DNA from: Acidimicrobiia bacterium | GTDB lineage: Bacteria; Acidobacteriota; Vicinamibacteria; Vicinamibacterales; UBA2999 | Assembly: GCA_016871255.1 (NCBI GenBank) | Contig: VFZH01000003.1 | Coordinates: forward strand, 2,427 to 66,426 | Reading direction: 5' to 3' | Length of the DNA stretch: 64,000 bases | Shown: positions 1 to 64,000 of the stretch, piece after piece | How the letters are laid out: every line of letters starts with the position of its first letter | Numbering within the stretch: position 1 is the stretch's first letter | The notes under the pieces: model-generated | What the model saw: only the letters and a program-made list of their open reading frames with translations | Told to the model about the DNA's origin: nothing | The model's database searches: none | Made by a program: the position numbers and the translations under genes

Positions 1-1752
1 AGCGTCCTCGGCGACTTCAATCGATGGGACGGCCGCACGCATCCGATGCGCCGCCTCGTGCCCAGCGGCGTGTGGGAGATCTTCGTGCCGGACCTGGCCG
101 ACGGCGAACGGTACAAGTTCGAGATCCGGACGCCGGCCGGGCACCTGCTGCAGAAGGCCGATCCCTACGCGCTCCGCTTCGAGGTGCCGCCGGGCACGGC
201 GTCCGTCGTGTGGACCGAGGGGGGCTACCGGTGGCGGGATGCGGACTGGATGCGTGACCGTCCGTCCCTCCAGGGCTGGCGCGACCGGCCGATGTCGATC
301 TACGAGCTGCACGCCGGGTCGTGGCGGCGGGTGCCGGAGGACGGGGGCCGTCCGCTGTCGTACCGGGAGCTGGCCGAGACGCTCGTTCCGTACCTGCGCA
401 GCATGGGCTACACGCACGTCGAGCTCATGCCGGTGATGGAGCACCCCTTTTCGGGATCGTGGGGCTACCAGGTCGTCGGGTTCTTCGCGCCCACGAGCCG
501 CCACGGCTCGCCGGACGACTTCCGCTTCTTCGTGGACGAGTGTCACAGGAACGGCATCGGCGTGATCCTCGACTGGGTTCCCGGGCACTTCCCCCGGGAC
601 GCGCACGGGCTGGCGAGGTTCGACGGCACCGCCCTGTACGAACACGACGATCCACGCCAGGGCGAACACCGTGACTGGGGGACGCTGATCTTCAACTACG
701 GCCGCAACGAGGTCCGCACCTTCCTCGTGAGCAGCGCCATGTTCTGGCTCGACTCGTGTCACATCGACGGCCTGCGCGTGGATGCGGTGGCGTCGATGCT
801 GTACCTGGACTACTCGCGGAAAGACGGCGAGTGGGTCCCGAACCGCTTCGGTGGCCGCGAGAATCTCGAGGCGGTGGAGTTCCTGAAGCAGTTGAACACG
901 GTCACGCACGGCCGCGCACCCGGGTCGGTCACGATTGCGGAGGAGTCGACCGCGTGGCCCGCCGTCAGCCGGCCCGTGCACCTGGGCGGCCTCGGCTTCA
1001 GCTACAAGTGGAACATGGGCTGGATGCACGACATGCTCCGCTACATGGGCCGTGACCCGGTCTACCGGCGGTGGGAACACGACCAGATCACCTTCTCGAT
1101 GCTCTACGCCTTCACCGAGAGCTTCGTGCTCCCGTTCTCGCACGACGAAGTCGTGCACGGCAAGGGGTCGATGCTCGACAAGATGCCCGGAGACGTGTGG
1201 CAGAAGCTCGCGTCGCTCCGGGCGCTGTACGGCTACATGTACGCGCACCCGGGCAAGAAGCTGCTCTTCATGGGCGGCGAGATCGGGCAGTGGCGCGAGT
1301 GGAACCAGGACGAGAGCCTCGACTGGCACCTGCTCGAGGACGAGCGGCACCGGGGGCTGCAGCAGTGGGTGCGCGACCTCAACCACGTCTACCGGCGCGA
1401 GCCGGCGCTGCACCAGGTGGATTTCGACGGATCCGGGTTCGCGTGGATCGACTGCCAGGATCACGAGAACAGCGTCGTGTCCCTGCTCCGCCGGGCGGCG
1501 AACCCGGACGACTTCGCCGTGGCGCTGGTGAACTTCACGCCCGTCCCGCGCGACGCGTACCGCGTCGGTGTCCCCGGCGCCGGCTGGTACGAGGAGGTGC
1601 TCAACAGCGACGCCGCCATCTACGGTGGCGGTAATGTCGGCAACGGCGGTGGTGTGCATGCCGAGCCGATTTCCGCGCACGGGTACCCGGCGTCGCTGTC
1701 GCTCGCCGTGCCGCCGCTGGGGTTCCTGCTCCTGAAACGGCGACAGGTCTAG
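1..1752 (+). CDS. glgB: 1,4-alpha-glucan branching enzyme (GH13), 5' end cut by window edge
   Basis: Frame 1 is open from nt 1 ([16 protein letters not shown]...). Motifs [31 protein letters not shown] and IAEESTAWP are typical of branching enzymes. Confidence 0.95.
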
Positions 1753-2585
1753 CGGCCCTCGCCGAGGCGCGGAACGCGCGGAGGCGGGCCGCAGGCCCGG
1801 CCGAGGGCGTGGAGCGCAACGGCCACCGCCGACGCGACGTTGATCGAGTCGGTGCCCGCCGCCACCGGGATGCGCACACGCAGGTCCGCGGTCTCGAGCG
1901 CGTCGCCGGACAGCCCGTCGCCTTCGTGGCCCAGCAGCAGCGCCACGCGCCGGTCCCGGAGCGCGGGTACGGCCGCGTCCAGGGACGTGTCCCCGGACGG
2001 CGTGAGCGCGACGACCGCCACGCCCTGCTCGCGAAGCCTGACCAGATCGCCGGGCCAGTCGTCCGGTGATGCGTACGGCACCTCCAGCGTGGCGCCCATC
2101 GACGTGCGGATCGCCTTGCGATACAGCGGATCGACGGTGCCCGGTCCGACGAGCACGCCGTCTGCGCCCAGCGCTGCCGCGTTGCGGAAGATGCCGCCGA
2201 CGTTGTCGGCGTTGCCGATCCGCTCGAGGACCAGCAGCGTGCGCGCCTGCTGCGCCAGGACGGTGCCGCGCTGCGGCGTCCGACGGCGGCCGACACCCAG
2301 ACAGCCGCGGTGCACGTTGAAGCCGGCAACCAGGCTGATGGCCGCCGCTGGAGCGATGTACACGGGCAGTGACGGGTGCGTTGCCAGCGTGTCCGCCAGC
2401 GCCTCCGCCGCCGCGGGCGACAGCAGCAGCGACTCTGCCGCAAAGCGGGACGCGAGCAGGCGGGTCACCACGAGGCGCCCCTCGGCGATGAACACGCCCC
2501 GCGTCGCCAGCAGCTCCGGGTCCGGAACGTTGCGGTAGAGGTCGAGCCGGGGGTCGTCGATGGTCGGGATCGGGACGTGTGGCAT
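1749..2585 (-). CDS. SpoU/TrmH-family RNA 2'-O-methyltransferase
   Basis: Track ORF of 278 aa. Motifs [27 protein letters not shown] and [21 protein letters not shown]. The stop overlaps the glgB stop by 4 nt (convergent). Confidence 0.85.
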
Positions 2586-2591
2586 CCCGCG

Positions 2592-3602
2592 TCAGGCGGC
2601 GCCCTCGCGCACGGTGCGCGCGCCGAACAGGCCGAACACCCGTTCCCGCAGGTCGCGGAGATCCACCAGACCGCGGACGGCTTCCGACGCGAGCGCCAGC
2701 AGCACGAAGCAGACGGCCATCTCGATCAGCGTGCGCGGCAGGTGCGCGGGGACGAGGGGGAGGAGCAGCCGTTCGAGGCCGTAGTAGAGCGGCATGTGCC
2801 CCACGAACACGACCACGGTGTTGCGGGCGAACATCCGCACCCACCAGTCCGCCGGCAGGCGCCCGAGCAGCACGAGCGCGCTCAGCGTGAAGAAGAGATA
2901 CCCGCTGGTGACCAGGAGGGAGGCGAACTGCCGGGCGGCCGCCCCCGGCACATCGAGCGTCATGAACGGAAACGTGGCGGTCCACTCGATCCGGCCCGCC
3001 AGCAGCGGCCATCCGACGACGAACAGCACCGCAGGCACCATGCCGCGGGTCGGCAGGCTCGTCGCCCGTGCGCCGAACCAGAGCCCGACGAGCAGCACGG
3101 TCCACCAGTTGACGAACAGCATGTAGGCGACGTACGGGCCTGCGTACTGCATGAGCTGGGCGCGGATGCCGATCTCGGCGAGCGCGCCGCAGCCGATCTG
3201 CAGCGGCGTGAGTGTGCGCCCCCGCAGGAGCAGGGCCCACACCAGCAGCAGGTGCAGGTACGTGCCGATGTACCAGGTGGTCGGATTGACGGGAAACGCA
3301 TCCTGGAACACGTGCAGGCCGCCGGCCAGGGGAAGCACGTTGCTCAGGAACGCGTCGCCCCAGACGAGCAGGCCGACCACGCTGGTGCCGAGGGCGAACA
3401 CCGCGCCGACGACCAGCGGCTCGAACGCGCGGTTGAACACCACCTGCCACCGCGGGCGCGTCTCCCGGGCCAGCGTGAAGCCGGTCAGGAACACGAAGAA
3501 GGCGACGCCGAGCTGCTTCGGGTAGAAGGGCGGCGAGAGCGCCGCATTGGCGGGCGCGTTGACATGACCCCACACGATCAGGGCCATGCCCGCGGCTTTC
3601 AT
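2592..3602 (-). CDS. Membrane acyltransferase family 3 (OatA/NolL-like)
   Basis: Polytopic hydrophobic ORF with the N-terminal MKAAGMALIVWGHV signature of acyltransferase_3. Start taken at the internal Met (3602), leaving a 4-nt gap to the upstream gene. The track ORF extends to 3659. Confidence 0.7.
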   Translation of the reverse strand: MKAAGMALIVWGHVNAPANAALSPPFYPKQLGVAFFVFLTGFTLARETRPRWQVVFNRAFEPLVVGAVFALGTSVVGLLVWGDAFLSNVLPLAGGLHVFQDAFPVNPTTWYIGTYLHLLLVWALLLRGRTLTPLQIGCGALAEIGIRAQLMQYAGPYVAYMLFVNWWTVLLVGLWFGARATSLPTRGMVPAVLFVVGWPLLAGRIEWTATFPFMTLDVPGAAARQFASLLVTSGYLFFTLSALVLLGRLPADWWVRMFARNTVVVFVGHMPLYYGLERLLLPLVPAHLPRTLIEMAVCFVLLALASEAVRGLVDLRDLRERVFGLFGARTVREGAA

Positions 3603-3606
3603 CCAG

Positions 3607-4239
3607 TCAACGAAGGGCAGGTACGCCGGGCTCACTCGGTCGGCTCCCAGGGGCCTCACCCGCCACGCGCCGCACGAATCGGGCGGGATTGCCCGCCACC
3701 ATGATCCCGTCTGGCACCGCCGCCGAGACGACGGCGCCGGCGGCGACCATGCAGCCCGAGCCCACGTCGGCCATCACGATGGCGCCCTCGCCGACCCAGG
3801 TGTGTCTCCCGACCGTGACGCGCACCAGCGTCTCCCGGTCGGTCGGCGTCCACCGGCCGTCGGGGGTCCAGGTGTGCTGGCGCGCGCCGCTCAGCAGGCT
3901 GGCGCGGCTGCCGATCATCGAGTGCTCCTGGACCCATGCCCAGCCGATGAGCGCGTACGCCCCGACGTGGACGCCCCGGTCGAGCTTGGCCGCGCGCCGG
4001 GTGATGATCCCGCCGAAGTCGATCGTGACGTCCTCGGCGCAGGAGGTGAGCGTCCAGCGGTAGAAGGCGCGGCGCAGGAACTGTCCCGGCAGCCCGGGCA
4101 GGCCGGCCATGACGTGCGTCCAGAACCCGAACACCGCCTCGGAATCGGCCACCGCCTGGCCGACCCAGCAGGTGAAGGCCGGGAGGGCGGCGAGCACGAG
4201 GCACAGCAGGTTCAGCACGCGTTTAAGGGGAGACCGCAC
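3607..4239 (-). CDS. Left-handed beta-helix (hexapeptide repeat) acyl/acetyltransferase with N-terminal hydrophobic segment
   Basis: Hexapeptide-like tracts (VHVGAYALIGWAWV, VTVGRHTWVGEGAIVMADVGSGCMVAAGAVV) and a C-terminal GNPARFV motif. Confidence 0.8.
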   Translation of the reverse strand: MRSPLKRVLNLLCLVLAALPAFTCWVGQAVADSEAVFGFWTHVMAGLPGLPGQFLRRAFYRWTLTSCAEDVTIDFGGIITRRAAKLDRGVHVGAYALIGWAWVQEHSMIGSRASLLSGARQHTWTPDGRWTPTDRETLVRVTVGRHTWVGEGAIVMADVGSGCMVAAGAVVSAAVPDGIMVAGNPARFVRRVAGEAPGSRPSEPGVPALR

Positions 4240-4242
4240 GGC

Positions 4243-4554
4243 TCACGCCCCGCGTCCCGCAGAGGACTCCCGCAGGAGGCCATCGATGTACTCGACGAGC
4301 GAGGAGACCGTTCGGAAGGGGCTGCGCGATTGCGACAGCGCACGGTCGTCGCTGAGGATCACCGGGTGCCCAGCCTCATCCAGCGCTTCTTCGACGTCGA
4401 TCAGCAGCGAGACGAGGCCCAGCGAATCGAGCGGGCTGGGTGGGCCGAAGAGCGGGGCTTCCTGGGACACCGCGAGGCGCATCGCCTCCGTGCGCATCTG
4501 GTTCGTCCGCTCCATGGCCTGGAGCACCACGGCAAGAATGGCCGCGCGATCCAC
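4243..4554 (-). CDS. Acyl/peptidyl carrier protein-like
   Basis: 103 aa with a phosphopantetheine-attachment-type motif LDSLGLVSLL. Ends 3 nt before the LbH gene start. Confidence 0.65.
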   Translation of the reverse strand: MDRAAILAVVLQAMERTNQMRTEAMRLAVSQEAPLFGPPSPLDSLGLVSLLIDVEEALDEAGHPVILSDDRALSQSRSPFRTVSSLVEYIDGLLRESSAGRGA

Positions 4555-4667
4555 GATCGGGGAGTTTACTCCGGCTCACGGCCAGGCAGCTGCAGCGACC
4601 GGCTCCGGCAGGCCGAGGGCTTCGGGGCGCGAGTCCCTGCGGGGGCCGGCGTCAGCCGGCCCGTTGC

Positions 4668-5513
4668 TCAGATCATCACCGACACAACCGACCACACGAT
4701 GGCCAGCACCGAGGCGGCGAGACAGCCGAGGCCGATCACGATGTGGTCGATACGCTCGGGTTTCATCGGGTCCATGAGCTGAGAGGCCAGGTACCCGCCG
4801 CCGAAGCCCCCCAGGTGGGCGTAGTTGTCGACGCCGGGCATGATGACGCCGAACAGGCCCATGAACAGGGCGTAGCTGAGCGCCTGCCCGCGCACGATCT
4901 GGCTGCCCGTGCGTCTCCCGTAGTAGACGAGGGCGCCGAGCAGGCCGAAGACCGATGCGGAAGCGCCGACGGTGAACTGGCTGCCGTGGAGGAACAGGAG
5001 ATTCGGCAGGTAGGCGCCGGCGAAGGAGCTGAGCGCGAACCCCGCCGCACCGGACACGACGTAGATGATCATCAGCCGTCCGGGGCCGTACATCTCGGCC
5101 GTCGGCGGGGCGAGCTGGCGGATCCACATCAGGTTGAACAGGATGTGCAGCCCGCCACCGTGCAGCCACGAGGCGCTCAGCAGCGTCCACCAGCGGTCGA
5201 GCGCGAACACCGGGATGGCCCCGCTGGCCCCGAAGGTGAGCAGCGCCGCGCTGCTCGGCGAGAACATCGAGAAGAGTCCGCCCATGCCGACGGCGCCGCG
5301 CGAGAACACGAGCGTCAGTGCGAACACGATGACGCAGGTGCCGATCACGAAGGGCACGAAGCCGAGGTCCTGACCGAGCGCGCGCAGTGCCGGCGCGAAG
5401 CCCCACAGCCCCGGGTTGCGGCGCCCGCAGTTGTAGCAGGCCGCGTCGCCGACGCCGACGAGCACGCCGCACGACGTGCAGATGACAGAGCCGCTGCGTT
5501 GTCGTCTCAGCAC
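4668..5513 (-). CDS. Rhomboid-family intramembrane serine protease with N-terminal zinc ribbon
   Basis: CTSCG...CYNCG ribbon, then the rhomboid motifs WLHGGGLHILFNLM, GASASVFGLLGA and HLGGFGGGY. Confidence 0.85.
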   Translation of the reverse strand: MLRRQRSGSVICTSCGVLVGVGDAACYNCGRRNPGLWGFAPALRALGQDLGFVPFVIGTCVIVFALTLVFSRGAVGMGGLFSMFSPSSAALLTFGASGAIPVFALDRWWTLLSASWLHGGGLHILFNLMWIRQLAPPTAEMYGPGRLMIIYVVSGAAGFALSSFAGAYLPNLLFLHGSQFTVGASASVFGLLGALVYYGRRTGSQIVRGQALSYALFMGLFGVIMPGVDNYAHLGGFGGGYLASQLMDPMKPERIDHIVIGLGCLAASVLAIVWSVVSVMI

Positions 5514-5565
5514 GGCAGGTTCATGGCAGTAGCGGTTTCAAGTCCCAAAGTGCGCCAGAGCCGTC

Positions 5566-5669
5566 CCAACGCAATCGCCAGTCGCCAATGCAATCCTCAA
5601 TCCCCAATCGCCAATGCAATCCCCAATCCCCAATCATCAATGCAATCCCCAATCACCAATCCTCAATCA

Positions 5670-5676
<7 letters not shown>
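5566..5676. repeat. Heptamer array (CCCCAAT-type on + strand) organised in ~3.3 copies of a 26-nt unit
   Basis: CAAT recurs at 7-nt (occasionally 5-nt) spacing from 5572 to 5671. CAATG recurs at 5586, 5612 and 5638, a 26-nt period. The array runs into the ilvD stop codon (5670-5672). Confidence 0.85.
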
Positions 5677-7339
<1,663 letters not shown>

Positions 7340-7343
<4 letters not shown>

Positions 7344-8518
7344 GTCTCCTGGACGTCGGGCGTCGGCCGGCGCGGCGAGCCCATCGGATAGCAGCCGAGC
7401 ACCTTCAGCGAGATCACGTGGGCGGTCAGCTCCTTGAGCGCGGCTTCCACGTCGGGCGACTTCAGGTTGCCCTCGAAGTCCACGTAGAAGACGTACTCCC
7501 AGGGAGCGCCCGGCCGCGGGCGGGACTCGAGCTTGGTGAGGTTCAGGTCGCGCGTGGCCAGCACGTTCAGACAGGCGACGAGCGCACCCTTTTCGTGGCG
7601 CGTCACGAAGATCAGCGACGTCTTGCACGCGATGCGCGTGTCACACGGCAGGTGGCGCGGGCCCACGACCACGAAGCGGGTGAAGTTCTCCTTCTGGTCG
7701 TTGATGTCGCGCGCCAGGACCTTCAGGCCCCAGATTCGCGCCGCATCGGCGCTGCCGATCGCCGCCTGGGTGATGTCCTGGTCGTCGCGCACCTTGCGCG
7801 CCGCGAGCGCCGTGTTGGCGAACGCCTCGAGCTGCGCCTGGCGCAGTGTGGACAGGAACTGCGAGCACTGCGCGATCGCCTGGGGGTGCGACAGCACCCG
7901 GCGGATCCGCTCGATCGGCACCTCGTCCACCGCCATCAGGCAGTTGTCCACCGGCTGAATCTCCTCGCCCACCAGCGCCAGGTCCATCTGGGCGAGCAGA
8001 TCGTAGTTCTCGTTGATCGACCCGGCCGTCGAGTTCTCGATCGGCAGCAGGCCGAAATGCGCCGCCCCCGTCTTGACCGCGGTCATCGTCTCGCGGAAGG
8101 AGTCGAACGGCCGGAACTCCACGCCGCTCCGCGCGCTGAAGTGCCGCTCCGCCGCCAGGTGGCCCCAGGCGCCGGGCGCGCCGGAGTAGGCGACGACGAT
8201 CGGCTGGTCAGGCCCGCGCTCACGCGCGAGCAGGTGATCCTGCTGGCGCCGCAGCGAGTAGTCGAGGATCTCGCGGAACAGCCGCGTGACGAAGTGCGGG
8301 TCGAGCCGGAGCTCGCGCGCCTGCGCCGAAAGCCGCTCCAGCAGGAGCCGCTCGCGTTCCTCGTCGCGGATCTGGTCGGTGCGCTGCTCCTTGAACGCGG
8401 CGATGACGCCGATGACGCGAAGCCGGTCGGCGAGCGCCTGGACGATGCGGGCGTCGATGGCGTCCAGTTCGCCGCGGAGGCGCTTCAGCTGCTGGTCCTG
8501 GTCGGCGGAATAAGACAT
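7340..8518 (-). CDS. pheA: Bifunctional chorismate mutase / prephenate dehydratase (P-protein)
   Basis: N-terminal CM_2 helix pattern ([19 protein letters not shown]...), a PDT domain and a C-terminal ACT domain ([21 protein letters not shown]). The stop overlaps the ilvD start (ATGA). Confidence 0.9.
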
Positions 8519-8628
8519 TGGTGATTGAGGATTGCTGATTGGTGATTGCAGTGACGGATTGACGATTTAGGAATTTGGTCCTTGGGATTTCGCTTGGGCT
8601 TTGGGTTTCGGGATTTGGGATTTTCTGC
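8519..8628. repeat. Heptamer array (NNGATTG then GGGATTT-type on + strand)
   Basis: GATTG at 8523, 8530, 8537, 8544 and 8557. GATTT/GGGATTT at 8564, 8586, 8612 and 8619. It fills the pheA-ilvC spacer. Confidence 0.8.
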
Positions 8629-8636
8629 AGCCTACC

Positions 8637-9656
<1,020 letters not shown>

Positions 9657-9670
9657 CGCCCCTCGTTTCT

Positions 9671-9705
9671 TTCGGGATGCGGGACCCGGGATTCGGGATT
9701 CCGCG
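9671..9705. repeat. Four phased CGGGATT-type heptamers (G3N4 x3 G3)
   Basis: GGG runs at 9674, 9681, 9688 and 9695 on the + strand, in the ilvC-ilvN spacer. Confidence 0.8.
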
Positions 9706-9724
9706 TCCGCGCGCCCCGCTCGCC

Positions 9725-10219
9725 CTACCCGTCGCGCTTGAGCGTCTCGTCTCCCCGGCCGAGCGCGATGCCGCCGCTGCGGACCATCTCGATCACGCCC
9801 AGATCCTCCAGCTCGCGGATCGCGGTGTCGATCTGCTCCGGAGCGCCCGTGAGCTCGATGCTGAGCGTCCGGTCGCCCACGTCCACGATGCGTCCGCGGC
9901 CGTCCGCGACCATCCGCTGGATCACGGCCCGGTTGGCGGCGGTGCTGGCCATCTTGACCAGCGCCATGTCGCGCGCCACGGACGTCCGGTCGCCGAGGTC
10001 CTCGACCTGCAGCACGTTCACGAGCTTGCTCAGGCTCGCGATCACGCGATCGACCGCCCGTTTCTCGCTGTCCACCACCACGGTGATGCACGACATGCCG
10101 GGCGCGGTGCGGCCGGCGCTGACCGACACGATGTTGAACGAGCGCCGCCGGAACTGCGACGCCACGCGTTCGAGCACGCCGGGTTTGTCTTCCACCAGGG
10201 CGACAACGGTGAGGTGCAT
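9725..10219 (-). CDS. ilvN: Acetolactate synthase small (regulatory, ACT) subunit
   Basis: Starts [34 protein letters not shown] (CAT at 10217-10219). ACT plus ALS_ss_C pattern. Confidence 0.9.
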
Positions 10220-10313
10220 GGTCCGGACAGGGCGGCCGCCGGGCAGCCGGAACCTACAGTGTAGGTGATATCGTCGCTCGCGGGCATGCCGCATGCCCTG
10301 CTTGGACGGACCT

Positions 10314-10880
10314 ATGCCATCGCACCCGATCATCGTGGGCATCACCGGCGCCACCGGCGTGATCTACGGCGTGCGCCTGCTCCAGCGGCTCCGCGACTCC
10401 GGGGTCGAAACGCACCTGGTGATCAGCCGATGGGGCAGCCGGACCCTGGCCCACGAAACGAGCCACTCGCGTGAAGAGGTCGAAGCCCTGGCGTCGGTCT
10501 CCTACGCGCCGGGTGACATGGGCGCCGCCATCTCGAGCGGGTCGTTCAGGACGGCGGGCATGGCGATTGCGCCCTGCAGCGCGAAATCGCTCGCGGCGAT
10601 CGCGCACGGGTACGGCGATGGCCTGATTCACCGGGCGGCTGACGTGACGTTGAAGGAGCGTCGGCCTCTGGTCGTGCTGCTGCGGGAGACGCCGCTCAGC
10701 GTCATCCATCTCGAGAACGCCCTGAAGCTGGCGCGGGCGGGGGCGGTGATCCTGCCGCCGCTGCCGGCGTTCTACCTGGCGCCCGCCACGCTGGACGATG
10801 CGATCGACCACACCGTGACGCGCGTGCTCGACCAGTTCGGCCTCGACGCGCCGGGCTCGCCGCGCTGGACCGGGGCGTGA
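10314..10880 (+). CDS. ubiX: Flavin prenyltransferase UbiX
   Basis: MPSHPIIVGITGATGVIYGVRLL... and APCSAKSLAAIAHGYGDGLIHRAADVTLKERRPLVV. An alternative upstream Met lies at 10293. Confidence 0.9.
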   Translation: MPSHPIIVGITGATGVIYGVRLLQRLRDSGVETHLVISRWGSRTLAHETSHSREEVEALASVSYAPGDMGAAISSGSFRTAGMAIAPCSAKSLAAIAHGYGDGLIHRAADVTLKERRPLVVLLRETPLSVIHLENALKLARAGAVILPPLPAFYLAPATLDDAIDHTVTRVLDQFGLDAPGSPRWTGA

Positions 10881-10912
10881 GGGCTGACCAGCCTGCACCG
10901 ACAGCGTGACAC

Positions 10913-10990
10913 CAGGACTTCGGGATTCGGGCCCCGGGATTCGGGCCTTGGGACTTGGCGTGGGATCTGGATCCCGGGCTGCGGGATTGC
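10913..10990. repeat. About ten phased heptamers (TCGGGAT / TTGGGAC type)
   Basis: GGG or GG runs near every 7th nt from 10922 to 10985 on the + strand, between the ubiX stop and the stop of the 10991 gene. Confidence 0.8.
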
Positions 10991-11950
10991 TCAGGAGTCT
11001 CCGTCTCTCCGCAGTCTCTCCACTTCCCTTTCCGCGTCGCTGACCGCCTGCGCCGCATCTTCCGCTTCGCGCGCCCGCTGGCGCGCGTCGCCCGTGGCCT
11101 CGTCGGCCTGCTGCGCGGCGCGCTCGAACCGCTCTTCGGCCACGACCCTGGCCCGCGAGGTGCTGGCGCGCTTCTGCTCCGCTCTCCGGGCCTTCGCTGC
11201 GGCGGCCTTGAGGCGGGCGCCGGCCTCCATGGCGCGCGTCCGCGCTTCCTGCAGCGCCTGCTCGGCGGCGGCGATGGCGCGTTCGGCCCGGGCGCGTGCC
11301 TCCCGCCGGATGGCGGCGGTGTCAGCCGGCCCGGACGGTTCTGCCCGCGTGGAGGTGGTCGTGCGTGCTCCGCGAGCGCGGCCGAACGCGATGACCTTCG
11401 AGTCGTCGGATGGTTCTGCCGGGACGCCGGCCTGACGGGGCACGAGCGCTGCGAGCGCATCGAATCCCGGCGGCTCGAGGTCGTCGAGCAGCCGGCCGAC
11501 GCGCGGGGCGTCCGCCGCCCCCTGGCGGGTGGCCAGCGCTTCCAGCGAGGTGGCGATGCGGCGCTGGATCTGCGCGGACGGGTCGTGACCGCCGGCGCGC
11601 AGCAGATCGGCCGCCAGCGTGGTCGCCGTGGCGAGCGCGCCCTGCCAGGCTTCGAGTGCCTCGCGCAGGCCAGCCGGCTTGCCTGCAAGCTGCGCGCGCT
11701 GAGCCTGCCGGAAACGGTCTCCCGCCTGGAGCAGCGCGTCCATCTCGTCGCGACGGATCCAGTACACCTGGTTGATCGCCCACGCCGGGATCGACGGCTT
11801 CGACAGCGCCTTCACCTGGAGGGCGACGTCCGCGTCGCCCCGCTTCTTCAGCGTCAGGGCGAGTGCGTTGCGGGCGGCGGTGAACTCGGCCAGCGGCAGC
11901 TGAAACAGCCTGTCGATGTCATCGGCTGCGGAAACCGGCCGTCGAGGCAT
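10991..11950 (-). CDS. Conserved hypothetical protein, Ala/Arg-rich coiled-coil C-terminus
   Basis: 319-aa ORF with an ordered N-terminal domain (DIDRLFQLPLAEFTAARNALA...KPSIPAWAINQVYW) and a long AEAR-rich helical tail. No function can be assigned from the sequence. Confidence 0.6.
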   Translation of the reverse strand: MPRRPVSAADDIDRLFQLPLAEFTAARNALALTLKKRGDADVALQVKALSKPSIPAWAINQVYWIRRDEMDALLQAGDRFRQAQRAQLAGKPAGLREALEAWQGALATATTLAADLLRAGGHDPSAQIQRRIATSLEALATRQGAADAPRVGRLLDDLEPPGFDALAALVPRQAGVPAEPSDDSKVIAFGRARGARTTTSTRAEPSGPADTAAIRREARARAERAIAAAEQALQEARTRAMEAGARLKAAAAKARRAEQKRASTSRARVVAEERFERAAQQADEATGDARQRAREAEDAAQAVSDAEREVERLRRDGDS

Positions 11951-12036
11951 GTGACCTAGTCTGTCATAGCCTCCTCGTACGCTCCGGAGTGAGAGCAGGG
12001 GACCGGGCGGTCCCCGCGAAGTCGAAGGAAGGTCCC

Positions 12037-12369
12037 ATGCTTGCCGTTGAACAACTCGATCTCTACGACAGGGGAACAGCCCCGGCTCTGCCGCCGGCCC
12101 CGCAGGCGGCGCGGGTCTGCGCCGGCTGCCGGCTGGCCGAGGCGCGGTACGGGTTCCGCGAGGGCGGTCGTCACAACCGCCCCCGGACGCTGTGCTTCGC
12201 GTGCTTCCGGATGGAGCTGACGCGGCGCCAGCGAGCCGCCGAGCGGATGGCCCGCGGCTGGAATGCCCGCCAGACCGCGCTGCCGCTGGACCGGATCCTG
12301 GCGGACACGGCGCGGCGGCGCCGCCGCGCGCAGATCGCCGCGCGTCACGCGCTCGCGGAGGGCGAGTAG
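12037..12369 (+). CDS. Small hypothetical protein with CxxC...CxxC (zinc-ribbon-like) motif
   Basis: ATG at 12037 is preceded by GAAGGAAGG. Contains CAGC...CFAC pairs and an Arg-rich tail. Confidence 0.4.
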   Translation: MLAVEQLDLYDRGTAPALPPAPQAARVCAGCRLAEARYGFREGGRHNRPRTLCFACFRMELTRRQRAAERMARGWNARQTALPLDRILADTARRRRRAQIAARHALAEGE

Positions 12370-12390
12370 CGCGAGTACGGACACTCGCAG

Positions 12391-12434
12391 GGGCCGGTCT
12401 TCCTGGCCTGAGCGAAGCCGAAGGCGGCCGGCCC
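12391..12434. repeat. Hairpin repeat family 'REP-2', copy a (24-nt core TCCTGGCCTGAGCGAAGCCGAAGG)
   Basis: Core at 12401-12424 flanked by GGGCCGG...CCGGCCC. The same core occurs at 50637-50660 and, inverted, at 61913-61936. Confidence 0.8.
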
Positions 12435-12467
12435 GAATCCGAGCGCGCTCGGAGGTTGCCGGCCGGA

Positions 12468-12875
12468 TTACCCCCGGCTCATCTCCTCGATCCGCTTCCA
12501 CTGCGCGTCGGTCACCGGCATGACGGACAGCCGCGGCATGCGCACCAGCGCGAAGTCGGCGAAGAACGGGTCCGCCTTGATGGCGGCGAGCGTCACGGGG
12601 CTGGCCAGCTTCTCCAGCGGCACGAGATCGACCGCCGCCAGCTTGCCGCTCCGATCCTTCGGATCGTCGTACGCGTTCCCGTCCGCGCGCGCGATCCCCA
12701 CCACCGCTTTTTCCTTGCCGGTGTGGTAGTAGAAGAGGCGATCGCCCTTGCGGATGGCGCGCAGGTGCTTCTGCGCGAGCGGGTTCTTCACGCCGGACCA
12801 CTCCGTGCGTCCGTCGCCGACGAACGCGTCGAACGAGTAGTGCTCCGGTTCTTCCTTCACCAGCCACCGAGCCAT
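12468..12875 (-). CDS. EVE (PUA-like) domain protein
   Basis: MARWLVKEEPEHYSFDAF...GVKNPLAQKHLRAIRKGDRLFYYHTG...VVGIARA is the typical EVE/thymocyte-nuclear-protein-like pattern. The start is the 24th codon of the track ORF. Confidence 0.85.
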   Translation of the reverse strand: MARWLVKEEPEHYSFDAFVGDGRTEWSGVKNPLAQKHLRAIRKGDRLFYYHTGKEKAVVGIARADGNAYDDPKDRSGKLAAVDLVPLEKLASPVTLAAIKADPFFADFALVRMPRLSVMPVTDAQWKRIEEMSRG

Positions 12876-13428
12876 GGGCCGGATTATACGGAAGCTGCCG
12901 GATCGGATCCCGCCTCGGCCGCGGGTGCTCTTCGTGGGTATCAATCCGGGACTGCGGTCGGCGGAGACCGGCCACCACTTCGCAGGTCCGTCGAACCGGT
13001 TCTGGCGGCTCCTCCATGAGTCGCGGCTCGTGCCCGTCGGTCTGGCGCCGGAAGACGACGTGCGGCTGCCGGAGTGGGGCTACGGGATCACGAATCTCGT
13101 GGCGAAGCCGACGGCGGGTCTCGACGACCTGACGGCGGTGGACCTGAGGCGCGGCGCCCGGCGTCTCGAAGCGAAGATCGCGGCGGTGCAGCCGCGTGTC
13201 GTGGCGCTCGTGGGTGTGACCGTGTATCGCGCGCTGTTTCCGGAGCGGAAGGGCGCGGTGCCGCCGGGCCGTCACGCCGAGGTGATCGCGGATGCGCCGG
13301 TGTTCGTGCTTCCGAACCCGAGCGGCCGCAACGCGGCGTACTCCTACGACGAGATGCTGTCGGCCTTCACCGCCCTCCGGCGGTTCGTATCTCGCGTTGC
13401 ACCCGCACCAGCACCGCCTCGTCGCTGA
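12874..13428 (+). CDS. mug: G/U mismatch-specific (Mug/TDG family) DNA glycosylase
   Basis: VLFVGINPGLRSAETGHHFAGPSNRFW and VLPNPSGRNA motifs, collinear with E. coli Mug. Confidence 0.85.
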   Translation: MGRIIRKLPDRIPPRPRVLFVGINPGLRSAETGHHFAGPSNRFWRLLHESRLVPVGLAPEDDVRLPEWGYGITNLVAKPTAGLDDLTAVDLRRGARRLEAKIAAVQPRVVALVGVTVYRALFPERKGAVPPGRHAEVIADAPVFVLPNPSGRNAAYSYDEMLSAFTALRRFVSRVAPAPAPPRR

Positions 13429-14977
13429 TCTGCTCGATGAGATCCACCGCGAACCCGCGGGCGGCGACCGTGCGCACGCCGGTCGCAGGGGTCACGATCA
13501 CGCCGTCCATCGCGGCGCCGTCCCAGGTGGGTGGCGCCGCGCGCAGGTAGTAGTCCAGCCCGAACCGCCACGATCGATCCAGGTCGTGCACGTAGATCGG
13601 GTCGCCGTTGGCCACCGCCGCAGCTCGAGCCGCGGCGGTGCGCGGCGTGAGCTGCGCGTCGAGCGCCGGGACGATCCGCAGGTTGATGGCCGCAAACAGC
13701 AGGGTCATGGCGATCGACGTGAGCCCCACGGCGATCCAGGTCTGGCCGCGCAGACCGAGCAGCGTGATGCCGATGGCGGCACCGCCCAGTGCGACCGGCC
13801 ACGTGGTGGACACGCCGAGCGCGGCCAGCGCGCCCCGCGTGTCTTCCGGTGCCGCGTCCGGGAGCGCGGTCCCGGCTGCGGCTGCCAGCATGACGAGCAG
13901 CAGGCCGATGGCCGTCGGCGGCAGCGACGGACCGTCGCGGCGCGCCGGCGAGGTGGCAACCGAGCGGGCCATCAGCAGGACCAGCGGCGGGAAGATCGGC
14001 AGGATGTAGCCGGGCAGCTTCGACTGCGACGCGCTGAAGAAGACGAACGGCACGATGGCCCAGCACAGGGCCAGCGTCCGCACGGTGGCGCGCGGCCCCC
14101 TGATCTCGCGAACGGCGTCGCGGATGGCCGGAGCCAGCAGTGGTGTCCACGGTACGAAACCCAGGATCAGGACGAGGGCGAAGTACCAGACGGGCTGCTC
14201 GTGCTGGAAGACCGGTGTCAGGAAGCGCTGCAGGTTGTGTTCGATGACGAACACCTGGAAGAACTCCGGGTTCCGGAGCGCGCAGAGCGCGTACCAGGGC
14301 AGCGCCACGGCGAGTGCCGTGGCGATCGCCGCCGGATGTGCGAGGCGGAGGCCCTCGCGCCAGCGACGGGTGACGAGCATCCAGAGCGCGATGCTGCCGC
14401 CGGCCAGCAGGACGCCGGCCGGTCCCTTCGCCAGCACCGAGAGCCCGAGGGACGCACCCCAGGCGAGGAGGGCCGCCCATCTCGTGCGTGGTGTGCCCGC
14501 CTCTGGCGTCTGCATCAGGACGAACGCCGCCGCGACGAACGCCAGCGTGAGCGTGCCGGTGAACGGCATGTCGGTGCTGGCGCCACGCGAGAAGGCGAGC
14601 GCTGCAATCGTCGTGGGCAGGATGAGGAGCACGGCGAACGCCGCCGGTGCGCCGGACGTGCGGGCGGCCAGCAGCGCCACTGCCAGCGTGGCGGCCGTGG
14701 CGGCCATGGCCGACGGGAGCCGGGCGGCGGCTTCGGAATCGCCGAAGGCGAGGAAGGACGCTGCCGCGCCCCAGTAGTAGAGCACCGGCTTCTCGAACCA
14801 CGGTTCACCGTTGAGCCGGGGGGTCACCCAGTCGCCGCTGTCGGCCATCGCGCGGGCCACCGAGGCGTAGCGGGGCTCGTCCGGGCCGATCAGCCCCAGC
14901 CGGCTGGCGCCGCTGAAGAACGAGAGCCAGACGACGAGGGCGCAGGCCAGGCCGGCGAGGAAGTGCCAGGTCGGCAT
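13367..14977 (-). CDS. GT39/ArnT-like (PMT family) membrane glycosyltransferase
   Basis: PDEPRYASVARAMADSGDWVTPRLNGEPWFEKPVLYYW signature and a polytopic body. Start at Met-16 of the track ORF (the upper limit is 15022). Confidence 0.8.
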   Translation of the reverse strand: MPTWHFLAGLACALVVWLSFFSGASRLGLIGPDEPRYASVARAMADSGDWVTPRLNGEPWFEKPVLYYWGAAASFLAFGDSEAAARLPSAMAATAATLAVALLAARTSGAPAAFAVLLILPTTIAALAFSRGASTDMPFTGTLTLAFVAAAFVLMQTPEAGTPRTRWAALLAWGASLGLSVLAKGPAGVLLAGGSIALWMLVTRRWREGLRLAHPAAIATALAVALPWYALCALRNPEFFQVFVIEHNLQRFLTPVFQHEQPVWYFALVLILGFVPWTPLLAPAIRDAVREIRGPRATVRTLALCWAIVPFVFFSASQSKLPGYILPIFPPLVLLMARSVATSPARRDGPSLPPTAIGLLLVMLAAAAGTALPDAAPEDTRGALAALGVSTTWPVALGGAAIGITLLGLRGQTWIAVGLTSIAMTLLFAAINLRIVPALDAQLTPRTAAARAAAVANGDPIYVHDLDRSWRFGLDYYLRAAPPTWDGAAMDGVIVTPATGVRTVAARGFAVDLIEQISDEAVLVRVQREIRTAGGR

Positions 14978-15102
14978 CAGGCGGGCGCCGCCGCGCGGCG
15001 GAAGGCGGACATGGGCAGCCATTCTGGCACGTGGCGCTACAGATGAGGTTGGGTGTAGTCTCCATGTGGCGGGGCTTGTCCCGCACTGAAAGGACTACTT
15101 CG

Positions 15103-15462
15103 ATGAAGCGCCTCATGGCCGCCTGCGCTCTCCTCTTCGTCGCAGCTGCGTCGTCGCCTGCGCTGGCTCAGAGCCGGCTCGATTTCAGGCTCGTGAACCA
15201 GACCGGCTTCGTGATCGTGGAGCTGTACGTGTCGCCGACCAACGCAAAGAGCTGGGAGGAGGACATCCTGGGCGAGGACGTGCTCCCGCACAATCGGGCG
15301 GTGGACATCCGGTTCTCGCGCAGCGAGAAGTCGTGCACGTGGGACATGAAGATCGTGGACGAGGATGGCGACGAGGTGGAGTGGACGAACCTCGATCTGT
15401 GCGAAGCGTCCGAGGTGACGCTTCGGTACGAACGCGGGACGCCGACCGCGCTGATCGACTAG
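15103..15462 (+). CDS. Small secreted hypothetical protein
   Basis: MKRLMAACALLFVAAASSPALAQ signal peptide, followed by about 95 aa containing two Cys. Confidence 0.55.
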   Translation: MKRLMAACALLFVAAASSPALAQSRLDFRLVNQTGFVIVELYVSPTNAKSWEEDILGEDVLPHNRAVDIRFSRSEKSCTWDMKIVDEDGDEVEWTNLDLCEASEVTLRYERGTPTALID

Positions 15463-15570
15463 GCCGTCCCGCCCCACCGTTCCCTGGACACCCCCGCGAC
15501 GGCGATGCCAGCGTCGTCGGCGGTCGGGGGAAGGGTGGCAGGCTTCGGGTGTGCGCATAGTGTGCGTAGC

Positions 15571-16338
15571 ATGACGGCCAAACGGTCTGGAGAGCGCGTC
15601 GCATCGGTGCGTGAGTACGTTGCGTCGAAGCCGAAAGAGTGTCGAGCCAGCCTCGAAGCGGTGCGCCGCGCGATTCTCAAGGCGCTCCCGAATGCGCAGG
15701 AAGGACTGGCCTACCAGATGCCGGCCTACACGCTGAACGGCGTCGGCGTGCTGTATTTCGCCGGGTGGAAGTCACACTACTCGCTCTATCCCGCAAGCGA
15801 TGCGTTGGTCGAGGCGTTCGCCAAAGAGCTGGCGCCATACGAACGCAGCAAGGGGACGCTCAAGTTCCCATTGTCCGAGCCCGTGCCCGTCCGCCTGATC
15901 GAGCGGATCGCGAAGTTCCGGGCCCGGCAACTCACGACGCGGGACGCGGCTGCGGGCCGGCGCAAAGGCGGACGGGAAGGACAGGTCGATCGGATCCGCC
16001 GCATCTGCGGCGCGCTTCCCAGCGCGTTCGAGAAGATGTCGCACGGCGCGCCCTGCTTCTTCGTCGAGCAGGGCAAGGGCTGCTTCGCGATGTTTTCGGA
16101 GCACCACCGCGACGATGGCCGGCCGTCGCTTTGGGTGCCGGTGGCGGACGGCGTTCAGCCGCTGATGATCGAAGAATCGCCCGACATCTATTTTTACCCG
16201 CGGTATGTCGGCGCCGACGGGTGGGTGGGCATCCTCCTCGATCAGATCGCGGATGACGCGCTCGAGAGCCGCCTGCGCGAGGCGCGGCGGATCATCGCGT
16301 CCAGGCGGAAGCCCGCGCGCAAGCTGCGCGGCATGTAG
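15571..16338 (+). CDS. Fusion of a DUF1801/YdhG-like domain and an MmcQ/YjbR-like domain
   Basis: The N-terminal half (VREYVASKPKECRASLEAVRRAILKALP...LKFPL) is YdhG-like. The C-terminal half (MSHGAPCFFVEQGKGCFAMF...GWVGILLD) is YjbR-like. Confidence 0.6.
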   Translation: MTAKRSGERVASVREYVASKPKECRASLEAVRRAILKALPNAQEGLAYQMPAYTLNGVGVLYFAGWKSHYSLYPASDALVEAFAKELAPYERSKGTLKFPLSEPVPVRLIERIAKFRARQLTTRDAAAGRRKGGREGQVDRIRRICGALPSAFEKMSHGAPCFFVEQGKGCFAMFSEHHRDDGRPSLWVPVADGVQPLMIEESPDIYFYPRYVGADGWVGILLDQIADDALESRLREARRIIASRRKPARKLRGM

Positions 16339-16547
16339 GGTCACCCGAGACTCCGCCGAATCACCGCGCCCGATCGCGTTCCATCCTGGAGCCTGGACTC
16401 GGGGTGGTTGTGCTGGTCCCGAGCCAGCCACGACAAGCTGGACCATCGCCGTGACCCTCGGTAGATCTCGCGGAATCGACAGGGTCACGTCACAGCTACG
16501 TCACAGTGCGCGCCGCGTTGAAGGAGCACGCCTTCGGGCGTGTTGCG

Positions 16548-17015
16548 TCAGGCCGTCTTCGTCCGAACGACCAGGTCCACGTCACAGTTGAGCACTTGCA
16601 GCAGCGCGAGCAGCTGATCGACGGACTTGCGGTAGTTCGTCTGATCGAGCAGTCGATACAACTGCGCCGCCGACGTCCCCAGCCTGCGCACGATCTCGCG
16701 CTTCGAGAGCGGGCTCTTTGCCACGCGCTTCTGTGCTTCGATCGTCAGGCGGTACAGCAGGAGATCGCGGAGGTAGGTGGGATCCTGGTTGTACTCGAGC
16801 ACCTGATCGACGTGCACCGTGCCGGTGCGGCCGGAGTGAAGGACGTAGCTGAACGCCTCCCGACCGGCCTCCGCGTCGACCGACAGCTCTGTGACCGGGT
16901 CTTCGGTCGTGGGCGCTGGCTCCGCCATCGAGAACGGGAACACGAGCTTCTTCGTCGAGGTGCAGACCTCGAACTCTTTCTTCCGGTTGTTGTGCCTGAC
17001 AGCACGGATCTTCAC
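16548..17015 (-). CDS. Putative antitoxin-like protein with C-terminal XRE-type HTH
   Basis: 155 aa. The C-terminal SKREIVRRLGTSAAQLYRLLDQTN is an HTH pattern. 4-nt overlap with the upstream DUF4160 gene. Confidence 0.55.
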   Translation of the reverse strand: MKIRAVRHNNRKKEFEVCTSTKKLVFPFSMAEPAPTTEDPVTELSVDAEAGREAFSYVLHSGRTGTVHVDQVLEYNQDPTYLRDLLLYRLTIEAQKRVAKSPLSKREIVRRLGTSAAQLYRLLDQTNYRKSVDQLLALLQVLNCDVDLVVRTKTA

Positions 17016-17206
17016 AGCAGTCCCTCAGCCTCCAGCTCGCTGATCAGTTCCAGAAGGCGACGCGTCGCCGCTCCCTTCATCGGTTTCTGGTTGTCCGAAT
17101 CCCACTTCACGATCAGCTTGCCGTCGCGATAGACGTGCACATGGCGCGGCGGGTGATCGCCCTTCCACGTGATGAACACGTACCCGCCCCGCCGATACTT
17201 GCCCAC
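17012..17206 (-). CDS. DUF4160-like small protein (putative TA-module component)
   Basis: 64 aa containing the GDHPPRHVHVY motif characteristic of DUF4160. Confidence 0.6.
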   Translation of the reverse strand: MGKYRRGGYVFITWKGDHPPRHVHVYRDGKLIVKWDSDNQKPMKGAATRRLLELISELEAEGLL

Positions 17207-17291
17207 GGACCTAAGAGGTTACCATGAGGGGTAACAGTTTCCGAAACGGTCTACTTGACGCACGGGTAACGGGAAGCGTAGGCTCTGCCGC

Positions 17292-18020
17292 ATGTGGAAA
17301 AGCGGCAAGGTCGTGCTTGAGTTCCTCGGCCACGTCAGCACAGTTGCGTGGCTTGCCGGGCTGGCGGGTGGATCAGCGACAGCCGCGCGCGCGGTGTCTG
17401 TGATGCCTGGTGGCTGGCTTCAGAATCCGTTCGTGCCGGCAGCTTGGTTCTTCTCCACGTTAGCCGGAGTTGTGCTCGCTGGGAGGGCGGTTGAGTGGGG
17501 ATGGAAGCGAACTCACCCCGTCACGCTGACAGTCAGTCTCCATGGTGGCGAGGATGCCGCAATAGCGATCTCACCATCAGAGAGCGGTGACTTTTATGGA
17601 ACAGGCTGGCTGCTGCCGAGCGAAGAGATTCAGAACATCCGGCGTGAACGTCCGTTTACGTTGGTATGGGCGCACTACGCAGGCCAGTACCGACGTGTCA
17701 GGGGACGTGACAAGTCCACACTTCTGATCTCGACGCTCCGTGAACGTGGGACGACACTTGAGTTGCGCGTACATGGTGATGAAGGAGTGATTAGAACCTG
17801 GGATGTTAGTAAAGCGCGCCGTCAGCACAGATCGCGTGATGATGATGGCCGATTCTTCGAGGACGATCTGCCGTGGCTAGCCTTGCGGCTTGAAGTGCGG
17901 GCGAAACAGTTCCCGAACGTGTGGACATTCGACTACCGATTCAGGGTCAATAAGAATCTGAAGTTTGAGATTGAGCCGACTACGCCGTTAGCTGCTCGTA
18001 CTGAAGAGGCGTCCCATTGA
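17292..18020 (+). CDS. Passenger hypothetical protein (two N-terminal hydrophobic helices)
   Basis: 242-aa ORF lying entirely inside the IS. Its 3' end overlaps the transposase 3' end by 41 nt (convergent). No recognisable family. Confidence 0.45.
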   Translation: MWKSGKVVLEFLGHVSTVAWLAGLAGGSATAARAVSVMPGGWLQNPFVPAAWFFSTLAGVVLAGRAVEWGWKRTHPVTLTVSLHGGEDAAIAISPSESGDFYGTGWLLPSEEIQNIRRERPFTLVWAHYAGQYRRVRGRDKSTLLISTLRERGTTLELRVHGDEGVIRTWDVSKARRQHRSRDDDGRFFEDDLPWLALRLEVRAKQFPNVWTFDYRFRVNKNLKFEIEPTTPLAARTEEASH

Positions 18021-18879
18021 CAAGTCGTATGAGCGTGTCGCGAAACAGGTAAGGATTCTTCCGGTTGTTGAATCGGAACTCGAACTCGTCGAGGTAGCGA
18101 TCAAGGTGCTTGTGCGAAATCTGGTGAAACGAGCCAACAACCCCGCGCTTGAACAGGCCGAAGGCGCCTTCGACACTATTGGTGTGGACATCCCCGCGCA
18201 CCCACTCTTTCGCGGAGTGGTTCACGGTCTGGTGCAGCCCAACTGCGCCAGAGTCCGCGTCCAAGCCTTGGTAACTCGGATGTTCGTCCGTGTAGATGTT
18301 CGTCACGTCCGGCGAGACGTGATCGGCGATGAAGCCTTGCAGCGTGGCCTTGTCGTCCCGCTTGTCTACCTTCATCCGAATGTGTCCGCCGCGTTCCAAG
18401 GCAGCAAGCACCATCGCCTTGTTGCCAACGTAGCCGCGCCCCATGCCACGGCGCGTTCCGCCGATGTAGGTTTCGTCGGCTTCAACCGTGCCGGTGAGCG
18501 GGCGCGGACTGACATCCGTCATGGCCTCTCGGATGCGATGGCAGAGATACCATGCGGTCTTCTTCGCCACGCCAAGTGTCCGCATGACCTGATTCGCACT
18601 CATGCCCTTCTTCGCTTCGCACAGCAGGAGCACGGCCATGAACCACTTCGCCAACGGCAGATGCGAGTCGTTGAAGATCGTGCCAGTGGTCACGGAGAAG
18701 CGGTAACGACAGTCGTTGCAGTCAAACTGCTTCCGCGTGGTGATGCGCGAAATCGAATCGGAGCCGCACCGAAGACATCTCACACCCTTCGGCCAACGAA
18801 GCTGCTCCAACGCGGCGCGGCACTCGGCGTCCGTGTCGAAATCGGTCATGAGACGAGGAAGCGTCATCTTGCGAGTCAT
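17980..18879 (-). CDS. IS1595-family transposase (zinc-ribbon + DDE_Tnp_IS1595)
   Basis: N-terminal CLRCGS...CNDCRYRFSVTTGTIF zinc ribbon, VEADETYIGG and TDEHPSYQGL motifs, and a C-terminal HLDRYLDEFEFRFNNR. Confidence 0.9.
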   Translation of the reverse strand: MTRKMTLPRLMTDFDTDAECRAALEQLRWPKGVRCLRCGSDSISRITTRKQFDCNDCRYRFSVTTGTIFNDSHLPLAKWFMAVLLLCEAKKGMSANQVMRTLGVAKKTAWYLCHRIREAMTDVSPRPLTGTVEADETYIGGTRRGMGRGYVGNKAMVLAALERGGHIRMKVDKRDDKATLQGFIADHVSPDVTNIYTDEHPSYQGLDADSGAVGLHQTVNHSAKEWVRGDVHTNSVEGAFGLFKRGVVGSFHQISHKHLDRYLDEFEFRFNNRKNPYLFRDTLIRLVNGTPLQYEQLTA

Positions 18880-19565
18880 GGGAGCCTCTGTGCCTAGAAG
18901 GACGAAGACGGCAGCGGAGATGACGGACAGAGAGCTTGTCCGGAAGCTGTTTCCGGCGCCTGTCCGGAAGGAACTGAAACAGGTGCTAGCCGACCTGAAC
19001 GCGGAGCGGCCGAAGCGCCGAAAACAGGCCGGAAAGACGAAGAAACACTAACCACGGACACAGTATGCCAGAAAGGCTACCGTGCGTCAAGTAGACCGTT
19101 TCGACAGTTTCGATGCGCCTCGCTTCCCGCCATTCTGGCGGGATACTTGGCGGGATTGCGCCAAGCCGCGAGCCTGAATGCCAGACAGCCCCGAATCAAC
19201 TTGGACGCGGAGAAACTTCGCTGAGGCTGAGCAGGAACACGGAAAGGCACACAGTTGCGGCTTCGTCAACCGGCGCATCTGCCGCTTGCTGGAACGGCAG
19301 GGAAGCGGGTCGCGAGCCCATTGTGGGTGTGATCATGCCCAATGTGGGCAAGCGCCACGGCACCGATAGCGCACGCTAGCGGCTGCGCCCGACGGACGAC
19401 AGTCGAGACTCAGCAGTCCCCACTTCATCAACGGACTCGGTGGCCGTCGTGCAGGTTGGCCCTCGACTTCTGGCGACCGGCAGGAATCCGCCTCGAAGGC
19501 CTCACGTCACAGTTTGTTTTTGCGCGGATCCCCGCCTGCCGGTAGACTGTTGATTCCACTTGAAC

Positions 19566-19655
19566 GGAGAGATGTCCGAGTGGTTGAAGGAGCACGCTTG
19601 GAAAGCGTGTGTAGGGGAAACTCTACCGTGGGTTCGAATCCCACTCTCTCCGCCA
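19566..19655 (+). tRNA. tRNA-Ser (anticodon GGA), CCA encoded
   Basis: Acceptor stem GGAGAGA/TCTCTCC. Anticodon stem CACGC/GCGTG with loop TTGGAAA. Long variable arm, T-arm GTGGG-TTCGAAT-CCCAC, discriminator G plus CCA. Confidence 0.9.
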
Positions 19656-19939
19656 AACGATTCCCGCGGTTTTTCCTCAGTATTTCGCCCGAAACCAACG
19701 AGACTCGAATTCTCTCTGCCATCGCTGCACTGTTCGCAGGAATGCTGAGCGATTGCGATTTCCGCGACGGAAATCGCGCGAAGTGAACTTTCCGAGTGTC
19801 ATTGTGATACTCGCCGTTCGGAAGGCCGGTTCGCGCGGGGCACCGTGCGGAACCAAACCAAACTCGGGCCCGGCCTCAGCACGCGAAGGATCGTGGCGCC
19901 TGCAGAGGAACCAATGCGATGATTCTCGTTGAGGGTTGC

Positions 19940-20179
19940 ATGTCGACGTCAGTCAAAGGCGTGTATCGTGACGGCCGCATCGTGCTGCTTGAGACTCCCA
20001 AGGGCGTCGAAGAAGTTGAGGTGGTCGTCACGTTCCCAGACGGCGCCATTCCGACCGGCGACTCGACGGACCGAGAGGCGCGTCGACAGCTCGCGCTGAA
20101 GTGGCTTCGGGAGGGCGGCTGGAATCTCGGCGGTGCGCCCTACCCCAGTCGCGACGAGCTTCATGACCGGACGCGCTAG
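19940..20179 (+). CDS. Antitoxin-like small protein (partner of the VapC below)
   Basis: MSTSVKGVYRDGRIVLLETPKGVEE... resembles DUF104/AF2212-type antitoxins. Ends 2 nt before the PIN gene. Confidence 0.55.
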   Translation: MSTSVKGVYRDGRIVLLETPKGVEEVEVVVTFPDGAIPTGDSTDREARRQLALKWLREGGWNLGGAPYPSRDELHDRTR

Positions 20180-20181
20180 TC

Positions 20182-20598
20182 ATGGCGCGGTCGCTCGTGG
20201 ATACCAACGTCCTGACTTATTCCCGCGATCTGAACGAACCGGTGAAACGCGCTCGTGCCATTGAAGTGATCGACCAACTTGGCGCGGGTGGAGAGCTCGC
20301 GCTGAGCGCGCAATGCCTCAACGAGTTCAGTTCGACGTCGCTGCGCCGTGGGACTCCGATCTCAGAAGTGCGGATAGCTGTTTCCCGGTGGCGCGATCTG
20401 GGCGACGTACTGGCGTTGACCGGAGCTGCGACAGCGGCGGCGCTGACAGCGGTCGAGCAGTACCGCTTGTCGTCCTGGGACGCTCTCATCTGGGCCACCG
20501 CGCGAGACGCTGGCGTCCCCATCATCCTGTCCGAAGACTTCCAAGACGGACAAGAGATCGAGGGCGTCCGCTTCGTCAATCCTTTCAAGCAGTCCTGA
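20182..20598 (+). CDS. vapC: PIN-domain toxin (VapC family)
   Basis: SLVDTNVL... SWDALIWATARDAGVPIILSEDFQ pattern of PIN acidic residues. Confidence 0.85.
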   Translation: MARSLVDTNVLTYSRDLNEPVKRARAIEVIDQLGAGGELALSAQCLNEFSSTSLRRGTPISEVRIAVSRWRDLGDVLALTGAATAAALTAVEQYRLSSWDALIWATARDAGVPIILSEDFQDGQEIEGVRFVNPFKQS

Positions 20599-20686
20599 CC
20601 TCGTGGTTGCTGGCCACTTTCTCCGTGTCCCCCGCGTCCGCTCGATCGGCGCCGCGCCGCAGCGCATCCACCCACGAGGTCACGAC

Positions 20687-20963
20687 ATGAACAAGCGCCT
20701 GAACATCACCCCTTCCCGAGCCGACCGTTCGTGTGACGGACCGTATCGCTGGCAAAGGCCAGCGCCGCATGCTCATCGACCGAGCGATCAGGCGATACGT
20801 CAAGGAAGAGACCAGAGCCACCCTCAGGAAACAACTCACCGAGCGCTACGACGCAGGTGCCCCGATCGATTCGCATCTGGCCAAGGACTGGTTCCCGCTG
20901 GAAGAAGAGGCATCGCGACACCTGATAGCCCGCCAACGGGCGAAGCGCTTCAGGAACGTCTGA
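20687..20963 (+). pseudogene. Ribbon-helix-helix (CopG/MetJ-type) antitoxin-like gene with apparent +1 frameshift
   Basis: ATG at 20687 gives MNKRLNIT. One frame over, LPEPTVRVTDRIAGKGQRRMLIDRAIRRYVKEE... continues to 20963. The junction is the CCCC run at 20709-20712. Confidence 0.5.
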
Positions 20964-21177
20964 GCATCGATCCTCGAAAACGATCACCGAAGGCGATGGG
21001 CGCGACGCTTCAGAGTGTTCTTCTGAGACTCGTGGACCTGCTCGCCGTGCTCGAAGAAATCGGCAGGAGATTCCGGGTGACCCCAGGTCTCGGCCGCGCC
21101 GGCTCACCGGCGCTCGACGAGACCGGGCAATGCTCGCCGGAGGGTTTCGGCCATAATGCCCCCGGAGGATGGCCCCG

Positions 21178-22428
21178 ATGAGACAGCACAGCGCAGCGTG
21201 GTGGGCGGGAGCGGCCATGATGATGACGCTCGGTGCGTGCGGAGGCACCCAGCCGACAGAGGAGGCATCTGCACCGGCCGCGGCGACGGCATCGCCCGCT
21301 GACGGGGTTCCGGTCTTCGAGTACGACCCGACGTGGCCGCAGCGGCCCTTGCCCGACAACGGCATCTTCGGCGCCGTGCTGTCGGTGGCGGTTGACGCTC
21401 GCGACCACGTCTGGGTGATGCACTGGCCGCACTGGATCGCGGATGGCGACGATGACGGCGCGCGCGGCGTGCGCGAGTGCTGCAACCCGATGCCGGCCGT
21501 CGTGGAGTTCGACGCGGATGGTGCGGTGGTGCAGGCGTGGGGGAGCGCCGACGATCCCCAGCTGCCGGCCGGCGGCTTCCAGTGGGTGGAGCTCCCGGGG
21601 CACCGTCTCGACCTTCTCGCGTCCCGGCGCACGCTGGCTGACGCCGCCCATGGCGGCGCGCACGGTCTCTCCATCGACCACAAGGGGAACGTGTGGGCCG
21701 GCACGCACTCGACCGAGGGCGGGGGGCGCGCGGACGTCTTCAGCAGCCTCGGCAAGTTCACGCCCGACGGCAAGCTGATCATCCAGAAGGGAAAACACGG
21801 GCAGAGCACAGGGAACGCCGACACGGACAACTTCGCCCAGCCGACGCAGGTGGCCTTCGATGCCGAGACGAACGAGGCGTTCGTCGCCGACGGCTACAAC
21901 AACCGCCGCGTGATCGTGCTCGACGCCGACACGATGGCGTTCAAGCGGATGTGGGGCGCCTACGGCAAGCCGCCAAGCGACGAGCCGATGGCGCCGCGCC
22001 AGCCCGGCGACCCGCCGCCACAGCAGTTCCGGCTTGTCCACTGCATCAAGATGAGCCGCGACGGCCTCCTGTACGTCTGCGACATGTCGAGCCGCCGCTT
22101 CCAGGTGTTCCGCAAAGATGGCACGTACGTGGGCGAGGCGTTCCCGTCGGGCATCGACGGCACGGGCACGGTCGACGACGTGACGTTCTCGGCCGATCCC
22201 GAACAGCGCTTCGTCTACGTCGCCGACGGTCAGAACCGCAAGGTCTGGATTGTCCGGCGCGACACGCTGGAGACGGTCGGCTCGTTCGGACACCGCGGAT
22301 ACTACCCGGGCGAGTTTGCCGGGTACATCCACAGCCTCTCGACCGATTCGAAGGGCCACGTCTACGTCGGCGAGTTCCCGGCCGGCAACCGTGTCAGCCG
22401 GTTCAGGATGATCGCGGCCGGACAGTAG
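21178..22428 (+). CDS. NHL-repeat beta-propeller lipoprotein (PAL-like)
   Basis: Lipobox MMMTLGAC. Repeated NHL-type strands (HGLSIDHKGNVWAG, FVADGYNNRRVIVLD, LYVCDMSSRRFQVFRKDG, VYVADGQNRKVWIV, VYVGEFPAGNRVSRF). ATG at 21178 lies about 9 nt after GGAGG. Confidence 0.8.
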   Translation: MRQHSAAWWAGAAMMMTLGACGGTQPTEEASAPAAATASPADGVPVFEYDPTWPQRPLPDNGIFGAVLSVAVDARDHVWVMHWPHWIADGDDDGARGVRECCNPMPAVVEFDADGAVVQAWGSADDPQLPAGGFQWVELPGHRLDLLASRRTLADAAHGGAHGLSIDHKGNVWAGTHSTEGGGRADVFSSLGKFTPDGKLIIQKGKHGQSTGNADTDNFAQPTQVAFDAETNEAFVADGYNNRRVIVLDADTMAFKRMWGAYGKPPSDEPMAPRQPGDPPPQQFRLVHCIKMSRDGLLYVCDMSSRRFQVFRKDGTYVGEAFPSGIDGTGTVDDVTFSADPEQRFVYVADGQNRKVWIVRRDTLETVGSFGHRGYYPGEFAGYIHSLSTDSKGHVYVGEFPAGNRVSRFRMIAAGQ

Positions 22429-22578
22429 AGCCGGGTGAAGCGCGTGCACCCGCCAGCCGATCGGAGGGCATCGATTCGAGTCGACTTGATCCGGAATCCG
22501 TGACGCTTCAATACTGATTTCGCAGGGCGACGCGCTGGCTGCCCGCCATGACGGTTGGCGTCCAGTGGATCGGCCAGC

Positions 22579-23214
22579 TCAATCGAGCGTAACGTAGCGT
22601 TCGAGCCGCGCCACCTCCTTATCGTCGACGTACTTGCCTATCTCGCGGCGGAACTGCTGGATCGCCTTGTACGGCCGGTACTCCTTGAACTCACCGAGCA
22701 TTCGCTGCCCCATCCCGGGGATGCTCAGAATGTCCGCATCGCTCGCGGCGTTCAGGTTGATCGGTACGAAGACGTACTGCTCCAGTCTCGCCAGTTCCTT
22801 GTCATCGACGTACTTGCCGATCTCGCGGCGAAACTGCGCGAGCACTTTGTAGGGCCGATACTCCTTGAACTCATGGAGCAGGCGATCGCCGATTCCTGGA
22901 ATCAGGAGGATCTCGGCGTCGGACGCAGTATTCAGGTTGATCTGCACGAAGAGCCGGCGATACACCGTCATCCGCTGTTCTCGGCTGAGCGACTGCCCGA
23001 GCAGGGCATCGAAGTCAGTCATCGTCATGAACGGCCGGCGCTCGAGATTGCCCTTCGCCAGTGCCTGCGTGATACCTGGGACCGACAGCAGCTGCTTCTC
23101 GGATGCGGTATTCGCATCGAGCACGTCGCCACGCCGGCCGGCCTGCGCCTCCGTACCAGCGGGCGCCGCGAGGACGAGGACGATTGCAGCAGCAGACAGT
23201 CTCAGGGGATTCAT
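22579..23214 (-). CDS. Secreted ComEA-like protein with three helix-hairpin-helix units
   Basis: Signal peptide, then LDANTASEKQLLSVPGI, INLNTASDAEILLIPGIG and INLNAASDADILSIPGMG. The last two units form a 60-aa tandem duplication. Confidence 0.75.
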   Translation of the reverse strand: MNPLRLSAAAIVLVLAAPAGTEAQAGRRGDVLDANTASEKQLLSVPGITQALAKGNLERRPFMTMTDFDALLGQSLSREQRMTVYRRLFVQINLNTASDAEILLIPGIGDRLLHEFKEYRPYKVLAQFRREIGKYVDDKELARLEQYVFVPINLNAASDADILSIPGMGQRMLGEFKEYRPYKAIQQFRREIGKYVDDKEVARLERYVTLD

Positions 23215-23230
23215 ATCTCACTCCTCCGGA

Positions 23231-25630
23231 TCAGAAGCCGAGCCGCACGCCCGCCTGGACGAGCCGGGGACTGCCGGGCAGAATCCCCCGCGTGCGGTCC
23301 ACAACGAACAGCTCGTCAAACAGATTCTTCACGGCGACGAAAAACGTGGTGCGCGAGACGGTGTAGTTCACGGCCGCGTTCCATAGCGTGTAGCCAGCAA
23401 TCAGACCGCGTTGGCCGTCGGGCGTGGGAGCGATGGTGTTCAGGTCGTCGGTGAACTGATCGCTCGTGCGCACTGCCTCCAGCCGCACGTCGAGCGTGGA
23501 ATGTGCGTAACCCACACCGACGACCGCCATCTGTTCGGGCGCGTAGGGGAGCTGGTTCCCGCTCACGCTCACGCTGCCGAACCCGGAGATGTTGCTGAAC
23601 CGTCGGCCGGTGAACTCCGCGACCGGCAGGTACGTATACGCGAAGCGCAAGTACAGGTCGTGCACCGAACCAGTGATGGGAGCGCTGTCGATCTGTGCTC
23701 TCACTTCCACACCCTGGTGCAGCGTGGCGCCGCCATTGGTCAGCGTCGCCCCCACCCCGCCGGCTAGGCTCGCTGGGATAATCTGGTTCTCGTAATCCAT
23801 ACGAAAGAACGTCGCATCGACACTCACGCCGGGCCGCATCGTGCTTCGGAACCCTGCTTCATAGTTCCAGCTCAGCTCGGGATCCAGGTCAATGACACCG
23901 CCCGTGTTCGAGATGATGTCTTCCGTGCGGGGCGGCGCGAACCCGCGATGGACGCCCGCAAAGACGGTCACCTGCTCGCCCGTCGTGTGGGAGACGCCGA
24001 TACCCGGAATAACCCGAGTTAGGTTCGTGTCGCCCGTTACCCCAACGCCGGCGTTTGCCAGGCGGTTCGTGCGTTCGTAGCGAATGTGTTCAAGCCGCAC
24101 ACCGGGAGTTACCGTCCAGCCGCCGAACAGGAACCGGTTCTGCACGAACGTTGCGTAGGCGGCATTGCGCCGCACATTGCTCTCCACGAGCACGCCCGTC
24201 CGCGCTGCAGGCGTATCACCGTTCTGCTGGAGGCGATCCTGGTCCTCGAAATGTGCGCGGACACCGAAATCGGTCTCGCTGGCTACGCCCAATCCGCGAT
24301 GATGCACGGTGAACCGAGGCTCGACACCCCACGCGTAATACTGGCGCAAACGTCCTTCGTTGCCGCAGGTCGTGTTCAGGTTGTCCATCCCTGCGCAACG
24401 CGGATCACCGGCATCATTCGGGCGCTGAGCGGAGTTGCTCGACTGGCGCCACCAGTGCCGCCGGAAGGAGCTCCAGTACAGATTCGTCGTCATGGCGACG
24501 TTGCCGCTCACCGCGAGGGCATGCGTCGTCGACGCGCCGTACCGATCCGCGTAGAAGAAGTCGTTCCTGAACGGATTGCCGCGAGGATTGGCGAGGTACT
24601 CATCCTGCCGCAAGCCGGAATAGGTGACGTTCGAATCCTCGCTGTAATAGTTGCCGCGGAAGGTCAGCGTCTGGCTGGCACCGAAGCCCTGGACGACCTT
24701 GCCGTTGATATCATTCAGCTTGAAGTTCAGGTTCTCTCGGGACCCGTCGCCCTGCTTCCGCATGTAATCGACGAGAAACCCCGTACGACCGACCGTCGCG
24801 CCATACGAACCATGGCCGTTGAAATAGTCCTGGTTGCCGCCCATTAACGTCAGGAAGCCGGACGGTTGCGTCGGCGGCTTCGGGGTAAGGTAATTGACTG
24901 CCCCGCCGATCGTCTGAGGTCCATAAGCGATCTGGGCACCGCCCTTGAGCACCTCGAGGCGCTCGAAGCGGTCGATCGGCGGGTGATAGTAGGACGCATT
25001 GTCGCCGTAGGGCGCATACGTGAGGGGGATGCCGTCTTCGAGGAGCAGCACCTTGGTCGAGCGCGTGGGATTCAGGCCGCGAATCCCAATGTTCGGGCGT
25101 AGACCGAAGCCTTCCTCGTCTCGCACGTGCACGCCCGTCACTCTCCGCAGTGCTTCGTTGGTTGTCATGACGCGGCTCCTTTCGAGGGTTTCGCGCTCGA
25201 CAATCTCGACGGATCCTGGAAGCCGCCGCGCCCGCTCGTGGCTCCCAGCAATTTCACCCGCCATCACGACTACGTCTTCGATCAAGCCGCCGACTCGGAG
25301 CAGCAGCGGCACCCGGCGCGTTTCTCCTGGCTGCAGCACGAGCCGCTGCACCGCGACAGAAAACCCCTCCCGAGTCGCAGTGACCTCATAGTCACCAGGC
25401 GGCAACTCGGCGATCGTGAAGGTACCCTCCGCGTCGGTGGCGACGCGGCGCTCGAAACCGGCCGACGGCCGTCGGATTGCCACGGCGGCGTGCGGAATCA
25501 CTGCCCCACTTTGATCGAGAACTTGGCCGATCACGGATGCAGTGCGAACCTGTGCACCGGCGGGGATAACGGATACCGCGACGACGCAGGCGATGGCGAC
25601 AACATGAACGAGATGAGCGCGACAAGACAT
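23231..25630 (-). CDS. TonB-dependent receptor with N-terminal carboxypeptidase-regulatory-like domain
   Basis: CarbopepD_reg-like segment (GQVLDQSGAVIPHAAVAI...GDYEVTATREGF), plug (NEALRRVTGVHV...GIRGL), a barrel and a terminal Phe. Start at MSCRAH (25630). Confidence 0.9.
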   Translation of the reverse strand: MSCRAHLVHVVAIACVVAVSVIPAGAQVRTASVIGQVLDQSGAVIPHAAVAIRRPSAGFERRVATDAEGTFTIAELPPGDYEVTATREGFSVAVQRLVLQPGETRRVPLLLRVGGLIEDVVVMAGEIAGSHERARRLPGSVEIVERETLERSRVMTTNEALRRVTGVHVRDEEGFGLRPNIGIRGLNPTRSTKVLLLEDGIPLTYAPYGDNASYYHPPIDRFERLEVLKGGAQIAYGPQTIGGAVNYLTPKPPTQPSGFLTLMGGNQDYFNGHGSYGATVGRTGFLVDYMRKQGDGSRENLNFKLNDINGKVVQGFGASQTLTFRGNYYSEDSNVTYSGLRQDEYLANPRGNPFRNDFFYADRYGASTTHALAVSGNVAMTTNLYWSSFRRHWWRQSSNSAQRPNDAGDPRCAGMDNLNTTCGNEGRLRQYYAWGVEPRFTVHHRGLGVASETDFGVRAHFEDQDRLQQNGDTPAARTGVLVESNVRRNAAYATFVQNRFLFGGWTVTPGVRLEHIRYERTNRLANAGVGVTGDTNLTRVIPGIGVSHTTGEQVTVFAGVHRGFAPPRTEDIISNTGGVIDLDPELSWNYEAGFRSTMRPGVSVDATFFRMDYENQIIPASLAGGVGATLTNGGATLHQGVEVRAQIDSAPITGSVHDLYLRFAYTYLPVAEFTGRRFSNISGFGSVSVSGNQLPYAPEQMAVVGVGYAHSTLDVRLEAVRTSDQFTDDLNTIAPTPDGQRGLIAGYTLWNAAVNYTVSRTTFFVAVKNLFDELFVVDRTRGILPGSPRLVQAGVRLGF

Positions 25631-26149
25631 CGGATGACAGCTCCCAACTGAGCAAGTCCAGCGAGCCAACATGAGACTGAGTCTCCCTTGCAGCTTTGTG
25701 AGCTTATTTCCGACTGCATTGGTCTGTCAATACCATCCCGAGGGCCTTCGCCACCGCCCGCACGCCGTCGCCCGCCGCTTCACGCGCGCGCCAGTGCGCA
25801 CCGCTCGCTGGCGCAGCCCGACGGAATACCGTCCTTCGGCCCCCTCGCGATCCCGCAGCGCCCGACCGCCTGTCGTCGGAATCGTTGCACCGCGTCGTCC
25901 ATCGGTCTCCAACTCGCGCGGAGACTGTGACCGATACTCAGGCGGTTGCCCAGACGGGCCAGGGCCCTTACTCTTGAACGTTCAGCGAGTTAGCCTTTGC
26001 GGCTGGTCTCGTCGGTTCGCGACTGTTCGCCGACCTTTGCTGTTGTGTGCGATGGAATGTCGCGCGAAATGTCGCTCGCCGTGCGCTGCCTTCCAGCCCG
26101 ACGCGTCAACATGTCTACGAGGTCACCCGCAGCATGGATCGCGAAGACC

Positions 26150-26865
26150 AGCTTCTGACGCGCATCACGACGACACCGGAAATCTTCGGCGGAAGCCACG
26201 GCGGGGACCGTGAACGCCGGAGCGTTCGACGATCTCGCGGCGATCGGGACGTCTGCCGGGACCGGGATCCCTGGCTGCACGTGGACGGGGCATTAGGGGC
26301 GTGGGTCCGGATCGCGCCGGCGCTGGCGCCGCTGGTGCGGGGAATCGATCGCGCCGACTCGCTCGCCTTCGACTTTCACAAGTGGCTCCACGTGCCCTGC
26401 GACGCGGGCTGCGTGCTGGTGCGGGACCGGCATCGGCTCGAGCGTGCGTTCGCAACGCGCCCGTCGTACCTGACTCGCGCGACGCGCGGTCTGGCGGGCG
26501 GCGAGCCGTGGTTCGGCGACCTCGGCCCCGAGCGGTCGCGCGGCTTCCGTGCACTCCCGGTGTGATTCACCCTGCGCGAGCACGGTAGCCGGCGCCTGGG
26601 AGAGAAGATCCTCGGGAACTGCGAGCAGGCCCGTTACCTTGCCGGGCTCGTGCGCGCACACCCGCACCCCGAGCCCCGCTTAGGGCACTGGCCGGAATAC
26701 GGTTGCCATCTCGGCCGACGATGCATCCCGCCTCGCGGCGTTGCTCGTCGGTCACAGGCACCCGGCCTGCTCCCTCCTCGCGCCTGGCGAGCGGGCGCCT
26801 CGCCGCCCGGGAGTCGGCAACCTCATTCCGGCCAGGGCCCTTACGCTCGACACGGTCCTTCCATA
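26150..26865 (+). pseudogene. Decayed group II PLP-dependent decarboxylase
   Basis: Recognisable pieces lie in different frames: ATAGTVNAGAFDDLAAIG | DVCRDRDPWLHVDGALGAW...SLAFDFHKWLHVPCDAGCVLVRD...ERSRGFRALPV-TGA-FTLREHG...GEKILGNCEQARYLAGLV. The TGA sits where Trp is expected, and the N-terminal half is missing. Confidence 0.55.
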
Positions 26866-27031
26866 CTAGTCCTCTGGAAACGTGATCAGTCACACAACTC
26901 CCGGGCGGGGCATCCCGGCTCGCTGCGTTGCTCCTCCCTCACATATGGCCGATATTCTCGGTCGTCGCGCCTTGCGATCCGGGCGCCGCGCGCCGGGACT
27001 TGTGCAACTCATCACGTTTCCAGAGGACTAG
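26866..27031. mobile_element. MITE-like element (166 bp) bounded by 21-nt inverted arms CTAGTCCTCTGGAAACGTGAT
   Basis: Left arm 26866-26886 and right arm (reverse complement) 27011-27031. The same arms form the 56-bp palindrome at 44186-44241. The right-hand CTAG contains the TAG stop of the 27028 gene. Confidence 0.7.
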
Positions 27032-30009
27032 AAGTCCACCTGCGCACCGAACTTGAAGAGTCGGCCTCCAAGGATCGTGGTGGGCTGCAGCCACGACGCG
27101 CCGTACCGGGTGTTCAGGCCCAGGACCGTGCTGGCGTTGAACATGTTGTAGACGTCGAACATCCCCTGTATCCGTGCGCGCCCCATGCTGAACACCTTCG
27201 TCAGCCTGAGGTCGAACTGGGAGAGCCGCTCTTCGAAGATCGTGTTGGGCTCGAGGATGTTCAGAATCGCCACGCCGCTCGCAAGATTCCGACCGAGCGT
27301 CGGCGCGACCTGCGGACTGAGGACGACCAGGGTGGCGGCGAGGGGGATACCCGGGAGGTTCTGGTACGTGCCGCTGGCCTTGATGTCGAGCGGCAGCGGG
27401 TAGATGAACGCCACCTTGTACTGCGTCTGCCCCTCGAACGGCAGCTTGAAGTCGCAGAAACCCGGCAGTGATGCCTGCGGCGAGTCGATGGTGACGCAAC
27501 TATTGAACGTGGTCTGCCCCGTGGACATCCCTCCCTGGAGCAGCCCGCCGTCCCCGAACCGCGCGTTGAGGCTGACGTCGAACCCGTTGTACACCTCAGT
27601 CCGCTTGCCGTAGTTCTTGAACCGCGTGATGACGTTGTTGAGCTGCCCCAGCTTCGACGGGCGGACGTCGTAGAACCCGCAGAGCTGCCTGCCGCTCGCC
27701 GCGCCCAGCCGGGAATCCGTCGGCGAAGTGACGCAGAAGGGGTCGAAGTCCGCAGGCGTCACCGCGAGGTTGTCGCTGACCGAGAAGTTGCCGAACCAGG
27801 TGCGGAAGTACCCGGCGTTCAGCGCCAGGTTCGGCCGCAACTCGTGCTGGAGCGACGCGGACATCTGCCAGTTGTACCCGCGGTGCCCGAAGCCCTTCAG
27901 CATGTCGTCGTCGTAGCGGTTGATGGGGTTGAGCTGGCCAAGCGTGGCGGTGGAACTCTGCCCGCATTCGCCATTGGCCAGGTTGTTCAAGAGGTTGCAG
28001 TCGGGCACGTAGTTCCCGTTCGCGTCGTTCCACAGCCTGTTGCCGGAAATCGCGATCGACGCCGCGGGATGCGCCTGGTAGGTGAGGCCCCACGCGTTCG
28101 CGAGCTCGACATAGCGTCCCAGCGCCGTCTTCACCGCGGTCTTGCCATTGCCGAACAGGTCGTAGGCGGCGCCAAGGCGCGGTGAGATATCGGTCCACCT
28201 CGGCGCGCCCCGAACCTCTGGAAAATTCCTCGCCGGCACGAACGGCCCGGCGGGGATTTCCTTCTGAGGGTTGATCGCGTTGAGGTAGTCGAATCGCACA
28301 CCCAGGTCGAGGGTCAGTCTTCGAATCGTCCACTGGTCCTGTGCGAAGACGCCCATGTTCGGATTGAAACGGCTCCGCGCGACGAGCGGCGACGCCCACT
28401 GCGTGAGCGAGATCGGCACGCCGTTCCTGAACTGGTACTGCATCGGGCGGTCGTTCAGGTAGATGTTGTAGTGCTGCCATCCCTGGAGATACGTGAACCC
28501 GGCTTTCACGGCGTGCGATCCGGTTACGTAGTGAATGGCAAACCGGCTGTTGAACTGGTTCGTGAAGTTACGCTTCCCGTAGTCCGCCAGCCACAGCGAG
28601 ATCGTCCTGGCGTTGTACGCGGCGCCCGTCGTCAACTCGACAATGGCGATATCGCGCGGGCTCACCTCCGGCATCGGCTTGCCCCAGAAGTCGTTGAAGA
28701 GGAAGGTCGCCCCCGCGTCGATCAGGAACCGGTTGGTGGCCGGCCGGCTCCAGGTTGACTGTGAGAGCGAGATCGGCCAGTAGGTCGGCCGCCAGAAGGC
28801 CTCCGGAGCGGATGGCCCCGTCCCGAGGTTGCAGTTGCAGTTGTTCTGCAGGCTGGTGGAGAACGTGAACTTGTTCTTGGGGGTCGCCTGGAACGTCAGT
28901 CGGACGCTGTGGTCTTCGTTCTTGATGTCCTGAAAGGCCGGCCGGCTCAGATCCGCCTCGTAGCGCGAGACGCCGCTGTCAGGGTCACCGATGTACTTGC
29001 CCTGATTCTTGTTGTAGTAGCTTCCAGGCAGGAAGCTCTGTGTGCTCCACCAGCGGTGGGCCGTGTAGAACCAGAGCCGGTCCCGGCTGATGGGTCCCCC
29101 AAGGCCGCCACCGGCGTCAAAGAGCCTCTTGACGGACACCTGCGGTACCGCGCCACGCGCCTTCAGGGCCGCCGACGTGTTGTCCGCCTGCAAGGAGGAG
29201 CCGGCACCGTTGGCGGTGAGGACCGTCGAGAACGTGTTGCCTCCATCCTTGGGGACGACGTTGATGTGTGCGCCGCCGGCCTCGTTCTCCGCCCCCGCGC
29301 CGCGCGTTTCTACCGTCGTCTCCTGAACGAACACCTGGTTGATCATGATGTTCCGGACGTTCGCGGCGCCGCCGATGCCCGTGAACAGCATGCCGTCCTG
29401 CGTCAGCCGCTGGTCCGTGGACCGGCTGCCGTGGTAGCCGAACCCGCCGAGCCCGTCGCCCTTGTTGCCGCCCACGTCCTGCTGAGTGGCCAGGCCAACG
29501 GCCCCCAAAGTGAGCGCAACAAACCCCTGGAGCGTCTTGCCGCTGGGGATTCCATCGAGGATCTCCCGCGAGAGCACTCTCTGCTGCCGGGCGCTCTGAA
29601 TGTCCACCACGGGGCTCGCTCCCGTCACCGTCACCGTTTCCTCGAGCGATCCGACCTTCATGTCAGCGTTGGCCGCGGCCGTGAATCCCGAGGTCAGTTC
29701 GATGCCTTCGCGTTTGTAGCTGGCGAAGCCCGCCAGCGTGAAGGTCACGCTGTAGGTTCCCGGGCGGAGATCGACGATCTTGTAGTTGCCCTGCTCATCG
29801 GTCACCGCGATCCGGACCTTCTCAATCAGCGCGGGGCTCGCGGCTTCAACAGTGACACCGGGCAGCACGGCGCCTGTCGTGTCTCGTGCCACCCCAGCGA
29901 TGGCCCCCGTGGATGCAGTCTGAGCCCAAGCGGACGAAGGAAGCAGCGCCAGACCGAGCATGGCGGCACGGCCCAGTCGAGATGGCAGTCCCCAGCAACG
30001 ATGTGTCAT
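27028..30009 (-). CDS. Large TonB-dependent-receptor-like outer membrane protein with carboxypeptidase-regulatory-like domain
   Basis: 993 aa. Signal peptide, GVARDTTGAVLPGVTVEAASPALIEKVRIAVTDEQGNYKIVDLRPGTYSVTFTLAGF, a plug-like region, a long beta-rich body and a C-terminal VDF. Confidence 0.9.
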   Translation of the reverse strand: MTHRCWGLPSRLGRAAMLGLALLPSSAWAQTASTGAIAGVARDTTGAVLPGVTVEAASPALIEKVRIAVTDEQGNYKIVDLRPGTYSVTFTLAGFASYKREGIELTSGFTAAANADMKVGSLEETVTVTGASPVVDIQSARQQRVLSREILDGIPSGKTLQGFVALTLGAVGLATQQDVGGNKGDGLGGFGYHGSRSTDQRLTQDGMLFTGIGGAANVRNIMINQVFVQETTVETRGAGAENEAGGAHINVVPKDGGNTFSTVLTANGAGSSLQADNTSAALKARGAVPQVSVKRLFDAGGGLGGPISRDRLWFYTAHRWWSTQSFLPGSYYNKNQGKYIGDPDSGVSRYEADLSRPAFQDIKNEDHSVRLTFQATPKNKFTFSTSLQNNCNCNLGTGPSAPEAFWRPTYWPISLSQSTWSRPATNRFLIDAGATFLFNDFWGKPMPEVSPRDIAIVELTTGAAYNARTISLWLADYGKRNFTNQFNSRFAIHYVTGSHAVKAGFTYLQGWQHYNIYLNDRPMQYQFRNGVPISLTQWASPLVARSRFNPNMGVFAQDQWTIRRLTLDLGVRFDYLNAINPQKEIPAGPFVPARNFPEVRGAPRWTDISPRLGAAYDLFGNGKTAVKTALGRYVELANAWGLTYQAHPAASIAISGNRLWNDANGNYVPDCNLLNNLANGECGQSSTATLGQLNPINRYDDDMLKGFGHRGYNWQMSASLQHELRPNLALNAGYFRTWFGNFSVSDNLAVTPADFDPFCVTSPTDSRLGAASGRQLCGFYDVRPSKLGQLNNVITRFKNYGKRTEVYNGFDVSLNARFGDGGLLQGGMSTGQTTFNSCVTIDSPQASLPGFCDFKLPFEGQTQYKVAFIYPLPLDIKASGTYQNLPGIPLAATLVVLSPQVAPTLGRNLASGVAILNILEPNTIFEERLSQFDLRLTKVFSMGRARIQGMFDVYNMFNASTVLGLNTRYGASWLQPTTILGGRLFKFGAQVDF

Positions 30010-30709
30010 GACCTTACTCTCCTCTCGTCAACCGACGTCCGACAGGCCCCTGATTCAGGGTGTCTCCTGGAACTCCCAGAGGAGACGGCGGCACTGTAGA
30101 CCACCTCCGCTCATTGAGCAATGATTTCGTGATTCGTGGCGATGATGAGTCTCCGGCTGGATGGGTGGCGGCCGTGCCCGCACCGATCGCGAGAAGGTGT
30201 GCCAGCGGATGACCTCGTCGGTCACGGGAAGGAATCAGCGATGCGGGCCGATCCCGGCGATGCGAGTTCGTCCAGCCACGCCTCACCCGCCGGCTCCCCG
30301 TTCTCGAGATACAGACGTCCTCTACACGCTGGCGGGCGTCGGCCGAAAGCCCCTCCCGCCAGCGGATGTTGACCAGCGGCGCAGGGCGCTCGAGCAGCGC
30401 CCACCCCAGGCACAGCGGAAGGAGCGCGGCCGAGCGTGGCCCGGCATCGGTATCAGGGCGGCGACACAGACGAGTGCAGCCAGCTGCACCCAGGCCCGCG
30501 GTTCGGGGTCCGCCGTCTTCCATGGCCCCGCCAGGAGCCAGGTCAGCAGCGCCGCGAGCGGCCCGAACGGGAGCGGCGAACGCCCGTCGGGAAGGCGGAA
30601 GCCGGGGACCCTGCCTGCCGATCCCATCGGGCGCGGATTGTAGCTCCTGCTTATCCTCGTCAGGAAGGCGGCGGCGGATCGGCAGCCGTCGCGCGGCGTG
30701 GTGGACCGA

Positions 30710-31078
30710 TCATGGAGCCTCGGCGTCCGGTTGGCGTTCAACGGGTGTCGCGCCGGCGTATTCGAGAATCAGCTCGATCTCGGGCCGATCCGCGGCCCTC
30801 GCGGCTTCGATCGGGGTCAGCTCGACAGCTTCCGCCGTCAGAAAGCCGCTCCTGACCGGATACCGTGCGTTGGGATCCCAGCCTTCTTCGAGCAGTCGCG
30901 CCACCTCGCCCGCATCCCGCCTCGCCGCCGCTTCCGGGAGCGTCAGTGGCTCCACCTGCCAGAGCGGGTGCGCCCCCGTACAGGCGAGCGCGAGCCAGAT
31001 CAGCATGGTCACCACCAGCAGCGCCGGCGGCAGTGCCGCCGCGCCCATGACCCAGTCGCGTCGCGTCAGTCGCCCCAT
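30710..31078 (-). CDS. Small membrane-anchored hypothetical protein
   Basis: 122 aa with one TM segment (AALPPALLVVTMLIWLALA). Overlaps the upstream membrane-protein gene by 13 nt. Confidence 0.4.
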   Translation of the reverse strand: MGRLTRRDWVMGAAALPPALLVVTMLIWLALACTGAHPLWQVEPLTLPEAAARRDAGEVARLLEEGWDPNARYPVRSGFLTAEAVELTPIEAARAADRPEIELILEYAGATPVERQPDAEAP

Positions 31079-32544
31079 ACGTCCTCCGCCCAGCGGGCGT
31101 ACGATCCCGGGTTCGGCGCCGGCATGGCGAGCGCCTCGCCGCGCAGAGCCCGCACGATCGCCGCGCCCTCGGCGGTTTCGTATGGCCTGCCCTCAGCCGC
31201 CAGGCGCGCCGGCAGCACCGCCCAGTCCCCGCGATGCCGGAAGGCCTGCATGCGCAGCACGTGATGGAGGCCAGCGCTTCGAATCGCCCAGGCGCTTCCG
31301 CAGACCAGAAGGGCAATCACGGTCAGCACCGCCACCCCGGTGCGTGCCGTCGACGCGTATGCGAGGAGCCGGCGGAGGGACTCGAATGCCGCCAGGGCGT
31401 AGAAAACCCCGGCCGTGCTCATGATGTCGTCCTTCGTGTAGGCATAGGAGAGGGCGGCGCTCCCAGCGATGACGGCCGCCGCCACCAGGCCCAGCGGCGC
31501 GACGGGCTCCGTGTCGACGCCGTTTCCGGCGCCACGGACGCGCCGGCTGCGCGCCAGCATCCATGCCACGAGCAGCGTCGTGGGAACCGAACTCACGAGC
31601 GCCAGCACGACAAGCAGGGGGAACTCGCCCTGCATCCAGCCGCGGACGCCGACGAACACGCCGCTTCGCGGCTCGGAGAACAGAACGGACGACACGGACG
31701 CCAGGACGTTGTAGGCATAGAAGGGGTACGGCCAGTCGCCGAAGCGGCGCACCAGCTCGTCCGGCTCCAGCACCGACAGGAAGTAGCCCGCGCTTCGCTC
31801 CGAGAGGCCCGGGGCGCCCGTCTGCAGCCAGAGAAAGCGCACGGCCACGTACGCGGCGAGGAGTCCCGTCATCACGGCCAGCCCACCCCGCGAGATCCCC
31901 CTGAACCCGGCGGCGCGCGCGGACACCGCCACGACCCAGACCAGGAGACCGGATTCCAGGGTGAGCGCGGCCGCCGCGAACACCACTGCCGCCGCAGCGT
32001 CGACCCACCAGCCGCCGCGGGACTGTGCCAGGTTCAGCGCGGCCAGCGCCGCGACGGCAACTTCGAGAAAGTGATTGATCGGAAACGCCTCGAGGACCGT
32101 TCCGCGGAACGTGGACATGCCCGTGAGCACCGTGAGCGCCACGGCGGCCGCCGCGAGGTCGGTCGTCGAGCGGACCCGCAGGGCCCTGGTGAAGAGCCAG
32201 AGGCAGAGCGCGAGCAGGAGCACGTGGAACCCGCGGTAGACGAGCCAGTACTGGCCGCCCGAGAGGTCGAACAGCGCCTTGATCTGCGCGATTCGCAGGG
32301 GACGGAAGTAGGCGGCCGTACCCAGGCTCTGGACGAAGGAGTGGCCGGCGGAGGGCGAGCGGCTGGCGTCGAGGATCTCCCCGAGGGCGTCGTAGACCTG
32401 TACCGGGAGGCGCAGCAGGTCATAGGCAAAGGCCAGCGTGAAGATGGCCGCCAGCACGTAGGCCCAGCGGGCGTAGCCGCGGGTCTCGTGGCCGCAGGCT
32501 GCGCTTCCCGGCGGATGTGGCACTGGGGCGCGGGGGCTGGGCAC
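31066..32544 (-). CDS. Polytopic integral membrane protein (unknown function; GT-C-like topology possible)
   Basis: 492 aa with at least 10 hydrophobic segments. No diagnostic motif was recognised. Confidence 0.6.
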   Translation of the reverse strand: MPSPRAPVPHPPGSAACGHETRGYARWAYVLAAIFTLAFAYDLLRLPVQVYDALGEILDASRSPSAGHSFVQSLGTAAYFRPLRIAQIKALFDLSGGQYWLVYRGFHVLLLALCLWLFTRALRVRSTTDLAAAAVALTVLTGMSTFRGTVLEAFPINHFLEVAVAALAALNLAQSRGGWWVDAAAAVVFAAAALTLESGLLVWVVAVSARAAGFRGISRGGLAVMTGLLAAYVAVRFLWLQTGAPGLSERSAGYFLSVLEPDELVRRFGDWPYPFYAYNVLASVSSVLFSEPRSGVFVGVRGWMQGEFPLLVVLALVSSVPTTLLVAWMLARSRRVRGAGNGVDTEPVAPLGLVAAAVIAGSAALSYAYTKDDIMSTAGVFYALAAFESLRRLLAYASTARTGVAVLTVIALLVCGSAWAIRSAGLHHVLRMQAFRHRGDWAVLPARLAAEGRPYETAEGAAIVRALRGEALAMPAPNPGSYARWAEDVWGD

Positions 32545-32957
32545 CGGCGATCATCTCCAGGCGACAGGAAGCGCGGCGTGCGCGTCCTGTCCGAGCAGGG
32601 TCGGCGGCCATTATAGGAGACGGCCGTTCCGCCCGTACCATCTCCCCGCTCTCGCGCGGGAAGTCAGGTCCCCCGGCCAGGGCGTTCGACGGGAGCGGCG
32701 CACGACTTCAACAGCCTGCGCACGCGGATCAGCGGATTCGCCGAACTGGCCCTGCACTACCCGGCGCTTCCCGGAGACGCCAGGGCCGACATCGAGGAGA
32801 TCAGGGTAGGCTGGAGCCCAGCATTTCACCTCGCGACCGCCCGAAGTTCAACTGCCAGAAACTTCATCCCGCTACTCGGCGGCAGGAGTCCGCCGGGCCG
32901 GAGGCGCGCTCCTTGCACAGAGGGGCTGTGCGGAGTGTGTGCCTGGAGGACAACTGC

Positions 32958-33422
32958 ATGATCTGTAGCAGGAGAGTGGCGGCGCAGACGGCGTTGGCGG
33001 TGGGGCTGATTGCAGGCCTGTGTGGCTCGGCGCTGATGGCGCCGCTGGCCGCCCGACAGGACGTGGCCCTGGCACCGGAACCGGAGCGGCCGGCCACCTT
33101 CCGGGCGGTGGTGACGGCGTATTCCTCATCACCCGACGAAACCTGGGGCGATCCCCTGGTCACGGCCAGTGGCCGCAAGGTCTTCGATGGTCTGGTCGCC
33201 TGTCCCCGTCGCTTCCCGTTCGGCACGAAGTTCCGGATTGGCGACCGGGTCTACACCTGCTGGGACCGGCTGCACCACCGGTACGATCACCGGTTCGACA
33301 TCTGGAAGCCCAGCAAGGAGGACGCGATACAGTTCGGCCTCCAGCGGCTCCACGTCGAGGTAGTCGAGGCGCGGGCCGAGGGGCAGCGGCCGGCCCTCCG
33401 CGAGCCCGTGTCGGGCGTGTAG
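32958..33422 (+). CDS. Secreted 3D-domain (MltA/RlpA-like fold) protein
   Basis: ATG at 32958 with a signal-like N-terminus. VVTAYSSSPDETWGDPLVTASGRKV...VACPRRFPFGTKFRIG...DRLHHRYDHRFDIW matches the 3D-domain pattern. Confidence 0.7.
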   Translation: MICSRRVAAQTALAVGLIAGLCGSALMAPLAARQDVALAPEPERPATFRAVVTAYSSSPDETWGDPLVTASGRKVFDGLVACPRRFPFGTKFRIGDRVYTCWDRLHHRYDHRFDIWKPSKEDAIQFGLQRLHVEVVEARAEGQRPALREPVSGV

Positions 33423-33502
33423 TTCTTTCCAGGGCGACCCCCAACTTACACACCTCCGGGCAGGTACCTGCCCAACTCCGAGGTGTAGAATGCCGCGCAG
33501 CC

Positions 33503-34444
33503 GTGAACCCGCTTTCACGCTGTGCGGCTGACGAACCACTCCCGGGGCGGCGGAGCCGCCTGTGCTCGCGTCTGCTGGCCCTGGCCCTGGGCCTTGCGTC
33601 CACGGGTCTGCTGGCCACCGTTCAGGACGTGGGCAGCGGCTCCTACTCCAGGGGTCTCAACGTCGTTCCCGTCTACGAGGGGTGGCGGTACGCGGACGAC
33701 GGCAGCATCGAGATGCTGTTCGGCTACCTCAATCGCAACTGGGATCAGGCGATCGACGTGGCGATTGGACCCGACAACACCGTCGAACCAGGCGGGCCGG
33801 ATCGCGGCCAGCCGACGCACTTCCTGTCGAGACGCGGCCTGTTCGTGTTCGCGGTCCGCGTGCCCGCGGACTTCGGCGCCAACGAGGTCGTGTGGACGCT
33901 GACCTCGGCCGGCCGTACCCAGCGTGCGTACGGCACGACGAAGCCCGGCTACTTCATCGACAACGGCGTCATCGCCATGAATCACGGCGGGGGCAGCTCC
34001 ACCGGTCCGGAGAACCTCCAGAACCGGGCTCCGGAGCTCGCCGTTGCCGGTCCGGTCCGGCTCCAGGCCAGGGTCGGACAGCCGCTGACGCTGGAGGCGG
34101 TGGCGCGTGACGACGGCATCCCGCGCACGCGGTCGCTGGCCCCGCTCGATCCGCGGCGCACCAGTGGCCTCACCGTCACGTCTGCCACCGGGTTGCGGCT
34201 GGCGTGGTTCGTGTACCGAGGCAGCGGCAGCGCAGTCGTCTTCAACCCGGCGCAGTTCAAGGTCAACGTGGACATGCGCGACGGCTCGCCATGGACGCCG
34301 GGGTGGCAGGTGCCACCGGTCCCGCCGGACAGCCGCTGGACGACGCGGGTCACCTTCCACGAGCCGGGGCAGTACATCCTCCGGTGTCTGGCGCACGACG
34401 GGATGCTGCCGACGTATCACGATGTCGAGGTCACGGTGTCATGA
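33503..34444 (+). CDS. Secreted hypothetical protein 'X1' (paralog of 63416..)
   Basis: GTG at 33503. Conserved blocks shared with the paralog: GYLNRNW, EPGGPDRGQPT(H/Y)F, VRVPAD(F/W)G and DDG(I/L)P. The C-terminus looks like an Ig-like beta domain. Confidence 0.6.
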   Translation: MNPLSRCAADEPLPGRRSRLCSRLLALALGLASTGLLATVQDVGSGSYSRGLNVVPVYEGWRYADDGSIEMLFGYLNRNWDQAIDVAIGPDNTVEPGGPDRGQPTHFLSRRGLFVFAVRVPADFGANEVVWTLTSAGRTQRAYGTTKPGYFIDNGVIAMNHGGGSSTGPENLQNRAPELAVAGPVRLQARVGQPLTLEAVARDDGIPRTRSLAPLDPRRTSGLTVTSATGLRLAWFVYRGSGSAVVFNPAQFKVNVDMRDGSPWTPGWQVPPVPPDSRWTTRVTFHEPGQYILRCLAHDGMLPTYHDVEVTVS

Positions 34445-34469
34445 GTCGCGCTGCCACCGAGGAGGAGCC

Positions 34470-35837
34470 ATGCGCGTAGGCCTGATGGCTGCAGCCCTGC
34501 TGATCGCTCACGCGTCGGCCGGGGCACAGGGGTTGTCCGGCGTCACGTTCACGAAGGACATCGCGCCGATCCTGCAGCGGAGCTGCCAGAACTGCCATCG
34601 GCCGAACTCGGTGGCCCCGATGTCGCTCATGACGTACGAGGAGGTGCGGCCGTTCGCGCGGGCGATCCGGCAGCAGACGGCGCTGAGGCAGATGCCGCCC
34701 TGGTACATCGAGAAGGCGATCGGCATCCAGGCGTTCCTCGACGATCCCTCGCTCAGCGACGAGGAGATCGCCGCAATTGCCGCCTGGGTGGATGCCGGTG
34801 CGCCGGAGGGCCCTGCCACGGACCTGCCGCCGGCGCGCTCGTTCCCCGACACGCGATCGTTCTCGCTGACCGCGACGCTGGGCCCGCCGGATCTCGTGGT
34901 GTCCTCGCCGGAGGTGCTGGTGAAGGCGGGTGTGCCGGACTGGTGGGGTGCGATCGGCGAGGCGCCGAGCGGGCTCACGGAGGACCGGTACATCAAGGCG
35001 GTCGAGCACCTCGAGGTGAACGACGTGCCCGTACAGGCGTCCTCGGCGTCGATCGGCGGGCGGTTTCTGTTCCACCACGCGGCTGTGAACTTCGTGCAGC
35101 CGGACGGGACGCTCGACGGCGGCACGTTCCAGGCCCTGCCGGTGCACGAAGTCGGCCGGAACGCCGATCTGTTCGACCCTGCCGCCGGCCGCCTGATCAG
35201 GGCGGGCGCGCTCCTGAGCTTCGCGAACATCCACCTGCACGCGAACGATCGCGATTCGAAGGCGCGGCTGGACGTGGCGCTCTGGTTCCATCCGCGCGGG
35301 TACCGGCCGGCCTACGACGTGCGCCCGCTGACGTGGGGGCAGAACGAGATCGATCTCGACGGCAACACGGCCGATCAGGTCGTGGAGGCGTTCTACACGC
35401 TGCAGCAGCCGATCAAGCTGCTCAACTACGAGCCGCACATGCACGCGGCCGGCGTGCGGATGTGCCTGGAAGCGATCTGGGGCCCCGTGCGCCAGATGCT
35501 GAACTGCGCCGGCTACAACCACAACTGGGTGCGTGCGTACACGTATCACCCTGATTCAGCGCCGCTGCTCCCGGCCGGGACGATCCTGCGCATCGTCGGC
35601 TACAACGACACCACGGCGAAGAACCCGAACGTGCTCGATCCGCGCAACTGGTCCGGATGGGGGCACCGCTCGGTGGACAACATGCTGAACAACCTGGCGT
35701 ACGCGGCCTTCCTCACGCCGGAGCAGTTCGAGACGGAGGTGGCGGCGCGGCGGGAGAAGATCCGGCGGGGCGAAGCCGAGGCCGTGGGGTGCCTGACGTG
35801 TGGCGTCCAGCGGCCGCCCCAGTCGGCGGGTCGCTGA
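34470..35837 (+). CDS. Periplasmic c-type-heme domain fused to PHM/DBH-like copper monooxygenase-like domain (copy 1)
   Basis: GGAGGAG SD 3 nt upstream and a signal peptide. CQNCH plus APMSL, then FHH, IHLH, PHMHAAGVRMCLE and RSVDNM, all conserved in the paralog at 62074. Confidence 0.65.
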   Translation: MRVGLMAAALLIAHASAGAQGLSGVTFTKDIAPILQRSCQNCHRPNSVAPMSLMTYEEVRPFARAIRQQTALRQMPPWYIEKAIGIQAFLDDPSLSDEEIAAIAAWVDAGAPEGPATDLPPARSFPDTRSFSLTATLGPPDLVVSSPEVLVKAGVPDWWGAIGEAPSGLTEDRYIKAVEHLEVNDVPVQASSASIGGRFLFHHAAVNFVQPDGTLDGGTFQALPVHEVGRNADLFDPAAGRLIRAGALLSFANIHLHANDRDSKARLDVALWFHPRGYRPAYDVRPLTWGQNEIDLDGNTADQVVEAFYTLQQPIKLLNYEPHMHAAGVRMCLEAIWGPVRQMLNCAGYNHNWVRAYTYHPDSAPLLPAGTILRIVGYNDTTAKNPNVLDPRNWSGWGHRSVDNMLNNLAYAAFLTPEQFETEVAARREKIRRGEAEAVGCLTCGVQRPPQSAGR

Positions 35838-36072
35838 CCTGGTGAACAGGGCGCATCGAACAGGGCCGGCGTGCCCGGGGCCGCTCGCCTCCCACGTGGC
35901 ACGCGTTGCCGCCCTTGTTGTTGCCGACCGAGCTGACCGCGTGCTCGGGATCCATCGTGTCCCGCGTCCCGCCCGGTTCGAACGGGACGTCGCCCATCTC
36001 CATCCGGGTGGGCTTGCCGTCCTTCCGCTCGAGGACGTGTCCTGCTCCACGAGGAGCCTCAGGAGGAGTCGC

Positions 36073-36783
36073 ATGTCCGCACCGCGCGTCTGGTTTGCCG
36101 CAGCCCTGGTCCTGATCGCTGGCGCCGTCGTCATGCCCAACGTCGTGGCGCGGCAGGCGCCCGGCGGCGCGGCCGCCACCGTCGACCTGATGACCGATGC
36201 CGGCGTCGGCGTCTTCACGGGGCAGTGGCGCTACAAGGAGGTCGAGATCGTCGAGGTGTCCTCCGAGGCCACCGAGAAGACGATCGCCGGCTGGACCGAA
36301 GCGATGATGAAGGGGGGCGGCGGCTATCGCCCCGATCCGCCCGTGCCGGTCCGCATGACGTACGACATCCGGCCCAAGGCCGGGGTGGCGGATTTCGACG
36401 ATTCGTCGTGGGAGGTGATCCCGCCGAACACGCTGCCGCTGTACCGCTCCGGCGGGCAGCTCTGTTTCGGGTGGTACCGCATCGCGCTGACGATGCCGGA
36501 AACGGTCAACGGCGTCAGTACCGCCGGGATGAAGGCCTTCCTGAACGTGAACCCGGACGACTACGGCGAGGTGTGGGTGAATGGCCGCCTGCCCCGGTCG
36601 CTCCGTCCGCCGAACCCGCACCTGGTCGGCGGCTGGAACCAGAACATGCGCGTGCCGCTGACCGACGCCGTCAAGCCGGGCGAGCGGATTCAGGTGGCCG
36701 TGTTCGTGATGAACGGCCCGATTTCCGACACACCGACGAACCGGCTGTTCATCCGCGCGGCGAACGTCGAGTTCACGCGCTGA
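36073..36783 (+). CDS. Secreted protein with galactose-binding-like (GH2 N-terminal sugar-binding-type) jelly roll
   Basis: AGGAGG SD and a signal peptide. DFDDSSWEVIPPNTLP...CFGWYRIALTMP...DDYGEVWVNG pattern. Confidence 0.55.
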   Translation: MSAPRVWFAAALVLIAGAVVMPNVVARQAPGGAAATVDLMTDAGVGVFTGQWRYKEVEIVEVSSEATEKTIAGWTEAMMKGGGGYRPDPPVPVRMTYDIRPKAGVADFDDSSWEVIPPNTLPLYRSGGQLCFGWYRIALTMPETVNGVSTAGMKAFLNVNPDDYGEVWVNGRLPRSLRPPNPHLVGGWNQNMRVPLTDAVKPGERIQVAVFVMNGPISDTPTNRLFIRAANVEFTR

Positions 36784-36802
36784 AGCGGCGTACGATCGCG
36801 CG

Positions 36803-37678
36803 GTGCACGGCGAACCGTCCCGTCCAGGCGCCCCGGCGCCGCTGATCGGCCCGCACGACCCGCCGCCCTTCACCTGGTTGAACGACGAGGGGCGGGCGCG
36901 CGTGCTCCTCGTCTGCGACCACGCCAGCCGCGCCGTGCCGCGCGGCATGGCGCAGCTGGGCCTGGCGGACTGGGTGTTCGAGCGCCACGTGGCCTGGGAC
37001 ATCGGCGCGGCCGCCCTCACGCGCGCGCTGGCCAGGCGCCTCGACGCCCCCGCCATCCTGCACGGCTACTCGCGGCTGATCGTCGATCCGAACCGGCGCC
37101 TCGACGACCCGTCCGCGTTTCCGGCCACGAGCGACGGCATTGCCGTGCCGGCGAACCTCGACCTGGACGCGGACGAACGCCTCCGCCGCGTGGCCTCGTT
37201 CTTCACGCCGTACCACGACGCCATCGCCGGCCGGCTCGACCGGCTCGCGGCGCGCGGCATCACCCCGGTGCTGATCGCCGTGCACACGTGCACGCCGGTG
37301 TTCGCCGAGGTCGTGCGGCCCTGGCACGTCGGCGTGCTCTGGGACAGGGATCCGCGCGTGGCGATGCCGCTGATTGCCGGGCTGATGGCGCGGCCGGACC
37401 TGAGCGTGGGCGACAACGAGCCGTATTCGGGGCGGGATCCGCACGACTACACGATGGACACCCACGCCGAGCGCCGCGGCCTGCCGTACGCCGGCCTGGA
37501 GGTGCGGCAGGATCTGCTCCCGACCGAGGAGGACGCCGAGCGCTGGGCCGCCATCCTGACCGGGGTGCTGACGCCCATCCTGGCCGATGAGGCGCTCTAC
37601 CGCCCGTGGACGGATTCCGGCGTCAGCGACGCCGGTCCAGCAGCGAGGCCGCCGCGACCACCAGGTCGCGATCGGTGA
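36803..37678 (+). CDS. N-formylglutamate amidohydrolase family protein
   Basis: GTG start. LLVCDHAS...SRLIVDPNR...FFTPYH...IAVHTCTP...VLWDRD...DNEPYSG pattern of FGase (HutG-like). Confidence 0.8.
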
Positions 37679-39512
37679 CGATCCCGACGAGCCGCCCGTC
37701 GTCCACGACCAGCAGGCAGGCGTGCGGCGCCGACTCCATGCGCCGCATCGCGTCGCGCAGGGACAGCCCCGGCGGCACGGTGGTGATGTCGGTGTGCATG
37801 ACGTCCTGTACCGCCGCCCCGGTCCCGGCCGGCCGGCGGTCCTGACCCTGCAGCCGCAGCAGGCCGCGGGCGGTCACGAGGCCGACCAAGGCGCCGTCGG
37901 CGCCTTCGACCGGGATGTGCCGGACGTGTTTCCACTCCATGACGCGCGCGGCGAGATCGAGCACGTCGTCCGGGCTCACGGTGAAGAGCTGCCGCGTCAT
38001 GATCTGGCCGACCGTCGGGTCGGGAACGGCGCCCGTCTCCACCACCTCATCATCCGGCCATTCGTGCACCGGGCGTGCGCCGAACTGGCGGGCGAGCATC
38101 GTCTGGACCGCGCGATGCCAGACCGCGGCCGGAGGCTCGCCGCGGTTGGCCGCCTGTGTGGAGAGCAGCCAGGCCGACCCGGTGCGTCCCGTGCGCACCC
38201 GCGCCTCGATCACGCCGAGGTAGCGTTCGACATCGGCGTCGGCGGTGCCGGCGCACGCGAGCCCCGCGCGCGCGGCGGGCAGCAGCTCGTCGAGGAGCAG
38301 CGTTCGCGCGGGCACCCGCCGGGCGTCCAGCCATGTCAGCGTGGCCTCCGGCCCGTGCTGCGCCGCTGCCAGGAAGTTCTCCGTGGCGTCGCTGAAGGAC
38401 AGGCGCGACGGGATCGTCGGCGCCAGGTCCGCCAGGCCCAGCATCAGGCCGCAGAAGAGCGCCGCATTGGCGACCTCGTCGATCACCGTCGGGCCCGCAG
38501 GGAGCACACGGCATTCGATGCGCAGGTGCGGCCGGCCGCGCGAGACGCCGTAGCACGGCCGGTTCCAGCGCCACACCGTCCCGTTGTGGAGCTGCAGCGC
38601 GTCCAGCCGCGGCGCCGCGTCGTCCGGCCGCGCCGGCCCGTCGCCGGAGACGTCGCGCACCAGGAGAACCGGGAAGCGGGCCAGGTTGTCGTGGAAGACC
38701 TCCACCGCCGACCGCCGCACCCAGGCGTCGCCGAACGTGACGCGCGTCGGCGCGCCGCGCACGACCGCGGCTTCACTGCGGGCATCCAGCGCACGCTCGA
38801 ACACCGCGATCCGCGTCTCGTGCCAGAGCCGGCGTCCCAGGAGCACGGGCGAGTTGGCCGCGGCGGCGACGAGCGGGGCGGCCAGAAGCTGCGCGAGGTT
38901 GTAGAGCGGGCCGCTGTCCGCCGGGTCCACCTGCAGGTGCACCTGAAAGCTGGTGTTGGCGCCTTCGATCACGACGCTGGTGTGTGCGCCCTGGAACGAC
39001 TCGATCCCGTCGATGCGCATCGCCAGCGAGTGCCGGCCGCGGAAGATCGCCTCGTTCAGCAGCGCGTAGCGCGGCTCGGGGCTCATGTTGTGGCTGTCGA
39101 GGTCTTCGGGACGAAGCGTGGGCAGGATCCCGGTCAGCAGCACGTGGGCGTCGAACGCGCGCGCCCGGGCTGCGGCGGTCCCGATGACGTCCCGCAGTTC
39201 CCCCTCCAGGTCGCTGAACGTTCCGCCCGCGAGCGGCAGCGGCGCCAGGTTGGCCTCCAGGTTGAAGCGCGCCAGCTCCAGCGTGAAACGCGTGTCGTCG
39301 AGCGAAGCCAGCAGCTCGGGCGCGCAGGGCGCCGGGCGGCCCTGCCCGTCCACGAGGTACATCTCCTGCTCGATGCCGAGCCGCCGGACGCCCGTTTCGA
39401 GGCGGCCGTCGCGGATCAGGCCCTCCAGCGTTTCGACGTCGTCGAGCACGGCCTTCGTGGAGGCTCTCGTTTCGTCGGCGTTCCTCGGCAGGCGGACCCG
39501 GTGTGCACCCAT
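37623..39512 (-). CDS. Glutamate-cysteine ligase family 2 (carboxylate-amine ligase) fused to a C-terminal CBS pair
   Basis: [10 protein letters not shown]...FQVHLQV...GCS2-type core, then two CBS modules ([16 protein letters not shown]..., [16 protein letters not shown]...[18 protein letters not shown]). The 1164-aa track ORF is an artefactual fusion. Start at 39512 (alternative 39536). Confidence 0.8.
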
Positions 39513-39623
39513 GGCGCACGATGGTACCGCCATCGGGTTGGTGCCGGGGCCGGATTCAGCCGGCCCAGACGGCCGGATGGGCCGCGTCCGTGTTACCCTC
39601 GTGCCGTGAGAGGAGGCAGCCAC

Positions 39624-40175
39624 ATGAGACGAGCCGCACGGGCGGCGTCGGCCATGCTCGCGGCCTTGGCTCTTTCGACCCCGGTATCCGGCCAGGACGC
39701 GGCACTGAAGGCGGGCGACATGGCGCCCGACTTCACGCTGCCGGCCAGCGACGGCCGGACCTACGCGCTCTCGGGACTCCGCGGCCGGCACGTCGTGCTG
39801 GCGTGGTTCCCGAAGGCGTTCACCGCGGGTTGAACGGCCGAGTGCATCTCGCTCCGTGAGAGCGGGCAGAAGATTCGCGGGTTCGACGTCGCGTATTTCA
39901 TGATCAGCACCGACACGCTGGAGGACAACACCGCGTTCGCGAAGAAGGAAAGCGCGGACTTCCCGATCCTGGCGGATCCGACGAAGACCACGGCCGCGAA
40001 GTACGGCGTGCTGCGGGAGTTCCCGAACATCGGGACGCTGCCCAACCGCTGGACGTTCTACATCGGGCCCGACGGGAGGATCCTGCAGATCGAGACGAAG
40101 GTGAACCCGAAGACGGCGGGCGAGGACCTGGTCTCCATCCTCACCGCCCTGAAGGTGCCGGCGGCGAAACCGTAG
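39624..40175 (+). CDS. Secreted AhpC/TSA (Bcp/PrxQ-like) peroxiredoxin with in-frame TGA at the peroxidatic Cys position (candidate selenoprotein; alternatively a pseudogene)
   Basis: AGGAGG SD, ATG at 39624 and a signal peptide. ...[10 protein letters not shown]...[13 protein letters not shown]-[TGA 39831-39833]-TAECISLRE...FMISTD...FPILADP...YGV...[12 protein letters not shown]. Both halves are in the same frame. Confidence 0.6.
39848..39866 (+). promoter_or_regulatory. Candidate bacterial SECIS-like hairpin
   Basis: Stem CUCGCUC (39848-39854) pairs with GAGCGGG (39860-39866), six Watson-Crick pairs plus one GU. Loop CGUGA. The stem begins 14 nt after the UGA. Confidence 0.4.
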
Positions 40176-40285
40176 ACGCGGTTCTCGGCCGGCAACGAAC
40201 AGAACAACGCCCGAGACGTTCCGTGCGCCTCGGGCGTTGCCGCGTACGGGGACCTGCCGGCAGGGGCCAGCCGTGGCTGGCCCGA

Positions 40286-41626
40286 TCAACGCGCCTGCGG
40301 CGTGCGCGTGCCGATCCGGTACAGCGCCGACACCGTCCGGATGAACAGGCTTCCGTCCGCGATGGCCGGTGTGGCCAGCGCCATTTCGCCGAGCGGGTTC
40401 GTGGCGACGACCTCGAACTCCGGTCCCGCCTGGATGACGTAGGTGTCGCCGTCTTCGCTCAGCGCGAACACCCGGCCGTTGTAGGCCCAGGGCGAGGCGG
40501 TGAAGCCGCTGGCTTCGGTTGCCACGCGGCGGCGCGGGTAGATCTCCTTGCCCGTCCGCGCATCGCGCGCCTCGAAGAACCCCCTGTCGTGCAGCGAGTA
40601 GTGGATGTCGCCGTACACGAGCGGCGTCGGGTTGTAGGGCGCCCCGGTCGGATCCGCCCAGGCGATGAACGCGTTCGCGCGCTCCCCGTCCTTCAGCGAG
40701 ATGTCCCCGCTGGCGCCCGGCCGGATGGCGTAGGTCGGCCGCGCCGCGTCGCCGATGTAGCCGGAGCTGATGTAGAGCAGGCCGTGACGCGTGAACGGGG
40801 TCGCGATGGTGATCGACGACATCCCGCGGAACTCCCACAGCAGGGTGCCCGACAGGTCGTACGAGCGCACGCGGTCCGATCCCGCCGTGACGATTTCCGT
40901 GCGCAGGTCGTGCTTCCAGACGAACGGCGTGGACCAGTTGGAGCCCTCGTCCCGGTTCACGCGCCACAGCGCCCTGCCCGTGTTCGCGTCGAAGGCAGCC
41001 AGGAACGACTGCTCTTCGTTGTCGTGCACGACGTAGACCCGGCCGTCGTGCAGCGCGGGCGAGGCTGCCGGGCCCCAGTCGTCGCGCGTCCTGAACGGCC
41101 CGATCTCGCGGGACCACAGGGGCGTGCCCCGCAGGTCGAAGGCGAACAGCCCCAGGTTGCCGAAGTAGAAGACGACACGTTCGCCGTCGGTGACCGCCGT
41201 CTCGGACGCGTAGCTGTTCTTGAGGTGCCTGGAAACACCGGGGGGGGCGCGGTGGACTTCGCGTTCCCAGCGTACCTTCCCCGTCGCCGCGTCGATGTCG
41301 TAGACCATCCAGCGGTGCGGCGCGGAGGGCGTGGCCCCGTTCCCGAGGTAGAGGCCCGGCTTCGGGGCTTCGGTCGGCTCGGGGCTGACGACCGACGTCA
41401 GGAAGACGTGGTCACCCCAGATGACCGGCGATCCCCAGCCGAGGCCAGGAATCTCCGTGCGCCAGATCACGTTCTCCGTGGCGTTCCACCGCTCGGGGAG
41501 CCGCGGGTCGTCCGTGGCGACGCCGGCCGACTCTCCGCGGAACAGCGGCCAGTTGTCCGCGGCCAGCGGCGCGCCAAGGGCCAGGGTCAGCAGGATGGTC
41601 GGGATGATGGAGGGGAGTCTTCTCAT
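40286..41626 (-). CDS. PQQ-like (BamB-type) beta-propeller repeat protein, secreted
   Basis: Signal peptide, then NWPLFRG...VIWRTEIPGLGWGSPVIWGDHVFLTS and repeated propeller blades. Paralog of 56924..58294. Confidence 0.85.
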   Translation of the reverse strand: MRRLPSIIPTILLTLALGAPLAADNWPLFRGESAGVATDDPRLPERWNATENVIWRTEIPGLGWGSPVIWGDHVFLTSVVSPEPTEAPKPGLYLGNGATPSAPHRWMVYDIDAATGKVRWEREVHRAPPGVSRHLKNSYASETAVTDGERVVFYFGNLGLFAFDLRGTPLWSREIGPFRTRDDWGPAASPALHDGRVYVVHDNEEQSFLAAFDANTGRALWRVNRDEGSNWSTPFVWKHDLRTEIVTAGSDRVRSYDLSGTLLWEFRGMSSITIATPFTRHGLLYISSGYIGDAARPTYAIRPGASGDISLKDGERANAFIAWADPTGAPYNPTPLVYGDIHYSLHDRGFFEARDARTGKEIYPRRRVATEASGFTASPWAYNGRVFALSEDGDTYVIQAGPEFEVVATNPLGEMALATPAIADGSLFIRTVSALYRIGTRTPQAR

Positions 41627-41632
41627 GGGGAC

Positions 41633-41638
41633 ATTCTA
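41633..41638 (-). promoter_or_regulatory. -10-like hexamer TAGAAT 6 nt upstream of the ATG (possible leaderless transcript)
   Basis: The minus strand reads TAGAAT-GTCCCC-ATG. Confidence 0.3.
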
Positions 41639-41641
41639 CGG

Positions 41642-41920
41642 CTCACCGGCTCGGCGTTTCGTGCGGCGCTGAACGCGCTGGCCGCCACGTTCTATCCGAC
41701 CTGCCTCCGGTCCACCGGTCTCGGCTGGGCGCTCGGCGTCGGGCGCGCCGGCGCCATTGTCGGTCCCGTGCTGACCGGCGCCTTCATGGCCATGGAGTGG
41801 TCGACGCAGCACATCTTCCTGGCGCTGACTGTCCCGGCCGTCGTGTCCGCCACTGCGATGTACAGCCTCGCCTGGTCCATGCGCCCCGAACATCGAACCG
41901 GGTTGGCTTCTCAGCATTGA
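41642..41920 (+). pseudogene. 3' remnant of an aromatic-acid/H+ symporter-type MFS transporter
   Basis: Only the last ~90 codons are present (ALAATFYPTCLRSTGLGWALGVGRAGAIVGPVLTG...). There is no upstream coding sequence because the 40286 gene starts at 41626. Confidence 0.55.
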
Positions 41921-42000
41921 CAGTCCCCTGAAGGTCCGGCCCGGTTCGATTTTCAGGCTTCGGGGCACCGATCTAAGATCCCCCGGACAGGAGGCCTCAC

Positions 42001-42996
42001 ATGGGTCCGACCGCCGACGCCACGCGCACCGCCGCGATCGACGCCTTCAAGGCGCTGACGTCGCTCGAAGGGCTGGAGTCGGCCGCAGCCACGGTGGACG
42101 CCACGCCGGGCTGGATCCGCCGCGACACGCCGATTCTCTGGCCCGAGATGCACTCGGCGTTCGTGCCGATGCACTGGAGCTACCCCGCGATGAAGGCCGC
42201 GCTCGATGCGGCGACGCGGCTCGTGGGGCTCGATCTCGCCGAGCGGCGGAACCTCGTGCTGAAGAATCCTTCGGTGAAGGGCGACGGCTTCGCCACGCTC
42301 AGCACCCTGCTCTGCGCCTACCAGACGATCCTGCCGGGCGAGGCCGCGCGTTCGCATCGCCACGCCCCGCACGCGCTGCGCGTCATCCTCGAGGCGAAAG
42401 GATCCTTCTCGATCGTCAACGGCGAGAAGACGCCGATGGAGTCGGGCGACATCGTGCTGACGCCAGGGTGGTTCTGGCACGGGCACGGGCACGACGGCAC
42501 GGAGCAGGCCTACTGGGTGGACGGCCTCGACGTGCCGCTCGTGCACCTGCTCGAGCCGATGTTCTTCCAGCCGCACCCGCAGGAGTACGAACCGGTCGTG
42601 CGCACCGTGTCGAAGTCGCCGATGCGGTTCGCGTGGGCCGACACCGTGGCGGCGCTCGCCGGCGCGGCCGCCGACTCCGCGGGTCACTTCGGTCCCACGC
42701 TCGACCTGGCCGCTCCCGACATGCCCACGCTGACGCTGAAGGTGCACCGGTGGGCGAGAGGCTGGAAGGGGCGTCCGTTCCGCCAGACGGCGAACGTGGT
42801 CTACGTGGTCATGGACGGCCACGGCTGCTCGACGATCGGCGACCGCACGGTCGAGTGGGGGTTCGGCGACGTGATAGCGGCGCCCGGGTGGTGCCGGGTC
42901 GAGCACCAGGCGTCGGCCGACAGCGTGGTGTTCGCGATGAGCGACGAGCAGCTCATGCGGTGGACGAAGTACTACCGGATCGAGGCGGTGGCCTGA
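42001..42996 (+). CDS. Gentisate 1,2-dioxygenase-like bicupin dioxygenase
   Basis: AGGAGG SD. LPGEAARSHRHAPHALRVILEAKG...GDIVLTPGWFWHGHGHDG...WVDGLDVPL pattern. Confidence 0.8.
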   Translation: MGPTADATRTAAIDAFKALTSLEGLESAAATVDATPGWIRRDTPILWPEMHSAFVPMHWSYPAMKAALDAATRLVGLDLAERRNLVLKNPSVKGDGFATLSTLLCAYQTILPGEAARSHRHAPHALRVILEAKGSFSIVNGEKTPMESGDIVLTPGWFWHGHGHDGTEQAYWVDGLDVPLVHLLEPMFFQPHPQEYEPVVRTVSKSPMRFAWADTVAALAGAAADSAGHFGPTLDLAAPDMPTLTLKVHRWARGWKGRPFRQTANVVYVVMDGHGCSTIGDRTVEWGFGDVIAAPGWCRVEHQASADSVVFAMSDEQLMRWTKYYRIEAVA

Positions 42997-44189
42997 TGGC
43001 GGAGAAGCCACCGCTGGACGGCGTCCGCGTCATCGAGATGGGGACGCTGATTGCCGGTCCTTACGCCGCGTGCCTGCTCGGGCACTTCGGCGCCGAAGTC
43101 ATCAAGATCGAGACGCCCGGCGAGGGCGATCCCCTGCGGAAGTGGCGGACGCTCCACGCGGGCACGTCGTACTGGTGGTATTCGCACAGCCGGAACAAGA
43201 AGTCGGTCACCGTCGATCTCAAGGCGGCCGAGGGGCAGGCGATCGTCCGGAAGCTGGCCGCCACGGCCGACATCGTCGTCGAGAACTTCCGGCCCGGCGT
43301 GATGGAGCAGTGGGGGCTGGGGTGGGAGCCGCTCTCCGCCGCGAACCCGTCGCTCATCATGCTCCGCATCTCCGGCTACGGACAGACGGGCCCGTATCGC
43401 GATCGCCCCGGGTTCGGCGCCATCGCTGAGGCGATGGGCGGCCTGCGCTACGTCACCGGCTATCCCGACCTGCCGCCCGTGCGCGTCGGCGTCAGCATCG
43501 GCGACACGCTGTCGGCGCTCTACGGCGTGGTGGGTGCGCTGCTGGCGATGCGGCACCTGCAGCAGGGCGGCAGGGGGCAGGTGATCGACGTGGCGCTCTA
43601 CGAGGCGGTGTTCAGCGTGATGGAGAGCCTGATTCCCGAGTTCTCGGCCACCGGGTTCGTGCGGGAGCGGACCGGCCCGCGGCTCGCGGGGATCTCGCCG
43701 TCGAGCACCTATCTCTGTCGCGACGGCAGCTACGTCGTGATTGCCGGCAACGCCGACAGCATCTACAAGCGGCTGATGACGGCCATTGGCTGCGGCGATC
43801 TGGCGGAAGACCCGCGGCTGGCGCACAACGACGGGCGCGCCAGGCACAACGACCTGATCGACACGGCCATCGGCGACTGGACCGCCGACCGCGATCTGCC
43901 GGAGGTGCTGGCGGTGCTGGAGCAGGCGCGCGTGCCGACCGGGAAGATCTACACCGCCGCCGACGTCGCCGCCGATCCGCACTTCCGCGCGCGAGACATG
44001 CTGCAGTCCGTCACGCTGCCCGACGGCAAGCAGTTCCAGATCCCGGGCATCGTGCCGAAGCTGAGCGAGACGCCCGGCGGCACCAGGTGGCTCGGGCCGA
44101 AGCTGGGCGAGCACACCCAAGACGTGCTTGCCACGATCGGGATCGAAGGCGCCGAACTGGACGACCTCCGCGCGCGGGGGATCGTCTAG
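42996..44189 (+). CDS. CaiB/BaiF family (class III) CoA-transferase
   Basis: LDGVRVIEMGTLIAGPYAACLLGHFGAEVIKIE...VVENFRPGVMEQWGLG... The start overlaps the preceding stop (TGATG). Confidence 0.9.
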   Translation: MAEKPPLDGVRVIEMGTLIAGPYAACLLGHFGAEVIKIETPGEGDPLRKWRTLHAGTSYWWYSHSRNKKSVTVDLKAAEGQAIVRKLAATADIVVENFRPGVMEQWGLGWEPLSAANPSLIMLRISGYGQTGPYRDRPGFGAIAEAMGGLRYVTGYPDLPPVRVGVSIGDTLSALYGVVGALLAMRHLQQGGRGQVIDVALYEAVFSVMESLIPEFSATGFVRERTGPRLAGISPSSTYLCRDGSYVVIAGNADSIYKRLMTAIGCGDLAEDPRLAHNDGRARHNDLIDTAIGDWTADRDLPEVLAVLEQARVPTGKIYTAADVAADPHFRARDMLQSVTLPDGKQFQIPGIVPKLSETPGGTRWLGPKLGEHTQDVLATIGIEGAELDDLRARGIV

Positions 44190-44241
44190 TCCTCTGGAAA
44201 CGTGATGAGTTGTGTGACTGATCACGTTTCCAGAGGACTAG
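44186..44241. repeat. 56-bp perfect palindromic element (21-nt arms, 14-nt loop), short copy of the 26866 element
   Basis: CTAGTCCTCTGGAAACGTGAT-GAGTTGTGTGACTG-ATCACGTTTCCAGAGGACTAG. The left CTAG contains the CoA-transferase TAG stop and the right CTAG contains the GlcG-like gene's stop. Confidence 0.85.
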
Positions 44242-44663
44242 CCCAGCAGCGCGAGCGCCGCCTTCGCGCACGCCATGTCCTGGCTGTAGTGGCCGCCCGA
44301 GACGCCGATGCCCCCGACAACCTGGCCGTCGATCTGGATCGGGTAGCCGCCGCCGAAGACGATCAGCCGGGGGACCTTGGTGATGCCGTCGAGGAGCGGC
44401 GGGTCGTTCTTGATGAAGTCGTGCCACGCGTCGGTCGGGATGCCGAAGCTCACCGCCGTCCACGCCTTGTCCTTCGCGATGTCGATGGCCAGCATCGGCG
44501 CGCCGTCCATCCTCGAGAAGCACTTCAGGAGCCCGCTCTCGTCCACGACCGCGACGCAGACGTTGAGTTCGAGCTCGACGGCTTTCTGCTGAGCTTTCTG
44601 CACGAGTTCGAGCGCGAGCCCGGCGGTGATGGAACTCTTGGCGAAGGTGGTCGACTTGTTCAT
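44238..44663 (-). CDS. GlcG/HbpS-like (DUF336) haem-binding protein
   Basis: MNKSTTFAKSSITAGLALELVQKA...VCVAVVDESG...AIDIAKDKAWTAVSFG...GGGYPI...GGIGVSGG. Confidence 0.8.
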   Translation of the reverse strand: MNKSTTFAKSSITAGLALELVQKAQQKAVELELNVCVAVVDESGLLKCFSRMDGAPMLAIDIAKDKAWTAVSFGIPTDAWHDFIKNDPPLLDGITKVPRLIVFGGGYPIQIDGQVVGGIGVSGGHYSQDMACAKAALALLG

Positions 44664-44778
44664 GCGTCCTCCCGTGCGTGGCTGGAAGGGCGAGCCCCTC
44701 GGAGCCGGTGGAGGCGGGATGTTAGCACGCGGGCGGTCCGTCGTTGACGGCCGGTGCGGGTGGCGGGCGAGGTGACCG

Positions 44779-47700
44779 GTGCAGCGGATTGGTGAGCGCG
44801 TGCTCTTCTCTCCAAGCGATCTCAACCACTTCCTGGAGTGCCGGCACCTGATCCGCCTGGAACTGGCGCGCGAGCCTGGTGCGCCGCGTGCGCCCCGTGG
44901 TGGGCACGCCGACTTGCTGGCGGAGAAAGGCGCCGAACATGAGCGCGCATGGCTCGCCCGGTTCCGGGACGAAGGCCGGCGCGTTGTCGCGATCGAACCG
45001 GCCGGGGCCGAACGCGACTGGCAGGCGGACGCCGCGCGCACGATCGCGGCGATGAAGGCCGGGGCAGACGTCATCTACCAGGGCGTCTTCGCGGCCGGCG
45101 ACTGGCACGGGATCAGCGACTTCCTGGTGCGCGTGGAGCGGCCGACGAGCCTCGGCGCGTGGGGCTACGAGGCGTGGGACACGAAGCTGGCGCGGCGCGC
45201 GAAGCCGTACTTCGTGCTGCAGCTCTGCTTCTACACGGCGGAGATCGCGCGCATCCAGGGCGCCGATCCCGGCGAGATGGTGATCGTCCTCGGCACCGGG
45301 GAGCACGAGCGGCTGCGCTACCGCGACTTCGCCGCGTACTGGCGCGCCGTGCGCGGCAGCTTCCTGGAGGCCGTGGGCGACGATGTGCGCACCTACCCGT
45401 ATCCCGTGGAGCACTGCAGCCTGTGCGATCACCAGGTCGCGTGCGCCCGCCGCCGGGAAGAGGACGACCATCTGAGCCTTGTGGCCGGCATCCGGCGCGA
45501 TCAGGTGGAACGCCTCAACGAAGCCGGCATCACGACGGTGTCCGCGCTCGCCGGCATCGACCTCGGTCGTCGCGTCGGTATCGGCGACGTCGTGCTGGCC
45601 CGCCTGCGCGAGCAGGCGGCGCTCCAGTCCGGCTTCCGCCGGACCGGCGCGCATCGCTACGAGCTGCTCCCGGTGGACGAGCGGACCGGGTTCCGCCTCC
45701 TTCCGCAGCCCTCGGCCGGTGATCTCTTCTTCGACATCGAGGGGGACCCCTGGTTCGAGCCGCGCCGCGGCCTCGAGTACCTGTTCGGCGTGATGACCGT
45801 GGATGACGGGTCGCCGAGGTTCGAGGGGCTGCGGGCGCTGACGCGCGACGGGGAGAAGCGCGGGTTCGAGCGCTTCGTGGACCTGGTCCACGAGCGCCTG
45901 GAGCGGTGGCCGGACCTGCACGTCTACCACTACGCCGCGTACGAGACGACCGCGCTCCGGAGGCTGATGAGCGAGCACCGGACGCGCGAAGAGGAGCTGG
46001 ATGCACTGCTGCGGCGCGAAGTGTTCGTGGACCTGTACCAGGTGGTTCGCCAATCCATGCGCATCTCGCACCCGAGCTACTCGATCAAGTCCGTCCGCAC
46101 CTTCTTCATGGACGACGCCGGCCGGGGCGCCGTGGCGACCGGGGGGGATTCCATCCTGGAGTTCGAGCGCTGGCGCCGCACGGGCGACGCCGCCATCCTG
46201 GACGCCATCGTCGACTACAACCGCGAGGACTGCCTGTCCACCGTGCGGCTGCGCGACTGGCTGCTCGATCGGAAGGCCGAGGCCGAGCAGGCGTCCGGCC
46301 GGTCGATCGCGTGGAAGAGGGTCGGCGAGTCGAAGGTCACCGAGGAGCGCGAAGCCGCCGATGCGAAGACGGCGGCGCGGGTCGAAGCGTTGCGGGCGAT
46401 CGGATCCGGAGGGGCGGTGCTGCTGGCCGACCTGCTGGACTACCACGCGCGCGAAGCGAAGCCGGAGTGGTGGGCGTACTTCGATCGGCGGAAGAAGTCG
46501 CTGGACGATCTGGTGGACGACACCGAGGCGATCGCGTGGCTGAGCGCCGCCGGTGACGAGGCGCCTGCACCGGAGAAGCAATCGATCGTGTATCCGCTCG
46601 ACTTCCCCGAGCAGGAGTACAAGCTGTCGGCCAGCAGGAAGAGTCAGCTCGAGGATCCGTTCAGGGGGGCGTCGGCGGGCACCGCGATCCGTATCGCCGG
46701 CGACCGCCGCCGGTTGCACCTGAAGCGGGGCCCCACGCTAGCCGGTGTGCCGCTGCCCGCTGCGGTCGCCAGGGGGCGCCCCATTCCTGACTTCGTCCAG
46801 AGGGACGCGCTCGCGCGCCTCGCGGAGGCGGTGCTCGCGGGCGGCGCGCCGTATCCGGCGGCACGAGCGCTCCTCGCGCGCCAGCGACCGCGGATTCGCG
46901 GGCGTCGTCCGGGCGCGCGGATTCAGACGATGGATCTCGACGAGCAGCGCGCGCTGGTCGCCGCGCTCGACGGGAGCTGCCTCTTCGTCCAGGGGCCGCC
47001 CGGCTCCGGCAAGACGTGGACCGGCGCGCGGCTCATCGTGTCGCTCATCAGCGCCGGGCAGCGGATCGGCGTGTCCGCGCTGAGCCACAAGGCGATCAAC
47101 AACCTGCTCGCCGAGGTCGAACGCGTGGCGCGCGACTCCGGCGTGCGCTTCACGGGCCTCAAGAAGTGCACGGATGACGACGACCGGTTCGACGGCGCCT
47201 GGATCGAGAACGTGATGACGAACGAGGCGTGCGATACCGCGGACGTGTCGCTCGTGGCCGGGACCTCGTGGCTCTTCGCGCGTCCCGCCATGGAAGGGCG
47301 GATCGACTGCCTGTTCGTGGACGAGGCCGGCCAGTTGTCGCTCGCCGACACCCTGGCGATGGCCACGTGTGCCGGCAACCTGGTCCTGCTCGGTGACCCG
47401 CAGCAGCTGCCGCAGATTCAGCAGGGCGTGCATCCCGGGGAGTCGGGGCGATCCGCGCTCGAGCACCTGCTCGGCGATGCCGAAACGGTCCCTGAAGACC
47501 GGGGCATCTTTCAGGAGCGCACCTACCGGATGCACCCGGACGTCTGCCGTTTCATCTCGGATCTGTCGTACGAGGGGCGCCTCCGGAGCGCCGACGGGTG
47601 CGAGCGCCAGCGGGTGTCCTCGCGGGGACTCTCGGGCGCCGGCTTGCGGTACGTCGCCGTAGAGCACCAGGGCAACGCGCAGGTCTCGCGTGAGGAAGCC

Positions 47701-48141
47701 GACGCGATCGGCCGCGAGGTGGCGCACCTGCTCGACGGCGGCACGTTCACCGACGTCGCGGGCCGCACGCGGCCGCTGACGCCGGGAGACATCCTGGTGG
47801 TGGCGCCGTACAACATCCAGGTCCGCTGCCTGCGCGAGCGGCTGCCCGTTGGCGTCGAGGCCGGCACCGTGGACCGGTTCCAGGGGCGGGAGGCGCCGGT
47901 GGTGTTCTACTCGATGGCCTCGTCGAGCGGCGAGGACGTGCCGCGCGGGCTGGAGTTCCTGTTCGGCCGCAACCGGCTGAACGTGGCGATCTCCCGCGCG
48001 CGGGCGCTGGCCGTGCTGGTCTGCAGCTCCCGGCTGCTCGAGACCCGTTGCCACAGCCTCGACCAGATGCGCCTGGTGAACCACATGTGCCGGCTGGCGG
48101 AAGACGCCGCCGTGGGCCGCACGTTGACTCCCCGGGCGTAA
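44779..48141 (+). CDS. Fusion protein: RecB/Cas4-like PD-(D/E)xK nuclease (TM0106-type) + RNase-H-like exonuclease domain + SF1 (Upf1-like) helicase
   Basis: N-terminus: FLECRH...GISDFLV...YEAWDTKLA...CSLCDHQVAC. Middle: FFDIEGDPWF, YHYAAYE, YNREDCLST. C-terminus: GPPGSGKT, VDEAGQ, GDPQQLPQI, YRMHP, VDRFQGRE, NVAISRAR. Confidence 0.85.
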   Translation: MQRIGERVLFSPSDLNHFLECRHLIRLELAREPGAPRAPRGGHADLLAEKGAEHERAWLARFRDEGRRVVAIEPAGAERDWQADAARTIAAMKAGADVIYQGVFAAGDWHGISDFLVRVERPTSLGAWGYEAWDTKLARRAKPYFVLQLCFYTAEIARIQGADPGEMVIVLGTGEHERLRYRDFAAYWRAVRGSFLEAVGDDVRTYPYPVEHCSLCDHQVACARRREEDDHLSLVAGIRRDQVERLNEAGITTVSALAGIDLGRRVGIGDVVLARLREQAALQSGFRRTGAHRYELLPVDERTGFRLLPQPSAGDLFFDIEGDPWFEPRRGLEYLFGVMTVDDGSPRFEGLRALTRDGEKRGFERFVDLVHERLERWPDLHVYHYAAYETTALRRLMSEHRTREEELDALLRREVFVDLYQVVRQSMRISHPSYSIKSVRTFFMDDAGRGAVATGGDSILEFERWRRTGDAAILDAIVDYNREDCLSTVRLRDWLLDRKAEAEQASGRSIAWKRVGESKVTEEREAADAKTAARVEALRAIGSGGAVLLADLLDYHAREAKPEWWAYFDRRKKSLDDLVDDTEAIAWLSAAGDEAPAPEKQSIVYPLDFPEQEYKLSASRKSQLEDPFRGASAGTAIRIAGDRRRLHLKRGPTLAGVPLPAAVARGRPIPDFVQRDALARLAEAVLAGGAPYPAARALLARQRPRIRGRRPGARIQTMDLDEQRALVAALDGSCLFVQGPPGSGKTWTGARLIVSLISAGQRIGVSALSHKAINNLLAEVERVARDSGVRFTGLKKCTDDDDRFDGAWIENVMTNEACDTADVSLVAGTSWLFARPAMEGRIDCLFVDEAGQLSLADTLAMATCAGNLVLLGDPQQLPQIQQGVHPGESGRSALEHLLGDAETVPEDRGIFQERTYRMHPDVCRFISDLSYEGRLRSADGCERQRVSSRGLSGAGLRYVAVEHQGNAQVSREEADAIGREVAHLLDGGTFTDVAGRTRPLTPGDILVVAPYNIQVRCLRERLPVGVEAGTVDRFQGREAPVVFYSMASSSGEDVPRGLEFLFGRNRLNVAISRARALAVLVCSSRLLETRCHSLDQMRLVNHMCRLAEDAAVGRTLTPRA

Positions 48142-48171
48142 GATGATATCTTACGCTCCGTGCGGACCAGG

Positions 48172-48390
48172 ATGTCTTCCAAGGGGCAGATCGTGCTGCC
48201 GGCCGAGCTGCGCGACCGGGACCAGATCGAGAGCGGGCAGGAGTTCGACATCGAGCGGATCGAGCGGGGGGAGTACCGGCTGACGCGGCGGGCGCCGCGG
48301 CCGAATGAAGGGGTCGTCGACTGGCTGCTGTCGTGCCCCGACAAGGGGTACTTCGTGCCGATCGAGTCCGAGTCCACCGACACGCTGTGA
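48172..48390 (+). CDS. vapB: AbrB/SpoVT-type antitoxin (VapB-like)
   Basis: MSSKGQIVLPAELRDR... is a SpoVT-AbrB swapped-hairpin motif. The stop overlaps the VapC GTG start (GTGA). Confidence 0.7.
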   Translation: MSSKGQIVLPAELRDRDQIESGQEFDIERIERGEYRLTRRAPRPNEGVVDWLLSCPDKGYFVPIESESTDTL

Positions 48391-48803
48391 CCTACCTCGT
48401 CGACGCCAACGTGCTCAGCGAGGCCACGAAGGCCCAGCCGAGCGAGGCGTGTGTGGCCTGGCTGCGGCGGCACGAGCGGGAGCTCGCCGTCGACCCGGTC
48501 ATCCTCGGTGAGGTGCGCTACGGCATCCTGCTCCTGCCGAAAGGGAAGCGGCGCACGCGGCTGGAGCGGTGGTTCGACACCGGCGTCCAGCGCCTCCAGT
48601 GTGTGCCGTGGGATGCGGAGATCGGTCTGCGCTGGGCGGAGCTGCTGGCCACGCTGCGCCGGGCCGGGCGCGCGATGCCGATCAAGGACAGCCTGATTGC
48701 CGCAACTGCCTTGACGCACGGGCTGATCGTGGCGACGCGCAACCAGGCGGACTTCAAGGCATCCGGCGTGGCCATGGTGGATCCCTTCGCGCTCGAGTCC
48801 TGA
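48387..48803 (+). CDS. vapC: PIN-domain toxin (VapC family)
   Basis: YLVDANVLSE...DSLIAATALTHGLIVATRNQADF. Confidence 0.85.
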   Translation: MTYLVDANVLSEATKAQPSEACVAWLRRHERELAVDPVILGEVRYGILLLPKGKRRTRLERWFDTGVQRLQCVPWDAEIGLRWAELLATLRRAGRAMPIKDSLIAATALTHGLIVATRNQADFKASGVAMVDPFALES

Positions 48804-48848
48804 CCCCCGGTCGCCTCCCGGGTGCCGACCTGCGACAATACCGGGGTC

Positions 48849-50324
48849 ATGATGAAAAAACTCGGACGCGTGCTGAAGGTCGTGGGGCTGACGCTGGCCG
48901 GGGCGCTGGCCGTGTTCGCCGTGATGTACGTCCTGTTCGACCTGCGGGTGGTGATGACCGGCGGGGGCATGCCGACCCTGCGGTTCGTGATGACCAACGC
49001 CGAGCAGGCCGAGCTGGTGGCCGAACACCGGGCCCGGCAGCAGGCACGGGTGGACGGGGGCGGGCGCCCTGCGCCCACCGCTGTACCGGACGCCGTGCCG
49101 GCCGAGGCCGCTGGCGAGGTGGCGCCAGATGCGCAGGCCGGGACCGCGCCGGCGAGGGCGCCGGCCGCCTACTGGACCGACTTCTTCGGGCCGCTCCGCA
49201 ACGGCGAGTACCGCGAGATGCCGATCAACACCAGCTGGCCGGCCGGCGGGATGGCACCGCTCTGGAAGCAGCCGCTGGGCGCCGGCTACGCGTCGTTCGT
49301 GTTGGCGCGCGGGCGCGCGTTCACGATCGAGCAGCGGGGGCGGGAGGAAGTCGTCGCCGCGTACGACGTCGCCACCGGGCGCGAGCGGTGGACCCATGCG
49401 TGGGCCGCGCGGTTCACCGAGGCGCTGGGTGGTGACGGCCCGCGCGCCACGCCGACCTGGTTCGATGGAGTGGTCTACGCGCTCGGCGCCGAGGGCGAGC
49501 TGCGGGCGCTCGAGGACGCGACCGGGCAGGTCCGGTGGCGGACGAACATGCTCGAGGACGCCGGTGCGCCGAACATCCTCTGGGGCGTGTCGGCCTCTCC
49601 GCTCGTCGTCGACGACACCATCGTCGTCCTGCCCGGCGGTCCGAACGGCCAGTCTGTCGTGGCCTACGACCGCGGGACCGGGAAGAAGGCGTGGAGCGCG
49701 CTGAGCGATCGCGCGGCGTATTCGTCGCCGATGCTCGTGACGCTTGGCGGGGTGCGGCAGCTGCTGGTCCTGACCGCGGAGCGGCTGGCCGGGCTGACGC
49801 CCGACAGCGGACAGGTGCTCTGGGAGTATCCGTGGAGCACGTACAACGACATCACCGTGGCGCAGCCGCTGCTGCTGGGCGACGGGCGGATCTTCGTCTC
49901 GTCCAGCTACGGCACCGGCGCGGCCGTTGTCGAGGTGACCGGGTCCGGCGGATCGTTCTTCGTGCGCGAGGTCTGGAAGAACAACCGGATGAAGAACCGG
50001 TTCTCGAGCTCCGTGCTGCACGACGGGTACATCTACGGGCTCGACGAGAGCATCCTCGCGTGCGTCGATCCCGCGACCGGCGAGCTGCTGTGGAAGGGCG
50101 GGCGGTACGGCTACGGGCAGATCCTGCTGGCCGAGGGGCACCTGATCGTGCTGACCGAAGATGGCGACCTCGCGCTCGTCCGCGCGAATCCCGAGCGGCA
50201 CGAGGAGGTGGCGCGGTTTCCGGTGCTGGACGGCAAGACGTGGAACCACATGGCGATCGGCGGCGGATATCTCCTGGTCCGCAATCTGGCGGAGATGGCC
50301 GCGTTCGACCTGCGGCGGCAGTAG
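48849..50324 (+). CDS. Membrane-anchored PQQ-like (BamB-type) beta-propeller protein
   Basis: MMKKLGRVLKVVGLTLAGALAVFAVMYVLF anchor, then propeller blades (YASFVLARGRAFTIE, VYALGAEGELRALEDATGQVRW, YIYGLDESILACVDPATGELLW). Confidence 0.8.
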   Translation: MMKKLGRVLKVVGLTLAGALAVFAVMYVLFDLRVVMTGGGMPTLRFVMTNAEQAELVAEHRARQQARVDGGGRPAPTAVPDAVPAEAAGEVAPDAQAGTAPARAPAAYWTDFFGPLRNGEYREMPINTSWPAGGMAPLWKQPLGAGYASFVLARGRAFTIEQRGREEVVAAYDVATGRERWTHAWAARFTEALGGDGPRATPTWFDGVVYALGAEGELRALEDATGQVRWRTNMLEDAGAPNILWGVSASPLVVDDTIVVLPGGPNGQSVVAYDRGTGKKAWSALSDRAAYSSPMLVTLGGVRQLLVLTAERLAGLTPDSGQVLWEYPWSTYNDITVAQPLLLGDGRIFVSSSYGTGAAVVEVTGSGGSFFVREVWKNNRMKNRFSSSVLHDGYIYGLDESILACVDPATGELLWKGGRYGYGQILLAEGHLIVLTEDGDLALVRANPERHEEVARFPVLDGKTWNHMAIGGGYLLVRNLAEMAAFDLRRQ

Positions 50325-50328
50325 CAGA

Positions 50329-50595
50329 GTGGCGATCCCGGCGCATCTGCATCCACTGTTCTGGGATACCCGGGTCGACGACTTCGATCCGAAGGCCCAT
50401 CCCCGCTACACGATCGCGCGGGTCCTCGAGCGGGGGGAGGAGGAGGACGTGGCCTGGCTGGCGCGGACGTTTCCCGAGTCGGAGATCCAGGACGTGCTCA
50501 GGACCGATCGTCGCCTGTCCCCGCGGTCTGCCACGTTCTGGGCGCTGGTCTTCCATGTACCCGCTTCGGAGGTCGCTGCCCTGCAGCCGCTCTGA
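50329..50595 (+). CDS. Small conserved hypothetical protein (resembles partners of short AbiEii-type NTases; DUF6922-like from memory)
   Basis: GTG at 50329, 4 nt after the propeller gene stop. 88 aa: LFWDTRVDDFDPKAHPRYTIARVLERGEEEDVAWL... Confidence 0.45.
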   Translation: MAIPAHLHPLFWDTRVDDFDPKAHPRYTIARVLERGEEEDVAWLARTFPESEIQDVLRTDRRLSPRSATFWALVFHVPASEVAALQPL

Positions 50596-50625
50596 GGGAG
50601 CCAGTCAGTTCGTCAGTCTGCGCGG

Positions 50626-50672
50626 GGGGCCGACTGTCCTGGCCTGAGCGAAGCCGAAGGGCAGCCGGCCCG
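50626..50672. repeat. Hairpin repeat family 'REP-2', copy b
   Basis: Core at 50637-50660. The outer stem GGCCGACTGTCC / GGGCAGCCGGCC has 10 of its 12 positions Watson-Crick paired. Confidence 0.8.
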
Positions 50673-50735
50673 GGCGGGGCGTCCCGACCGTCCGGTTGTC
50701 GGGTACTCTTCGGGCAACATCACTGAGACCCTCGC

Positions 50736-51380
50736 GTGTCTGAAGACTCGTCAGCCTGGCACCCTGAAGTGCTGCCTGCGGCGTGGCCCCGGGCCGCACG
50801 CGATCTGGAGCGCCGCGGTGCGCTCAGCGGGTTCTACCTGGCTGGTGGCACGGGCCTCGCGCTCCAGCACGGACACCGGCGTTCGGTCGATCTGGATCTC
50901 TTCCGGGAGGCCGGGTTCGACAGCCGGACGATCGGCGATCGGCTCCGGGGGCAACGGGGCCTGGAGCGTGTGGCGCTCGAGCACGGCACGGTGGACCTGG
51001 TCCTGCACGGTGTGCAGGTCAGCTTCCTTCACTACCCGTACCCGCTGCTCTTCCCGCTGCGTTCGTACGGCGCGCTGTCGGTGGCCGATGCCCGTGACAT
51101 CGCCTGCATGAAGGTGCAGGCGATCGGCGATCGGGGCACCCGCCGCGACTTCGTCGACCTCTACGTTGCTGCCCGCGAGCACGGCCTCGACCAGATCCTG
51201 GACTGGTTCAGCCGGAAGTACGCCGCGGCGGCGTACAGCCGCGCGCACTACCTGAAGGCGATGACCTACTTCCGCGATGCTGAGCAGGATGCCGAGCCTG
51301 ACCTGCTCGCACCGATCGAGTGGCGCTCCGTGACCGGGTTCTTTCTCTCTCAGGTCCCACGCCTGGCGCATCTGTCCTGA
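50736..51380 (+). CDS. Nucleotidyltransferase AbiEii/AbiGii-type toxin family protein
   Basis: GTG start. YLAGGTGLALQHGHRRSVDLDLF...VADARDIACMKVQAIGDRGTRRDFVDLY pattern. Confidence 0.7.
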   Translation: MSEDSSAWHPEVLPAAWPRAARDLERRGALSGFYLAGGTGLALQHGHRRSVDLDLFREAGFDSRTIGDRLRGQRGLERVALEHGTVDLVLHGVQVSFLHYPYPLLFPLRSYGALSVADARDIACMKVQAIGDRGTRRDFVDLYVAAREHGLDQILDWFSRKYAAAAYSRAHYLKAMTYFRDAEQDAEPDLLAPIEWRSVTGFFLSQVPRLAHLS

Positions 51381-51642
51381 GGCGAGGCGGCCATGAGCGC
51401 CACGTGCCGGCCGAGCGCATCGCCGCCGTGGAGTCTCTCCGGAGGCAGGTGGATGCAGGTCGCGCCAGACTTCGACGAGTTCATCGGGTGCTTGACTGCC
51501 CATGGCGTTGAGTCCCGGGCGAAGGGGCGGCAACGGCCGCCGCCACCGGCCCGGCCGACAGACAGCCTGGCGGCACTCGCCGCCCGGTCGTTCGGGTTCA
51601 ACGTGCTCGGGGCCTGAGGCTTCCTCGACTACCATCGACAGG

Positions 51643-54273
51643 ATGCGCCTCGCCTGGATCTGCGCCGCCTGCGGGCTCCTCCTCGGCCCGTGGACCGCGG
51701 CGGCCCAGGTCGCCGGTGACAACGGACGGCCCCAGGCCACGGCCGTGCGGGCGCCCTCGGGCGGGGAGATCCGCATCGACGGGCGGCTCGACGACGCAGC
51801 GTGGGCACTCGCGACGCCCCTCACGGAGTTCGTCCAGAAGGAACCCGTCGAAGGCGCTCCACCAACCGAGCGCATGGAGGTCCGCTTCGTCTACGACGAC
51901 GAGGCGCTGATCGTCGGCGCGCGGCTCTACAACCGGCAGGGCCCCTCGGCCATCCAGGCGCCGCTCAGCCGCCGCGACGAGGTCGATCAGGCCGAGTACC
52001 TCCTCGTCGCCCTCGACCCCTACCTGGATCGCCGCACGGCCTACTGCTTCGGCGTCACGGCGTCGGGCGTCCGGCTCGACCACTTCCACCGCACGGACTC
52101 GGAAACGGACTTCGACGACGGCTTCGACCCGGTCTGGCGCGCGGAGGTGCGCGTAGACGACCAGGGATGGACGGCGGAGCTCTGGATCCCCTTCTCCCAG
52201 CTCCGCTTCAACGATGCGGCCGATCACGTCTGGGGCCTCAACCTGCATCGGCGGACGCCGACGAACAACGAAGACGACTACTGGGTGGCGGTGCCGCGCA
52301 CGGAGCGCGCCTGGTCGTCCGGGTTCGGCCACCTCACCGGCATCCGCGGCATCGACCCGGGCCGCCGCATCGAGATGCTCCCGTACCTCTCGGGCGCCTC
52401 CACGCTCACCGGGCGTCCGGACCGGCGCAACCCGTTCGACGACGGCCGCAACCTGACGTCGGGAGTGGGCATGGACGTGAAGGTGGGCGTGGGCTCGAAC
52501 CTCACGCTCGACGCCACGATCAACCCGGACTTCGGACAGGTCGAGGCGGACCCGGCGGAAGTGAACCTGTCGAACTTCGAGACCTTCTTCAGCGAGCGCC
52601 GCCCCTTCTTCACCGAAGGCAGCTCGCTGCTGACCGGCGGCGCCATCAACTACTTCTACTCGCGCCGCATCGGCGCCGTGCCGCTGGGCGCGCCGGCGGG
52701 CGACTTCGTCGACCACCCGCGCGCGGCCACGATCCTCGGCGCGGCGAAGCTCTCGGGGCGGCTGGCGTCGGGCACGTCGGTCGGCCTGCTGGGGGCCGTC
52801 ACCGCCGGGGAGGAGGCGCGGACGTTCGACCTCGCCACGGCCACGATCCGCGATGTCGCGGTGGCCCCGCGCACCACCTGGGCGGTTGCGCGCCTGCTCC
52901 AGGAGTTCGGCCCCTCGGCATCCACGGCCGGCCTGATGTTCACCGCCGTGCATCGGGACCTGGAGCCGGGGGGACGCCTGACGCCGCTGCTCGCCGAGAA
53001 CGCGTTCACGCTGAGCGGCGACACCGTGCTGCGCCTCAGGGGCGGCGAATACGAAGTCAAGCTGGACGGCGGCCTGACGCACGTGAGCGGCGACCCGGCG
53101 GCCATGCTCCTGGTGCAGCGCGCGAGCCCCCGCTACTTCCAGCGTCCCGACGCGACGCACGTGTCGGTGGATCCGTCGCGCACGTCACTCACGGGAGGCC
53201 GGATGGATGCGTCGATCGAACGGCGCAACGGCCGCCACTGGCTGTGGCTGGCCGCCCTGCGCGTCGAGGCGCCCTCGCTCGAACACAACGACATCGGCCG
53301 CCTGAACAACGGCGACGGCATCCAGCTCGGAACCACGCGCCTCACGTACCGCGAAACGGAGCCGGGACGCGTCTTCCGGAGCTACCAGATCACGGCCAGC
53401 GCGAACAACGAGTGGACGTTCGGCGGCGACCGCTCGGCCAACGAAGCCGGCGGCAGCGTCCAGGCGACGTTCCTCAACTTCTGGTCCGCCACGGTATCGG
53501 GCACCAGGAACCTGCGGACGCTCGACTGGCAGGTCACCCGCGGCGGGCCGTTCGTGCAGACGCCGCGCGGCTGGGTGTGGACCGGCACGCTGCGCAGCCG
53601 GCCGCAGGCCGAAACGGTGTGGAGCGCCACAGGCCGCCACGAGTCGGACGAACACGGCGGCTTCGTGCGCGGCCTGTCAGGCGACGTGTCCCTCCGCCCG
53701 CAGCCGAAGTGGCAGCTCTCGCTCGGTCCGTCCTGGCGCCACGAGACGAACGCGCGGCAGTACGTGACGACGCGTGGCGGCGGGCGGCCGGAGACGTTCG
53801 GGAGCCGCTACGTCTTCGCCGGGATCGAGCGGACGACGGTTTCGGCGGAGGCGCGGTTCAACTACACGTTCAAGCCGGACCTGAACCTGGACGTCTACGC
53901 GGAGCCGTTCGCCGCCAGCGGCCGGTACGGCGGCTTCGGCGAGCTGCTGGCGGCGCGCAGCCGGCTGCTCCGGGAGTACGGCACCGGCGGGACGACGATC
54001 GAGACGCTGGCCGGCGGCGGGCACGCGATCACCGACGGCGCGGACCGCTTCGTGCTGTCGAACCGCGACTTCAACGTGCGCTCGTTCCGGAGCAACGTGG
54101 TGCTGCGGTGGGAATACCGCCCCGGCAGCACGCTGTACCTGGTGTGGCAGCAGGACCGGATGGGCAGCGAGGCCGTGGGCGCCCCGGTCGGCTTCGGCGA
54201 CGCCTTCCGGTCGCTGCAGGCGCCGGGCACCAACTTCCTGGCGGTGAAGGTCAGTTTCTGGCGCGCGGGGTGA
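51643..54273 (+). CDS. CBM9-like + DUF5916 outer-membrane/beta-barrel-type protein
   Basis: Signal peptide, IRIDGRLDDAAWALATPLTEFVQKEPVEGAPPTERMEVRFVYDDEALIVGARL, then a long beta-rich region ending in ...FLAVKVSFWRAG. Confidence 0.75.
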   Translation: MRLAWICAACGLLLGPWTAAAQVAGDNGRPQATAVRAPSGGEIRIDGRLDDAAWALATPLTEFVQKEPVEGAPPTERMEVRFVYDDEALIVGARLYNRQGPSAIQAPLSRRDEVDQAEYLLVALDPYLDRRTAYCFGVTASGVRLDHFHRTDSETDFDDGFDPVWRAEVRVDDQGWTAELWIPFSQLRFNDAADHVWGLNLHRRTPTNNEDDYWVAVPRTERAWSSGFGHLTGIRGIDPGRRIEMLPYLSGASTLTGRPDRRNPFDDGRNLTSGVGMDVKVGVGSNLTLDATINPDFGQVEADPAEVNLSNFETFFSERRPFFTEGSSLLTGGAINYFYSRRIGAVPLGAPAGDFVDHPRAATILGAAKLSGRLASGTSVGLLGAVTAGEEARTFDLATATIRDVAVAPRTTWAVARLLQEFGPSASTAGLMFTAVHRDLEPGGRLTPLLAENAFTLSGDTVLRLRGGEYEVKLDGGLTHVSGDPAAMLLVQRASPRYFQRPDATHVSVDPSRTSLTGGRMDASIERRNGRHWLWLAALRVEAPSLEHNDIGRLNNGDGIQLGTTRLTYRETEPGRVFRSYQITASANNEWTFGGDRSANEAGGSVQATFLNFWSATVSGTRNLRTLDWQVTRGGPFVQTPRGWVWTGTLRSRPQAETVWSATGRHESDEHGGFVRGLSGDVSLRPQPKWQLSLGPSWRHETNARQYVTTRGGGRPETFGSRYVFAGIERTTVSAEARFNYTFKPDLNLDVYAEPFAASGRYGGFGELLAARSRLLREYGTGGTTIETLAGGGHAITDGADRFVLSNRDFNVRSFRSNVVLRWEYRPGSTLYLVWQQDRMGSEAVGAPVGFGDAFRSLQAPGTNFLAVKVSFWRAG

Positions 54274-54369
54274 GCGGGCGTCCGGACGCGTGCAGCGCCA
54301 GCCGTCGCCTTCCCGGCGGTCTGGCGCCGCGGAGCTCGCCCGGCTTCCTGCACCGCGCGCGCCACGCCA

Positions 54370-54564
54370 TCACGGCTCGGCGACGTCCGCCTGGGGTTCC
54401 GCCCGGGTGACGAGTCCGGCCGCCACCTCGAGCTGGGCCATCGTGGCCGCGTTGCAGTTCACATCGAGCTTCGGTACGCAGCCGTTCAGCAGCTGCTTCG
54501 CCCGCAGGGCGGACAGGGTCGCGAATTCATAGGCACCCAGGTGCGCCGGACGGTTGACGTGCAT
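54370..54564 (-). CDS. rpoZ: Possible RNA polymerase omega subunit
   Basis: 64 aa. YEFATLSALRAKQLLNG...ATMAQLEVAAGLV resembles the omega core (xYelvxxaaxRArqL...AlxEiaxG). Assigned on weak evidence. Confidence 0.4.
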   Translation of the reverse strand: MHVNRPAHLGAYEFATLSALRAKQLLNGCVPKLDVNCNAATMAQLEVAAGLVTRAEPQADVAEP

Positions 54565-54739
54565 CGGGAGTTCTCCGCGGCCGCGTCGGGCGCATGCGCA
54601 CGAGGCGACACTGCTCACGTGGACGGGGCTTTGGTGAGGGGATCGTCGCGGCGGGACGGATGCGACGCTCAGAAAAGCACGGTCATCATACCACCGGGGT
54701 AGCCGGGGCCCGCGCGCGGTAACATCGCACCACTTCCCC

Positions 54740-56455
54740 ATGCCGCCGCGCACGCCACCGGACCCGCCGCGGCCGAAGAGCCTCACGGCGGCGCTCGCGG
54801 TCTACACCGAGCGCCCGACGCTGGTGATGATCGCCCTCGGCTTTGCCGGCGGGCTGCCGTTCTACCTGATCTTCGACACGCTCTCCGCCTGGCTCCGCGA
54901 AGACGGGCTGAACCTCGCGGTGATCGGCTACTTCAGCCTGGCCACACTGGTCTACTCCTTCAAGTTCCTGTGGGCGCCGCTGCTCGACCGCACGTCGGTC
55001 CCGTTCCTGACCGCGCGCCTGGGCCACCGCCGCTCCTGGATGCTGGTCACGCAGCTCTGCATCGTGATCGGGCTGTGGCTGATCGCGGGGCAGGATCCGG
55101 CGTCCGATCTCGGCACGATGGCGGCGCTGGCCATCCTCACCGGCGTCTGCGGCGCCACGCAGGACGTGGTGATCGACGCGTGGCGCATCGAGGCGGCGGA
55201 CCAGTCGCGCCAGGGTGCGATGGCGGCGGCCTACCAGTGGGGCTACCGGCTGGCGCTGCTCGCGGCAGGCGCATTGCCGCTGGTCATCGCCCAGTACTAC
55301 TCGTGGCAGGTGTCCTACGCGGTGATGGCCATGTTGATGACCATCGGCATGGCCGCCGCGCTGCTCGCCCCGCGCGAGGCGCAGCACCGGTTGCGCGAGG
55401 TGCGGGGGCTTGAAGGCGTCCGCGTCGCCCCGGCAGCCGAGGCCGCCGAGTGGATGGTGCGACTGACGATCGTCGCGCTGGGCGCGCTGCTGCTCGGCTC
55501 CGGCCTGGCGGCCAACGCCGATGCCCTGTCCGGCTTCACGGCGTTCGTCGGCCTGGCGGGCGTGTCGGGGGCGATTGCCGAGGCGTGGCGGTCGAGCGCG
55601 GCGGTGTGGGTACAGTTCGCGTCGGTCGTCGCCGGCTTCGTCGTGCTGGTGATCGCCACGCGTCCCGTTCCCGGCGTGCGCACACGGCCGGGCGCGTATC
55701 TGGCGGCAGCGCTCGGCGACCCGATCCGCGACTTCCTCGTCCGTTACCGGGGTACGGCGGCGCTGATCCTCGCGCTCATCTGCGGCTACCGCCTGCCGGA
55801 CTTCGTGCTCAACATCATGAACCCCTTCTACCTCGACGTCGGCTTCACGCTGGTCGAGGTGGCGGAGGTGCGGAAGATCTTCGGGGTGGTGGCGACGATG
55901 TCCGGCGTGTTCCTGGGCGGGCTGGCGGTCGCGCGCCTGGGGATGATGCGCGCGCTGATCGTCGGCGCCTTCGGCGGCCCGCTCAGCAACCTGGTGTTCA
56001 TCTGGCTGGCGGCGCGCGGGCACGACCTGCCGTCGCTGTTCGTCGCCATCGGCGTGGAGAACGTCACCGGCGGCTTCGCGGGCACGTGCCTGATCGCCTA
56101 CATGTCGAGCCTGACGTCCGCCGGCTTCACGGCCACGCAGTACGCGCTCTTTTCGTCGCTGTACGCACTGCCCGGCCGCCTGATCGCGTCGCAGTCGGGA
56201 CGGCTGGTCGAGGCGGCGGCGCGGGCCGCGGAGGCGGGCGGCGCGCTCGGACTCTCTGCCGGGATGTTCGCGAACCTGCCGGCGGGCGCGTTCGCCGAGT
56301 CGCTCGATCGATCGGGCGTGAGCCCATCGGCGCTGGCGACGGGCTATGCGGTGTTCTTCACCTACTCGGCCGCGATCGGCATCGCGGCGCTCGTGCTCTC
56401 GTTCGTCGTCGCGGCACGGGAGCGCGAAATGCGTGTGACGGAGGACTCACAATGA
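54740..56455 (+). CDS. ampG: AmpG-family muropeptide/MFS permease
   Basis: VMIALGFAGGLPFYLIFDTLSAWLREDG...FKFLWAPLLDR...GATQDVVIDAWRIE pattern and about 14 TM segments. Confidence 0.85.
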   Translation: MPPRTPPDPPRPKSLTAALAVYTERPTLVMIALGFAGGLPFYLIFDTLSAWLREDGLNLAVIGYFSLATLVYSFKFLWAPLLDRTSVPFLTARLGHRRSWMLVTQLCIVIGLWLIAGQDPASDLGTMAALAILTGVCGATQDVVIDAWRIEAADQSRQGAMAAAYQWGYRLALLAAGALPLVIAQYYSWQVSYAVMAMLMTIGMAAALLAPREAQHRLREVRGLEGVRVAPAAEAAEWMVRLTIVALGALLLGSGLAANADALSGFTAFVGLAGVSGAIAEAWRSSAAVWVQFASVVAGFVVLVIATRPVPGVRTRPGAYLAAALGDPIRDFLVRYRGTAALILALICGYRLPDFVLNIMNPFYLDVGFTLVEVAEVRKIFGVVATMSGVFLGGLAVARLGMMRALIVGAFGGPLSNLVFIWLAARGHDLPSLFVAIGVENVTGGFAGTCLIAYMSSLTSAGFTATQYALFSSLYALPGRLIASQSGRLVEAAARAAEAGGALGLSAGMFANLPAGAFAESLDRSGVSPSALATGYAVFFTYSAAIGIAALVLSFVVAAREREMRVTEDSQ

Positions 56456-56793
56456 GAACAGGCATCACCTTCGGGCTCGTCGTCTGCGCCGCGGTGCTGG
56501 TCGAGCAGCTTCGGCTTCGGCAGCGCGGCCACCGCGCCGGCGGCCTCGCCCCGGGTCGGGATGGCTTCGGGTGGCAGGAACTTGACCGCGTCGCCGGGCT
56601 GCCAGGCCGGGTTGCCCCCGGGGCCTGACGTGGCGAGCCGGACCGACTTCTCGAACCCCGCGCCGGTCACCCCCTGGGCGACCACCGGCTCGCCGAACGG
56701 CGAGCGGCACGCCACCACCGTGGCCGACGCCCCGGCGGCGCCCACGAGCTTGAGCAGGGCCCGCCGACCGATCTTCCCGCGCTGTTCCGACAT
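56362..56793 (-). CDS. Small Tat-signal hypothetical protein
   Basis: GGAGG SD. MSEQRGKIGRRALLKLVGAAGASATVVA is a twin-arginine signal. The 3' end overlaps ampG by 94 nt (convergent). Confidence 0.45.
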   Translation of the reverse strand: MSEQRGKIGRRALLKLVGAAGASATVVACRSPFGEPVVAQGVTGAGFEKSVRLATSGPGGNPAWQPGDAVKFLPPEAIPTRGEAAGAVAALPKPKLLDQHRGADDEPEGDACSHCESSVTRISRSRAATTNESTSAAMPIAAE

Positions 56794-56840
56794 GAGAGGC
56801 CTCCTTGCAGCCAGGGCGGAAATGTGGGCCGCATCATACG

Positions 56841-56859
56841 CGCCGGGAGTAGAATCGGC
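56841..56859 (+). promoter_or_regulatory. 19-nt block CGCCGGGAGTAGAATCGGC (contains the -10-like TAGAAT), identical to 61999-62017
   Basis: Read directly from the sequence. Lies 65 nt upstream of the 56924 ATG. Confidence 0.35.
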
Positions 56860-56923
56860 GCCATTCATCGTCTGGCGCGCTGCAGTTTCCCGTCCCGGCT
56901 GTTTCCGCGAAGAGGGGTGGCAG

Positions 56924-58294
56924 ATGGTGTTGGGCAGACCGGCGTCGTGCGCAGTCCTCCTTCTCACGTCAACCGTGGCGCTCGCCACACAGGGACGGGG
57001 GCAGCTCGCGGCCGCGGAGTGGCCCGGGTTCCGCGGCGCCGGGGCCGGAACGGTCGCCGACGATCCCGCGCTGCCGGACCGCTGGAGCGCGACGGAGAAC
57101 GTCGTCTGGCGGACGCCGATTGCCGGCTACGGCTGGAGTTCGCCTGTCGTGTGGGGCGACCACGTGTTCGTCACCGCAGCCATCAGCGCCGGGGCCGAGC
57201 CGACGCCGATCCGGGGCCTCTACGATCCGGGCGACGAGCATGGCAAGGCCCGGCTGAGCGCGCCGCACCGCTGGATGGTGTACGACGTGGACTTCGCGAC
57301 GGGCCGGGTCCGCTGGTCCCGCGAGATCAGGAACGCGCCCGCACGGGTCACGCGCCACATCAAGAACAGCTTCGCGTCGGAGACGCCCGTCACCGACGGC
57401 GAGCGCGTGTACGTCTACTTCGGCAGCCTCGGCGTGGTGGCGGCGCTCGAGATGGACGGCCGCGTCGCCTGGGCCACCGAAGTGGCGGCGCTCGACGGCC
57501 GGCAGGGGTTCGGGACCGCCGCGTCGCCCGTGCTCCACGACGGCCGGCTGTACGTCGTGCACGACAACACGACCGAGTCGTTCCTCGCGGCCTTCGACGC
57601 GCGCACCGGCCGGGAGCTGTGGCGGGCGGGCCGGGAGGAGGTCGAGAACTGGTCGACGCCGTTCGTGTGGGCGCACGGGCGGCGCACGGAGATCGTGACC
57701 GCCGGCCGCGGAAAGATCCGCTCCTACGGGCTCGATGGCGCGCTGCTGTGGGAGCTGGGCGGCATGACCGTCAACACCGTCCCGACGCCGGTGACCGCGC
57801 ACGGGCTGCTCTACATCACCTCGGGCTATCCCGGCGCCAACCCGCGACCGGTGTACGCGATCCGGCCGGGCGCGTCCGGCGACATCACGCTTGCGCCCGG
57901 CGCGACCAGCAGCGAGTTCATCGCCTGGTACCAGCCGCTGCTGGGCACCTACAACACGTCGCCGCTCGTCTACGGCGACTACTACTACACGCTCCTCGAC
58001 CGCGGCTTCCTGCTCTGCCATGACGCCCGCACGGGCGAGCAGGTGTACGGCCGCCGGCGGATCTCCGCCTCGGCGAGCGGCTTCACCGCGTCGCCCTGGG
58101 CCTACAACGGCCGCATCTTCCTGCTCAGCGAAGACGGCGAGACGTTCGTCGTCGAGGCGGGCCGCGAGTACCGGCTCCTCCACACCAACACCCTCGACGA
58201 GATGACGCTGGCCACGCCCGCCATCGTCCGCGGCAGCCTGATCCTGCGGACGCAGTCGGCGCTGTACCGCATCGCGCGGCGGGCGCAGGGATGA
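56924..58294 (+). CDS. PQQ-like (BamB-type) beta-propeller repeat protein, secreted
   Basis: Collinear paralog of 40286..41626 (EWPGFRG...VVWRTPIAGYGWSSPVVWGDHVFVTA...LYRIARR). Confidence 0.85.
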   Translation: MVLGRPASCAVLLLTSTVALATQGRGQLAAAEWPGFRGAGAGTVADDPALPDRWSATENVVWRTPIAGYGWSSPVVWGDHVFVTAAISAGAEPTPIRGLYDPGDEHGKARLSAPHRWMVYDVDFATGRVRWSREIRNAPARVTRHIKNSFASETPVTDGERVYVYFGSLGVVAALEMDGRVAWATEVAALDGRQGFGTAASPVLHDGRLYVVHDNTTESFLAAFDARTGRELWRAGREEVENWSTPFVWAHGRRTEIVTAGRGKIRSYGLDGALLWELGGMTVNTVPTPVTAHGLLYITSGYPGANPRPVYAIRPGASGDITLAPGATSSEFIAWYQPLLGTYNTSPLVYGDYYYTLLDRGFLLCHDARTGEQVYGRRRISASASGFTASPWAYNGRIFLLSEDGETFVVEAGREYRLLHTNTLDEMTLATPAIVRGSLILRTQSALYRIARRAQG

Positions 58295-59274
58295 CTCCGC
58301 GCCACGGCGCGGCGGCTCTCGTGTGCCTCGTCCTGCTGGCCGGGGCCGCGGCGGCGCGCGCGCAGCAGCCGGCCTTCACGCTGCTTGGATCCATTCCGGG
58401 ACGGGCCGACCTGGTGGAGATCCACGACGGACACGCGTACGTCGTGGACGGCAAGACGCTGGCGCTCTTCGATCTGGCGGATCCCGCCCGGCCCGTCCGG
58501 CACGGCGCCTACACGTTCCCGGAGAAGATCTGGGGCATCCACGTCGCCGGCCCGCTGGTGTACGTGGCGGCGGACTTCTTCGGCCTCGGCGTCCTCGACG
58601 CGACCGATCGGGCGGCGCCGGCGCTCCGCGGCGCGCTGAAGACGCCGGGGCAGGCCAAGAGCGTGGCGCTCGTCGGCGGGACCGCGCTCGTGGCGGATCA
58701 CATGAGCGGCGTGGATGTGATCGATCTGGGCGATGGCCGATCGCCGGTGAACCGCGGCGCCTTCTTCGTCGAGGGCTACGCGCGCGACGTCGTGGCCGCC
58801 GGCTCGATCGTCTATGCGATCGACGCCCCGACGGGACTGTACGTGTTCGACCTGGCTGCGGCGGAACGCCTCGACGCGCTGGAGCCGATCAGCGCGCAGC
58901 AGTCGGCGAATTCGCCCGCGAGCATCGAGGTGGCCACGGACGTGTCGCCGCCGCTGGCCGTGCTCGTGGGCGGTGGCGCGCTGCAGGTGTACGACCTGTC
59001 GGACCCGCGAGCCCCGCGGCGCGCGGCCGGCTTCAAGACCCCCAGCGGCCGCCCGGCGCGGGCCACGCTGAGGGGAGCGGTCGCGTACGTGGCCGACGCG
59101 CAGGAGGGGCTGCAGGTTGTCGATCTCTCGACGCCGGCCTCGCCCCGGGTGGTCGGGGCCTACGCCACGCCGCTCCCGGCACGGGACGTCGCGGTGGATG
59201 GCTCGCTGGTCCTGGTGGCGATCGGCACGCCCGAGGGAGAGGGCCGCGTGCTCATCCTGAGACGGGAGCGGTGA
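58291..59274 (+). CDS. LVIVD-repeat-like beta-propeller protein, secreted
   Basis: The start overlaps the preceding stop (ATGA). Repeated motifs: AYVVDGKTLALFDLADPARP, VYVAADFFGLGVLDATD, ALVADHMSGVDVIDL, VYAIDAPTGLYVFDL, AYVADAQEGLQVVDLSTPASP. Confidence 0.7.
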   Translation: MTPRHGAAALVCLVLLAGAAAARAQQPAFTLLGSIPGRADLVEIHDGHAYVVDGKTLALFDLADPARPVRHGAYTFPEKIWGIHVAGPLVYVAADFFGLGVLDATDRAAPALRGALKTPGQAKSVALVGGTALVADHMSGVDVIDLGDGRSPVNRGAFFVEGYARDVVAAGSIVYAIDAPTGLYVFDLAAAERLDALEPISAQQSANSPASIEVATDVSPPLAVLVGGGALQVYDLSDPRAPRRAAGFKTPSGRPARATLRGAVAYVADAQEGLQVVDLSTPASPRVVGAYATPLPARDVAVDGSLVLVAIGTPEGEGRVLILRRER

Positions 59275-59440
59275 GCGATCGTGGCGCAGCCCACGAGACC
59301 GGCGGACAGGCCCAGCCACGAGCACCTGCAGGAGTCGTGTCGCGACTGGCCCGCTGACGAGGGCGACGCGCTGCTGCCGCGTCGTCATCCCTGACCGCCG
59401 CGCGCTCCCTCGGCAGCGCTCTCTGCTAGGATGGCGGCTC

Positions 59441-61474
59441 ATGGCGCGCCGCTTCCGCCTGCTCGCGCTGGTGCTGGTGCCGCTCGTCTGGGTGCTCGTC
59501 TCCGGCGACGGCCGCCTGGCCGGCCAGGCGCGCGACAGCGGGGGCGAGTGGACGACCTTCGGCGGCGATCTCGCCAGCCGCCGCTACCGGCCCTTCGATC
59601 AGATCAACCGCGACACGTTCGGCGACCTCGAGATCGCCTGGCGATTCAAGACCGACGCCTTCGGCCCCCGGCCCGAGTTCACCTTCCAGGCGACGCCGCT
59701 GATGGTCGGCGGTGTGGTGTACACGACCGCCGGCACGCGCCGCGACGTCGTGGCGCTCGACGCGGCCACAGGCGAACTGCTCTGGATGCACCGCGAAGAC
59801 GAGGGCGCGCGCGGCGAGGGGGCGCCGAGACGGCTGTCGGGGCGGGGCGTCGCGTACTGGACCGACGGCCGGGAGGCGCGGATCGTCTACGTGACGCCCG
59901 GCTACCGGATGATTGCGCTGGATGCGAGGACCGGCCGCCCGGTGCCGGGGTTCGGGAGCGGCGGCGCCGTGGATCTGAAGCTCGAGATGGATCAGCCGAT
60001 CGATCTCGAGACGGGCGAAGTCGGTCTGCACTCCGCGCTCGTCATCGCCCACGACGTCATCGTCGTCGGCGCCGCGCACCTGCCGGGCGGCGCGCCGAAG
60101 AGCCGCGTCAACGTGAAGGGCCACGTGCGCGGGTACGACGCGCGCACGGGGAAGCGGCTCTGGATCTTCCACACCATCCCGCAGGCCGGGCAGCCCGGCG
60201 ACGACACGTGGGAGCGCGACGCGGCAAGCTACACCGGCAACGCCGGCGTGTGGACGCAGATGACGATCGACGAGGATCTCGGCCTCGTCTACCTGCCGGT
60301 CGAGCTGCCGACCGGCGACTACTACGGCGGCCACCGGCCGGGGGCGGGACTCTACGGCGAGAGCCTCGTGGCACTCGACCTCAAGACCGGGCAGCGGAAA
60401 TGGCACTTCCAGCTCGTGCACCACGGGCTGTGGGATCACGACGTGCCCTGCGCGCCGATCCTGGCCGACATCACCGTCGACGGCAGGCTGATCAAGGCGA
60501 TCGCGCAGCCGTCGAAGCAGGGCTGGGTCTACGTCTTCGATCGCGCCACAGGCGAGGCCGTGTGGCCGATCGAGGAGCGGCCCGTGCCGGCCGGCGACGT
60601 GCCGGGCGAGTGGTACGCGCCGACGCAGCCGTTCGTGACCAAGCCGCCGCCGTTCGAGCTGCAGGGCGTCACGATCGATGACCTGATCGACTTCACCCCC
60701 GAGCTGCGTGCCGAGGCGGTGAAGCTCGTCTCGCGCTACACGCTCGGGCCGCTCTTCACGCCGCCTCCCGTGAGCCGCTGGGAGGGCCCGCTGGGGCTGC
60801 TCATGGTGCCTTCGTCGACCGGCGGCGCCAACTGGCCGGGCGGGGCGCTCGATCCCGAGACGAACGTCCTTTACCTGTATTCGTTCCGCAATCCGAGCGT
60901 GATCGGCCTGGTGCACGATCCGTCGCGCTCGGACATGACGTACGTCCAGGGCCTCGCCGCCGATCCGAATGCGCCGAAGCCCGCTCCTGGCGCGGCCGCC
61001 GGCGGCGCGGAGGGCGGCGGTGTCGCTCTCACCGTCCAGGGGCTGCCGATCCTGAAACCGCCCTACGGCACCATGACCGCCATCGATCTCGACCGCGGCG
61101 AGATCGTGTGGCAGGTGCCGCACGGCGAAACGCCCGATGCGGTACGCAACCATCCCGCGCTCAAGGGGCTCGACATCCCGCGGACCGGCCGCACGAACGG
61201 CCGGATCGGCACGCTGGTCACGGGGAGCCTGGTCATCGCGGGCGAGCCGGGCTTCTTCACGATGCCGAACGGCCTGCGCGGCGCGATGCTGCGTGCCTAC
61301 GACAAGGCGACCGGCAAGGAGGTCGGCGCGGTGCCGATGCCTGCGCCGCAGTCGGGCTCACCGATGACCTACATGCTCGATGGGCGGCAATATCTGGTCG
61401 TGGCGGTCTCGGGGGCCGGTTACAGCGGCGAGCTGCTGGCGTTCCGGGCGCCGCTGCCACCCGCGGCGCGGTGA
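59441..61474 (+). CDS. PQQ-dependent (quinoprotein) dehydrogenase, periplasmic
   Basis: W-rich propeller motifs (EWTTFGGDLASRRY, VYTTAGTRRDVVALDAATGELLW, ...GGANWPGGALDPETN, ...VAVSGAGYSG). 677 aa, typical of the glucose/alcohol DH family. Confidence 0.85.
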   Translation: MARRFRLLALVLVPLVWVLVSGDGRLAGQARDSGGEWTTFGGDLASRRYRPFDQINRDTFGDLEIAWRFKTDAFGPRPEFTFQATPLMVGGVVYTTAGTRRDVVALDAATGELLWMHREDEGARGEGAPRRLSGRGVAYWTDGREARIVYVTPGYRMIALDARTGRPVPGFGSGGAVDLKLEMDQPIDLETGEVGLHSALVIAHDVIVVGAAHLPGGAPKSRVNVKGHVRGYDARTGKRLWIFHTIPQAGQPGDDTWERDAASYTGNAGVWTQMTIDEDLGLVYLPVELPTGDYYGGHRPGAGLYGESLVALDLKTGQRKWHFQLVHHGLWDHDVPCAPILADITVDGRLIKAIAQPSKQGWVYVFDRATGEAVWPIEERPVPAGDVPGEWYAPTQPFVTKPPPFELQGVTIDDLIDFTPELRAEAVKLVSRYTLGPLFTPPPVSRWEGPLGLLMVPSSTGGANWPGGALDPETNVLYLYSFRNPSVIGLVHDPSRSDMTYVQGLAADPNAPKPAPGAAAGGAEGGGVALTVQGLPILKPPYGTMTAIDLDRGEIVWQVPHGETPDAVRNHPALKGLDIPRTGRTNGRIGTLVTGSLVIAGEPGFFTMPNGLRGAMLRAYDKATGKEVGAVPMPAPQSGSPMTYMLDGRQYLVVAVSGAGYSGELLAFRAPLPPAAR

Positions 61475-61887
61475 TGCCGACGCGAGCCGCCGTACTGGCC
61501 GCGTGGCTGGTATCGCTGGCGCCGGCGCCGGCGGGACAGATGCGGTCGGTCTGGGACGGCGTCTACACGGTGGAGCAGGCGCAGCGGGGGGCCGCGCTGT
61601 ACCAGACGCACTGCGCCTCCTGTCACGGCGTGGCCCTGACGGGCGCCGAGGCGGCGCCGGCCCTCACGGGCTTCGAGTTCCGCAGCAACTGGAGCGGGCT
61701 GCCGCTCGGCGAGCTGTTCGAGCGGCTGCGCAGCTCGATGCCGCCCGAGGACCCCGGGCAGGTGTCCGCGCGCGACAAGGTCGACGTCCTCGCGCATCTG
61801 CTCGCGGTGGGAGGACTTCCGGCGGGACCGGCCGAGCTGGCGCGCGACGCCCTGGCCGGGATCCGGTTCGAGGCGACGAAGCCCTGA
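61474..61887 (+). CDS. Mono-haem cytochrome c
   Basis: The start overlaps the dehydrogenase stop (TGATG). CASCH haem motif plus a downstream Met (RLRSSMPPE). Confidence 0.8.
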   Translation: MPTRAAVLAAWLVSLAPAPAGQMRSVWDGVYTVEQAQRGAALYQTHCASCHGVALTGAEAAPALTGFEFRSNWSGLPLGELFERLRSSMPPEDPGQVSARDKVDVLAHLLAVGGLPAGPAELARDALAGIRFEATKP

Positions 61888-61902
61888 GGAACTGATGTGG
61901 AG

Positions 61903-61946
61903 ACGCCGACTGCCTTCGGCTTCGCTCAGGCCAGGAAAGCCGGCTC
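61903..61946. repeat. Hairpin repeat family 'REP-2', copy c (inverted orientation)
   Basis: Reverse complement of the 24-nt core at 61913-61936. Confidence 0.8.
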
Positions 61947-61998
61947 CAGCAGGTTGACAGGCTGCCCAGCCGCGGAAAAATGCAGCCGGGTGGGGTTT

Positions 61999-62017
61999 CG
62001 CCGGGAGTAGAATCGGC
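61999..62017 (+). promoter_or_regulatory. 19-nt block CGCCGGGAGTAGAATCGGC (second copy)
   Basis: Lies 57 nt upstream of the 62074 ATG. TAGAAT at 62008-62013. Confidence 0.35.
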
Positions 62018-62073
62018 CACGTAGTCAGCGGCTTCGTCCGGGGCCCGAGGCCCCGCAGCCCAGGAGGTTCACG

Positions 62074-63405
62074 ATGAAGGGCCGTCCGGTTCTCGTCACC
62101 CTCTCGTCGGCGGCAGTACTCGCGATCTCGGCGGCGGGCGCCGCGGCGCAGGCGCCGGCGTCCCCGCCCCCGACGTTCACGGCGGACGTGGCGCCGATTC
62201 TCCAGCGATCGTGCGTGACCTGCCACCGCGCCGGCGAGATCGCGCCGATGTCCCTGCGCACCTACGACGAGGTGCGGCCGTGGGCGCGCGCCATCCGGAT
62301 GCGCGTCGCGAGCCGCGAGATGCCGCCCTGGCACCTCGATCGCACCATCGGCATCCAGCAGTTCAAGGACGATCCGTCGCTGAGCGATCAGGAGATCGAC
62401 ACGATCACGCGCTGGGTGGACGCTGGCGCGCCGGAAGGGAACCCGGCCGACATGCCGCCCCAGCGGGAGTTCGCCGCGGCGAACGCGTGGCAGATCGGGA
62501 CGCCGGATCTCGTGATCAGGTTCCCGGCGATGCCGGTGCCCGCGGAGGGGCCGGACATGTTCGGCAACCTCTACGCCGACATCCCGATCGACTCGGATCG
62601 GTACATCAAGGCGATTCAGACGCGCTCGGCGACGCAGATGTCGCACCGCGTGGTGCACCACGCGCTCTCCTACGCCGAGGACCCGGCGCTCGAAGCGGGC
62701 GGCATGGCCGAGGACGGGGGGCAGTTTCTGGTCGAGTACGCGTCCGGCAAGAACGCCGAGGTGTATCCGGACGGATCGGGCGTGCTGCTCAAGGCGGGCC
62801 AGCGCGCCCGGGCGGCGTTCCACCTGCACCCGATCGGCCTGGAGACGGCGGCGGAGATCGAGCTCGGCATCGTGCTCTACCCGAAGGGGTACGTGCCGAC
62901 GTTCACGCGCTGGTCGCGGCAGCTCGCGCAGCCCACGACGCCGCTCGACCTTCCGGCCGGCGCAATCACGCGCAGCGACGGCTACACGATCCTGCACAAG
63001 GCCGCGCGGATCATCGCGTTCCAGCCGCACATGCACAACCTGGGCGTGCGGCAGTGTCTGGAGCTGATCTACCCGACGTCGGGCACGCGCACGACGACGG
63101 AGGTCGTCAACTGCGCCAACTTCAACAACAACTGGCACCTCACCTACAACTACGCCGACGACGCGCAGCCGCTGGTGCCGGCGGGCACCATCCTGCACAA
63201 CATCTCCTGGCACGACAACCGGCCGACCAACCCGCGCGCCACCGACCCGAAGAACTGGGTGGGTGACGGTCAGCGCACGATCGACGAGATGGGTTTCTTC
63301 TGGATCGGCTGGATCGAGCTGACCGAAGAGGAGTACAAGCAGCAGCTCGCCGAGCGCAAGTCCCGGGCAGCGGGGGCGCCGGCCGGCACGACCGCGCAGC
63401 GATAG
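62074..63405 (+). CDS. Periplasmic c-type-haem domain fused to PHM/DBH-like copper monooxygenase-like domain (copy 2)
   Basis: AGGAGG SD and a signal peptide. CVTCH plus APMSL, then VHH, FHLH, PHMHNLGVRQCLE and RTIDEM. Collinear with 34470..35837. Confidence 0.65.
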   Translation: MKGRPVLVTLSSAAVLAISAAGAAAQAPASPPPTFTADVAPILQRSCVTCHRAGEIAPMSLRTYDEVRPWARAIRMRVASREMPPWHLDRTIGIQQFKDDPSLSDQEIDTITRWVDAGAPEGNPADMPPQREFAAANAWQIGTPDLVIRFPAMPVPAEGPDMFGNLYADIPIDSDRYIKAIQTRSATQMSHRVVHHALSYAEDPALEAGGMAEDGGQFLVEYASGKNAEVYPDGSGVLLKAGQRARAAFHLHPIGLETAAEIELGIVLYPKGYVPTFTRWSRQLAQPTTPLDLPAGAITRSDGYTILHKAARIIAFQPHMHNLGVRQCLELIYPTSGTRTTTEVVNCANFNNNWHLTYNYADDAQPLVPAGTILHNISWHDNRPTNPRATDPKNWVGDGQRTIDEMGFFWIGWIELTEEEYKQQLAERKSRAAGAPAGTTAQR

Positions 63406-63415
63406 GGGGCGGAGC

Positions 63416-64000
63416 ATGCGGCAGGGCGGCAACCGGGCGGTCTGGTCCGGCGCGCTCGCCTGCCTGATCGCGGCGACAGCGATCGCGCAGGTCGAGTTCA
63501 CGAACAACTTCCGCTACAACTCCGGCCAGAGCGTGCAGCCGGTCTTCGACGGCTGGTCGCGGCTGCCGGACGGCAGCTTCAACTTCCACTTCGGGTACCT
63601 CAACCGCAACTACGTCGAGCAGCCCCACGTGCCGGTCGGCGAGCACAACCAGATCGAGCCGGGCGGCCCCGATCGGGGACAGCCGACCTACTTCTACCCG
63701 CGCACGCACCGCAATCTCTTCACCGTGCGTGTGCCGGCCGACTGGGGGCCCAGGCAGGACGTGATCTGGACCATCACGGTCAACGGCAAGACCGAACGCG
63801 CCTTCGGATGGCTGCAGAAGGAGTGGGAGATCGATCCCGACGGCGGCGCGTCGGGGGGCGACAACACGGATCCGGACCGCCTGGAGAACAGGCCGCCGAC
63901 GCTGACGATCGGGCCCGTCGCCCCCGTCGTGCTGCCCGCCCCGGCCATCGTCGTGGCGTCGGTCGCCGACGACGGGCTGCCGAAGCCGCAGCCGCCTGCG
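63416..64000 (+). CDS. Secreted hypothetical protein 'X2' (paralog of 33503..34444), 3' end cut by window edge
   Basis: ATG at 63416, open to the window end. MRQGGNRAVWSGALACLIAATAIAQ signal, then GYLNRNY, EPGGPDRGQPTYF, VRVPADWG and VADDGLP. Confidence 0.65.
   Translation, partial: MRQGGNRAVWSGALACLIAATAIAQVEFTNNFRYNSGQSVQPVFDGWSRLPDGSFNFHFGYLNRNYVEQPHVPVGEHNQIEPGGPDRGQPTYFYPRTHRNLFTVRVPADWGPRQDVIWTITVNGKTERAFGWLQKEWEIDPDGGASGGDNTDPDRLENRPPTLTIGPVAPVVLPAPAIVVASVADDGLPKPQPPA

Follow-up and report, generated by a model that had tools for sequence, protein, structure and literature searches.

The peroxiredoxin locus

The window, which is the whole stretch of 64,000 nucleotides of DNA that was analysed, carries on its plus strand a reading frame for a peroxiredoxin (Prx) that is interrupted once by an in-frame TGA. 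The features of the locus are listed below in window coordinates.

39610..39616, plus strand: Shine-Dalgarno sequence GAGGAGG, 7 nt before the ATG, read off the sequence
39624..40175, plus strand: proposed full selenoprotein coding sequence of 183 codons including Sec70, for an AhpC/TSA (BCP/PrxQ-like) peroxiredoxin
39624..39692, plus strand: putative Sec-type signal peptide, residues 1-23, followed by QD, proposed from the N-terminal sequence
39831..39833, plus strand: UGA codon 70, the candidate selenocysteine (Sec) at the peroxidatic position in P63-K-A-F-T67-A-G-U70, placed by alignment to homologues
39843..39845, plus strand: Cys74 codon TGC, candidate resolving Cys (U-x3-C), invariant in alignment A1 and fixed in the TGA-bearing set by the search pattern itself
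39848..39866, plus strand: bacterial SECIS hairpin with a 7-bp stem CUCGCUC/GAGCGGG and the apical loop CGUGA (39855-39859)
40047..40049, plus strand: Arg142 codon, active-site Arg (NRWTFYI), invariant in alignment A1
40205..40239, no strand assigned: terminator-like 14-nt inverted repeat between the convergent Prx and PQQ_2 genes

Translation of 39624-40175 (+) gives a single frame whose sole internal stop is the TGA at 39831-39833. The frame ends with a TAG at 40173-40175 (+) and the C-terminus of the protein reads ...AAKP. This confirms the original prediction, made from the letters of the DNA, that two neighbouring open reading frames (ORFs) are one frame split by a single TGA. The third codon positions downstream of this TGA have a GC content (GC3) of 0.95. 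The same DNA is present in an independent JGI assembly (3300020193, Ga0194131_10033441; locus L243, positions 3566-4093), where the Prx is annotated as two genes of 91 and 61 residues. Since the second assembly also has the split Prx, the TGA did not arise from an error in assembling the window, and the gene is mis-annotated. The inverted repeat past the stop codon has a T-run on the minus strand only, and its role for the plus-strand Prx gene is uncertain.

Genomic surroundings

The gene that converges on the Prx gene belongs to a set of four PQQ genes in the window, at 40289-41635 (-), 48804-50321 (+), 56456-58291 (+), and 59261-61471 (+). The set comprises three PQQ_2 paralogues (BamB-like beta-propellers), at least two of them with a signal-peptide-like N-terminus, and a full PQQ-dependent dehydrogenase. 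A PIN-domain (VapC-like) ORF at 48309-48800 (+) and an AbiEii toxin-like ORF at 50727-51377 (+) lie close together and near a protein with RNase_H_2 and AAA_11/AAA_12 helicase domains at 44776-48138 (+). This group may be a defence or toxin-antitoxin cluster.

The part of the window from 16000 to 30000 has a GC content of 0.60-0.66, against about 0.70 elsewhere. It contains an IS1595-family transposase (17983-19047), a tRNA-Ser(GGA) gene (19566-19655), a PIN-domain ORF (20167-20595), and TonB-dependent receptor genes, and may have entered as an island at the tRNA. Another in-frame TGA is found at 25978-26565 (+), in a fragment of a PLP-dependent decarboxylase that covers only positions 222-305 of the 375 of the profile. 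Its TGA reads 'RALPV*F' and its flanks are degraded. Homologues presumably have Trp at this position. In contrast to the Prx gene with its TGA, the decarboxylase fragment is a true pseudogene.

Protein family and active site

With Cys put in place of the stop, the Prx matches the Pfam family AhpC-TSA at 8.5e-29 over residues 31-154, a span that includes the TGA, and the family Redoxin at 7.9e-21. The nearest solved structures are of the Bcp type (2ywn/4g2e, 5.9e-19; also 5epf, 3drn, and AhpE 1xvw). These matches uphold the original reading of the readthrough product as a full-length AhpC/TSA protein of the Bcp/PrxQ-like kind. The same reading had placed the TGA at the peroxidatic Cys of an FTAG-U-TAEC motif in which the second Cys is retained, and alignment with homologues and with 2ywn bears this out, as the TGA column aligns to the peroxidatic Cys (Cp) of the Bcp-type structures, that of 2ywn included. 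The sequence T-A-G-U-T-A-E-C is a TxxU motif with a Cys at +4. The Prx active-site motif PxxxTxxU...R is complete (P63, T67, U70, and R142) and C74 is also kept. The role of Arg142 follows from what is established about the Prx active site.

The Prx has an N-terminal extension in which positive charge is followed by a hydrophobic stretch. Such an extension is present in 21 of 21 aligned homologues, most of which end it with A-x-A-Q, and is absent from the cytoplasmic Bcp structures, whose alignments start at mature residue 5-6. Residues 1-23 are therefore likely to be a Sec-type signal peptide, and the Prx probably acts outside the cytoplasm. The secreted character given to the protein in the original prediction draws on this shape of the N-terminus.

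Conservation of the TGA in homologues and orthologues

A protein search returned 2418 homologues, and the residue at the TGA column was tallied in the best 120 full-length matches of these 2418. The column holds Cys in 108 of the 120, the Sec/Cys pairing of a Sec-containing Prx, and Trp in 8. For two of the proteins with Trp the DNA was inspected, and it has a TGA at the W, translated with the wrong genetic code (code 4 or 25). The proteins with W for Sec are P0001, P0002, P0004, P0005, P0006, P0010, P0103, and P0108 (L001:981-1553). The L001/P0005 translation also passes a true TGA stop (KKQ*FLFWAPV) and so acquires the spurious tail 'WFLFWAPV'.

DNA was then scanned for the motif W-[FY]-P-x-A-[FY]-x-x-G-TGA-T-x-[EQ]-C, which has one match in the window and none in 100 shuffles. 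Matches were found in at least 120 species-representative genome stretches and at least 120 metagenome contigs, and none of the 242 fetched loci lacks the in-frame TGA. When the window was compared with the fetched loci by synteny and nucleotide sequence, the Prx gene was the sole match. By the taxa in the record titles, the carriers among the 120 listed genome loci are Acidobacteriota (69, many of them Vicinamibacterales), Planctomycetota (23), Verrucomicrobiota (11), Pseudomonadota (10), Acidimicrobiia (2), and others (5); Gammaproteobacteria are also among the genomes that carry the Prx TGA.

Decay of the half of the gene downstream of the TGA in orthologues had been named beforehand as an outcome that would speak against a selenoprotein. 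No such decay is seen. The 222 loci that are readable to a stop have a median of 109 codons downstream, all but a few of them between 102 and 131, and the elements SxD, ADFP, and RWTFYI are conserved there. A test for purifying selection past the TGA in relatives had also been suggested, and constraint there is no weaker than upstream. The median pairwise Nei-Gojobori dN/dS is 0.39 downstream, no higher than the 0.58 of the 39 codons upstream, while the window compared with its orthologues gives 0.52 downstream and 0.54 upstream; these NG86 values are not very low in absolute terms and are inflated, GC3 codon bias probably depressing dS, and they serve only for comparison of the two parts. Because the downstream value does not exceed the upstream one, the 3' half of the Prx gene is not relaxed.

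The SECIS hairpin

Bacterial selenocysteine decoding uses a SECIS element, a hairpin located directly 3' of the UGA. The original prediction described a 7-bp hairpin at 39848-39866 with the loop CGUGA, 14 nt after the UGA, and folding recovers it with 7 pairs, one of them G-U, and a minimum free energy (MFE) of -9.7 kcal/mol. The published bSECIS model calls for a loop of 3-9 nt, an upper stem of 4-16 bp, a distance from UGA to loop of 16-37 nt, and an MFE of -7.5 kcal/mol or lower, with a G within the first two loop positions that is usually followed by G or U (PMC13188914). The window element agrees with the model in size (5-nt loop, 7-bp stem), in loop sequence (C-G-U-G-A, with G then U at loop positions 2-3), in spacing (21 nt from UGA to loop, 39834-39854), and in energy, the median of which is -11.0 kcal/mol over 236 TGA-bearing orthologue segments. 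Folding energy alone does not set the hairpin apart from shuffled sequence. For a 30-nt piece the z-score is -0.9 and 34 of 200 shuffles of this 69% GC sequence fold as well, and for 39825-39900 the z-score is only -1.2. The hairpin alone is thus within chance for DNA of 69% GC, and its significance comes only from the comparison of orthologues.

This comparison used an in-register gapless stack of the SECIS region, which is coding, with 233 distinct sequences (232 orthologues and the window). RNAalifold returned no structure on the ungapped stack, and pairs were counted directly instead. All 7 pairs form in 181 of the sequences and six form in 24 more; the window has all 7 pairs plus the consensus loop. 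The changes at four of the pairs are given below, with nucleotides counted from the U of the UGA.

Pair 17-35: GC 152, CG 35, AU 14
Pair 20-32: GC 197, AU 13, GU 10
Pair 21-31: CG 191, UA 23
Pair 23-29: CG 199, GC 15

Two-sided (compensatory) changes occur at 5 of the 7 SECIS pairs. The loop is CGUGA in 143 and CGUGC in 48 of the 233 distinct sequences. Of 231 distinct sequences that start at the UGA, 230 retain the G of the loop and 201 the U that follows it.

Conservation of the hairpin in TGA-containing homologues was the other test set in advance, and it came out in favour of the element, with covariation. Alignment A2 consists of 118 sequences (117 genome loci and the window). On this alignment 91.6% of pairing cells are paired against 82.7% in shuffles, and two-sided changes number 58 against 8.5. 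Covariation scores 0.265, compared with 0.108 in shuffles. Neither the number of two-sided changes nor the score is reached by any of 500 shuffles. When the partners are slid by 1-3 columns the signal is lost and the scores fall to 0.03-0.12. Only codons +6 to +10 past the UGA have a third-position entropy as low as about 0.6 bit, with flanks at 1.3-1.9 bits. These frozen third positions are a constraint at the nucleotide level, beyond the protein code.

The peptide encoded by the SECIS region differs between the two forms of the protein. It reads LRES or LRAS in all 8 TGA forms among the best 120 matches, and R-E/A-S predominates among the 232 TGA-bearing loci, whereas 80 of 108 Cys forms have SLAEN or SLAAN at the same site. 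The SECIS explains this difference. As a control, hairpins were also sought in Cys forms, for which only seven distinct sequences were available. A hairpin at the SECIS position, in codons +5 to +12 after the Cys codon, is present in L244, L245, L248, L249, and L247. Several of these have a stem of 7-10 bp and an 8-nt loop without G-U. The CGUGA loop is retained in L247, a TGT Cys form that reads RALRES. The Cys-form hairpins may be fossil SECIS elements or precursors. Because several Cys forms share the hairpin site, a hairpin as such is not diagnostic; it is the G-U-containing CGUGA loop that tracks the TGA.

Selenocysteine machinery and the genetic code

The Sec-decoding genes were searched for in the window. 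No tRNA-Sec was found in the 64 kb at Rfam gathering thresholds or with ARAGORN, and the only hit of these scans is the gene for tRNA-Ser(GGA). Pfam searches of 48 ORFs found no selA, selB, or selD in the window, a 64-kb sample that is uninformative on the whole genome. ARAGORN likewise found no tRNA-Sec near the Prx in the 120 listed genome loci.

Two related loci carry further components of the selenocysteine trait. The first, L099 from Acidobacteria sp. RBC058, encodes a Prx that is about 70% identical to that of the window. Its 8-kb locus (L099:516-5512) also contains selB (516-2459), selD (2477-3652), and a SelW-like CxxU gene (5318-5512). The SelB has GTP_EFTU, SelB beta-barrel, and SelB-wing 2 and 3 domains. 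The SelD has AIRS domains and an in-frame TGA of its own at the catalytic position, and it is 41% identical to what we take to be the sequence of E. coli SelD. The whole arrangement looks like a small selenium island. The second is a 1.8-kb metagenome contig with three selenoprotein genes side by side (L002:3-1674).

L002, 3-620, minus strand: Prx-like UxxC protein with 'SADW*PYC'
L002, 826-1398, plus strand: TxxU Prx
L002, 1438-1674, minus strand: SelW/Rdx-like CxxU protein

These selenoprotein, selB, and selD neighbours indicate that carriers of the Prx gene decode Sec.

Within the window, TGA serves as a stop more often than any other codon and ends 22 of 36 high-GC3 ORFs. Only three TGAs in the window are flanked on either side by a GC3 of 0.85 or more, and only that at 39831 lies inside a single protein domain. 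The other two, at 48801 (+) and 2592 (-), were considered as recoding sites and rejected as ordinary gene junctions. Three pairs of ORFs joined in one frame by a TGA were examined as candidate selenoproteins and are ordinary gene junctions, namely acyl-carrier-like/hexapeptide transferase, PIN/PQQ_2, and MFS transporter/PQQ_2. Since TGA is the commonest stop and that of the Prx is the only one within a coding domain, a reassigned code is excluded.

Alternative explanations

Three other explanations of the in-frame TGA were weighed. It is very unlikely that the gene is a pseudogene, dead in this genome, whose TGA arose by mutation of a Cys codon (TGC or TGT). The 91- and 61-residue fragments given by gene callers in the second assembly and the lack of Sec machinery within the 64-kb window speak for a dead gene, but the TGA is common to all 242 fetched orthologous loci from several phyla, the downstream frame is intact with its high GC3 and conserved R142, and the hairpin of the window retains every pair and the consensus loop. 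The window also holds a true decayed gene for comparison. The decarboxylase fragment looks different, with its TGA at a presumed Trp position and with degraded flanks. That the TGA has been reassigned to sense (Trp or Gly; genetic code 4 or 25) is hardly conceivable. The eight database proteins with W at the TGA column, which would seem to suggest it, are products of gene calling, as the L001 translation that also reads past a true TGA stop makes plain. The homologues have Cys and not Trp at this column, and TGA is in regular use as a stop in the window, with the Prx TGA the only one inside a domain.

The remaining alternative accepts that the family is a true selenoprotein family and holds that this genome has lost the Sec machinery, which would leave the gene as a recent relic or as one that is inefficiently read through with Cys or Trp at the UGA. 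Bacteria have often lost the Sec trait and their selenoproteins, with 38 loss events reported (PMC1794560), and 64 kb is too short to check the decoding genes. We nevertheless regard recent loss as improbable, as no relaxation is seen: the hairpin is a perfect SECIS, the gene has neither frameshifts nor further stops, and the dN/dS of the window against its orthologues is matched on the two sides of the TGA. The locus is, very probably, one intact gene for a Sec-containing BCP/PrxQ-like peroxiredoxin that would be decoded by SelB, is probably exported, and would use U70 together with C74 in its chemistry. The original prediction had likewise preferred a Sec-containing peroxiredoxin to a dead gene, and it is supported by the TGA in 242 of 242 loci, the intact downstream frames, and the covarying hairpin.

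Proposed decoding and catalytic cycle

At the level of sequence, comparison of the orthologues shows UGA-70 to be a conserved sense position that is followed by a conserved and covarying SECIS. The steps that we propose from there on are modelled on known systems. In established bacterial Sec decoding, SelB acts with Sec-tRNA(Sec). Here the hairpin 14 nt past UGA-70 would be bound by SelB with GTP and Sec-tRNA(Sec), and SelB would deliver Sec to the ribosome in place of termination. We infer that SelB decoding works in this way at UGA-70. The 183-residue precursor with its signal peptide would then probably be exported to the periplasm or the cell envelope. There, the selenolate of U70 in the PxxxTxxU...R site (P63, T67, R142) would reduce peroxide and be converted to a selenenic acid. 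C74 would probably resolve the selenenic acid, giving an intramolecular U70-C74 selenenylsulfide, an intermediate suggested by Prx chemistry. A thiol-disulfide oxidoreductase might then reduce the selenenylsulfide. A search for a conserved neighbour that could serve as the reductant found no cluster of non-Prx ORFs in more than 19 of 240 loci (flanks of about 3.5 kb).

Comparison with known systems

Peroxiredoxins with a TxxU motif (PF00578/COG1225) are a listed bacterial selenoprotein family (PMC1088965, PMC2398784, PMC13188914) that has been on record since the mid-2000s. The early genomes contained 12 Sec-Prx, and Acidobacteria were already among the holders of selenoproteins (PMC1794560). 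Environmental surveys counted 43 Sec-Prx in the Sargasso Sea and 253 in the GOS data (PMC1088965, PMC2398784), and ten GOS reads had Prx/SelW neighbour pairs (PMC2398784). A 2026 review describes the family by its PxxxTxxU motif and cites the verified enzyme of Eubacterium acidaminophilum (PMC13188914). Compared by domain, motif, Cys homologues, and SECIS position, the window Prx has no essential difference from the TxxU Prx family of Kryukov, Zhang, and Gladyshev. The two share the Pfam domain, Sec at the peroxidatic position, widespread Cys homologues, and a SECIS just past the UGA. A SelW-like neighbour, as in some members of the family, also occurs in the related loci L002, L099, L176, L205, and L214. 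The surveys covered mostly marine and early genomes, whereas soil and freshwater Acidobacteriota, together with Planctomycetota and Verrucomicrobiota, make up most of the carriers found here. The Prx-like thiol:disulfide oxidoreductase selenoproteins (UxxC) were considered as a second family and ruled out, the motif of the window Prx being TxxU with Cys at +4; a true member of that family adjoins the Prx in L002 (SADW*PYC).

PrxU of E. acidaminophilum is an experimentally verified Sec-peroxiredoxin, according to the account in the review (Sohling 2001, cited in PMC13188914). It has Sec for the peroxidatic Cys, as does the window Prx, but is of a different subfamily. The window Prx scores 42.8 bits against the PrxU profile (NCBIfam NF040737), well below its cut-off of 270, and has 183 residues against the 233 positions of the profile. 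We take PrxU to be without a signal peptide.

The best sequence match is to Bcp/PrxQ (E. coli Bcp; 2ywn/4g2e, 5epf, 3drn), with which the window Prx shares the fold, the P/T/Cp/R site, and a second Cys soon after Cp on helix alpha2. It scores 78.6 bits against the Bcp equivalog NF006960, whose cut-off is 140, and is thus BCP-like and not an equivalog. It differs from Bcp/PrxQ in having Sec for Cys and in its putative N-terminal signal peptide. The second Cys of 2ywn lies 5 residues after Cp (C-T-K-E-M-C), whereas that of the window Prx lies 4 after U (U-T-A-E-C). E. coli Bcp presumably also has its second Cys 5 after Cp. The SECIS resembles that of E. coli fdhF, the bacterial prototype to which SelB binds, in being a coding-region hairpin that directly follows the UGA on its 3' side and has G-U in its small apical loop. 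The two are not similar in sequence, and the 7-bp stem of the window has no bulged U. The G-U of the fdhF loop is, we assume, at nt 23-24, about 3 nt nearer the UGA than the 26-27 found here.

A more far-reaching interpretation, which we put forward as a tentative and rather doubtful one, is that these proteins form a distinct subfamily of exported selenoperoxiredoxins, whose cycle passes through a U-x3-C selenenylsulfide and which are common in aerobic soil and freshwater Acidobacteriota, Planctomycetota, and Verrucomicrobiota. The nearly invariant SECIS would then fix the peptide S-L-R-E-S-G and appear to be mobile between phyla with the gene, and the Cys-form hairpins would be fossils or precursors. 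If true, the subfamily would offer a clean natural system for the study of Sec-to-Cys and Cys-to-Sec conversion.

The practical value of the results lies in annotation. The gene is split in a public assembly, and its orthologues are split or given Trp at the catalytic residue. The correct call would add one selenoprotein to the inventory of the organism and imply the Sec-decoding trait. The results also show how widely this Sec-peroxiredoxin occurs, in Acidobacteriota of soil and freshwater as well as in Planctomycetota and Verrucomicrobiota, and they provide a large set of SECIS sequences, more than 230, that are in register and show covariation. The current understanding of selenoproteins is unchanged by them. 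The window Prx is a BCP-like, signal-peptide-bearing branch of the known TxxU kind of Prx, and the kind of protein is not new.
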